A DNA stretch of 64,000 nucleotides from Ylistrum balloti (lineage: Eukaryota): positions 1,488,001 to 1,552,000 of the forward strand of contig NW_026782083.1 in the NCBI RefSeq assembly GCF_031769215.1, in the 5' to 3' direction. Made by a program: the position numbers and the translations under genes. A model generated the notes under the pieces. That model worked only from the letters and a program-made list of their open reading frames with translations, was not told the DNA's origin and did no database searches. The first letter of the stretch is position 1, and each line of letters begins with the position of its first letter. This document shows, one piece after another, positions 1-64,000 of this stretch.

Positions 1-3000
1 AACTTGAACAGGTGTGGATAGAAAGTTACCATACAGTAAGATACTTCAGAATGAATGATAAAATATTAACAATGGGCCCATGGGTCCTAATGGTTAATAC
101 AAAAGCTGCTCTAAAATATCTAGTATATTTTCTGAAAAATCATAAACCAAGTTTTGTTTGGGACATTTCTGTATTGTGTACAGACTAGAATGACTTCACA
201 GAAGTTCTTGTAATATGTATAAATTCACATGCTTCTTTCAAAATTTATACGACTCTCACTTGAACGCATTTGTCATATCAACTTACTGAACTAGATCAGA
301 CTGTGACCAGTAGGTAATGATCAAATACAGAAAATGTGGTTCTCTCATGGTCTTGTATAGTAAATTACATCAGGACTAGATTATATCTATCATTTTCTGT
401 ACAGCAATTTTACTCATCTTGTTTATCAAAACAGCTTTATCTTGAAGAAATGAAATAATTCTGATGATATATGGTGGAGGTATATTTGTTGACAAGTATA
501 TCCTGGTTACACTAAACAAACTTGTATCTATAGAAATGACCTTCATACCAACAGACAACACACATTGATTTTCTAGTCATTTTTGTCTTCTGCCGACCAA
601 AAAATAGCTTTCTAACTGTCAATACCACTTAACCTGGCCTACAGGTATTGATAACCTTCCAAGCGGCCCCTTCAACACAGCTCTTTATAAATCAATAAAC
701 TTCAAACCCGAGTCCCCATAGAAAGTATAAATCAATATATTTGTACAGTCACGTGTACAGATATAGATAGTAGAAATACAGGTTCAACTTAGGTGGTAGT
801 TACCTAGAATCTCTGAATATGTAAAGTTAGACCATATGTCTTATTAGTGAAGAAAAGCAGTTTCCATTGGAATAATTCAAAATCCTTCTCAGGTCTGTAT
901 GAAGAGCAATAACCAAAATACGGCCTTCACTTCATAGAACCTTTACAACTGTATATCTACTTTTGTTGAAAATTGATATTATATCAAACAAAACACCTAT
1001 CTAAATTCTTAGTTTCAATTACTTTCTCCATACCTAAATCTATCATATCAAAGTGCTATACTGGTGCCATGGTAGATGTGATAGCTGATAGTGTGACTGT
1101 CAAATGTACAGTTATGCTTGAGCTTCAGACCACTTTCACCTCAAAAAAGTGTTTGAATCACATTGCGAGTGGGATGGTGTCTGCTAGGTTCTCAACCAAT
1201 GGCACATTAATTTTCCCCTTGAGTTTTTCTCCAATATCCCCTAAAAAATATTTGTCCTCTTAGCAGCATTGCAATAAAATCTGTAAAGAGCTGATGTTGA
1301 TTGTTGACTTGTAAAAGATATTAAATAAACCTTCATAAGCGTCCATATTTAATATAATCTCGTACAAATCAATCTATCAATCATGTGTTTCCCTATACAA
1401 CTATTCACATGGCCTTGTAAAGACATTAATAACCTATTTGTATACTACAATCAAATACACATATCAAAGTGATAAAGCTACCATAATGGTACATAGCCTG
1501 ATCAATACAGCCTGCCTACCGTATACCAGTAAACAACGTCTACCTGGGGCTAGTAAACATAATATCTCAGTATACATCTACAGATATAGAAATTAAAATA
1601 TTTCAATGACTGAAGGCTCACACATTGGATGTCTGGTATTAAACCGTTCATCGTTACATAAAGCAGATTTAATCAGGTGTGACCATACCTGAACATTTAA
1701 TAAAAATCTTGTTAGAGGTGCCACAGGTATGCATTCAAACACATCTCAGCACTGGGTTAGACAACGAAGGTAAAAAAAGTAGAAGATTATGTACGAGAAA
1801 GCAAGCAGTAAGAATACTACCAATTTCCAGAGTTGTTAATGATTATCATTGTCCCTCAAAATAACAATGTTAATCAAATCTATGATTTTTTTCACTGTGC
1901 ACTTTTACCTTTGTCAGAAATGGTTTGAAGCTACTTATGAGATATAAGTAGCTTAAAAACAATTCCTGTACAGAAAATATTTGGACTTTATTTTGAATTA
2001 CTTAGCTAAGGAATGTAAAAATCTTTGTTACAAACCTTCTAGAAAATGTGTTTCTTCTCCCAACTGATAAAATAATGGCAATAAAATAATATACAAAGAG
2101 ACAAGAGGAAATAGTAAACTTTTAAAGCTGATATAATTTATTTCATAACTTTTGCAATTCATCCGAAATGTATATATATATATCTCATTTTTGCAATCAA
2201 ATCTACAATGTATATTTCATTATTTCTTAAATGGCAGGAAACATTTGATTTACTGTAATGTATTTTTAACACTCAATCAGAATTTAATCAAACGAGTGTT
2301 TCAAGTGTTGTATGAAAACTTTGGTCTCAAACTTTTTGTCATCTGATGAAGTAATGATAATCGAACATGCATAAAGACTAAGCAGGTATATTTAAACCGA
2401 CATCAATGAAAGGTGTCAAAAAATGCACACCTGTGAAAAATATGAAAGGGCCCATCCCATGAAATAAAACAGTTATTCATCAAGTAACAAGGAGTATTCT
2501 CTATTTAAGTAATGATCAAGTATGGATGTGATCCCTGATAGAACAGACCTAGAACAACATCTACATCAGTTCTTTATTGTAAAAGTAGTCTAGTTGTAGT
2601 ATATTGTCTACAGTGTTACACAAGATTAAAGCTCCTATAGAGACAAAGTGTCAATATTATACCCAAGTTTGGTTACATAAAACAAACAGACACAAATCCC
2701 TAAGCCAATGTTAGGACAGTGGAAGTCTGGGCCAGTAAGTACTGATCACTTACAACCCAAGGATTATGTACTATATACTTAGCTATTATTAAAGCTATAT
2801 CCTCCCTGTTTGACATATTGTAATTGGTGATGAAAAACTATACTTCGCTTGTTTAAATATAAACTTCATCTGTTTTACAATAATTGAGGAACAAGTTAAA
2901 GGCTTATACATGTACTAATCCCTCTTGTAAGCCTGGAATGAAATCTAAGTGGGTTTCTTAGTGTGGGGGGAAACTGGAATACCAGGAGAAAGTGAATGTG

Positions 3001-3119
3001 AAAGATGATTGCATTTCCACCATGCCACACGACCAACCAAGTTTGGTCTTTTTACAGCTAGGGCTATCTGAAGACAATGTTCATGGCTGATTGGGTCACA
3101 CATGGATGTTAAAACCTAA

Positions 3120-3345
3120 ACATGGTATGTAATCATGACATCCCACTCAGTCACATGATACTGACTACATAGTATTTGGACACTTTTATAGTGTCATCAC
3201 ACTGAAATGCCATAACTTGGACACATTAGCATGACACCCCATGCAGTCACATTATATTGACTATAAGGAAACTGTAAAGTGTCATCACACTGAAATGTTG
3301 TAACTTAAGACACATTAGCATGACACCCCACCTGGTAACGTTAAA
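3120..3345. repeat. Decayed interspersed-repeat fragments with a local duplication
   Basis: TGTCATCACACTGAAATG...ACACATTAGCATGACACCCCA occurs twice (about 3192 and about 3280). It resembles a common mollusc SINE tail; the family assignment is from memory only. Confidence 0.4.
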
Positions 3346-4194
3346 TTCAAAACAGGCTGTATTAACTGAAACATTGAAACTTGGACACTGCATCACATTC
3401 CACCCATGTAACATCACACTGACAACAGGGTAACATTACACAGACAACAGGGTAACATGTCTTTACCACTAAGATCTGGTAACAGAACCTATCCACTGTC
3501 CTCACTTGGATGAACATTTAAGACATTGATCAATTATACAATATTGTCAAATGAGGTGTTAGAAGTGAAAAAGTTGTTCAGGAAGAAGAAAGATACAAAT
3601 TTTAGTTGTTCTTACGGTCATGTCATGACAGTAGCATGCATATACAATTCTGATGTCCAGCCTGCAAAGCAAGGATTATATATTACAGAGCAATGATAAT
3701 AGGCTGCAGTAGAAAATTGTTTTTTAAAAACTGGAATTGCATATTAGTTGAAAACATACTTGACAAGCAACTGAAAAAGAAAGATAGGTTGTAAAAACAG
3801 GATATTGGGTCTCAACCTAACAAGAAAAGATTTAATTATAAGATCTAATTAATAGGTGTGAATTTAACCAACACCAAACTTCATCGGTATAATTATAGGT
3901 CTATTCAAATACATGTATTGTACTGTGTACTGTATGCATGTCTCATCTCGTGCTTTCCACCAAAGGTTAATGTCATGTGTTATGATAAGACCCTGCTCTA
4001 ATAACAATACGCCTAATGACAAACTTAATACAACAATAGCTAATGGCAATAATTATCTACTGGAAATCTCTGACAGACACCTGCTACTTTACAATGGAAT
4101 GCTCTGTACTTACAACACAGAGTTTAAATGAGACCATAAATGACAGACTGGAACATAAACATTGAGCTCACATAGGAAGGCTTAACAAGTTATA

Positions 4195-4532
4195 GGCTAG
4201 TAGCTAGAGTTACCATTTATACAAATTAAAGGCTAGAAACCAGAGTTAGCAGAGTTATACAAGCTACAAGCTACCATTGGCTAGTAGCTAGAGTTACCAT
4301 TTATACAAATTAAAGGCTAGAAACTAGAGTTAGCAGAGTTATACAAGCTACAAGTTACCATTGGCTAGTAGCTAGAGTTACCATTTATACAAATTAAAGG
4401 CTAGAAACTAGAGTTAGCAGAGTTATACATGCTACAAGTTACCATTGGCGCTAGTAGCTAGAGTTACCATTTATACAAATTAAAGGCTAGAAACTAGAGT
4501 TAGCAGAGTTATACATGCTACAAGTTACCATT
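4195..4532. repeat. 84-bp tandem repeat, 4 copies
   Basis: GGCTAGTAGCTAGAGTTACC starts at 4195, 4279, 4363 and about 4447. Confidence 0.95.
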
Positions 4533-4545
4533 AGCACCTAGATAG

Positions 4546-4898
4546 TGTTACCCTTGTAAAGTATTAGCGGTAATATACCACTCAGCTAGAGAGAGAACTT
4601 CTCTTTAGCTTGATTGGTTGAGCGTCAGACTGGTAAGCCAAGTTTGATTCCTAGTGGAGGCATTGAAATATATAATGACCTCTGTTACATTGGCGCCTAT
4701 GTAGGGACCCGGGAATAGTACTTAGCCATGCCCCACCAGCATCACTGTAACCCCTGGAAACTCAAGGACAAGGTATTTTCTGGAGGGGGAGTAGGTAACC
4801 CTGGTAAAATACTAGCCTCAATATACAACTAGGCTAGAGAGAACTCGATTGGTTGAGCGTCAAACTAGTAAGCCAGGGGTCCCTGGTTCGATTCCTAG
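4546..4898 (+). mobile_element. TRIM-type non-autonomous LTR element with a tRNA-like sequence in its LTRs (Helenus/TRIMp3-like); 3' LTR truncated
   Basis: 5' LTR 4546-4689 (TGTTAC...GTTACA). PBS-like TGGCGCCTATGTAGGGAC (4691-4708; 13/18 to the tRNA-Lys(UUU) PBS TGGCGCCCGAACAGGGAC). Internal region 104 bp, PPT GGAGGGGGAG (4782-4791), second LTR from 4794 with B-box GGTTCGATTCC, cut off at about 4898. Confidence 0.8.
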
Positions 4899-4962
4899 GC
4901 TAGAAACTAGAATTATCATAGCTGTACAAAAAGTTATAGACTTGTAGCTGAAGTGCTTACTA

Positions 4963-5809
4963 CATATATATTTAATGATATACTAGAACACCAATCACAC
5001 ATCCCAATAACTACCCTCCTACCAAACATCAGCATCCTAGGATATATATTTAATGATATACTAGAACATGAATCACACACCCCAATAACTACCCTCCTAC
5101 CAAACATCAGCATCCTAGAATATATATTTAATGATATACTAGAACATGAATCACACACCCCAATAACTACCCTCCTACCAAACATCAGCATCCTAGAATA
5201 TATATTTAATGATATACTAGAACATGAATCACACACCCCAATAACTACCCTCCTACCAAACATCAGCATCCTTGAATATATATTTAATGATATACTAGAA
5301 CACCAATCACACATCCCAATAACTACCCTCCTACCAAACATCAGCATCCTAGAATATATATTTAATGATATACTAGAACACCAATCACACATCCCAATAA
5401 CTACCCTCCTGCCAAACATCAGCATCCTAGAATATATATTTAATGATATACTAGAACACCAATCACACACCCCAATAACTACCCTCCTACCAAACATCAG
5501 CATCCTAGGATATATATTTAATGATATACTAGAACATGAATCACACATCCCAATAACTACCCTCCTACCAAACATCAGCATCCTAGGATATATATTTAAT
5601 GATATACTAGAACACCAATCACACACCCCAATAACTACCCTCCTATCAAACATCAGCATCCTAGGATATATATTTAATGATATACTAGAACACCAATCAC
5701 ACACCCCAATAACTACCCTCCTACCAAACATCAGCATCCTAGAATATATATTTAATGATATACTAGAACATGAATCACACACCCCAATAACTACCCTCCT
5801 ACCAAACAT
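4963..5809. repeat. 78-bp minisatellite, about 11 copies
   Basis: TTTAATGATATACTAGAAC recurs every 78 bp (4971, 5049...). It produces the repetitive ORFs on both strands. Confidence 0.95.
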
Positions 5810-7987
5810 CCCCCCCCCACCCCCCACCTGCTATTCTTCATGTCTACATTAAATACTAAGCTACTTGTGTCAGAAAACAATGGTGAATTGAATATATTTC
5901 AATCATTCTGAAAATTAATGTAACATGTTTTTATACAGATAGAGGATAGACTGAACCTTCCTTGCCCTATCTATTGAACAATGTCTAGGCTATATACCAT
6001 ACATATCGTTCAATATCAGGATAAATTCTTTTTCTTATTGTTGTAATAAGCCAACTCGGATTTTGCGTCATAAAAGTTTGATTGTTTGAATATTGTTGAC
6101 ATTATAGGCACATGGACTGATCCATAATTACTCAACTGTTGTTCAGTCATATGTCAATCTTTCAAAACTTGCAAATTTGAAGATTGATGTAGAGAAATAT
6201 TGATCAGATTAATATTGAACTTCAGTGTACTATGTATGGCAGTAAAAGTGCACACAACACAGTACATAGATAACCAAAACCAAGTAAAGAGAACCTGGAA
6301 GAAATGTAAGTCAACTCAAAACCTTTTAAAATGTTTACCATGGCCTTTTAAATCATAAGTAATGTCACTTTGCCAAAACCAATCTACATTTTATTTAATG
6401 AATCGTGACAATAAACAGCTATATACTGTATACATAAGTAGCTAAAATTACCTGTCGTTTAATTTCAAATTTCACCCCTTATCTTATAAATGCTGACCCC
6501 CATCATTGATTACAAGCCAATCCATGTTATAAAGTAGGGGAGAGCAGCATTTATTTCACCCTATCGACCTCTTGTAGTCTTGCGCCTTAATCTTGTAGAA
6601 GTAGCCCGCAACACCTACGTCTCAATACACATCCATTCAAACACGGATTTTATATTAAAGTGTATAAAAAGGGACAGTCTCAACCAGGGATTTAAGGCCA
6701 TTTGGCTGATGATCCCTGCCAAGTGACAGTCATAGTATCATTGTGTGAGGAGATAACATTGTGATTGGAATATTGATGACAGGGCAGTAGAAGAATATTA
6801 ACCAGTTAACCAGCAAAAGGGTCTAAGGAAGGCATCATCTTTCCTGTCTCTAAGTTAGGATACAAGACAGAGCTTCCTCTTAATTCTAAAGAACATGTGT
6901 TTTTTTGTGAGAAAATATAATTCTGACAAAGTGTTCTGTTTTCAAATTCTTTGATTCCATAAGGAACTTTTAAGTTGTTTGTGATAAAAAAAGGAATTAT
7001 GATAAAAGGTGCTAACTTTAAGAGATCTCAACATGTTTCATTCAAACAACGGGACACCAAGAATGGCATTTCTAAATCTCAGGTACGTGTTTTTTTGTCT
7101 GGTATATGTCAGGTCAATGAAATCCTGACAAAAACTTACAAACTTATCACACTTCTGATGAAGGAATGATAGAATAAAACGTTTTCAGGAATGTTATTTC
7201 ATCCTAAACTTATGACATTTTATACCTGTTTGTTAGTATATAATAATATACACACTTGTAAGCTTTTCTTGTGTCTGTGAAGTTTCTAAAATACTTATAA
7301 AAGTTATTTTAATTATTTTTAAACATATCTAAAAATGAATAGGTTGTTCTTTGCAAAATATGGTAAAGACAGACTTTTAATGAAGAATTTCATACCTGTT
7401 TTATATCATAAAAAAGTCTGTGACAATATGGTTTGCTGACAATAACCATGTAAAAGGAGGGGTTCTGTAGTGTTATATATTTATGTTACTTCTCTGGAAG
7501 AACTTTGTAAATTTGTTTTCTATGACATTTTTTTGTGGGAAGACTAAGCCATTCAAAAATGAGATTATACCTGCATATCAACAAGTTGTTGATCAAAGTT
7601 TCCTCTTTATACTAAAGGTTTCTACAAGTTTATATAAAGCTTTGATTATATTCTAGAAGCAAAACACACTTTATTCAATTTAATACCTTTTCTGGTAAAC
7701 ACATACCATTATATAATACTTCCATATATGACTAACACTATAAGCATGTTTCTCATTCGTTTCTACCTGAATTTTGTGATAAAATCCAAGACACGCCTAT
7801 AGCAAGTGGTATTGTAATATGATACTACCAGCCTTTACAAGTCAAACACCTACATGCAATTCTGTCACCTTATGACTGCAGATATGTACTAGCATTACAA
7901 AAATAGGTTTATCTGTGACCATTTAATACAGCATTGCCATGAAGGCCATTTGATGTAACATTGATATGACAAACAGTATGCATAGTT

Positions 7988-8412
7988 TCTTCTGTGCTCA
8001 CTTTTAACTTTATACATTATGTATACATTCTTGTGTGCTCACTTCTTACTTTATACACTATGTTTACATCCTTCTGTGCTCACTTTTAACTTTATACACT
8101 ATGTTTACATCCTTCTGTGCTCACTTCTAACTTTATACACTATGTTTACATCCTTCTGTGCTCACTTTTAACTTTATACACTATGTTTACATCCTTCTGT
8201 GCTCACTTATAACTTTATACATTATGTATACATTTTTCTGTGCTCACTTCTAACTTTATACACTATGTTTACATCCTTCTGTGCTCACTTTTAACTTTAT
8301 ACACTATGTTTACATCCTTCTGTGCTCACTTATAACTTTATACATTATGAATTTATTCTTCTGTGCTCACATATAACTTAATACATTATGTATACTTCCT
8401 TCTGTGCTCACT
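7988..8412. repeat. 41-bp minisatellite, about 10 copies
   Basis: Unit CTTCTGTGCTCACTTTTAACTTTATACACTATGTTTACATC (8071, 8112...). Confidence 0.95.
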
Positions 8413-8552
8413 GCTTGTATTTCAGTAGTATAACTATGTCATTTATTTGCCATACGGTTTGGAATACACACACAGGTAGCTAATAATAAATTGCAGGAAA
8501 CCATTGATACTTCAGTGTTATGGGTGTATAACGACATTGCAAAGCTTTACAG

Positions 8553-8748
8553 ATATTACCTGGCTCCTTCACAAAGAATAAATCATATGACCTTTTCTAT
8601 ACTCTCTTCTTCACTAAGACCTCACTTCCACCGATAAGATATTGTTGGAGACAAGGTTCTGGCACGAAAATTTGTCAGTATGCTGGTAAACTCAATACTT
8701 AGAAACATTCACCACAGTATAATCCAGGAGATTCTTAATGAAGATCTG
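8553..8748 (+). other. Candidate upstream exon of the LRR-ROC-COR gene (5'UTR or short N-terminal extension)
   Basis: Bounded by ttacag| and CTG|gtaagt. ATG 8680 gives MLVNSILRNIHHSIIQEILNEDL ending in phase 0, which would splice in frame to tttgcag|AAA GCC AAG AAG ATG (10509). There is no homology support. Confidence 0.35.
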
Positions 8749-10520
8749 GTAAGTCAAGAAATCTTTAGAAAAAACAATGAAAAGAGGACTACCATTGAAT
8801 TAATTAGGGGAATTTTAGGTTTTCTTTACTGTAAAATCATGTATTACTATCTTATGGACATTTCATTTGACTTAATAATAGTGCTCAATCAATCAACTTG
8901 TAATGATTCTAAAAGTGGACTTATCATTTGCTGGATTTGGAAAAACCACAAAATCAATAATAACAAATCCCTCACAAAATTAATGATTTTTCAGAACATT
9001 GATAATGGAATTTTACAAAGAGTTAAATATCATTTGTAATACATGTACCTATATCCCCAAATTTGTCAAATAAACAGAAGGCTTTTTCATTCACTAAAGC
9101 TGTGATAACGTTTTGTAACAAAAGAATGAAAACGTTGCTAGCTTTTCACTTGAAATACATGGTAACAAATACAAGCAGTACAGTGATACTACAGCAATAC
9201 ATGTCTCCAATGTGCATAAGAACTACAGGATTAAACAAATCTTGCCAATCTTTTTAAAGTCATAAGTATTTTCATGTACTGACAGATTTGGAAATACACC
9301 TTAAACTGCAGGTGGAACAAAATTTATTTGCTTCATTTAATTTAGCCAGTGTTACATACTGCATTATTATAATCTAAGGTCACTCCTGTACAGGTAACTT
9401 GACCTTTGGTACAGGTATACAGTCTGTCTACTTTAATAAAGTACAAATATTCATATATTTAAAACAAGACTTGTACAAGTACAAATACAGAAGTTTATTG
9501 GCAGGTGTTTGACAGAAAATCCATAGCTTTAAGTATGGACACACGACACTGTCTACACTCCGATATTCTATACTGGTGATCTACCAATCATTAAACCAGA
9601 GTGTTTAATTCAAATTTCTATCCGAAACATTAATACATATCAATGTTATAGTACTGGCAACAAAAAGACTAGATCACTATGCCAGAGACTGTGAGGAGGT
9701 TTGATATTGTGTATGTGTATATCATTTGTTTTCTATAAACAGGATATCGTCAGATATATCTTATAAAGCTAACCTGGTGTTACCACGTAGTATTTAATAT
9801 CAAGTAGAAACTCAATTCAATCTATTTGAACTTTATACTTGATCCATCTAAAACATCACAAACCAAATAATCAGGTGTAAATGATTCTGTACTTTTATTT
9901 TGATGGTTCAAGTTTGCGATATTAGACCAAATATTTGAAGCAAACAATGATGCATTTTTTTCATAGAAGTCACGACACAGAGCAGCGATTTCTTGAACCT
10001 CCTCTAAAATAAGGTCCTGTAAGACATTATTTTAACAAATAATGTACACGTGTTACAGCCAGCACACACCTCTTGGTAATATAAATATCTGTTATAGAAC
10101 TAAGAAGTGATTTGATGTGTCATGAGATCAGATCAAACTTTCTACCCTGATCTAACCAAATCCCAGTGATATCAAATTCATACTTAAACAAGTAAATTTT
10201 ATAGGATGGTTAGCAAGAATTTCAACTGTAATCTTGCAAAGCACAAATTCAGTTAGTAGAACTATATAAAATCTGCTGATAGTTAAGTACTTTATTAAAT
10301 ACTTTACATTTAAGCCACACCAAGCCTCTCAAGCACTGTATTACCTGGGTATAAGTATAAACACATATTATATATTCCTTATGTATCATAATCTAATGTA
10401 TTGAGATCATTCGCTACATATCTGTTGAATTCAAGATAAGTTTAATAATGCATATACATTGTAAATTTCATCAATTACCATTGGAATACATATTTTCTGT
10501 ATTTGCAGAAAGCCAAGAAG

Positions 10521-13500
10521 ATGTCCGACTTTGAGTCTGACAGTCTACAAGTAGAATCTCCCAGGAGAGCTACAATAAGAACGTCTGACAGTGCCTCCCC
10601 ACCACGGTCTGCGCGGCGCAGAACATCAACCTCGCCTCCTAAATCTGGGCGATCTAAGAAAAGCAATGATAAATCACCATCACCATCACGCAGCAAAAAG
10701 AGTGCATCTTCAGATCACTCTGCAAAATCAGCCAAAAAGAAACGGTCCGTTACTATGAAAGTGCCAGACTTAACGGAGTCTGGACTAAAGAAGAAGGTGT
10801 TCACAGGAGAAGGACTTACAGTAGTCCCAGTTAGTCTACTTCACGGTGGGTGTCACCCTTATATACTGTTAAATGTTTCCTAAGTTTTTTGGCAAATTGT
10901 TTTTAAATGATGTAATCAGAATTTTAAAAGATACAATTGTTTTTATTGGAGATATATGATAGGAATGCTGATGAATATAATTACAATTCCACATGATCCA
11001 AACTCTAACTCATGTAACATTTGGCAAGAGATTTTTGTTATGTTTTTCAGCCTAGAAACAACTAGTATAAACCAAATCCTTAATTAAGGAAACAATCTGG
11101 CTAGGCTTATTACTATGCTACTCACCAGATAGCTATCACAGCAGTATAAATATGTGGTGAGAAGCCACAGAACATTAGACAGGCTGAGATCATATACAGG
11201 TATACTTGGCTGGTGACATTATCTTAGTCTCCATCACTCTTCCTTTTGCTAAGGCATCAGTGTTCTGTCAGAGTGACATTGACTCGAAGAATTGTGATAG
11301 GAATCAGCTGCTGGTAGTGTTAGATTTCATTATTTTGAGTAAATTTCTCCATTCTGATAAGAGTAAGATAAAATGTGTATAAAAATATGTATGTACTTTA
11401 AGTCTAATTAATTTATGTGCTGAATAACACAATCATACTGTTGGTATTTCTTTTCTATTAAATTTATATCCCAAAGAGAACAGCTTTTCAACAGACTTTA
11501 GTGAGGGTAGGTAATATTGACTGATGTCGTCGCTGCTGCATGGTCATTTGCTTCAGCAGAAGAAACTAATCAAAACAACAATTTGATTTGAAAATGCCAG
11601 GAAAAAAATTACCAAAATAAAAAAAATAATGTTTATTACACATAATGAAACTGGCAGACCTTAATATCTTTGCTGCATGTCAATTGTTTGGGCAATTTCA
11701 GGTTACTCAAGTTTGTGATGATGAAAATATCATGTCCTCTAACCTTTACCCAATAAACTGACCTTGACCTGTGATACATGACCTGTAATATCTTAACCTT
11801 GTGTTGCATGAATATAGGTCAAAATCATCCTTAACAATGAACACACAATTCACTTTCAGCCATACCAAAGTTTCCAGTTGTATTTTGTTCATTGCTTTTC
11901 TGAAATTTTCTAAATGATGCTTGCACTACCAATTATCCTGCTGTCCAGTAACTCAAAATCAGGTTTTCCAGTAACAGAAATGTTATCATTGATGAATTTG
12001 AAGTCCATCGTTGGTTGACTTATTGGATGGTTTCTGATTTTTTTCTTAACATTTTGGTTTGGAATCCATTTTCTCTTTTTTTTTTTTTTTTATTATTTTT
12101 GCAATAAATGACTGTACAACAGTTTTTTCCTACTGAACAGGAACAAACAATATGAGAATGATAAACAAAGAAGAATTACTTTTTTTCTACAGGAAATAAA
12201 ACTGCTTTAGTATATAAATGTACTAGAGTGAAATGCATTACATCGTATGGATAACCCAGATAATACTGGGTTGATAAAATGTTTTTTCCATTATATCATT
12301 CAGTATCATATGTATTTATTAATATATTTGCCAAACCTTTGCATATATAGAAAATTTTCTGGGTTGTTTTTGTTCAAATTTGTCTACATCCCAATATACA
12401 AGAGGATTTTTTTAAAACCTACCAGTATTATAAGTACATGTAGTTGCCAATACAAAATAAATAGTTGACACTTCTTAAAATGTTTCTTTCTTTTTACTAC
12501 AACAGAAGCCAACATTGGGGAGCTATATCTGAACAACAACAACTTGAGGACTCTACCACCTGACATTAAAAGATGGAAGAATCTACAAAAACTAGACATC
12601 AGTAAGAATGGGATTCGTTGTGCTCGTCCGAATGATTTCTCTGGTCTTCCAATGGAAATGAAAGATCTCACTCACTTAGAAGATTTAAATATCTCTGAGT
12701 GCAACCTGCCATATATTCCTCCGGTGATTTGGCGACTGACCAGCTTAAAAGTCCTAGATATTAGTCGAAACAAAATCAACATGTTACCTTCAGAAATCGG
12801 TAACCTTGGAAACTTGATTAGCTTAAATTTAAAGCACACCAACTTAGCAACTCTTCCCCCAGAAATAGCATACTGCCAAGACTTGGAAGAAATTCTGATG
12901 TGGGGCAACGAAATTGAGACTCTTCCCGAAACTCTCCCAGAAATGCCAAAACTACACACACTGGCATTTGACTATCGTCATTTCTGTAAGCTAGTTGACC
13001 AAACATACATGGAAAATTACCTTAGTACAGGACAAATCAAGTCGAAACACATACCTATGGTTGTATTTGAACTACCTGCACTAAGATCTCTAGACCTGGA
13101 GAATACCAAGATCAACAACCTGATGGAAATCTACAACATCAGTATGCGGGAATTTAACCTAAGTCACAACTTCATACAGACACTTCCTTTGAGCTTGTAC
13201 AAGCTTAACCATCTTGTCTTCTTGGACTTGTCCTATAATCAGATCGCGACGCTCCCTGATGAACTTGGGAATGTAAAGAGCCTCATCAAGTTACGAGCTA
13301 GCAACAACAAACTGCAGCAAGTACCGACAACCATAGGTCAATTACATAATCTCCTAGAACTTGACCTCGGGTCAAATCAGTTGCAAACTCTCCCTTCGTC
13401 TATCTGCTATTTACAAACACTGAAAACACTTATCATATGTGAGAACAAACTCACTGCACTTCCTGACGAGATTTGTGATCTGTCTGGATTAGAAACACTA

Positions 13501-15693
13501 GACGCAACAGGTAACAGTATAGCTGCTCTACCCATGAAACTACACCTACTCAAAGGTCTGACGTGTGCTCATAGCTATGACAAATTCCGGAAATATGGTT
13601 TATGGTTGTATAATAACCCACTAGTACAGCCTCCACCGGAGGTGTGGAGGACAGAAAAACCAGCAAAGATCTTTGAATATCTAAAGAAACTTGCTATCAT
13701 CAAAACTGAGAATCTTCAAAGGCAAAAAATGTTGGTGCTAGGAGAATCACAGTGTGGAAAGACAGATTTTGTGTGGGGTCTTGTCCAAGGAAAATCTCTT
13801 ATGGCAGAAAAAGAACGGGAGAAAATTCGAAAGAAACTTAAAAAATTGAAGGAGGAAAAGAAAGAGAAAGAAAAAATGAAGAAAAAGAAAGTTCTGAAAG
13901 AGATTAAGGAAATCAAGGACAAAATGGAACAAGAGGGTTCACAAAAAGAGAAAGTACACATGGAAGTCAATAATGATGGGAAAACACTAGTGAGGATCAA
14001 TGATGACGTGGATGAGAAAGATGTTGAAATTCATGATCACCTTGATGATTTTACAACAGCCAAAAAGACAATAGATGAAATGTCAGAAGATGAACCCATT
14101 GTTCAAAATGGTGAAGTGGATGTGAGTGTGAGCAAGACCAGATTTATAGAACAAACAATATGGAGAACAGAGAATTCTGTGGAATTTGTAATCAATGATT
14201 TTGGGGGTGACCCTACATACAAGATGTGCTATCCTATATTTCTGGATTCTAAGTCACTCGTGGTCATTATGTATGACCACAGTACTTATACTAGTGACAA
14301 TCATTATGAGATGATAGGTCAGTGGCTTGACCTTCTCAATATCCACACACCTGGTGCAGTGGTCAAGCTTGTAGGTACTAAAGCTGACCTTTGCGAGAAT
14401 GAGGAAGTTAAAGAGGCAACATGTGACATAGTTCAAAGTGAGGTGGACAAACAACAGAAGTGCCACCTAGAAAATCTGCAGCAACAGCTTACACAGATAC
14501 AGGCAGAAATACAAAAAGGTGGAGAGAGCAAGCCTAATGATCTCATGCAGCATTTAGAATCAGAAAAAAGTAAACTTGAAAGTTTAATCAAACATCCAGT
14601 ACAAATTGATCGGGAAATTTCTGTCATCAGTTCAGTGGAGGGACTGCCTGGAGTGAGCAGCCTCATCAACCAGATAGAACTCATGGCCATTGATACGACT
14701 CTGTTCCCTCATGCTCAGCGACGCATACCGGATCACTGGAACAAGTTCAAGGTCAAACTCAAGCAGGAGAAGTCTTATTACCTCCGTTTGAAAGAAGTCA
14801 AGGACATGGCTTTGACCTTTGATATCAAAGGTGAAAACCTTGAGGAGTGTTTGATGTACTTGCATGACATAGGAGAAGTGTTGTGGTTCCACGACATCCC
14901 TGGCATGTCTCTGATTCTCTTCCACAAACCCCGACTCCTCGTTGATTTTATCACTACAATCTATCGTCATGATTTCCACACATTCTTTAACTACCATAAA
15001 AACAAGGTGTTCATGAGCAAAGGTAACTTTGACAGAAAGCATTTTGAAGCTTCTGTAGAAATCTTTCTGAATCATGGACAGGTGTCACGACCAATGCTGA
15101 ACTGTTTTTGGTTCTACCACCAGCTTGACTACGAACAGTTCCATGACATTCTGGTTCTGATGCCACTCCTAGACATCTGCTACAGTGTGCCTGAACCTCC
15201 TGTCCCCATGGGAAGCAATGCCTGTACCCCACTTCTAGTTGTACCGTGGTACAGCCAGAAGTGGGCGGGGCAAGACCTGGAGAATCACTGGCAAGATATG
15301 CTGCCCCATGGGACAAAGGTCATGTCATTCACATACGAGTTCCCAAGTCAGCTGCCAGATGGTACATTCGAGAGAATATCAGCTGCACTGCAAGAAGTGG
15401 TGATCACTCGAGCAGACTGGCGGGATGCTATTCTGTGTACCACTGAAAACGATAAGATTCTGCTACGTCTTGCTTCTGATAACAAGACTGAGGCAGACAT
15501 TTTATCTGTTACAATACAAGGTAATGATACAGATGGAGTAGAATCTATCGTCAGAGATTTGACACAAACTATTACAGATGTGGTGACAAGGATTCAGGGT
15601 TTGTCCTGGAAAATCAGAGCACAGCAACACTTGTGGGACCATCATATCATCTGTTATACAAGAAAAACAAAGTCAAAGTTCATAAAAACATAA
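10521..15693 (+). CDS. MFHAS1: LRR-ROC-COR (Roco family) protein, MFHAS1/MASL1-like, about 1170 aa, two coding exons (10521-10845, 12506-15693)
   Basis: Exon 1 (MSDFESDS...VPVSLLH) ends at CACG|gtgggt in phase 1 and joins acaacag|AA GCC to give LLHEANIGELYLNNNNLRTLPPDIK, in frame with the 1049-aa ORF. There are many LxxLxLxxNxL repeats, P-loop GESQCGKT (13741-13764), switch II NDFGG (about 14194-14208), GAVVKLVGTKADLC (MFHAS1-type G4 region) and a COR-like region (WFHDIPGMSLILFHKPRLL). The symbol denotes family resemblance; orthology is untested. Confidence 0.85.
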
Positions 15694-16936
15694 ATCATTG
15701 ATGTACCACACTTGACTAATAAGTTTTCTAATATCATTATCAACAGTAAAATATCTGAAAAGTTCCTACTAAAAAAAAAGTAGTACAGAAATTGTAGGAT
15801 CATATGAAGTTCAGTTGTATCCCAAATATAAGGTAAGTATAATATGTTTTCAATTGATAATACCATGGTATCTGTAGTAGGAATAAAGCATGTGTAGCAT
15901 GTCAGACTAATGGTGTCAAAAATTTAACATTTCTGGGAGACGATACTTTTAATTGAACCTAAGTGGTTGTATCAACATATCAATCAGTAATCATTATCAT
16001 TAAATCTAAAATTTATATCAATATATAACCTTAATTACAGCTGAATAAGCACGGTCTCACAGGTATGACTCAATACCCAGATATTTTGGTACAATGTTAA
16101 GTGTGGTATCATTGACTTGTGTTGATGGTAAATCATTTATCTGTCACAATTTTTCACTTTTTCTTATTTAACTGACCATTGTTTCATTTACGCTTAAAAA
16201 AAGTTTTTAAAATTTACGAATCTCGTGGCAAAATAAAAACACTAGATGTAGCTAGTAAGTATAGAATAAATGTGATCACTAAAGGATACACAGTAAAAGT
16301 TCTCACTTTGACTTTGTTGTCAGTATATTTACCATTCTGTAGTATCTGTTAGATCATTAACCATAAGGTAAGTATGTAAATCTAACACAGGTGATCTGTC
16401 TACTAAATATCATCTGACTGTGTACACACTTATTATGTCTATCCTGCAACAAACCTTAGAACCCAACACAAAACTTCTGGTTCAAAGTAAGGGGGTAAAG
16501 CTTACTACAGGACAATGGTATAGCTTTTGTTGTAATTTTTACTAAAACTACAATAGACAGGTGTAGGTCTATTATGATGTAAGAACTTACTGAGGGATAG
16601 ATATAGTAGATGTGTCAGGTCACCTTGTATTTATTCAATTTTGTGTTTTGGAGGTTTGAGATGCATGTGAAATATGGTGCAAATTATTATGACTGGAGAT
16701 ACAAGAAGAGCGTTTTGAAGCATGAATATGTCAGGGTTTTCTCTTCAAATTTTTTTTTTCTCCTCAAAGTAACATCACCTAAGTAACCTGTTAACCAATC
16801 ATTAGACCCGACTCCTTCCTTTTTTCCATTGCAATTTTGAACTTGTTCCCTTGTCTGGCAACATTCACTGAGTACGAGGATTTTTTGATGTAGTCAGCAT
16901 ACTAGAGAGTGTTTCTATTGGTAAATGGGCTAGCTG

Positions 16937-17205
16937 GAAATGAGGCTGTAATACAACATCTAAATCAGGACAATTCTAGTGGTTATCATGTGTAGATATG
17001 AAACTGAGGCTGTGATACAATACCTATATCAAACAATTCTAGTGGTTATCATGAGTAGATATGAAACTGAGGCTGTGATGTAGTGCCTATACCAGACAAT
17101 TCTATTGGTTATCTTGTGTAGATATGAAAATGAGGCTGTGATACAATGTGTGTATCAGAAAATTCTACTGGATATCTTGTGTAGATATGATAATGAGTGA
17201 TACAA
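16937..17205. repeat. About 63-bp degenerate tandem repeat, about 4 copies
   Basis: TGAGGCTG at 16941, 17005, 17068 and 17131. Confidence 0.85.
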
Positions 17206-18963
17206 TGGTTGCCTGTGAGTAACAATTGATTACCATGTCATATAAAAATGAGATTGAGACTGAACGTAAATATCCAACAGCACTGTTCTTAATATCACAT
17301 ACAGCTTAAACTTTGACAAACTGAAATACAATTTAAACACAATATCTTTACAGTTCTGGCTTGTTTTTTTTAAATTTTTCTTCTCTAACTGAAAACACAA
17401 ATGATGTCTTTAGCTGAAAAGTTGTTTTTTTATGGTGAAGATATCTAAGTGACATTTCATTATCAGTTTTTAATTACACTTCTGTAAATGACAAGATAGT
17501 ATTAAAGAGATTTGAATAGAGACAGCCAAATCTCACAAATACCTCATATATTTTTTTTGGATGATAGACAACTTCAGTACACAAATGGAAATATATCTAT
17601 AATGATAAGTTACATATAAGGATTTCCATGATCCCTTGTCAGAATGGTGTACTCACCACCTAGAAACTTTTCCATATCTCAACAATGTCAAATAAATCCT
17701 GTCTGAATGGTTTTTGGTATCAATTATATGTAGAAACGTTATATGATAAAATGATTTATTGATGAAGTTCCATGTCCCTCATAAAACATGACTGACTATT
17801 AAGATAACAAATTAGATAAATGTAAATAACAAAAGAAATAAAGAACACAGATTGTTTTACCCATTCATATCATATTCATGTTTTTACGATGAATATGCTT
17901 TTTTTATCTTTTTCCCTTGCAGAATCTGTGATATCAGCTTATTTTACATTTTTTGTAATGAAACAATGTACATTTTTATACTTAATTTGTATCATTTGTT
18001 ATATATGTATTTACTGCTGTTTTATAGAAGATGGGAAATATTTTTACAGTTTGTATTACTGATATATTTTACTGCTTTTGTGTAGAAACAAACACCTTTT
18101 ACAAATTGTCCTTTAATAGAGGCATATGAGTTAGTAAATTAAACAATCTAAATGTAGAAATTTGTTCCCTTATCTGTTTTCCATTTGTATATTAGGTTGA
18201 TGGGTCCCTATAGAATTCATAAATTACAAGGTTTATGTATCAAGTTCCTCTCGAGACAGTGAATTACAAATTTAATGGATCATGTCCCTTTCTCTCTCAA
18301 AGATCTGTGCACCATTGGCTTTACTTAATACACCAGGATGTTGTACACAAAAATAAGGAAAGATGAATGATATATTAGTTTAAAGAGCTCATTGAAAAGA
18401 AAAACAAATCCTGAATCACATGTGATGTTGATCACAAGTACCACCAAGTTCTAAAATTTTCTCATCCAAAGTTCAATATTCTATTTTGGGATGAAGGTCA
18501 TTACAAACACAATACAAGACTACTTTATTAATTATAAAACCACATTGTTCCTAATAAAACAGCTGTTCTAAAAATTTGTAAAACTATTTCTTTACAATGT
18601 TCATGTGTCAGGAACCAAATGAAACCAACCAAACTGCTACAATGGCGATGTATTTCTCTATGCTGTTTTGTATGTAAATTTACAGCTTACTATTAAATGC
18701 TACACAGTTCCATGTAAACATACGCTCCAAAGTGTGCTACAGTGATGCCATAAAATGTTTTGAAAAGAAAGGACATTTATCAATCTTTAAATGTGACTAC
18801 ACAATGTATCATGGTGACAGAGAAGTCATTGAAACATCATACATAATCTTCTAGATTTTTGTGACATTTCTATCACATATACATCACCAAATTAAAGAAA
18901 TCATTAAGAGAATCTTTCTAAATATTCTGATCACTGATTACCTAAACAAGTGGACCAACTTAC

Positions 18964-21900
18964 CTGACAATAAAATGCAAATATCCTCATGGATCTGATG
19001 GGGGAGAAGAAGAGGAAAGGGACGGGGATCTCAATCATGTAGGTGGCCACACAGCTGAGCTTGAGGAACCACAGAGGAAGTTGATGCCACCACCAGGCAA
19101 GAGGTGTTGGAATACACTGAAACAGGCAACACAAATAATTATAACACAAGTCAAACAGTGATGTCTGGTTCCTTGAGGTTAGACAAATGTCCATCACCTA
19201 AACCAAGATACCAACAATGTGCTGGGTGATTGAGACAATTACATGTAAATTAACTAGGAATAGGAGGCACAGACAAATCTGTCATCTAATGTGTGGTATA
19301 AAATTGTCATATACATTGTTATTGGTCTCAATCATTTGAAAATCCATCACAATTGATACAGATTTATTCTGGGACTGATCTAGGTTACATATTGTGATGC
19401 TATGTTTTCACAAACATTGGTATAAATAATGTTGCATCCCTGTCTCTAAGCTTACATCATGGCTGAGCCTATCTGCCAAGGCACACAAACCTGCCACAAA
19501 TTAGTATTCACTCAGGCTGTAATTGCTTTTCCCCTCAAATCAGTGCTGACCTATATTTCAAGGATAACATGTAACTACTGACAGTTTTGTCCACTGGGAA
19601 AGTTGTCCACATATACATATAGTTCCATTATCTTGACACAGCAGCTGACAGAAAAATGTAGTGTTACTTGTACAACCAAACCAACAATAAAATTACACCA
19701 ATAACTCACCTGAGATTCAAAATGAACAGACAGAGCTGAAACAGAAAAATAAAATGCCAATGAAATACACAGGAACAAAACATATTGGGTTTATTCTCTC
19801 AGCATTATTTAACTAATCAAAGGGGAGATAATTCTAAACTTCAATTTTATGTCACCCCAGGTATGCAACACAAATTAATATATTGACATCAACTATTATA
19901 ATCATTTTAACAAAGTAGCTTGTTCAAGATACAAATTTACTGACATCCTACAGGTTTCTTATAATACTTCACAACAAAAGAATTGCCATCAGAGATACTC
20001 TATACCTTTATTAACAACAGACAACTGTACCTGTTAGCCCCCACCATGTTGGACATTTACTGGTCAGCTTCACCACTCCTGAAGCAAACATGAGACGAAA
20101 GAGGAGCCAGCGTATCAACCACAGTGTGATGCTATCATGCTGGTGGTATGGGGACATCCTCCATTTCTTTGGTAACTGAAGATTAAGTGGAGCTACTAAG
20201 ATGGCCAGAAATCCTGCCTCCAGGAGTAAAATATCCCTGGAAAATCAAAGAAATCTTTGTAGAAGTTCTCTCCTTAACATAAACAATTTCAGTGTTTTAG
20301 CTTGTCATTAACGTTTTAAGGCAATAATATAAATTATAAATGATTGAAAAAAAAATATTCGTAAACATGCAGAGCAAAACTCTCAAATAAGTTCTTTTAA
20401 CCAGCAAAATTATAATCTTTTCAATAAACAAAATAAAATAGTTAACAAGGTTTTAATATATAATTCAATTACCATACACTTGATATAATCATTAAATAAC
20501 CTATTACTGACATTATTTAAGTTATCCAATTGTCATAAGATTTATCAGAAAATTATTAACACTGAATTTTGTGAAATACTGTCATCCATTAACAGCAGAC
20601 TTTGTATAATCTGAAGCTTGTGAATAAATGAATGAAGATAACAAAGGAAGAAAAAAGAATTGAAATGAATGAGTATCAGTCCCTTACCATTGAAACCACA
20701 AAAAAGTCTGTCCTACCTGAAATCATAAAATATTATGTATATTTACCAGGACCATATAAACATTGCACATATTTATCAGGAAGATATAAACATCATATAT
20801 ATTTACCAGGAAGATATATCATCATGCTTATTTACCAGGAAGATATAAACATCATATATATTTACCAGGAAGATATAGACATCATACTTGTTTACCAGGA
20901 AGATGTCAATATCATACATATTTACCAGGAAAATATAAACATCATTCTTATTTACTAGGAAGATATAAACATCTGACATTTACTAGGAAGACATAAACAT
21001 CTAACATTTACTAGGAAGATATACCATCATACATATTTTCCAGGAAGATATAAACATCATACCAATCTATCAGGAAGATATAAACATCCACATTGATATA
21101 AACAATATCCCTATGCACATTAAGAAGGACTATATCTACATCATACAATCCTCACTAGATTTGTTCAGTTTTATAAGTGAAACTTAAAGCTGACTTTCCT
21201 TTTTCATGAAAAACATTTTTGTATTTTTACAGCACATATATGTAACAATACAATGGACTTACCACATCATTCTAAGATAATTTTTCGGCAAGAAGTATTT
21301 GTAAATTGTTAACATCATGACTGTAATTCTTGTACTCCAGTTTTAATTTCTTAGATTTGTCTTAAATGTTGTGACTTTTTATGAATACTGACACCTTTGA
21401 TACTTAATTCAGTTATCAGCTTTCTTTCACAATGCATAAGGTCATAACTGATAGCCGACATTATGATCTGACCATGTCATTGTTCAAATTGTTTTGTTTC
21501 AATGCAAGTCAGACCATGATGTTATGAAAGACACTTGATTAAGACATACCTGGTACAGAGACAGGTATAACATCCATAGGATTGGGTAGGCGACAGTGTC
21601 CCGTGCCACACTGAACACCAGACTAAGGAAGGACACCAACATTCCCATTAGGCACAAGAGATCCATCCCTTCCTGTGCATTTAGACCAAGGTGTGGGGTC
21701 AACTTCATCAAAGTTGGAGCTCCATCCAAGAGTTTTTCTATTGAATCTATCTCTAGAAAAAAAATCAAGTTGATGCAAAAATTTCAAATAAACTAAATTC
21801 ATTAACTAGTATATACTTAAATCAAAATTAAATTAAACATTTTACAAACTTGAAAAACATTTTTGTATAACTTTAATGCAATTATTTGAGAAGCATAATC

Positions 21901-24097
21901 ACTTATGAATAAAGACAACTTTGGTAACAAAAACTAATGAGTGGATATCAAATAATTGTAACAGTCATTTTATACATGTACATACTTTCTTGTAGAACAA
22001 GTTTTGCAGGTAATATTCCATTTTCTCCATACAAACCTATACCAACAGAAAACAAAATCAACTAAAATATGTACATGGTATATCAAATGCATAAATACAA
22101 TATTTTCTACAAGTTTTAACCATAGTGTATATGTGATCTGATATTTTCAAAATATCCAAACGCTTTTATTGGTTGCATGATTTTATAATGTATATGACCG
22201 AAGAAATAATACCAGTTTGTAGAACAAAACATTTTGGGGGAATCAGCCCAAGTATCAAGGAACACAATCTCTTAATGCAATAAGTTCATAAGGCAAGTAA
22301 AGCTATTTCTATAACATACAAATATGAAATGATCATAAAGTATTGATCATGCTAATTATTGCCAAAAATCCATCTTTAAATGGTTTACTAATTAATAAAA
22401 AATGACTCAGGAATAAAATGCCATATTCAAACACAGTATTTATAACTAAATCAGTAAATGTTGGGAATTTTGGGGGTCTGTTTCAAAAGAAAGCAAAACA
22501 AAACAAAATTTTAAAAAAGAGAAAAGAAAAAAAAGACAATGTGGCTCTAAGGATTTCATATTTACTCAAATTTTGTAGTTCTATAAATAAACATAAATTA
22601 CAAATTTATTGGTACAGTAAAACTAATTTGTTACATAAAATATCAATGTAAGGTATATCATTAACTTTGTATGTGTAACCCTGGTAAAATACTAGCTGCA
22701 AAATATCACTAGGTTAGGGAGAACTTCTCTTTAGCTCGATTGGTTGAGTGTCAGACTAGTAAGCCAGGGGTCGCGGGTTTGATTCCTAGCGGAGGCATTG
22801 AAATAATTAATGACCTCTGTTACATATGGTACCGTCAACACACAATGTGTTAAAAATTGCTGGTTCCTGTATAAATACAATAAAGATACATGTGCATCAC
22901 AGAGAAACTGGTGCAGTTAAATATGGCCAGCAACACATGGGGAAATTTGCTCAAAATGTCCCAGTAGCCTTGCACCTAAGACATCAGGAAATACATTTTT
23001 TCACATTGTTGACACATGGAACAGTCTTCCGCAACAAGTACTGGTAATCTCGGCTAACTAAGCAAACCAGTTTAAAAACAGACTTGATAAGCCCTGGGAA
23101 AACCATCCACTCTGGTTTGACCACACAGCTAGCTATGGACCAGATACCCAGCATTAACGGACCATTCTGAGCTGTCTGAAAGGACCAGTAGGTCCTACTG
23201 GCAGAAACAACATAAAGTAACATCAGGTAATCATAAAGCTTACAGATATATGTCAAAGATCACTTCACTAAGAGTGGGAGGTTGATATTGATGACTAATT
23301 CCTAACCTGGTCATTGTACAGGGATAAGCTCTGAGCATTTAGGACCATCTTTTACATGATTCATCCTTTAATGTTACTGTTGCTGTATGTTAATTGATGG
23401 TACTGTTAAAACTGAATGACAGCTAGACTTTAATACTATCATTTATCACACTTCTTCCTTTAGATACATGATAGAATATGTTTATCTTCAACACAAACAG
23501 ACATTCAAAACTGGAATATCAGAACTACATAGTAACAATGGAAAATTAAGTATACACAGGAAAACATCAGAAAAAAAATATCATAATTGCAGCGTTCACA
23601 GTCCATACCAATATTTACAACCAAATCATTAACTGGAACACCTGGAGGGTAATAGAGAAATGATGACTGAAAACTGACTCCAGGATTTAAGACTATACAT
23701 GTCCCTGTGTTTTATAGAGAACTTCTGGTGAAAGGATTCTGCTAGATGGTACTCGTTTTGAGGGAAACATGTCGGTTATATTTTTCAGTGTAACCTATTG
23801 ATAGCTGTCTTCATGCTGGAAAATTGAAAGAATAAACCGGTTTAGTTGAACTTGTGTTTGGAAAGTCTTGCACATTGCAAGTAACTACGTTGTAGCAACA
23901 GAGGACGAATGAACGCCAGTCATTCCTAAGTGCCATATCAATTTACTTATCTAGATCATGAGATGTGTATTTTTCATAGATACTCTTTTGTACTTCATAC
24001 CAGGTATCTGCACATAAAGAGATGCAAACGCCATGAGATAGACTCCAGATATGCCCCAGAGGAACACATCTCTAGTATAGCTTATACCGCTCGTCAT
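18964..24097 (-). CDS. LMF2: Lipase maturation factor 2, N-terminal seven coding exons (about 255 aa); 3' exons not found in window
   Basis: Exons 24097-24001 ([32 protein letters not shown]), 22036-21986 ([12 protein letters not shown]), 21752-21550 ([13 protein letters not shown]...[10 protein letters not shown]), 20716-20688 ([10 protein letters not shown]), 20236-20031 ([16 protein letters not shown]...[30 protein letters not shown]), 19735-19710 (ALSVHFESQ), 19116-18964 ([14 protein letters not shown]...FAFYCQ). All are GT-AG with consistent phases, and the motifs match LMF2 as I recall it. Confidence 0.93.
20738..21085. repeat. About 30-bp tandem repeat in LMF2 intron 3, about 11 copies
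   Basis: Unit ATATTTACCAGGAAGATATAAACATCATAT, ending next to the acceptor of the 29-nt exon. Confidence 0.9.
22674..22824 (+). mobile_element. Solo LTR of the same tRNA-bearing TRIM family, in LMF2 intron 1, with 4-bp TSD TATG
   Basis: TATG|TGTAAC...GTTACA|TATG, 151 bp. Contains a 73-nt tRNA-Thr(AGT)-like segment (22725-22797) with A-box TAGCTCGATTGG, loop CTAGTAA and B-box GGTTTGATTCC. Confidence 0.85.
22930..23135 (+). mobile_element. Decayed 3' end of a CR1/L2-type LINE ORF2
   Basis: Broken translation [17 protein letters not shown] / [11 protein letters not shown]...[11 protein letters not shown] matches the typical CR1/L2 RT C-terminus (DIRKxFFS.RVVxxWNSLP...FKNRLDK). Contains stops and frameshifts. 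Confidence 0.7.
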
Positions 24098-25397
24098 TTT
24101 CAACTCTTCCAACAGGTAAAATGTAAAAGTAAATAGTCAGCGAGTCTCATTCAATCATACTCTCTCGGCGGTGGAAGTGCCTTGGAACACCCCGGCAGGA
24201 ACTAAATCCGCCATGTAGTTCTGCGAATTCTGATGTCATTTCGGATGCTGTGGTTTCACAAAAACTAATGTCAAATCACAAATAATAATGTTTATTTGTT
24301 TTAATATCATTTTTATATATTATAATAATCAATGCCACTAATATGTTGTGTAGTGATATGTATGTTAATATTTTAATTGAAACAGATGGATGTTACCCTT
24401 CTACCGATTGGTCCACATTTCCTTAATTGGACTACTTTTCACTGAATTGAGCGAATTAAATATTATTTCTCAATTCTTGAAGTTTTGTTTACAAAACGCG
24501 CGAGATTCAGATACTGGGACGTAAGAGCTGCATTAAGTCTTCTTCAAACACAAAAATATTTGTTCTCTCTGTTAACAAAATGTTTGCAATAGTTTAAGAA
24601 TGTCAGTGTCTCCCTATGTCAAGCTGATCGGCTTACTTGTATGCTTAAACGTGACCTGATCATATGCGGTTTGCCGTTACTGGATCACCAGGGGACATCA
24701 GCTGGTTTACTTTTTACTATCTTATTAATTAGGTACATCCACACAAGGTAAAATACGTTGACCGTTAGTCTACTGATTTACCTAATCTTATGTCAGTTAA
24801 GCATGTATGCTTCTAAACCACCTCTTTAATGCACATGTAATGGTTCTTGGAGTGCATTATGAATATATGTCCTGTTTCTGTCTTCTCCCCTGGTGTCCAT
24901 TGCCAACTACATACATTACTTGAAATCAGGACTGGTCACAGTCACAACTAGTGTAAGAAAGGAAGTTGAAATTTACATGGTTTAACTTCAGATGGACACT
25001 TCTAGATTTATATGTGTGTAAAGTAGTGCCCCAGGTATAGATTGAACAGCACCCAAAAAATATTTCTAATGCATAGGAAACAAATGACTTTTTTAGATAA
25101 TGATTCTTTCAAATTCTGTGTTGTGTAAATGAGCACACCAAGAGGAAATGTAAACATAAAGAGTTCCACCAGTTAAAGTCATGCCTATTTGTTAATAATA
25201 GATATGACAGTTACCATGTCCAATAAATAAATGATAATCTCAGAGATGCATACTTTACACAACTTCTTCTTTTTAAAGTTGGCTCCAGTTTCCAAAGTTG
25301 ATAAAAAGATTTCAGAAGTACAGTATGTGTATGTATTGTCAAGTTAAAATATCAAGATATATAAAATGAAAGATGGTATTATATTTCAGGTTCAATC
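24098..25397. promoter_or_regulatory. Putative bidirectional promoter region between LMF2 and NCAPH2, including a probable NCAPH2 5'UTR intron
   Basis: The divergent ATGs are 1.3 kb apart, with local CpG enrichment. Motifs: YY1-like CCGCCATG (about 24209), ATTGG boxes (24407, 24425), CGCGCGAGA (about 24497). There is a possible donor gggac|gtaaga at 24521 and an acceptor ttcag| at 25389 just before the NCAPH2 ATG. Motif function is inferred only. Confidence 0.5.
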
Positions 25398-28300
25398 ATG
25401 GTTGTCCAACAATCACAAACCCAGAACATTGATGCTATGGCAAAGTTTTGTTCTATGCTCCAACCTATCCGTGACCTCACCAAGAACTGGGATGTAGACA
25501 TTGCTGGTAATCTGGAGGATTACTTAGAGGAGGTACAACTAAAGACTAGTTTTCATTAAAAGTGTTATTTTTTTACTTCAGAAAATAACGCAAATGCATG
25601 TATGACAGTTTAATTTTAATGGATTTATCTGAAATATAAATAAAACAGACCCAGAATGTTCAGAATTGCTGCTTTAATGAATTTAAAAAAACATTTGAGA
25701 TATCATCTGTAGACATCAGGATAATCGGTATATGGATTCTGAAATTTCATTTGCCTGACATTCTACTCTACATTTAACTGTCATTTGGTATAATATGTAA
25801 CCTGATGAAATTTACCAATAATCAGGAAGCGTATTATATTTTTGGTGATACAAAATCTCTTCAGTTCCCAAGAAATGTTAATAACATTAAATATTGTTGC
25901 ATAAATTGGAAATTGGAATCCATTTATAAAAGCATTATCAGAATAAGATACAATATTGCCCCCAAAAATGTGTTTAGGAAATATATTTAAGCATCAATAC
26001 ACTGGTTGTCAGTCTGTCTTATAACATTTTGAATATCCAGGTATTTATGTCTTACATAGCTGGAGCACATCACAGTGGCCTTTGATGGAGGACTTGTTAC
26101 AATGAACTTTGCTGAGGCAGCCATGGTCATTCAGGGTTCTGCCTGTGTTTACAGTAAAAAGGTAGGTGATAATAGACCATCACATTTATGCTAGATCAGG
26201 GAATGTTTGTTCAAATTTGAGAATGGATAAACCTAGCCTGTCATTTTATGTTGATGCAGTTAAAAGTGAAATCTTTCTGAAGCTCCCATCAGCTGCACAT
26301 GGGCTTAATAAAGCATGTGAATTACTTGTTAATAATTATATGTAAATATCATTTCAGGTGGAATATCTATACACTTTGGTACACCAGGTCCTTGATTTAC
26401 TTGCCAATAAAAAGTAAGACATCTCTATCTGAAATCAGTGTTGGTGTTAATTTTGTAGTTCAAATCTTTGTCATAGATAATAAATAAAATTTCTTTTTAT
26501 ATGAATACAGACTAATTTTTTTTTATTTGTTTGTTTGTTTGTTACTTTTTTTTTGTCGTCATATGGCATAATTCAATGTTGTGTCTTCCAATGTTCTTTT
26601 TTAACATTTTTTCTTCTTCATAATACTTCAAAGTCTCTTGACATTTGTCTATGTACAGAAAACAAGCTAAAGTCTCCTCGATTGATGCAGATGGAAATGA
26701 CGAGGATGCAAATTTTAATGACGGCACCGATGAGGTAATTATCTATATTATGAATTATGCTGTGCTCTGTAGTCAGCTATACATGTATTCCTTGATATAC
26801 TGTACAGGTAATATAGAGAACTATACAGTACCTGTATTAGAAATACAAAACTATTCTTTAATTTGGCAGTTTCTTAGTCTGGATGACATCCAAGAACATA
26901 ACAACATCTGGATCAAGGAAGACAGCTACGGATGTAAGGTAGATATAATACAGTAAATGTATTGGGTATAGAAGTGTAAAAATGACCCATGAGGTATTTT
27001 GTTTAAGTTTCACAAACTACCTACTACAAGTACACCTACTTTTAAGCACATATAGTAATTTTTTCCGGTTTATTCTTTCCTCACATTTTTCTCAAAATAA
27101 AATTTTCATAAATTTCTTATGTTATTGATATGATTGATCAGATAAAAGAAAGCATTGTTATGGTAGGGCTGATGATTTTAACTTGTAAACCCAGAGAGGA
27201 ATAATGAGGTTTTATAAATTTGTGATCCTTATGGTACATATTTTCTTACAGTTTGTTGAGCCCATGCCCCACATGCCTCTCTGCCTGATTCCTCTAGAAG
27301 ATGGGGAGAAAGGGGACAACCCACTCCTCAGGTAAGTCTGTTAAGTAGGGAAGAAAAATTACAACTGCCTATCTTGCAGGTGTCTCCCTTGCGCGGAGAT
27401 TTTTGCCTAGGTTGTATTTGAATACTATGAGAGATAGTTAATTAATATTCCTCATTAAAACTTTCCTACAAACGTAATTATTTTTTAGAGACATTTAAGA
27501 TAAATATTAGTAAATATAATAGAATACATTGTTGAATTTAAACATGATTTTGCACACATAAGCTCAACATGATGCTTAATTTCATTTTTGTTGGAGTTTG
27601 TCTTTTGGGTGAAATTTAACTAAATCAACTTTCATTCAAATTGGTTAACAGATTGTTAATAAATGTACTTGAACATAAAGCCATATTCCTGATATTATGA
27701 TGACGTTTGCAGTAAAACAGGTGAAGTCCTTGCCAGTAGGAATGACTTCAGGATGAACACGAGCTCTGTCCACCAATCAGGGATACTGCTGCTGGATTTG
27801 TACCACTATACTCTCATAGACAAGTCAATCAATATGGCTGCCTCATCACTACATAGTCAAGGGCATCGGTCAGGTAGGCAAGTCAGTAAGATTGAACGTA
27901 GATGTATTGAAGTCTGTCAACACGGCTGCCTTGTCACTCCATAGTCAAAGGTATAAATCAAGTAGGCAAGCCAGTAAGATTAAAGGTAGATATCAAGTAT
28001 TGAAGCCAGTCAACATGATTTCCATGTTACTGACAGATGATTCAATAAAAAGGCTGTTGAGGTGACTGCCAGTTTATTCAACAATAAGGTGTATGTTCAG
28101 GTGCGGCAGTGATAAGGTCAAGTGTGTTGATCAGTAAAAATGTTAGTGTTGTGAAATGTAAGTCAATATAGTAAAATGTTTGCTATTAAATGTAAGTGTT
28201 TTGAAATGTTTATGTGTGAAATGTTGGTCTGTTAAGTGAAATATTAGCGTCGTGAAATGTTTGCGTCGTAAAATGATAAGTGTAATGAAATGGTAGTATT

Positions 28301-31300
28301 GTGAAATGTTAGTCAATATAGTAAAATGTTTGTCATTGTACTAAAATGTTAGTTAGTGTGTTGTAAAATGTAAGTGTGATCAATTGTTAATGTTGCAGAA
28401 TTTCAGTGTCGTGAAATGTTTGTTTGTATAGTGAAATGTTAGTCAGTGTGCTGAATTGTTAGTCAGTTTGACTGCCTCATCACTGCAAAGTGAATGTCTT
28501 GGCTCAGCTTAGTTTGTTTTTCTCCTGCTAAAGTACGTTGGACAAAACTTAATTGGCCTAAAATAGAACTTAAATAATTCATTTTAATCTGTCTGCAGAT
28601 ATCCCACAGGAGACTGTTATAGAACCACCAGTATCTGAAGATGTACCAATGGCCATGGATGATCCATCTGGAGGTTTGTTCCTTGATTCCATATAACAAA
28701 ATTGGCGTTAAATATTTAACACACCAATCCATATAGTGCGATGATGCTCTATCTTTAGTTTACTGTTTACCTATGTCTGTAGAGTCATTTACCCCTGTCT
28801 GTAGTTTACCCTTTGCCTATGTCTCTAGTTTACAGTTTACCTCTATCTCTAGATTACTGATTATCTGTCTCTAGTTTAACGTTACCTCTGTCTCTAGTTT
28901 AACGTTACCTCTGTCTCTAGTTTAACGTTACCTCTGTCTTTAGATTACTGATTACCGTCTCTAGTTTACCATTTACACCTGTCTCTAGTTCACAGCTTAC
29001 CTATCTCATTTTTTCCATTTAACTGTCTCTAGATTACTGTTTATCTCTATCTCTAGATTACTGATTATCTGTCTCTAGTTTACTGTTTATCTCTATCTCT
29101 AGATTACCATTTACCCTGTCTCTAGTTCACAGCTCACCTGTCTCTAGTTTTCCATTTACATCTATCTAGTTTACCATTTACCCCTGTCTCTAGTTCACAG
29201 CTTACCTGTCTCTAGTTTTCCATTTAACCGTCTCTAGTTTTCCATTTAACCGTCTCTAGTTTTCTGTTTATCTCTGTCTCCAGTTTATCGTTTACCTCTC
29301 TCAAATTGATATAAGTTGAAGTTTAGACAGGTTGCTTCCAGACAAGTCTTTTCAGACATGTTTAGAATTTTTACTGTTGAACTTGAAAATTGATTAGGCT
29401 TGTATTTGTTCAAATACAAACTCAGATCCTATGGCATTTTATTCATCTTTAAGTTTCGAAATAATGTTTTAAGTTTATTCAATTTTTACCCAGACGATGA
29501 CAATGAAAATGAACCATTGATTGATGTACCTAATGATGAAGTGGATGGAGCTCCTGCAGAAAGTGATGTCCCTCCTTTGGAAACAGAAGCACCAGTAAGA
29601 CTTTCATCTTACCTTTCATTTGTCCTTTGATTGGCTTTTGTTATTGCTTTGAATGAAATAAACATTTGTTTTGAGTTAATAAGTTATGATTAATATCATC
29701 AAAGGGCAGAAGAAATAATGTAAAAACTTGCTGCTCTAATGAATAGATACATTGAAAGTAATATAACTGTTGAATTAATGTTTTATGGGAATAGAAACCT
29801 AGTTGTGATATTTGTGGTTGATATTTAAGTTTGCTTAAAACAGATGTAAACTGATACACTGAAATCCTAAACTACAGCTTTGTATGTTGTCATTAATTGC
29901 CACTTAATATTTTAGGATGTAGAACCTCAAGAGATACGACGATCAGAAAGACGTCCCAAGACAGTGCGAGTTGTACCACCTAAACCTGTATGTATATTAG
30001 AAATTCGTACTGAAGTTAACAAAATGAGACAGCTACTGTAATAATACCTTATTTGATGCTGTCAAATTTTAGTGTATTATCGTTTTTATGGTAAATTAAC
30101 CCCAAGCACGTCCACAATGATTGCTACATAAACAACATTCAATAATTGTAATTAGCACAATCATGTTTATGTCCAATCCTCTCAGTACGAAAAATGTTAA
30201 AATTTGTATGTTTATAGTAGTGTTGTAACAATAGGTTGACTTATCGATGTATTGCGATAGCTTTGCTCGATGGCAATAGGTCGATAGCTTATTTTCAAGT
30301 CAATAATTATAGTGATAGTTTGGTCAACTATTGATTGTTAATGGTAGTTTTTAAAACTAAACAAAAATACTTTTTGAAAACAAGATTCTTGACGGAGTTA
30401 TTGCCAAATGGCTGCAAACCTTCGTTTATTTATGAAAACAGTTTTGGTACCTCAAATGGGAGTAGTGCTAATGTTCCAAGACACAATCAATCACCTGCTG
30501 AGAAAGGAGACAGAATTTTAAGCACAAGTAGTTACAATGATGAGGTTATATATCTTGAATAAGTGTTACATTGTAATTGTTTCTGATAAGATTAAATTAC
30601 ATCTACAAATTGTAGTAAGGAGGATGGTAACTAACCGTAGGTCCATGTTTTAGACCCATCCCTGAAATGACCAATTTGATATAACATGGCAGGAGGTAGT
30701 GGCATTTTATAATTTTTCCCATGCCAATAAAACGACAAACACATTGGTAGGGCAGCAGTTTGGTTACGTGAAAATTAATAACAATATGTCTCAAAACTGA
30801 TCACAATTACCCTCCTGTTTGTGAAAGTACAGGCACCTTCATTTGGTAAATAGCTATATTATCCTTGTGTTACTAGGCCTATATATATATTCTTGTTTAT
30901 GTATAAGATGAATACTAAGGGAAAAAAAGTGTAACAAATATCACTGTGCAACCTACTTGATTGTATGAAAATTTTAAATATTTTTTTTCAATTCTTGCTA
31001 AATTGAGCATACTGATACATTAAATTGGTTGGTGACCTTTATTTCTGGGTTAGAAAAGACACATTTTAAATTGAAAACTGTCCTGATAGTATCGCAATAG
31101 TCACTTGACTATCATGGTTATGATAACTTTTTTGGCCTCAATAGTCATCTCTAGTGATAGTGTCTTGAAAATTTTGTTCTTGACAGAATTCTTTATAACT
31201 TTAATATGATGTTTAGAACCTTGAGCAATTCCATTTTCAGGATTCTGACAATTTCTGATATTTTTTCTTGAATATAATACAGTTTGATACCAAAGTGACA

Positions 31301-34300
31301 TTTTGATATATATGTTTAACCTATATATATATATATGTTTAACCAATATTTGACAGAATTTTTATATATATGTTTAACCTATATTTGACAGAATTTTTAT
31401 ATATATGTTTAACCTATATTTGACAGAAATTTGATATATATGTTTAACCTATATTTGACAGAATGTTGATGCCTGGGATCCAATTGATCAACATGAAGCA
31501 GCAACACAAACAGAAAAAGCTTTTAAGAAAAGTAAGCTTTAAGAAATAATTTCAGTTATATAGTAGACCCTAGTTACTCCAATAACAAGTATATTTTTAA
31601 CCCACCATCATCAAATTGTGGAATGCTCAAATGGTCCTTCATCGATGGTTTGATTAATGTTTGTTCTTATTCATTCTTGCTATCACTTTTTCATAGAAAT
31701 TTGGGGGTAGATCTCTGTCAAATTTGATAAATGAGTTCTGTAAGTCCCTAGTTGTGCAAGTTCAATTTTGTGACCAGCCAGAAAAATTTTAATTGCAAAA
31801 AGACTATAAATCAAACTTAAAGTGTCACACCATGTGTATGTTTTAACAATGGGAAGATGTTATGGGGAACCATGACTTAGTCTTTATTACTTTATGTGAT
31901 GAATTAAAACATGTTGAAAAGTAAGTTGTCAGAAACAATAGATTCAATTTATATTTACGTTATGGTATAGTGTAACCTCAAGTTCTACACATGATTAGAT
32001 TTTGATTGTGAATGAAAGAATGAAAGTGACGTTCGACTGTTTCAGGTGGTTCTGATGGATATGTATGTGTAAGTCCATCTAACCTCTTTTTTGTTTCTTT
32101 TCTAAAATTGAAAACCTTATTGCATTAAAACACTTTTCCAGTAGTTTTGGATCATGTTAAAATCATGTTGTCATTTTTTCAGGTAAAACCTTTAAAATAC
32201 CTGAATGTGTACAGGATGTCAATTCAAAGAAAAGAAAGAGAAAAGCACCATTGAAAAAACCAAAGCTTCAGCCCCTGTCCGAGTTTATCACAGAAACATG
32301 TGAGAACATTTAAATTTCAAATGAAGTTAAAATAAGTTGTATTTTCGTGAAATATTGATAATATGTGTTTAAACTCAAACTACTTTTGTAGAATAAAACA
32401 AGTTTTAGTGAAATTATAAAATATTCTTTAATTACTACTTTAATTAAGATGGTGAATTTTCCATTATTTTCTGCTTATTTCTTTGAACCTTTTGGTAAAT
32501 TTGAAATAGGTGTGCTAAAAATAAGATGGGATAATCTGGAAGTTTCAAATTTATCACTGTGAAAAATGAATTATTATTGTTATTGTTATGATTTGTAGTT
32601 TCACACAAAAGCAAGTTTCCAAAGAACCCAAGGAAAGTACCAGTTCTTGTTGAATTTGAGCAGCAGTACTGGATAGAATACAAGAGGAGACAACGGCTTC
32701 TGAGAGAACAGAGAAAATCTGTGGTAAATCAGTATTTCTGTCTTTTTCTTTATCTTTTATTTATTTATTTTATTTAGTTTTTTATGTTGTTATAAATAGA
32801 CATTACAAAAATATAAAATGATACATTATATCAAACAGTTTTAGCATAACCATGTTTACAAGGTCAGCTTTCTTTAATTATCATACAACATACAGTTTAA
32901 AACTCAAAGACGCCTATACAATAGTACATACCCTTTCACCTTCAATAACACATCCTCACACACCCTCACATCGCCCACACACCCTCACATCCCCCACACA
33001 CCCTCACATCCACACACACCCTCACATCCCCCACACATCCTCACATCCCCCACACACCCTCCACACACACACCACCTCCCTGTTCCCACACATCACATCC
33101 CCCACACACCCTCACATCCCCCACACACCCTCACAACCACACACACCCTCACATCCCCACACACACTCCTTGTTACACATACCCCATCTTTCATTCATTA
33201 CTATACATGTACATATATCAATGCTGGTTGCCCTCAAGTACATATAAATTTAACAAAGAAATGTTGGAGGTAATGAAATGCCTAAATAATATCCGATGTT
33301 TCTACTATACTATATCTCTGAATTTTAGTCATATATTGTTCACACTGTTGTATAAACTGACATATCATTACTGGAACATCTGTTAGGTACAGTTCTGGAT
33401 CTTTAATCCAAAGATCACAGCAAGGTCAGATCAATCAGATTATTGTTTTTCTAGTCTCTACACTAATGTTTAAGAAGACCAGCTATTTGATGGGTTTTCT
33501 TTAATGTAATGACTCCACAGGAGACATGAATCACTTTGCTATATTTAGTTGGTTGCTAAGCCTTTTTGCTTGTTCTCATAACAGATACTGATGTACAGGA
33601 AGTGTCTTTTCTTTGAGTAACAGTTAATGAAGGAAGTTTTCAGTCCAATTTATCTCCACTCTGTAATAAGGACACATATGATAAATAATAATTGGTGTAG
33701 TCAATAGACCTGATCTGAGAGTAATGCTGGGCAGTTTTAACTAGAGTTTTAATGAAGTTTTGTGTCGCACAGAGCCGTGAGGTGTTGGAAGAGGACCAGG
33801 AGGATGAGGAAGTCAACCAGAATGACCAGCCTGACAACATAGGTCAGTATCTAGAGGGTTGTAAAAATTATATCATACAACACAGGTTAGTGTCTATAGG
33901 GGTGTAAAAATCTTTTCAGACAACACAGGTCAGTATAGTGGTTTAAGAATCTCTTTGGACAACATTGGTCATTATTTATAGTTATGTTAAATCTTTCTCA
34001 GTTTGTTTGTGAGGATATTTGAATCTGACATTGGTGAGTACTTATTTAATTATAGGGGTGTTCAAATTTCACACCAGTTACTTCAGAACTTCATTAATTT
34101 AAACTTATATCTGTTACAGTAATTAATAAGCATTAAACACCACTTACCTAAAACTTACTTATTCCTTCCAAGTCAACTCACAGGTGTAATATTGACTTTT
34201 GATTTTAAGTAAGTGATTATAACACGGTAACTCAGAAGAGTAAAACAGAAATAATATGTTACAGATATAGGGATGGACAGGTTAGACGACGGTGATGACA

Positions 34301-36026
34301 TAGACAATGATGCTCCGTTGGTAGATGAAAATCTATTTAACGCTATTGAATCAGCCTTCTCAGATCAGCCTGTTTTTCCAGCTTCACCCAGCCGGTCAGG
34401 TAAAGTTCCAATTTCTTAGATAATCTTAAATGTCTCGCTATTAACACAATATCACTCAGCAAATCAGGTAAATTTATATGTTCTCTGGTAATCTAAAACA
34501 TTTTTACTATAAACACAACATTACACATCTTAGGTCAGTATATAAAATCCTTGTCCTTTGCCTTGTTACCAACTGATGTGGTCTTTACAGTGTTTTGAAA
34601 AGCTATGATTAATAAATTGTATCATTCTGTCATTGTTATTTCAGAATCAGGAGCGTTTAAAATCGGAGAAATTGTTACTGATTATGAGGAGCTTGTTAGA
34701 CAGCATGTGGTAAGTCATCATATCATCACCAACACAAAACACATCAACATGTCACTACTGGATACAAGTTGCAATATTTCCTAGAAATGGTGGGGGGGTA
34801 TTGTTGTCATCATTCTAGCAACTTCTTTAGAGATTGTGATGAAACTTGCTACAAAGATCAACTTCAACTAAAACTTAGAGGATTTTTTTGAAACTGTGTT
34901 CTAAGGTCACAGTTACTAATGACTAATTTGTCAAACATTGATACCTATATGAATGAGAGTGGAGTCATTCATGTGACCTATCTCACAGATATTTGGTTAA
35001 TGAAATTTTATCTTTTTGTTAATAGGAGCAGTACATGGCAAGTGCTCAGGAATACGCCCAGATAACAGAGCTGTCACAAAGAGTGGCTGAATGGGAAGAC
35101 AAGGTCATACCCAAACTAGAAGAGGAGGTTGGTATTCATATTGTTTCATGGGAATTTCAGTTTTACTATTCCAATAGAAAAGCTGTCTGGGTTTTCAGGA
35201 ATTCATTTCTGCTTTGTTAAAAGTGAGTTAAAACTGAGATATCCGGGAATGGTTTAGCTGAAATATCATGAGATTGTTAACCCAAGACATCAAGGAATAA
35301 TTAAGCTGAGATATTGAAGTTATTCCATTCCACTAAATGTAGTTTTTCACTTTCTTCACAGGAAACACACGAGCCTTTTGATATCAACAAGTATGGGACC
35401 AAGGTTTTAGATAATCTGACTAATGACAAGATTGTTCCATTTAAATGTGTTGCTGCCGGCAAGCCATCATTCGAAATATGTAGATTATTTCTGTCAACTT
35501 TGATGTTGGTAAGTGTTCATATTTGATTTGTTGTTTCAGTTTACTTTCAAAAGTTGGCGTTAAATGTCTGTGAAATTCAATAAAAGAAAGGATAGTTACA
35601 GAGATCAAATATGAAGGTCATTATTGACGTTTTAAAATGAAACACATTTTATCTCTGATAAAAATTGATTAAACTGATGATACAAATTATTGTGAATCAA
35701 TCAAATTGTTAATTTATAAATTAGATTTGCATCATGAAAATGTGATTCCAGTGAGCATCTGTACTAGATTTTGTTTACAGTAATACCTAATGTGAAATTC
35801 AGAGGAAAAAAACATTGAAATCATGTGTTTGTAACTCTACTCACATCAATCTTGAAATCAAATTCAATGTTGACTTTTATCTTTACAGGCAAACACAGAA
35901 AATGTGAGAATTGTGCAGAAGGGAAGTTTGGAAGAGGGAATAGACAAATTTGAATTGAAACTTTTATCTACTACTCGCATGTTTGAACAACTAGAGGAAT
36001 ACCAAGCACCATCTCTAGCTTCTTGA
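25398..36026 (+). CDS. NCAPH2: Condensin-2 complex subunit H2 (kleisin beta), 19 coding exons, 631 aa
   Basis: Exons 25398-25532, 26060-26161, 26358-26413, 26659-26734, 26870-26938, 27252-27331, 27713-27873, 28599-28673, 29494-29594, 29916-29987, 31462-31531, 32183-32299, 32599-32723, 33773-33842, 34265-34399, 34645-34709, 35026-35127, 35362-35508, 35889-36026. These sum to 1896 nt with consistent phases. Motifs: [87 protein letters not shown] at 36158. The boundaries of the low-complexity middle exons are less certain. Confidence 0.93.
28100..29300. repeat. Two degenerate low-complexity repeat tracts flanking NCAPH2 exon 8
   Basis: GTGAAATGTTAG-like units at 28100-28460 and TGTCTCTAGTTTAC-like units at 28760-29300. 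Confidence 0.8.
31300..31465 (+). repeat. 35-bp tandem repeat containing the NCAPH2 exon 11 splice acceptor
   Basis: TGTTTAACCTATATTTGACAG|AA, with AG ending at 31356, 31391, 31426 and 31461. Confidence 0.9.
32940..33185. repeat. CA/C-rich simple repeat
   Basis: CACACACCCTCACATCCC-type units. Confidence 0.9.
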
Positions 36027-37708
36027 CCCTTGAGGAACTGTGACACTTTATAAAGGTTATCAAAGGCTGTGACATTTTTAAAAGATTTTAAGAGACCATG
36101 TCAACTACTCATTAACAGAAGTGTAAAAGCTTCAGATAAAGGTTCATATTCTTATGCAATAAATATATCATCATGTATAAAACCTAGTGTATTAATGATA
36201 AATTGCTGCTGTAAACTAATATAACTGTAGCACAAAATCTTGTGAATTCCTCTTTGGTAGGTGAAAATTTGCAGTGTTAGGTTATCTATTCTGTATACAG
36301 AGATTCTTCAGGAATCACAAACGCTGTGGGATGGAACTTTTTTAATGCCTCTGCTGCTATATATTACTAAACATACAGTATTTATTCACCTGTTGATTAA
36401 CAGGTTGCCTCCTCTTCTGGACCTGCGATCTCAGTTGTCTGATAAAATTTTGTTTAAGATTAAGTAGTAAAATACTTAAACTCCTGTGTTATGACCCAGA
36501 AATTCACAGCCACTATTACTGTTTATAGATCTGGTCAACTATTTATGCTAATTTGTGGGCAGGGAAGGATTCATGCTTTAATTGAATTTCTGCATTTTAT
36601 TGTAATGGCAACTTTTTAAACAAATTTTAGCAACTCCAACTTTGTTTTTTGTTTAAAAAGAATGTCGTCATAAAGGAAACAAAACAGGTTTGATGTGTTC
36701 AATGTAATCAATATAATATTAAATACCACATCTTACCTGTTTCTCCTTAATGACATTTTATATTTATCATAATTCTATCAGATGTGCATGTAGTACACAA
36801 TAAGCCATACCTGTTATAACATACCTACTTCTCTGTTTGCTGATTCAACATGAATTAGGTATTGCTTCTGAACTTCCCTTTAATGTGGATGTCCGATATT
36901 TTGTGATTGTGATAAGCTGATGTCTCTATGTAATGAGGTTAATGTCCACTTGTCCTAAAGAACACACAATAGATTCAAATCAGTGTAGTCTTGGTCAAAC
37001 CTCTATACAAACTTTTTATAGACAAATTCATGTATACTTCTGAGCCATTTCTCACAATGGAAATACTATTATTATCATTGATGGTTGTTTGTGTTTTTTC
37101 CTGTATATTAAGGCAACAAAGAATAGGTTGGTATTGTGGTGAATGTAAAGCAAGGACAACTTTCAAATGACTGCCTCTGGTTCACTTTGCTTTATTATTG
37201 TCACTTTGGAAAAAGATTGCTACAGTTCAAGTGACATTGCAGTTACAGACCAACAAACCTCAGAACAAATTGCATTGTTAAAAAGAGTTATCTACCCTGG
37301 ACTGTTTACTGTTGCTTTGAAAATCAAAGAAATATTAATGACATATATTCAAACTGAATTGAAAAGTGCAAAGTTACAGAGATCTACCACTGAAACATTT
37401 TACCTCAATGTGTATAGTTTGGTTGTTTTCCCATTTATATTTCTGAGCTGATGGGAACTTACATAGATATGAAATGCCATCAGCAATACATGACCATTTA
37501 TTTCACTCACTTAGGCTCTTAGTATATATATATATTAAAAAACAAAACAACAAGTTTGCCATCAAATTAACTTTAATGTTAAAATAAGTGTAAGCACTCC
37601 AAACATAACTGCTGAGTATGAGCTGAAGCTTACAAGGTATAATACACAAGTCCTCATTGTTAACATCCACTAAAACCGTTTTGTTTCCCCAATATCAAAT
37701 ATTAAATA

Positions 37709-37901
37709 CAGGGAAACTTTCATCACAGTTTAAATTTCAACTGTTTTATCTCTTGCCAATAGGGTGAAAATATATGGTGAGCCAAATTTTGATACTAAAG
37801 TTAAAAAACATGTTTAATGTAATTTAGTGCTAATTTAACATTAGGCAAAAATGATCAGTTTTAGGCGAGGGCAAAAACCGCCCTGGGCAAACGTTTCCCT
37901 G
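37709..37901. mobile_element. MITE-like element with 9-bp TIRs and TA target duplication
   Basis: TA|CAGGGAAAC ... GTTTCCCTG|TA, 193 bp, non-coding. Confidence 0.5.
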
Positions 37902-38721
37902 TATATAGTAACAAGAAAGTTCACTTTTTAAAACAATGACAGACCTTTCCATGTAGGTTAAACTATTTTCCGAAATGCATCATCAAGTTAAAAAGAAAAC
38001 AAGCTCTGTGTTAATCATTTATACTGAGGAATCTTAAGTAAAGCAATAACACTATTATAGTGTTCTTTCCACATATCACCAGGAGTCAATCAACAACACA
38101 TGTATGAGTTATATATGTCTAGGTATCTTCACATACCCTCACATTATACAAAGTTAATGGTACACAGGCATAAGAGAAACTTTAGACAAATCTGAAGTGT
38201 TCACATATATATACATGACATGCAAATGAATACATAGTAAAAACATCTATGAATAGTTCTATGATAATAGGTGTTACATAATACACAAAATTTTCTTAAT
38301 ATAGAATCTATTTGCTAAGGAATGATGGTTTTAGGAAGGATCAATACTATACATGTAGTATAATATTTCAGATCAGTTTATATAGGTACTCCAGTCTTTT
38401 TAGACCTTTAAAAAACATTTTGTAAATAATGGTATGGGATGACCGTATGTTATAGAATGTTGAATGTTTCATAGAGGAAGGAATGTTGACTGGAATAAAT
38501 TATGAATATATCAAACTAGAACATGGACATGATATTTCTTAAGGAGGTAGAAACTACCCATACACGAGTAAGTAGTAGTCAATCACAACAGGCAAAGGGG
38601 CCAGGTTCATCAAGTTATTAATTAAAAGGTCAACCAGTTTTGCCCTACTTTGGGCCTCTTCAGGACATACAAATCAATCACAATTTTACCCTTAAGGTAC
38701 TAAAAGAGAATACCTATTTCA

Positions 38722-38900
38722 TTGTTATTCTATGATGTCGCAACTACATTGTTCTATGATGTCGCAACTACATTGTTATTCTATGATGTCGCAACTACAT
38801 TGTTCTATGATGTCGCAACTACATTGTTATTCTATGATGTCACAACTACATTGTTGGTCTATGATGTCGCAACTACATTGTTGTTTTATGATGTTACAAC
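38722..38900. repeat. 24/27-bp minisatellite, about 7 copies
   Basis: Unit TTCTATGATGTCGCAACTACATTG(TTA). Confidence 0.9.
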
Positions 38901-39129
38901 AGTGGACATCTATTGAAGAAAGAGAACTCTAGATTTACCCCAGACTAAAATAGATATATGATATAAAATGTTCAGCTGGGTAACTATACATAAATCATAC
39001 TAAATGTTAGTGGGCTTACAGAAGGAGGTAAGTGCCTCTCTAGGATGTGACAAAATGAAGAAAATGTCCTTAATATATCACCACCATACTCATGGTATAT
39101 TGCCCATACATGATACAACTGGATTAAAA

Positions 39130-39320
39130 GGGGCTAGGGTGGTCAAGTGTTTAAGGCGTCTGACCATCTTTATCTCTAGCCCTCCACCTCTTGGTTGCTG
39201 GTTCGAGACCTTTGTGAGGCAGTCACCAGGTACTGGCTGCAGGTTCTGGCTTTCCTCCACCACCCAAACCTGGAACTTTCTTCGATGACCCTGGATGTTA
39301 GCAGGACAAAAAGCAATAAT
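39130..39320 (+). mobile_element. tRNA-derived SINE remnant
   Basis: A-box-like TGGTCAAGTG, B-box GGTTCGAGACC, body GGCTTTCCTCCACCA and tail ATGACCCTGGATGTTAGCAGGAC. Confidence 0.65.
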
Positions 39321-40217
39321 CTAAACTACCTGGATTAAAGCATATTGTAATAAATCTGCATATATTAATAACATCACATCTACATGTTAATTTACTTCAC
39401 AATTTGTCACATATAATCTTGATTAATAAGCTTGAGCAAGCAATCATTATTACTTCATAAGTTGATTTATTTCTTGATTATATAATATAGTTAAACATAC
39501 AAAATGGCAATATTACATTTACAAATAGCTTCCATCAATACTTTGACAAAAACACAACCTTCTAAAGAAGTTGAGCTAGTATTCCTGTAAGTCATGCATT
39601 ACACATTCCTTTAATTTATTGATAATTGTTTTTCTTTATTACAAAAATTGTTTAAAAACACATACAATAGTTAAATCTGTGTAGCCTGCACAATTTGACA
39701 GAAAATGCTGCATAATGATTTAACTGACATACAATTCTGAAATTTCTTTCAAAAGTCTTGATGTGTTAACTTCACAAGTGTTTCTTTTGACAAATACCTT
39801 AAGTGTTTCACATCACAATGAAATAAGACTACAGTTGTTTACATGATGTAAGATAGCTTAAAACAGTACATGTTGACATGTGATCATTCATAAATATTCA
39901 AACCATGATTGTACGACTACAAACACAGCATGAACAATCCGATATCCAAAGTTCTGTATGTAATATTTTACTGAAATAATATCAGAAGAGCACCACACAT
40001 AATCAAGTAGACACACACATAGGGCAGTACAACACAATGTTAAGGTAAATGACAATGCTTATTGTAAATGCATATTTGTCCCCAGGCAAGCAGTCCATAG
40101 GATTTATTACACATTTGTTACAGTACTCAATGTCTTGGTATGATTAAAGCCATGTTATTCTCAGTCCTGCTTAAGCTCTGGAATTATAAGGTGGACAGTA
40201 ATAAAATCAGTGTCAGT

Positions 40218-40417
40218 TAAATGTTTTACAGTCAATGTCACTAAATGTTTTACAGTCAATGTCACTAAATGTTTTACAGTCAATGTCACTAAATGTTTTA
40301 CAGTCAATGTCACTAAATGTTTTACAGTCAATGTCACTAAATGTTTTACAGTCAATGTCACTAAATGTTTTACAGTCAATGTCACTAAATGTTTTACAGT
40401 CAATGTCACTAAATGTT
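40218..40417. repeat. 24-bp near-perfect minisatellite, about 8 copies
   Basis: Unit AAATGTTTTACAGTCAATGTCACT. Confidence 0.95.
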
Positions 40418-41355
40418 TGCATATTGTTACTTAACTGTACTGAATAATTCTTGACGATCAGTGTGATATTCTTACGGCAATAACCTACATTCAACATCTT
40501 CAGCTTAAATGATGAGAGTTTTACTGGAATCTGTACAGCAAAGGATGGTGTTAAAACAGAAAATGATCTATTACTTTTAATATGTTTTTAATGATATTTA
40601 CTCGTAGTAAAACCTTACTATTGCAGCCAACACAAGTATGGATGCCATTTACCCAGCCAGGGTTTTATGTACGTAACTTTTTTCTGTTACTCCATGCACA
40701 CTGCATCGAATTAAAGCAGACTCTGACCTCGTATCTAGCAGATTATTTGGGCGAAGTTGTATTTCTTCATGAAGGAATCATTCATTAAATACACAAATAT
40801 CCGATGTTATATCAGTAGGATGTAAAAATTTGAGTGGACTAGTGCTATAACATCATAAATGCTCTTGACCTTTGCATCGATTGCAAAGTCTTAGATGGTC
40901 TTTCAAATGGATATATAGCAGTTTCATTGGTGAATTGTTGATTTTCATGATGAAAATATTCCGAAACGATGATGGGCACAATTTAAGTGATTTTGGTGTT
41001 ATATTTGCACATTCATTTTTTCTCTGAACTGATGTGTGTTAACAAATTGCACTTCTAAAGATTATATATCATTAAAAATTCATTGCTTTTACATTATATA
41101 AATGGTTGAATCCTGAGTTTTTTTTCCCTTGTACTTATTCACTATTGATCACTACACTATGTGCTCACACTAGATCACTGTACAGTTGTCTGTATGGTGA
41201 ACAGCACAAGCCACTAAAATTGTACAGAATATTCCACACACCACAAAAGCTTTTTGGTACAGAAATTGTGCAGCATGTTTTCACCATGTTTCTTTAAACA
41301 TCAGTACCAGATCACTCTGACCAGTCTGCAGATTTCAGGCCTTTGGAGATAGAAG

Positions 41356-42354
41356 TCATATAGATTTATCATAACTTTCTTCATCAGAACTCCAGGAACG
41401 TAGAGATAATGTTCCAGCGCCGGAATAATCTGGATGTCGTCTCGACTTCCCAGGAAATTCAATGGGTGATGGTTTCGTGTTGGCGAGAACATCCTCTTGT
41501 GTGAGATTGATATCAGAACCCTGTGAGCCAGCAGAACTTGCCAAACTACCATCACCCTTGGCAAAAAAGGCTCTTTGGATCTCCGAGTCAAGGAAACAGA
41601 AACACAGGGACCCAGCTAGACCGATCACACCCCAAGATGACACTACAATGAGGTCATGTGTTTTGTGTTCAAATTCACGAATTGAAATGGCAATTTCCGC
41701 AAGTAGTGAAACCACGATAAAACCAGTCACAAGATTATTTTTCTCTTTAATGTTAGGCACATGTCCCGACAGAATAAGAAGGGTTTCTGGACGTTCCCAG
41801 CACATATAGAAATAATTAGCACAGAGGAAAAACAATGCTCCCACAAGCAGGAATACATGATCCACAAATTCATAGATATTGAGAATGTGTGCTGTACCTC
41901 CTCGCCAGCACTCGTCAGTTTTGTAAAAGTCAGGAGAGCAAAAGGACACTCCATAAAAGAGAATAGGCATGACGGGAGCACACCAGTTGATTACACACAA
42001 GAAACTTGTGCATCTTCCTCCCATACCATCAGACTTTGTTTTGAGCACAGTATAGTAATATCCAGCGATAATGGCAATCCTGATCCAGGCTAAACAGGTG
42101 GTCACTTCAATACACAGGCGAAGAGTCCAGCACAGGACATTGTTGTCCTCTAGTGGAAAATTGTAGCAGATTTCAAAAATGAGACGGAAAAAGTATTGTA
42201 GTAATGTCCATACAAATATCATTTTCATCTGTTGATATCGAAATCCAATTAAGCGCCTGGAACACCTACACAAAATGGCCAAACTGACCATTTGTATAAA
42301 TGAAACCAGTATAAGGAAGACATAACTGACCACGCTATACCACTGAAGAATCAT
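41356..42354 (-). CDS. Intronless divergent 7TM receptor, class B (secretin-family)-like, 332 aa, lacking an extracellular hormone-binding domain
   Basis: Seven hydrophobic segments. TM4 INWCAP (cf. IGWGxP), TM3 Cys and ECL2 DECW, TM7-helix 8 GLAGSLCFCFLDSEIQRAF (cf. QGFFVxxxYCFLNxEVQ). The ATG is in a GCCATG context with an in-frame TAG 18 nt upstream. Confidence 0.75.
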   Translation of the reverse strand: MILQWYSVVSYVFLILVSFIQMVSLAILCRCSRRLIGFRYQQMKMIFVWTLLQYFFRLIFEICYNFPLEDNNVLCWTLRLCIEVTTCLAWIRIAIIAGYYYTVLKTKSDGMGGRCTSFLCVINWCAPVMPILFYGVSFCSPDFYKTDECWRGGTAHILNIYEFVDHVFLLVGALFFLCANYFYMCWERPETLLILSGHVPNIKEKNNLVTGFIVVSLLAEIAISIREFEHKTHDLIVVSSWGVIGLAGSLCFCFLDSEIQRAFFAKGDGSLASSAGSQGSDINLTQEDVLANTKPSPIEFPGKSRRHPDYSGAGTLSLRSWSSDEESYDKSI

Positions 42355-43645
42355 GGCTACAAGTAGTCGCTACAGATATCCCAGTTTGTAACTATTAATT
42401 AGGACGTTATGGTCTGACAGTCCAACACTTCCACAGTGTGGTACAGCAACAACGCTAACTTCTCTGCTGGGCTTGTATAACAGATGTATCTGGTTGATCC
42501 AGTGTACAACGAACGACATGCATATTTTATGAGTAAACAGAGAACAGCAGTACAGTTCTGTAATGTTGAGAAGTAGCCAGAATCAATATGTGTGGTATCA
42601 CTGCACTTGTCAACAGTAAACACCCTCCATCACGCCTCACTGACCCAGCTTGTACTGTTGAGTCGTATACATGTTCATGAAAAATTAATGCTGTTTTATG
42701 TCATCACATTGTCCCTGTACTTACAGTAGCTGTGACCATCTGAAGCTGACCGGAATAACGTCCGATACCACCTCCGATATAACATCTAGGAACCATACAT
42801 ATCATTCATTATCCCGTAGCGGTCTTAGACAGGATGCCGTGTGTGTGCTGGCATGTAGAATATTCCAGTGCCTGATTTTAGCATAATTGATGCTTATGAC
42901 GTCAAAAGCAGCCTATTAACTGTGTACGGGCAATTTTTACACCGGTGCCAACTCGCCCCGGATCAATAACTCGTGTCTTCGTAACGACTTGGCGTTACCA
43001 GCAATTTTTAAACATCGTCATGAACTGGTACCAAGACTATTCAGATCAGATACGTATTGTATCCTACGGGATTTTTCTGTGCCAGTTAAACGCGATACAT
43101 AAGCTCACGACTAGTCCAGTTCGTGCGTTATGACACCTAACTATACGGTTCCGGTGTTCACAGATTGTCGGATTATTCAGGGTCAGTATTTGAAACTGAA
43201 ATGGGTTTCGCTAATCAGGGATATTTTCACATTATATCTATGGACTAATTTTGTTTTCTCGTTATTTTTTGCCAAATATTGTTGATGACACGTGATACTT
43301 CTAAAATCAATGTAGATAATTGTACCTCTTGGCGCCCGTCATTATGAACTATGTAGATTTTACACTGACTACGGTTTCAGCTTTAGGGTTGAGTTCTCTC
43401 CGATTTATGTCCCATCATTTTAATATTGGGGACGTAGTGTTGTCCTCGGTTAGTGCTCAGTTACAATTTCTTGAGTTGTGACATATAACTTCCAAAACAA
43501 AATTAATAAGTAAAATGTTCATAAAACGGGAAGAACAATATTGGAGAGCCTTGACTGACTCCAGTGGGAATAACTAGGTGAAATACAATACAGAAGCTTC
43601 ATTTTCAGTTTATTTACCATAGCCTTCGAAGACAGAAACTGAACT

Positions 43646-44823
43646 TTCAGATTCTTTACATCGTAGATTCTGCAGGCAGAACTTTAATTTTCAGATTCTT
43701 TATAATAGATTCTGCAGACAGATCTTTAATTTTCAGATTCTTTACCATAGATTCTGCAGACAGAACTTTAATTTTCAGATTCCTTCCCATAGATTTTGCA
43801 GACAGCTTTTTAATTTTCAGATTCCTTCCCATACATTCTGCAGACAGAACTTTAATTTTCAGATTTCTTCCCATAGATTCTGCAGACAGAACTTTAATTT
43901 TCAGATTTCTTCCCATACATTCTGCAGACAGCTTTTTAATTTTCAGATTCCTTCCCATACATTCTGCAGACAGAACTTTAATTTTCAGATTTCTTCCCAT
44001 ACATTCTGCAGACAGAACTTTAATTTTCAGATTTCTTCCCATACATTCTGCAGACAGAACTTTAATTTTCAGATTCCTTCCCATACATTCTGCAGACAGA
44101 ACTTTAATTTTCAGATTTCTTCCCATACATTCTGCAGACAGAACTTTAATTTTCAGATTTCTTCCCATACATTCTGCAATCAGAACTTTAATTTTCAGAT
44201 TCTTTACCATAGATTCTGCAGACAGAACTTTAATTTTCAGATTTCTTCCCATACATTCTGCAGACAGAACTTTAATTTTCAGAATCTTTACCATAGATTC
44301 TGCCGACAGAACTTTAATTTTCAGATTTCTTCCCATAGATTTTGCAGACAGCTTTTTAATTTTCAGATTCCTTCCCATACATTCTGCAGACAGAACATTA
44401 ATTTTCAGATTCCTTCCCATACATTCTGCAGACAGAACTTTAATTTTCAGATTTCTTCCCATACATTCTGCAGACAGAACTTTAATTTTCAGATTTCTTC
44501 CCATACATTCTGCAGACAGAACTTTAATTTTCAGATTCTTTACCATAGATTCTGCAGACAGAACTTTAATTTTCAGATTTCTTCCCATACATTCTGCAGA
44601 CAGAACTTTAATTTTCAGAATCTTTACCATACATTCTGCAGACAGAACTTTAATTTTCAGATTTCTTCCCATACATTCTGCAGACAGAACTTTAATTTTC
44701 AGATTCTTTACCATAGATTCTGCCGACAGAACGTTAATTATCATATTCTTTACCATAGATTCTGCCGACAGAACTTTAATTTTCAGAATCTTTACCATAG
44801 ATTCTGCAGACAGAACTTTAATT
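43646..44823. repeat. 42-bp minisatellite, about 28 copies
   Basis: Unit TTTTCAGATTTCTTCCCATACATTCTGCAGACAGAACTTTAA. The minus frame reads (LKIKVLSAECMGRN)n. Confidence 0.95.
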
Positions 44824-45039
44824 TTATTTAATCATTTATTTGGTGATATCACTATAATTGTTAGGTGATGTCGGTTTATCATAAAGTGGCATCATAACAA
44901 CGAATGAGTTATAACCTGTTATCAATTATGAGATAAAGACTCCAAAAAACCATGCTCGACTGTCAATCAATTGTTTTTTTCAGTTGTGATCCGTACGTAG
45001 TGCGCTTCAAGATGACATAAAATTGTTGGAATGAATGAC

Positions 45040-48000
45040 TTAGTAGTAACATATCGGCCTCCGTCAGACCTCACTATTACTTAGTGTTAACCTATCGGCC
45101 TCCGTCGGACCTCACTGTTACTTAGTAGTAACATATCGGCCTCCGTCCAACCTCACTATTACTTAGTAGTAACATATCAGCCTCCGTCCAACCTCACTAT
45201 TACTTAGTAGTAACATATCGGCCTCCGTCCAACCTCACTATAACTTAGTATTAACATATCAGCCTCCGTCCAACCTCACTATTACTTAGTAGTAACATAT
45301 CAGCCTCCGTCCAACCTCACTATTACTTAGTAGTAACATATCGGCCTCCGTCCAACCTCACTATTACTTAGTAACATATCGGCCTCCGCCGGACCTCACT
45401 ATTACTTAGTTGTAACATATCGGCCTCCGTCGGACCTCACTATTACTTAGTAGTAACATATCAGCCTCCGTCCAACCTAACTATTACTTAGTAGTAACAT
45501 ATCGGCCTCCGTCGAACGTCACTGTTATTTAATATTAACATATCGACCTCCGTCGGACCTCACTATTACTTAGTAGTAACATATCAGCTTCCGTCCAACC
45601 TAACTATTACTTAGTAGTAATATATCGGCCTCCGTCCAACCTCACTATTACTTAGTAGTAACATATCAGCCTCCTTCAGACCTCACTATTACTTAGTAGT
45701 AACATATCAGTCTCCGTCCGACCCCACTGTTACTTTGTAGTAACATATCAGTCTCCGTCGGACCTCACTATTACTTAGTAACATATCGGCGTCCGTCCAA
45801 ACTCACTATTACTTAGTATTAACATATCAGCCTCCGTCGGACCTCACTATTACTTAGTAGTAACATATCAGCCTCCGTCCAACAGTATTAACATATCGGC
45901 CTCCGTCGGACCTCACTATTACTTAGTAGTAACATATCAGCCTCCGTCGGACCTCACTGTTACTTAGTATTAACATATCAGCCTCCGTCCAACCACATTG
46001 TTACTTAATATTAACATATCAGCCTCCGTCCAACCTCACTGTTACTAAGTATTAACATATCAGCCTCCGTCCAACCTCATTGTTACTTAATATTAACATA
46101 TCAGCCTCCGTCCAACCTCACTGTTACTTAGTAGTAACATATCAGCCTCCGTCCAACAGTATTAACATATCGGCCTCCGTCGGACCTCACTATTACTTAG
46201 TAGTAACTCACTGTTAACTTAGTAGTAACATATCTATTACTTAGTAACATATCCTCCGTCGGTCCTGTTTCTTAGTAGTAACATATCAGCCTCCGTCGGA
46301 CCTCACTATTACTTAGTAGTAACATATCGGTCTCCGTCCAACCTCACTATTACTTAGTATTAACATATCAGCCTCCGTCCAACAGTATTAACATATCGGC
46401 CTCCGTCGGACCTCACTATTACTTAGTAATATAGCATATCAGCCTCCGTCCAACCTCACTATTACTTAGTAGTAACATATCAGCCTCCGTCGGACCTCAC
46501 TGTTACTTAGTATTAACATATCAGCCTCCGTCCAACCACATTGTTACTTAATATTAACATATCAGCCTCCGTCCAATCCACTGTTACTTAGTATTAACAT
46601 ATACCTCACTGCCTCCGTCCAACCTAACATTGTCGGACTTCACTATTACTTAACACATATCAGCCTCCGTCCAACCTCACTATTACTTAGTAGTAACATA
46701 TCAGCCTCCGTCGGACCTCACTATTACTCACTGTTAGTAGTAACATATCGTATTAACATATCAGCCTCCGTCCAACTCACTGTTACTTAGTATTAACATA
46801 TCAGCCTCCGTCCAACCTCACTATTACTTAGTATTAACATATCAGCCTCCGTCCAACCTCACTGTTACTTAGTATTAACATATAGCCTATTAACATATCA
46901 GCCTCCGTCGGACCTCACTATTCCGCCTCCGGACCTCACTGTTCAGTATTAACATATCAGCCTCCGTCGGACCTCACTGTTACTTAGTAGTAACATATCG
47001 GCCTCCGTCCAACCTTACTATTACTTTGTATTAACATATCAGCCTCCGTCGGACCTCACTATTACTTAGTAGTAACATATCGGCCTCCGTCCAACCTCAC
47101 TATTACTTAGTGTTAACATATCAGCCTCCGTCGGACCTCACTGTTACTTAGTAGTAACATATCAGCCTCCGTCCAACCTCACTGTTACGTAGTAGTAACA
47201 TATCAGCCTCCGTCCAACCTCACTATTACTTAGTATTAACATATCAGCCTCCGTCCAACCTCACTATTACTTAGTAGTAACATATCCGACTCCGTCGGAC
47301 CTCACTATTACTTAGTAGTAACATATCCGCCTCCGTCGGACCTCACTGTTTCTTAGTATTAACATTACTCCGTCCAACCTCACTGTTACTTAGTTTTAAC
47401 ATATCAGCCTCCGTCGGACCTCACTATTACTTAGTAGTAACATATCAGCCTCCTATTCGGACCTCACTGTTACTTAGTATTAACATATAGCCTCCGTCCA
47501 ACCTCACTATTACTTAGTAGTAACAGCCTCCGTACCTCACTATTACTTAGTATTAACATATCAGCCTCCGTCGGACCTCACTATTACTTAGTAGTAACAT
47601 ATCAGCCTCCGTCCAACCTCACTGTTACTTAGTATTAACATATCAGTAACCTCGGCCTCCCAACCTCACTGTTACTTAGTAGTAACATATCAATACCTCA
47701 TTGTTACTTAATATTAACATATCAGCCTCCGTCCAACCTCACTGTTACTTAGTAGTAACATATCAGTCTCCGTCGGACCTCACTATTACTTAGTAGTAAC
47801 ATATCGGCGTCCGTCCAAACTCACTATTACTTAGTATTAACATATCAGTCTCCGTCGGACCTCACTATTTCTTAGTAGTAACATCGGCCTCCGTCGGACC
47901 TCACTGTTTCTTAGTAGTAACATATCAGCCTCCGTCGGACCTCACTATTACTTAGTAGTAACATATCGGTCTCCGTCCAACCTCACTATTACTTAGTGTT

Positions 48001-48597
48001 AACATATCAGCCTCCGTCCAACAGTATTAACATATCGGCCTCCGTCGGACCTCACTATTACTTAGTAGTAACATATCAGCCTCCGTCCAACCTCACTATT
48101 ACTTAGTATTAACATATCAGCCTCCGTCGGACCTCACTGTTACTTAGTATTAACATATCAGCCTCCGTCCAATCCACTGTTACTTAGTATTAACATACCA
48201 GCCTCCGTCCAACCTCATTGTTACTTAATATTAACATATCAGCCTCCGTCCAACCTCACTTTTACTTAGTAGTAACATATCGGCGTCCGTCCAAACTCAC
48301 TATTACTTAGTATTAACATATCAGTCTCCGTCGGACCTCACTATTACTTAGTAGTAACATATCGGCCTCCGTCGGACCTCACTGTTTCTTAGTAGTAACA
48401 TATCAGCCTCCGTCGGACCTCACTATTACTTAGTAGTAACATATCGGTCTCCGTCCAACCTCACTATTACTAAGTATTAACATATCAGCCTCCGTCCGAT
48501 CTCACTATTACTTAGTAGTAACATATCGGCCTCCGTCGGACCTCACTATTACTTAGTAGTAACATATCAGCCTCCGTCCAACCTCACTATTACTAAA
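45040..48597. repeat. 41-bp satellite array, about 3.5 kb (roughly 85 monomers)
   Basis: Unit TAACATATC(A/G)GCCTCCGTC(CA/GG)ACCTCACT(A/G)TTACTTAGTA(G/T). The central part (46200-47700) has scrambled monomers. Confidence 0.97.
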
Positions 48598-49614
48598 TCA
48601 CTTTCTAAGTCCCCTGCCGGTGTAACCGGAGGGAACTATATTGTTTGTCATCGTCGTCTGACAATTCGGATTGTTGCTAGATGATGACGTAAGTAAGGCA
48701 TGGCCGATCAGGTTGAAACTTGAGACAATGTTAGGATACTAGAAAACCTAGTGTGGGATTGTGTTTTGGGACAAAAGATCTACAAGGAATTGTCAGCAGG
48801 ATGTGTGCTTGCAAAGCTTGCTTAAACTTTGTTTTAGTAGTGACACACAAGCCTCCAAAGGCTCTCACTATTTTCACTTTTATTAAGTAGTAACATACCA
48901 GCAATTCAAATGTCCAGCTATTCCGGAATCTGTTCAGTTGTCAAGACTTTCCATTAGAATTTTACAAAATACTCACAAGAGAATAGCACGTTTGAATATG
49001 ATTTATTATTAGATACATTAGAGCTGAACTTTTATCCGTCCATTACTCTTCAGCAGGGTAAGGGCCTGAAATGTTGAAACCTAAGAGGCGGCTGAGTTAA
49101 AAAAAATTGATTGGTCGAAAGAAATGGCAAAATCTAGACTCGGAGTACACGAGCTCCATACTTCACTAACATCATGATTTTCAAATATCGGATTATTTCA
49201 AACGAACTTTGAACGTAGCATGAATACTGTTTATTTGGTTTGGAATTCCAAGCTACTATATTTTTTAAACTTGATGACATTTCTTCTTTACACTACCGGT
49301 CTGGATGGCATTTAAGAGTCTCAATGATTCAATAAGTGCCGGTGGCCTTATTCCTGGAACTACCGTTCTATATTTATAAATGAATTAAAGGTGACGACGT
49401 GCTTTATTTAGTATATAATTATTTCAGTTTTATTTTAAGATAATTTATTATTTAGATATTGTCATGACCATTTCCTACACAAGGCCAGTTATTGGTGTAT
49501 AATGAACCCTGTTGTAACAGTAAGAGGTGTTCTCGGAGAATACGGAGTGTCTCGTTATCCTTTGTTAACTACACTTTGATGAAAGTTTGATCAACTTGTC
49601 GCTACAAACCCAAT

Positions 49615-49715
49615 GGTCTCACTGTAGGAGGAAACCGGATTACCCCGAGAAACCCATGTGTCGGGAAGGTGGTTTTGTTCCTAATCACATTTGAATGTGG
49701 AATTGAACTCTATTC
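49615..49715 (-). mobile_element. Second V-domain-like SINE remnant
   Basis: Plus-strand GGAGGAAACCGGATTACCCCGAGAAACCCATG followed by GGAATTGAACTC (reverse B-box), similar to 52390-52420. A more decayed copy lies at about 2965-3000. Confidence 0.55.
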
Positions 49716-50331
49716 CTTCATTATTACATTGTGATCAGGGAAAGCACAATCTGCAGACGTCAATCTACATAGAAGAATGTTTTAAGGGAATGCTTTTCTT
49801 GAGATGAATCCTCGGCTAGAATTGTGGATTAAATACTTGGTGTAGGACTTAAACTAGCAAATCACATTGCTATCATAGGCTAACTCATGACGTTTAACAA
49901 GCTATATATTAGAAAACAATTGAACGATCCTATTAAAATGCCGTTTAAGTAAGGACTGATGACCTGGAACTATCGTGTTATTTTATAAAAGAAAACAAGA
50001 TTACGAAATGTTATATTTAGAATTTCAGTTACATTATAAGACTATTTTAGATTGACATGACAAGGCTATCGGTGTATATATGTAAATCAACCATATGGCA
50101 CTATATTGATCTATGTATACTGTTCAACAGCACTTCCTTGTGTTCAACACTGTGTAAATCGAATTTGCCACCATTTCAAACACTGAGAAACTCGTAAACT
50201 ATATCTTTGATATTTTTGAGTACCATGTTCAGCGAGGAAATGTATTTGGTGTTCGTACACGTGTGTTGTCAGTCTAACCAAAGTTTGTGAAAGTGAAGAA
50301 AAACGAGAAATATCTTAGATGTCAACTTACA

Positions 50332-50367
50332 ATGGAGCGTGAAACTCGGGTATATACAATCAAACAG
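50332..50367 (+). CDS. Candidate first coding exon for the mini-PPP1R15 (MERETRVYTIKQ)
   Basis: acaATGG context, 12 codons ending AAA CAG|gtactt in phase 0. Splicing to 52132 gives KQVTF, which fits the RVxF consensus. The donor is only moderate, and a similar string at about 50751 suggests repeat origin. Confidence 0.35.
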
Positions 50368-52131
50368 GTACTTATAATACACTTATCGGGTACTTGAACT
50401 TCAAACTGTTTTAATTTCTCTCTTTTTTTTTCGTTCTGAACGGCCGACATGTTTTTTCTTGTTTATCGACTAACAGATACTTTCTCAAAACACAACGTCT
50501 GACTCCAAGGACTCCTATCACTTCCGTTTAAGACTTGTTTGTATCTTTGTTCAGATTTTGTCTTACGGAATCTGAAGTTCTGGATTTCACTTAGAACTAT
50601 TACACTTCAGAAATTTCTGCTTGTTCCAGCTCCTTTCCACACGCATTGATTTTGTTGGTAATTACAATAATTCATTACTAACCGAACTAATTGTCCCTTG
50701 TTAAAACTTTTGTCCGGAGCTTAACTTTGCTTTCATTTTAATCTAGAAAAATGAAACTCGGTGTATACATTGGCCATGCTTAAACATTGTGCAGTGTACA
50801 CAATTCCGAACACGCATCTTCTTAATTACAGAGTTATTACCATTTGCTAAAGTATCGTGTCCGGAATATAACTTTTCTTTTATTTAAATCTACCCCTTAA
50901 ATACAGAATTATAGCGGTTTGTTAAGGTTTTGCGTTACATAAAGTTGTTTCGGGGAACATTCATAGGTTTCATGGTACTCTTGTCTTTATTCTGCCAGAA
51001 AAAAACGTCCAACGTCATAGAGATTACATGACCAAGAGATGTAGTCAAGATGGACCAGTGGCATGTCGCTATGAACGGTTTTTACTTTCGTTAAACATAC
51101 TCTTCCAACGTCACAGAGATTTACGTGAATTGTTAGCGTGCTGGGATGTCCGTTAGATGACATTGACCCACTTTTAAAGTGCACAAAGGTTAAATTTATC
51201 GAAATTTTCTAACAATATTGATGTTTAAAGTTGTAAAACCCTTACGTGTGAATGCACGATCAGTGTTAAAAAGGGTCGACGGAATACCAGGATACTAGGG
51301 ATAATCTGGTGTACTCAACTGTGTTACCTCCCTTGACACCTGTCCACATATAACCCTGGCTATTTATTGCGAAAAAAAAAAAAAAAAAAAAAACAGAAAA
51401 AAGTATTTCTTTACCGTTTTGTTATTACTTTACATTCTGAACACATTCTTTTTGTTTTCTTGTATACATTTAGACATCGTCATTTTCTGTTAAACTATGT
51501 AATTTACATGTTGTCCAAATTCAAGGACACTGGTCGCAATATCTTTCCCAGGTGACTTCCATAGATATATGTGATATATGCATGTAGTATGGTTTTCATG
51601 TTATGATAAATGCCACAGCTTTACCGACAAACACAATATTGCGAAGTAGAATATGGTAGAATTGGCCTGCAAACTCTGATGCATTAAGAACCACTGTATG
51701 TGCCATAATAAGACAGTCTAATATTGTTGTCTTATGTTGATTATAAGTTGATTTTTAACTTTCTGAATCAGTCACTGGTAGCCCACAATGCTGACGTCAT
51801 AATGGTTACGCCCTGGATGGTATATACTGTATTATGAAGTTAACAGACAAAAGGAAACAGTAGTCCTTCCCTATTGACTATGGTCTTCAGTTAGATTTAG
51901 TACAATGCTTTGTATGCCTACTACTCATCGACCAATTCGTTCAATACATCATCCATTTCTTGTAGTGACAAGAGGTCAACTGAACTCGATGTGTTTACAA
52001 GACGGTATAAACATCTAAAACAAGGAAGAGAAACATGCATTGGTAATAAATGAAGAGTACATATAAGTAAATTACAAAAAAAATATTGCAAGGAGAATAC
52101 CTTACTTTTATTCCAAAATTATTTGTTGTAG

Positions 52132-52356
52132 GTGACTTTTGCAGAAGGAGAAAAGTTATGCATTGTCCACGAGTTGGAGGATGAGGACAGGAAAGGACAC
52201 TGGGAAGAAGTAGGCCGTGATCGGGATCGATTTAAACGACGAATCGATAAAGTGGAGAATATATTGAGGCCTGTGTTATCGCCAGAAAGAAGAAACATAA
52301 TTTATCAAAGTATTTCACAACGAATCCAACGGGAGACCGATTCACATAATATTTAA
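52132..52356 (+). CDS. Inverted paralogous copy of the PPP1R15 terminal exon (PP1/eIF2alpha-binding module), intact, 74 codons plus stop
   Basis: tttgttgtag|GTG ACT TTT uses the same phase-0 acceptor position. VTFAEGEKLCIVHELEDEDRKGHWEEVGRDRDRFKRRIDKVENILRPVLSPERRNIIY matches the minus-strand exon at 43 of the first 58 residues, with no stops or indels. AATAAA at about 52737. Confidence 0.8.
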   Translation: MTFAEGEKLCIVHELEDEDRKGHWEEVGRDRDRFKRRIDKVENILRPVLSPERRNIIYQSISQRIQRETDSHNI

Positions 52357-52384
52357 TGTTAGTCATTAAAACGCGAAGGGTCCT

Positions 52385-52545
52385 GCTGTTGGAGAAAACC
52401 GGAGTATCCCGAGAAACCCACGTGGTCGGACAATGGATCTTTTGGTATTCGTTCATGGAATCGAACCCAAATAGGTGGCTTTGTGACTTCAGTCTACACA
52501 GGCGCCCTTCAATGCCAGTGCCCCGCACGCTAAACTTTTGATAGC
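52385..52545 (-). mobile_element. tRNA-derived SINE with a V-domain-like core, antisense in the 3' region of the mini-PPP1R15 exon
   Basis: Minus strand shows B-box GGGTTCGATTCC then GTGGGTTTCTCGGGATACTCCGGTTTTCTCC (cf. V-SINE GTGGGTTTCCTCCGGGTGCTCCGGTTTCC). Confidence 0.65.
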
Positions 52546-55500
52546 CAAAAGAATGATGATAACACAGCTTAAAGTATGATTTTTGTATCATATTTAGAAT
52601 ACTGACAGTCGATTCTTTTACGACCTCTGTTTTCTTCTGTAGATTAAACATTGATTGTAAGCCCAACGCGATATCAAGTAGGAAATCCCAATGGCAAGAT
52701 GCTCGTTCATATAAAGTTACTGGCGGGAAAAATTCAATAAATGTCAAAGGTAATCAATTATATTTATGTATGGTTCTTCGCGAGGAGTTTATACCACTAC
52801 TAACACCTATATATGTATATTAGTACAGGAACCAAATATGGCGTGGAAATACATTTCTGAATCGATGCCACTACCTGTTCACACCATTAGAGCCACAGAA
52901 TCTACAGGTTCAGTGAGCTATGAACTAATCTCCCATGTGATTCAACAAGTTCTCTCGGAGTTTCTCGAAACTCTAGGGGTTATGATCGCTTTCGCTCTCT
53001 GCACCCCAGGAACATTCCATTGCAAAATGGAAGGTTCCCTGCGTGACATGTTATGGATGAGACAAGAAGACTACTACATCAAACGAATCTCAAGGTCGTA
53101 AAACGATATATTGCGTTGATTTCCAAATTTCTGAAACTGCCATGCTAAATAAAAAACCGAACAAGTTGACGATGACATTTGTTGAAAATGCTTATTGCGG
53201 TTTTTAGTTACTTTTTAAAATACATAAATATTTATCATTAATTCGCGCTACTCGAGTCAATTCAAGATTTGTAATTCCGTAAATTAACTTTTTATTTTGA
53301 AAAAAAAATGAGTAAGATTTTAATGATATCGACTTGAAATGGCAACAAATTTTGAAATAAGTTAAAATTGTGCTTATTATGTCGTCAGTCTGACGCCCCT
53401 TAAAACAACTCGTCTCAATGACACTGCAGCCCAAGTTACAGAGAATGGACCTGAACTATGTTGGGATGATGTACTACTAGGTTTGCTCAAATGAATTACG
53501 TTTATGTACATTCAATATCAGTGCTATTAAATATCTTAAAACCTCGTAACAAATTACTTTCAATAACTAAGAGACCAATATTGGTCTGAAACATCCTAGA
53601 AGATACCAGTTTTGTTCAAACGATTGTCCTCCACCCAATCTCAAAGTCACATAATTCAAATGCGTTAGACTTTTAAGCAACCTTTTTTTAATAACAAAGG
53701 GAAGAAAAGTACTGATATAAGGCCTGTGACTTGTTGGGATGAAGGACTACCAATTTTGACTTCGAATGACCTTGACCAAAAAACGCATTGAAGCGTATTA
53801 TCCCGGTCCGAATCATTCTGAACTTCAGCCGATTTTTTTTTTTATATATATATTGACCGTTATAAAAAAAAAGTCGATAGAATTCGGACTAGTATGATAC
53901 TTCTTTCTTTGGAAAAAATCTCGCAATGTTTGGAAAATGTGATGTTGACATGTTTTCAGAAACAATTGTTAAGATGAATTTGACGTTGACCACTTCGTGA
54001 TCTGAATGGCAATTGGTTTACTAGTATATACGGATGTTTATCTCCCTTACCTGGACCAGATCTACCTTGTCCGCTCAAAAGCCGCATTAGATGTAAAATC
54101 TGTTAAATAAAACGATTTACTACACAGTCCACGAAATACCTATCACTATCAATGTTTGCCTCTGCTTGTGTCCATTTTGTTCACGTCTACAGGTATATCG
54201 TACCATTGCATATGCGTGTCTTTTAAACTTTTTAACACCCACCAACCTGACTAACATCTTTATTCCTGGAACTATCATACTACACATATTTATATCTGAA
54301 CCTAAAGATTACGACGTGCTATATTTAAAGGTACTTTCAGTTCCTTGTGCATCAATGTTGTGAATTCCGTTAGGCCCAGTGTTATTGAAAGCAGAGCACT
54401 TCAGCAATCAGAATGGTTATACATTGAACCACACTATCTAAAATCAGGGAACATATAGATTCTTAGATGACAGATGATGTTTTTGTGGATTTTCAGAATT
54501 ATAGCAAATTATATATATATATATATACTAGGGTAAAATCTAGTTTCATTTCGGCTCTGGATATGTACTATGCCCAACTATTTTTTCTTTTTTTTTCAGC
54601 ATTAATTAACCACACCCATAGTTTTCATGCCAAAGCAGTTTTGTTAATTACACCGGGTGTATTAATCTGATCTTGATTGAACACACACTAATAAATTATC
54701 ATACCTCAGACAATTGATTTTCAAGATTGTGTGTCAAAATCAAGGTCACCATTCATATTTTCTAAAAATCATTTAAGTGTCATGTAGCGGTGTTATTTAT
54801 GAGGATTTTGATCTTCCTTGCACACTTACAAATGGCTAAAGAAATCTGAAATGAATCTGTGCCATCCTACCCAAAGAAACAGATCCACATTTTTACATAT
54901 GCTATCACCAACAAAAACAGGTACAATAGTTGAAGTTTAAATCTTTTATTTATTTTAAAATATTGTATTGATTGAGTACCAGTACACAGCATTTGAATGA
55001 AATCTTACTAGTAACAATTTCAAAAATGATTTAAAATCACAGGTTATTATCAACCCCAGGAAATTAGGATTTCATATATGCAAGACATAAAACACACTGG
55101 TAACTAAATAAGAAAGGGGATTTATTGGATAGAGTTCAGCATGAATTTAAGTTTCAATCCCAAAGGTAATTACATGTTCCATATAGACCAAGAAGATAAC
55201 CTGTAGTTCCTTTGTGTCTGTATATTTCAGTAACTGAAATGCTTCTGACATGATATCTTGGTGTCATGTAATTGTTATATAACTTATTAAGTATATTCAG
55301 CTTTTGATTGGTTAGAATAAATGCTACTTTAGAATCTATAATGGTGTAGTTAAAAATAAAATTAAGAGATTTTCATCCCCTTTGTTAATAGGTAAAACAT
55401 TTCCAAGACTTTCCTGACAACCTGCAAAATTAAACTATTTCCTGTTAAAACAGAAACAGGCTCTTAATCTCTCAAGATTCACAAGATCTAACCACTTATG

Positions 55501-56050
55501 ACCACCACACCTTCATTTTCCTTTATCTTCAGCTTTTCACCATTACATCAAGTTGTCTCAATGACCCTGAATTCGCTTGTTCTTAGGACGTAAATAACTT
55601 ATTTTAATTATCTTTCTTTTCTTTAAATCAGAATTGAGTCTTGGTCATTATCAATCCCAAATAATACTACAGGGAATTCTTATAGAATACTAATGCTATC
55701 ATCACAGAATGTTTTAACTAAACATCTTTGCTGTTGTCAGGAGGTTCATATTGGAATCAAAGAGATACTTGATGCAGTATTTGTATGGAAACAAGGCGGA
55801 CTATTTCATATCTTCAATCTGCGTAACTTCCTTGACATTAATTTCAATTTCCACTGTTTTGAAGCAAAAAATAAATAAACTGTTTTTCAAGAAGGAATTT
55901 AACAATCTGATAAGCTTTTATAAAATAAATCATTGTAAGTGGGATATTCAAACAAAATAAATAAAATCAGAAAGGAAACAAGTTCTTCAACGCAGGTGTC
56001 CCAAAATGATGTACTGGTATCAATCACAGTATTAAAAATAAACTTAATAT

Positions 56051-58481
56051 CTAATGATCATTCACAAGATGGTATCCCTCCAATTCTGTTTTAAAATATC
56101 TATCATAAATAATATCTCTCCTCTCTGTCGATAATACAGGCTTTAATATTTCCTCTACTTCAGCAATCCGTCGTTGAAATCGTTCCCGATCACGAACAAA
56201 TTCCTCCCAGTGTCCTTTCCTATCCTCGTCCTCCACATCATACACTGTACATAACTTGTCTCCTTCCGCAAAGGTTACCTGCAAAAAGTCCAGAATCAAT
56301 AAACAAATTGTCTTTTTTTAATGAATGTAATATTATGAAACATTCTTTTCTTGATTTTCTTTTTCTGCAAAGGTAAGTAAAGAGTTTACAACCAGTATTG
56401 GTCATTAAATATATATATTACAGATTTCTTTATCAAAACCAGCAGACTTTTTCTTATCTTCAAATCTCAAAAAAGTTCACTTTTGTTTGTGAATAGACAC
56501 ATCCATCCAAAATAAAGCAGGAAAGATAATATCAAAATACGTTTATGAGTTTGCTGAGAGTTTGTATTATTTATGAACTTTTTACCTTTGTTTTAGATTT
56601 TTCCTGATGACTAATGGAAAAGTTCATGTTCCATTTAATGTTGACATCAAGTATTTCTTGTTCTCTTTCTTCACTTTCAAAACTTTTGGTAGGACTAGGT
56701 TCCTGACAGGGAGCATTAGTGCAAGTTTTATTTACTGGACAAATCACATTAAGTTGTAATGGACAAGTAAAAAAGTCAAGTTCATGATCTTCATCTTCAC
56801 CATCACTATCAGAAAAATCATCACCACTGCTTTCTGAAAAACTATCAGATTCACTATCAAATGACACAAGAAAGGAATGTTGCTTCATTGAACTGGAAGG
56901 CGAGTTGTTTGAATCAATACCGAGTACAAAAGCAACAGTATTGGTAGGCCCCAGTTTTGTAGTTGCACTTGCTGTCTGAGAACTGTCTTTACAATTTTTT
57001 TCCTGGAAATGAGTTTTTTGGGAACCAATTCCTATATGATAGCTCTGGATTTCAGTTGGATCTTCTTTTCTAGCCTTTGAACGTCTTCGCTTCTTTGCTG
57101 ATGGACGACATGATCCTTTTTTATTATTGTTTCTGACCAAGAGTACAAACCTTCTTTCACAGTCTTTATCTAAATGTGATGGTTCACTTTTCTTTTCTGC
57201 ACAATTTGTACTTTGTTTTGAATCTGTAATTGTCATTTTAACACTATCACATTGATCATCTTTTGTGGCAGGCTGGTTTTCATTTGATTGAATTTCTAAG
57301 GAATTTCCACTGTCTTTGTCTTTATTCACTGAATCCTTTTCCTGAATCCTGCATGTTACATGAAACACTGTGTCATCTGGTTGGAAAATATCGCTTAAAA
57401 CAGATGTTTCTCGTTGTAAAGTTTTGTTGTTGACACCAGACGAGTCAGCAGATGGTTCCGAGTCCAAAGAGAGAGTCCTAACCCTAAAACCAATTCGCTG
57501 AGGAATATCTGACCCATCCAACTCCTCTGATTGACCACATTCAAACCAATCCACAATTTGCACTGACGCAGATTTTTGTCCATTGCTGCCTTTGTCATTT
57601 TCTTTGTCTGTGGTGGTAGGGACTTCAGACTGATCATGCTTTTCCACTTTAACATGCAAGTCTTCATGTAATTTTTCCTGATTTGGCATTGCACATTTAA
57701 TGTTTATCACAGGTTTTTGAGTTTCTTTAACATGATCATTGACTTCTTTGGAATGTCTCAAAGTATGACTAGAACTATCACTTTTATGAGAAAGTTCTGA
57801 TTTACTTTCTATTTTGTCACAATGGACTTGGCAATCATCTCGCCAACTTTTTTCTTGTGACGATTTTCTCCAATTAGTACAATCACTAGGGACTCTATTG
57901 GGCAGAAATGAATTTCTTGGACTGCAGTTGGGCCTATGGCCATCATAATGCTGACGTCTTGGAGAAGCTCTATATGAGTATCGCTGTCCAAGGTGATTAC
58001 CTGTCATTGCTGGGTGGAATCCATTTTTCTGATACTGAAAGTTTTTGAAATCAGGATTATAAAAGTGAGTTGATTTTCTTATATCTGAAAAGGCACAACT
58101 ATTAGGTCGGGATGATGCTTTCCTATAACAGCTCCAATGTGGAGCAGAGCCCCATTGTGAAGATTTATTGCGTTGATTCATAGTTCTTTTATGTTCTATC
58201 TGATTCAACAGAAAATCACTATCCATATTCATTGGCATAACGTTCGATGTACTTCTGCAATCCATGAACCCTTTATTGGTTACTGGTTCCATTCGTCCGT
58301 GTAATTTCAATGCTGAGTCAATTAGGGTACCCATGTCCGATATGTATCGGTCAGTCGAACAACTGTCTGATGTAATTTCACCTGTACTATCTAACCGCAA
58401 AAACGGTTGAGTTACGTGACCTTTTTCAGGTGCGGGGTGGTTTTTGCCCTTACACCGCCATCTTGTCCCATATGGATTCAT
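56051..58481 (-). CDS. PPP1R15B: Protein phosphatase 1 regulatory subunit 15 (GADD34/CReP family), 707 aa, two exons (58481-56586, 56278-56051)
   Basis: The 632-codon low-complexity exon 1 has an acidic PEST-like tract (SDSFSESSGDDFSDSDGEDED) and ends ACA AAG|gtaaaa. Exon 2 starts tttttgcag|GTA ACC TTT, creating the RVxF motif KVTF followed by DEDRKGHWEEFVRDRERFQRRI, the eIF2alpha-binding motif. This closely matches CReP (KKVTF...DEDRKGPWEEFARD). A versus B orthology cannot be resolved, and the start codon is uncertain. Confidence 0.88.
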
Positions 58482-58490
58482 AACACAACG

Positions 58491-58860
58491 CTATTTAGTC
58501 ATCCATCCTGTTTCAACGGCTTGATATACGTTGATAATAAACATGTTGTACATAGGAAGAATAACAAAGTCATACATAGAAACACTTTCACACATGGTAG
58601 ATACAAAGTTATGAAAGTTCCACTTGTGTGTATCGTCGAGCGCGGGACTTGTCCTAAAACCTTGTTGAATATACTCACTCAGATCAAGAAATCCGCTATT
58701 CAAAACACTCTTACAACTGTATGACTTCGTTGAATATGTGGATGATGTTCCTCTGTTCACTTCCGAATTCATCTTCGTAAAATATAACTTCAGTATTCTC
58801 TGGTTACGACAGTAAATATGACATACTTGTTCTTTTACTCATGTTGTGATTAAGGTTCAT
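58491..58860 (-). promoter_or_regulatory. uORF cluster in the PPP1R15 leader
   Basis: uORF 58860-58804 (MNLNHNMSKRTSMSYLLS*); 93-aa ORF 58772-58491 in frame with the main ATG and stopping 9 nt before it; micro-uORFs MDD* (58506-58495) and MTK* (58502-58491). Assumes the TSS lies near 58890 (TATATA at 58922-58917). Confidence 0.55.
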
Positions 58861-60837
58861 GTTTATTCTAAAAATAGTATCTTCCCGGAAGTTCGAGAAT
58901 CTGCGTTATCTCGCACTATATACATACGCGTAACAAATAATCCACCAGTAAAATAACCAGTGTTTCGTCAAATGACCAGTCAGACAAGAATATGGTTTAT
59001 AACTTCATCATCAATATGATGTTAATATAATTTTAAAAATTCTGCTAATCGTAGACATTTTTTTTTATTATTTTCGCAAAAGGAAAACGCATTAATTTCA
59101 ACTTGACGTTTTGCTAAGTTTAGATTATATGACCAAGGTTAAGGACGTATGCTTCGCATTGCATCAGATAGAAGGTAGACAACTTGTGTAATTACATAAG
59201 GTTTTGCCAAAAGGAAAAATAATTTAACTATCTAGACTGCATGTTTAGTTTAATGTAACTAGATCTTTAATGTTAATAACATGATTTAAAAAAAAATCAA
59301 GAATCCTGTGAAAGAAAAACCGGCTTGTAATTCACTGGATGAAGGATTGCATTTCTTTCTTCCATTGATCCATTAATAAAACGGTAAGGCCCAAGTTCTA
59401 TCTCCAAGTTGCGGATATCTTTAATTAACCATAGTTTAAGTGATCACACAAATTTAACAAATATTATGTCGTCATCCATTGTGAAAATCATTCTTCAGAT
59501 CTGTTAAATTTAACATTCATTAGAACGGAGGAAGATTGCAACCTGATTAATTTAGTATTCTTTGGCTAATTTTTGTAACGTATACAACTATAATTTCGTC
59601 ATATCTATGTTGTTATTGTAGGTCATCAAATCTCACACGTAATTGTAATAATAAAGTTGAATTGAAAAACTAACGTACATGATATGGGTCTTAGTCTTGG
59701 CAGGCGCTTTTTAAATGTCATTAGTATGAGGCGCGAATCTAAAGTTAGTGAGAAATCCTTAACAAGGCAGTGAAGCGCATCAAATTATCATAAGAAAGTT
59801 ACACAACGTGTATGATTTGTTGCAAAGGCTTAAATACGACATATTCCGTAGCTCAATTAGAACACGCTAGCATGTACAATATTAATCTTTAGCGGAGATC
59901 CGATTCATTGAGATTTTAAGAAAAAGAAAACACATGACATGCTACCAACGACTCTCTTTTCGATGCCGAACGAACATATATGTACGAAAATTAGACGAAA
60001 CATCGGGTCACAAATTATTGATAGCAAAATTAAGATTTGTACTAAAATGATACACACATTGATATCACAAGTCTGAGATAATTATGAAGTCAGAAATTTA
60101 TTATATAAAAGGGCAGAATTGCGGTGAATATTTAGGACGCACTTTCGCAGAAATTTCTGACGAAATTCTTTGGCTATCAGTACAGTGCGCACGCAAATGA
60201 CATCGATGACGGCGGGAAATATTATTAATTCCAAATATGAAATATTTTTAACAAAAAAAAAAAAAAAAAACCCACGCACACACAACTACAAACTGATAGA
60301 ATACACATGCACAAGGACACGGGACCAGATATGATTTTTGATTAGTAAATTGCCTCTAGGAGGAGGTGAGGATGGCTGGGCTGTAAATTTAAAAGAATAC
60401 CACTGTTGTTTGGGAGAAAGGATGTGAACATTTTATAGGACGAGTAAGAAATCCGATTTTGATGAACTTCTTTTTCTTATTTTTCAGCACATGCGTATGA
60501 ATTTTGTCTGCTTGATTGTCTCGTTTTCACTACTCGGAATCAGGGACGTCTAATTGTAATACAGCTTATATAAGTAATTTATTTAAAACGAGATATTTTG
60601 AATGTTTAAGAAGCGACGTCACTGTATGAAATTATAACACTTAAGAGAAATTGGTCAATATATTTCGTCGTTTCAAATAAAAAAAAAAGCTAATTATAAA
60701 ACATAATAGATTAATACTTCTAGATTGCTTGTTAAATGTTTGTGTGTGTGTTCGGTGCAAATAATAATCATAATGAGTAAATAATGGACGCAGGCAAAAC
60801 AAATGCCTCTATATCCATAACTTTAGGTGTAATAACT

Positions 60838-61090
60838 GCACCATTCAAGTTTGTTTTGAGTCACAACAACCAAAGAAAGGAATCTTTAAAAATATCAGAA
60901 AAATAAGAAATCATAGTCAACTTTCCTCAATAGGAATAAGAAACGACTTAACACAATGTGAAAGAGAAGCAGAGAAGGCATTAGAAAAGGAAGCGAAGCA
61001 GAAAGAAAACGATGAAACGGAGGATTATGTATACCGTGTCTGTGGACCGCCTTGGAGTAGAAAAATTGTGCGCCTTTCCAGAATCAATAT
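60838..61090 (+). mobile_element. CR1/L2-type LINE ORF1 C-terminal fragment
   Basis: Open frame without an ATG: TIQVCFESQQPKKGIFKNIRKIRN...IGIRNDLTQCEREAEKALEKEAKQKE...YVYRVCGPPWSRKIVRL, typical of ORF1 tails (DLTxxERE...Y.VRGPPW.RKIV). Confidence 0.65.
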
Positions 61091-64000
61091 ATACAGAGGA
61101 AATTTTAATGTCTTTTCAACTTTTAAATAGTGACATGTTTTTGGTATTTAGTATTTAATTGACTATACATATGTAATAACTGAGAATCTTAGAATTTGTG
61201 TAGGAAATATCTCCTGATCATCATATAGATTGAAAATTCCGTCCTAGCAGCCTAAGATTCGTTTTACTATGTCCGTGCTTGTACGGAGTGACGAGATCAC
61301 GTTCCTATGTTATCGCGAAAAGACCGAATGTTACAAAACAAAAATAAAAGATATGTGTTTGAGCACAAGTCGGCATGATCTTAATTTATGCAAGACAGTC
61401 TAAGGGAGATAACTCATATAAGATTTTTAAAAAATTGCACAAATGAATAAATAGTACACGTAACTGAAGACAAAAAGTACAATTCCCCTCGCATCTCCAC
61501 ATTGATTTAAGCGCAATAAAGAAGATGGATGATGGTATTAAGTCTAATAACGTTCATTAAGGAATGAAGTCACGAAACATCTGACATCTGACAGAAACTT
61601 TGACTTTCACCCTATTTAGGACACTTGGAATTCGATGTTGTCCAAGATTTAATGATTCTTCGTAAGTGGGTTATGTTTGACAAATTCATCAAAACATGAA
61701 GCCGTTAATAGTGCTAACATGGCATTGGGGAAAAATAGTGACCTGGACTCTAGACCTCTGAAATTCGAAATCACCACACATGTAATGGCATTCCAGAAGT
61801 GTGTTAAGTTTGATGAAAATCCATAGAAAAATTAAGCTACTACAGCTGACAGGTTTTCCGTAACAAGAGGCCCAATGTGCATTCATCACTCACCTGGTGT
61901 TAATATCACAAAAGTATTGAAATGTACACCAACGACATTCAAGTCGGCACATCCAATCAGTTTTAACCAATATTCACAACATAAAGACTCAACTCCATAC
62001 ATAGACATTTATGAACCAAATTATATGAATTATAGGTAAATTTCATTTCCTTTTTCGATTTTTGTTTGGACTTCAGCCTAGAAACACCTTTCCACCAAAT
62101 ATCATGTTTTTCGGAATCCATCTATCGCCGAGATGGACATTAAAGCAATGGTGTCAAAATAACCTCGCGTTCTATCACCCTTGTACAAAGTGTCAATAAA
62201 CATTAGACATGAATATGACATAGCCCTGGTGACTAAGAGCGAGCATTCTTCGTTCTTGGATTTTCCAGGAAAGTAATTCTTTCCAAATGGGTTGTAAGTC
62301 CTTGGAAAAGCCAGGGTAATATGAGGACAGGTGTTAAATGGGATACCCAAAAGTAGTAACACAACATTTAAAAAATTGCAAGACAGAAAAAAAAAAAAAA
62401 AAAACAGAAAAGGCTTTTTATTTTTAACAAATCTTTTTTTTGAGAAATTCATTATCTTTCTGATTAGCAGCTTGCAAATGAACAGAATCCCTGGATTTCT
62501 GAAACATTGGAAGATTCTCAAACGTTTTTTAAAAACACATTTGACCCTGTAATCTTGAAAATACATCGGTCATAATCTTAAGAACTTTTAGAACACTATA
62601 CCAGGTAACTTGCATGAATTTCAATGAATAAAATTTGCCATCATCTAAATACTTGATTCCATCAAGATCGAAGCATTTAACATTTTAATAATGCTTACAA
62701 CAGATAATAACAAAGTTGAGGTATTTCATTAATACTTTATTATCCTTATGTAAAGGTCATACCAATAGGCTGTAACTTGTCAATGGTACCATGCATAAAA
62801 TGGTCAGCCTGTTTAGTTTTTGGCATGTAAACCACCCTTCCTTTTTAGTTTTGTACAATTCCTCAGAATACTACATAACGTGGAGATGGCAGCTGTTGCC
62901 AAAATTCAAACATTTGCACAATGTGTAGGTTAAGCTATGGGTATTCTTGTAATAATCATTATAACATACTTGTAAAGCTTAAAATCATGTGTGATATGGG
63001 AAATCATAATGCTAAGGACTCAACAACGTACAGCCTTTTTATCTAATATATCTCCTTCATTCAGGTCCTAGCCTCATAAGGTCACACTTGTGTGACAAAA
63101 AGCTCTTCAATAATTTCTCAAGTTGTGCAATAACCTTATTCGTCACAAAATGTCTGCATATAAATATTAAATGTAAAACAGAATCAATGATTGCAGCCTG
63201 TTTGCTATTATGTGTGTGGAGGGGAAGAGAAAGTCAAATCTCGAAATACTGGAAATGAATACAAACCTGGAGATATTTATAAAGATTTGTAACTTGGAAA
63301 AAATGGACCAAGCTCATGAAGAAACGTGATGAGAAGATTCTATTCCTACAGAAAAACATGATCGCGAAAACTGGTTACACCAGGCAGGACTTATACAAAC
63401 GAGTGAAATATAGCAGAATCAATTCCAACATTTTTACACATATCTTAAATAAATGTTTTTTCTTTGTATTACACTTTCATAAATTCATCAGTTTACTCAG
63501 TCAGACTGAAGTAGATAAAAGATTGTAAATATTGTACATTTCTAACGTCAACCACTTGCAAGAAGAGTATTGTAAACTCACTGTGTCATTTACCTTAAAT
63601 AGTCTTTTATCATCATTATTATTATTATTTGTTCTTCTTGAACGGTAAATGGTTTTATCAAGGATTAATTTGAAATATTTTCCCTCATATACCAATGCAA
63701 AATATACAATGTTTCGTAGAACATCGGAATTAATCTCATTCACCTAAAGTTTACATGATGTAAAGTTAAAAGAGATATTAAAAACAATTGTAGTCCTGTG
63801 TGGTACTGGTGTCTGGTTATTTTTTCGACAGGTAACACTTTGATAATGATGGGCAGTTGTTGCAGGAACACACAACCAGTAGTAATGTTGTAAATACATA
63901 TGCAATCACATTTACAATGCTTGTCTCACTCTGAATGAGTTGTAGGATAAAAACTAATCACAAATAGTTAGGATAATGAGATGTCCACCATGAGTCACAT

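Follow-up and report, generated by a model that had tools for sequence, protein, structure and literature searches.

The PPP1R15 adaptors of mammals (PPP1R15A/GADD34 and PPP1R15B/CReP, PF10488) and dPPP1R15 of Drosophila share a core of ~60-70 residues, and the same core is encoded by a partial gene duplicate described here in the scallop Ylistrum balloti. Mammals, like this scallop, have two PPP1R15 genes per genome, and Drosophila has a single gene. Both mammalian paralogs exceed 600 residues, whereas the scallop duplicate is predicted to consist of the core only; unlike mammalian PPP1R15, its last three actin-helix residues are frameshifted, and it apparently arose within the scallop lineage. 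Core-only adaptors are described from viruses, including ASFV DP71L (71 aa, PDB 9NB9), the core of HSV gamma34.5, and homologues in insect and other large DNA viruses. The 71-residue DP71L is reported to form a PP1-eIF2alpha-actin complex (10.1101/2025.02.28.640897). The engineered fragments PPP1R15A(539-614) and PPP1R15B(631-700) cover the equivalent span but are laboratory constructs; according to PMC4394352, mammalian core fragments bind PP1 and suffice to repress an ISR reporter in cells. A study in 10.1101/2023.12.15.571226 reports that, with trimeric eIF2 as substrate, core enzymes do less well than extended forms, and already proposes a core-only PPP1R15 ancestor; one published abstract contrasts the large mammalian PPP1R15 with the viral and invertebrate ones. 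Among literature titles and abstract openings, we found neither a duplicated or truncated mollusc PPP1R15 nor an animal genome with both a long and a core-only form.

We analyzed a window of 64,000 nucleotides of the Y. balloti genome (contig NW_026782083.1, positions 1,488,001 to 1,552,000), for which a preliminary description had reported a second copy of the PPP1R15 last exon facing the full gene about 3.7 kb away. This layout was confirmed, as the duplicate exon and the full gene lie tail to tail, in inverted orientation, 3,694 nt apart. A scan of 86 open reading frames gave Pfam matches to NCAPH2 (four), LMF (two), and one match below threshold. The full gene consists of the following features:

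56586..58481, minus strand, long coding exon 1 of the full PPP1R15 gene (632 codons)
56279..56585, minus strand, intron of the full gene (307 nt, phase 0)
56051..56278, minus strand, last exon of the full gene (75 codons)
58491..58772, minus strand, uORF upstream of the full gene (93 codons)

The spliced product of the full gene has 707 aa and is identical to the Y. balloti protein XP_060068189.1. Its intron splits the RVxF motif between Lys and Val, and its last exon scores 43.5 bits against PF10488. The 93-codon uORF contains a hydrophobic stretch and is in frame with the full gene, with a TAG stop four codons 5' of the main ATG. Within the first 200 residues of the full-length scallop protein we found no hydrophobic N-terminal segment (best 19-residue hydropathy of 0.16, compared with 1.79 in fish PPP1R15B); the proposed absence of an ER anchor is accordingly not supported as a contrast between the duplicate and the full gene, whose protein shows no such segment to lose.

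The duplicated core and the pattern matches downstream of it are located as follows:

52132..52356, plus strand, duplicated last exon with the PP1c_bdg core (74 codons, the stop ending at 52356)
52365 (ATTAAA), 52643 (ATTAAA) and 52736 (AATAAA), plus strand, possible poly(A) signals (pattern match only)

The exon is preceded by a TAG acceptor in phase 0, and recounting reproduced the values given for it earlier, namely 43 identical residues among the first 58 and silent differences in 16 of those 43 codons. It scores 33.1 bits against PF10488, above the curated cut-off of 26.1. Codons 1-59 contain no stop, indel or damaging change. The exon had been called uninterrupted, which holds for its open frame; its tail, however, is moved out of the ancestral frame by the loss of one nucleotide at codon 60, near position 52310, just beyond the end of the 58-residue comparison window. 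An ancestral Tyr-Phe pair is still legible in the shifted frame past this codon; the pair is present in the full gene, and hydrophobic pairs match at this site in three other scallops. The exon encodes no Met and is immediately preceded by an in-frame TAG; a protein could therefore be made from it only after splicing to a first exon. Comparison of the two copies revealed no similarity between their 3' UTRs or between their introns (1,764 nt as predicted in the duplicate versus 307 nt).

A duplicated haplotype or a misjoin could in principle mimic such a pair. Nothing at the Ylistrum locus suggests this: the two core copies differ at 37 of 174 nucleotides with dS near 1, and an independent genomic contig set (run X1) contains both copies on separate contigs. 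We therefore regard an assembly artefact as practically negligible here; it is conceivable for a near-identical Mizuhopecten pair described below. A genome search with the core exon found two copies (two matches among three candidates scored). In X1 the duplicate lies on one 5,595-nt contig with 65 differences in 4 kb, and these genomic contigs show no splice joint for either gene. The remnant of exon 1 and the core exon are free of indels in this haplotype, and the candidate ATG, donor and acceptor are unchanged; the frameshifts of the locus are thus common to two haplotypes. Among 40 of the 95 X1 differences, those up to 52214, the exon carries one silent change (Glu16) and one replacement of Gly28 by Ala, the commonest family residue at this position; the other 55 differences, including any in codons 29-74, lie outside this set. 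Viral origin of the duplicate was considered and set aside. The best PDB match of the exon is DP71L (E 1.4e-6), and its nearest relative is the neighbouring host exon (43/58), with which it shares the intron position and the end of exon 1. Unlike the viral adaptors, the duplicate is host-encoded, copied from a neighbouring host gene and with the host intron position kept.

The preliminary description held that only the last exon had been duplicated. This needs to be revised to a partial gene duplication, as the end of exon 1 together with its donor was also copied. The upstream part of the duplicate comprises:

50274..50367, plus strand, 3'-terminal remnant of ancestral exon 1 (BLAST and alignment)
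50332..50367, plus strand, candidate coding first exon (12 codons, ending in Lys-Gln; predicted splicing)
50319..50342, plus strand, out-of-frame uORF overlapping the candidate start (7 codons, weak context)
50368..52131, plus strand, predicted intron of the duplicate (1,764 nt, GT-AG)

In a BLAST of the window against itself, 50274-50343 matched the exon-1 end of the full gene at 56692-56623 (81%, E 2.5e-8), and genome-wide the segment 49700-50400 has one other match, again the exon-1 end of the full gene (E 2.7e-6). The alignment reaches the homologous donor and so identifies the GT at 50368 with the ancestral one; both donor and acceptor of the predicted intron are at ancestral positions. 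At least three frameshifting indels (+1 near 50288, +2 at 50313-50317, and a net -13 before the donor) disrupt the ancestral frame of the remnant, which also contains stops at 50288 and 50294. Differences from the full gene are spread over codon positions as 3/3/2 in the remnant and 8/4/25 in the core (P 0.045), and this even spread indicates that the remnant has not been constrained in its old frame. None of its 10 shared codons carries a silent change (P 0.02 versus the core). These patterns fit non-coding sequence that gene conversion may have refreshed, and the segment 50274..50367 probably serves the duplicate as its 5' leader together with a short coding portion. About 100 nt of exon 1 are left in total, and the long N-terminal region of vertebrate GADD34/CReP is absent. 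Beyond the last 120 nt of ancestral exon 1, 19 of 20 pieces compared with 48600-50400 were at shuffle level. The earlier statement that no long exon-1 equivalent exists was upheld genome-wide, as two exon-1 protein queries matched the full gene only; the same search addressed an ordinary full-length paralog spliced to a distant exon 1, and no such exon was found.

The candidate ATG has A at -3 and G at +4, and spans the ancestral Lys/Gln-Trp codons. It lies 36 nt from the donor and in phase with it, whereas the corresponding distance in the full gene is 49 nt and out of phase. Thus, the net 13-nt deletion would have put a previously out-of-frame ATG in phase with the donor, and the same deletion would have placed a Lys at -2 relative to Val-Thr-Phe (K-x-V-x-F). 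Splicing from the ancestral donor after 50367 to 52132 is predicted to yield an 86-residue product with K-Q-V-T-F. The RVxF motif described earlier as rebuilt is accordingly of mixed provenance: Val and Phe are encoded by the exon itself, while the Lys is supplied only via the predicted splice from 50367 and comes from ancestral sequence in a shifted frame. Both the ATG and this Lys are by-products of ancestral sequence read in the new frame. An open in-phase ATG is expected by chance with a probability of 0.15, or 0.06 if a basic residue at -1 or -2 is also demanded, and their combination is suggestive only as a sign of function. Among the 150 best hits, 137 match the core pattern; 73 of these have a basic residue at -1 and 18 at -2 only, 31 have one at neither place, and in 15 the motif is out of reach. 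The duplicate had also been said to be without a uORF leader. This is not supported, as the out-of-frame 7-codon uORF overlaps the start and seven further ATGs are present in 50000-50318, all of which would count if the segment is transcribed.

The core exon might nevertheless be alive and joined to another first exon, or be reached by read-through of a gene upstream, in which case its product would not be the 86-residue model. Selection on the core does not name the partner exon, and a search of 43000-52060 for an ATG leading to a phase-0 GT with a donor score of 4 or more gave eight candidates, so that seven others compete with 50332-50367; one of them, at 51248, also ends in a basic residue. 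In addition, the predicted intron contains a CRE-like palindrome at 51792. The donor at 50368 ties for the top score, supplies the basic residue, and is the only homologous one among the eight; like the donor of the full gene, it lacks G at +5. The remaining candidates are without exon-1 homology, and no second exon 1 was found in the genome. As for fusion to an upstream gene, the nearest Pfam-matched gene on the plus strand is NCAPH2, whose C-terminal domain is reached already at 35 kb, and a minus-strand ORF and two tandem arrays separate it from the duplicate. We consider a different first exon or a fusion improbable. The choice of 50332-50367 as the best first exon, made earlier on other grounds, gains a stronger one from the fact that it ends at the ancestral donor.

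We mapped the contact residues named in the literature, PMC10743859 included, onto the duplicate. Val1/Phe3, Arg20 and Trp24 correspond to CReP V641/F643, R658 and W662, and Phe34, Ile38 and Tyr58 to F672, I676 and F696. The DR-RF block and the Arg equivalents of GADD34 R595 and R612 are kept as well. The retention of actin and substrate contacts along with the PP1 contacts makes a working adaptor likelier than a decoy. The main departure is at the C-terminus, where codons 58-62 correspond to CReP F696-Q700, the counterpart of GADD34 W616-R620 in the C-terminal amphipathic actin helix. The codon-60 deletion rewrites residues 60-62, keeping Tyr58 and a hydrophobic residue at 61 and losing Phe62, at a position that is hydrophobic in 58% of 102 family rows. 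With positions 58, 61 and 65 hydrophobic and a helical moment of 1.89 versus 0.93, the new tail is amphipathic on paper.

This change bears on the proposal, also raised in the preliminary description, that the short protein is a competitor that would hold PP1 or actin without efficient dephosphorylation of eIF2alpha and so prolong the stress response. In mammalian PPP1R15 the altered helix is needed for stimulation by actin, which is abolished by deletion of CReP F696-Q700 according to PMC4394352, and the weakness of core enzymes on trimeric eIF2 (10.1101/2023.12.15.571226) points in the same direction. However, Trp24, Phe34, Arg37, Ile38, Arg54 and Tyr58 are all kept though a decoy would not need them, and the new tail retains its hydrophobic positions and a high helical moment. 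Moreover, the match to DP71L, which is a potent repressor, stops at the position of Arg54, five residues short of the DP71L end. We thus consider a competitor very improbable; nothing in the analysis supports the earlier proposal, and the kept residues argue against a pure decoy.

Over 58 codons, dN/dS of the duplicate against the full gene is 0.13 (pS 0.56, pN 0.12; Fisher P 1e-7 for this contrast; bootstrap 0-0.29 for dN/dS). Simulations with one neutral branch gave a value of about 0.4 and reached 0.13 in 0.1-6% of runs across 12 settings; where the simulated dS came closest to the observed one, the share was 1.5-6%. When the 15 changes were polarised by three scallop outgroups, 11 fell on the duplicate branch, none on the full gene, and four were ambiguous. 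The duplicate branch is fast (0.45 changes per column versus 0-0.16 in scallop orthologues), and some of its changes go toward common family residues (His13, Lys35, Pro51). In an alignment of 159 domain rows, drawn from the 150 best hits after one false hit had been dropped to leave 149, the changed columns are variable (mean entropy 3.04 versus 1.73; 0 of 20,000 random draws) and none of the 12 most conserved columns is changed in the duplicate (P 0.017), although these columns are biased toward the duplicate because its exon served as the query. An independent check on the PP1 and actin contact residues named in the literature found all of them kept in the duplicate. From this substitution pattern we conclude that purifying selection acted on the core along the branch of the duplicate itself, in line with the claim made in the preliminary description and here put to a dN/dS calculation.

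The most serious objection is that the duplicate is a recently dead paralog, in which the core looks selected for lack of time and the 12 codons of the candidate first exon are open by chance in a decaying exon-1 end. The frameshifts and stops in the remnant, the frameshifted tail at codon 60 and the fast branch are all in keeping with such a history, and the new start is attainable by chance (0.06-0.15). The timing is harder to reconcile. The undamaged state of 58-83 target sites caps any selection-free period at 0.04-0.05 substitutions per site, or 7-10% of the branch at an assumed branch length of 0.5. With an indel rate of about 9 per 65 substitutions, taken from one contig, 0.5-0.75 remnant indels are expected within this period and at least three were found (P 0.02-0.04). 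This is too many for so brief a neutral period, and the truncated form was therefore probably already under selection; in addition, frame and splice sites are kept in both haplotypes. We judge a recent death of the paralog unlikely, though far from negligible. Death after a spell as a mini-gene is possible. Judged by these substitution and indel counts, the copy most likely functioned after losing its long exon 1.

Part of the case for a dead paralog comes from expression-related signs. Among proteins of 40-130 residues, searched by words of the exon, no candidate matching the short protein was found, by a method that also missed the known 707-aa relative. The same word search among proteins of 131-2000 aa gave 11 candidates, none of which was scored, though the 707-aa relative is in the collection. 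An exact look-up of the exon translation alone found it absent, and a spliced product would not match such a query anyway. CpG depletion is tied to gene-body methylation. The CpG observed/expected ratio over the duplicate is 0.86-1.13 in six of seven 500-nt bins (50000 to 53499) and 0.48 in one, a CpG-rich, intergenic-like composition, whereas the body of the full gene is depleted (0.0-0.76). Undepleted CpG over the duplicate fits silence or restricted expression. On the side of annotation, the full gene of Y. balloti is annotated, and the product of the duplicate was not found in the protein collection.

Full-length PPP1R15 genes were found in Argopecten, Mizuhopecten, a scallop-like record and an oyster. 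Ile56 is a derived residue common to both Ylistrum copies. This one shared residue points to duplication, or a last conversion, inside the Ylistrum lineage; in a tree of seven cores all three inner branches lack resolution. A two-copy layout in relatives, which the preliminary description had suggested looking for, was met in Mizuhopecten yessoensis and did not surface in searches of low sensitivity for a short copy in Argopecten or Pecten. The M. yessoensis truncated PPP1R15 (OWF43722.1, 111 aa; XP_021367213.1, 185 aa) has an accession consecutive to that of the full-length gene (OWF43723.1; XP_021367206.1), and both models are on scaffolds of equal length (263,870). It keeps just the core and the end of exon 1, and is identical to its full gene at 148 of 150 residues. 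An isoform of the full gene was set aside, as the truncated model is accessioned and named separately and two of the 150 residues differ. Unlike the Ylistrum pair, these copies are near-identical and the exon-1 end is still in frame; on sequence grounds, the Mizuhopecten pair could be a recent independent duplication, the result of gene conversion, or an allelic assembly artefact. Short proteins are frequent in the family at large, with 69 of the 150 best hits having at most 130 aa, viral proteins and fragments among them. Ten short family hits that we looked up included one named as viral, one with a generic name and eight without a name. An Atlas look-up returned at least four sets at 0.90-0.92, three of them with PF10488 in 29-41% of members; recognition was below the bar, which makes them no more than a lead.

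Taking the locus as a whole, we slightly favour a living core-only PP1/actin/eIF2alpha adaptor gene, derived from PPP1R15 by partial inverted tandem duplication. PPP1R15 was partly duplicated in inverted tandem; of the first exon of the copy a short, frameshifted piece is left, whereas its core stayed under selection. The predicted 86-residue protein would hold PP1 via RVxF, Arg20 and the hydrophobic pair. Its contacts to actin and substrate would be made by Trp24, Phe34, Arg37, Ile38, Arg54 and Tyr58. By joining PP1 and G-actin it would promote dephosphorylation of eIF2alpha and the restart of protein synthesis and, by analogy with mammalian core fragments, may dampen the integrated stress response. 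It is similar to DP71L in size and in the K-x-V-x-F layout, which DP71L presents as KHVRF. The 86-residue form would probably be less efficient on trimeric eIF2 than the long form and would have its own promoter. Two further proposals of the preliminary description, stress-independent dephosphorylation and a two-gene switch, are unsupported by anything in our analysis.

It can be speculated, as a possible though rather doubtful extension, that scallops repeatedly or ancestrally spin off core-only PPP1R15 copies, one of which has matured here into a translated DP71L-like adaptor with a start recruited from another frame, the long and minimal subunits being separately controlled; this would be a cellular re-run of the truncation performed by viruses. 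A paralog that died recently would, in contrast, be of interest only as a peculiarity of this lineage. The core mechanism is already known, so the biochemistry would not be new even if the adaptor is alive. What would be new is a natural host pair of long and core-only forms, side by side in an animal outside mammals. In such a pair, nature would itself have tested the contribution of the long N-terminal region and the need for the last actin-helix residues. The pair would also clearly exemplify how partial duplication and recruitment of a new frame can give rise to a mini-gene.

The region 5' of the duplicate, the inverted partial PPP1R15 copy on the + strand, is occupied by repeats, which take the place where its long exon 1 and promoter would be expected:

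43582-44868, first tandem repeat array, 5' of the duplicate
45035-48598, second tandem repeat array, 5' of the duplicate

Within the predicted intron of the duplicate, 340 nt 5' of the acceptor, lies a perfect CRE-like palindrome (51792-51799). Further 3', 172 nt present in the window at 53693-53864 are missing from the duplicate-bearing contig of X1, an independent genomic contig set, and two nearby segments (52975-53110 and 53556-53796) match many contigs in the manner of dispersed repeats.

Incomplete PPP1R15 records were also found in other scallops. The Mizuhopecten yessoensis records (P0002, P0151 and P0160) include a truncated PPP1R15 model annotated as 'Protein DP71L', whose accession is consecutive to that of the full gene and which is identical to the full protein at 148 of 150 residues. 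The annotated Pecten maximus protein (XP_033753320.1, P0163) stops at 605 aa, slightly short of the exon 1 end, in what looks like a shifted frame. It therefore lacks the PP1-binding core, and an assembly indel is the probable cause. A different arrangement is present in P0003, a 570-aa PPP1R15-like protein, in which four tandem stretches match the helical half of the core.

Other genes and open frames in the window are as follows:

12469-15693, + strand, Roco family open frame of 1,074 codons with LRR, Roc and COR domains
18934-20244, - strand, lipase maturation factor exons
25365-35523, + strand, NCAPH2 exons
41356-42369, - strand, open frame of 337 codons with several hydrophobic segments

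The lipase maturation factor and NCAPH2 exons are arranged head to head, a pairing presumably shared by human LMF2 and NCAPH2. A Pfam search with the 337-codon frame gave no match at E 1; it possibly encodes a receptor-like membrane protein.

Upstream of the full PPP1R15 gene, about 680 nt 5' of its ATG, is a presumed ATF4/C-EBP-like site (59159-59166), which hints at GADD34-like induction of this gene and, being only an 8-mer, may be a chance occurrence. Closer to the gene is a uORF:

58491-58772, - strand, uORF of 93 codons, in the same frame as the full PPP1R15 gene

It is closed by a single TAG four codons 5' of the main ATG, and contains a hydrophobic stretch (19-residue hydropathy of 1.35) of a kind absent from the main PPP1R15 protein. 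It could be a regulatory uORF or, via readthrough, could provide a membrane anchor.
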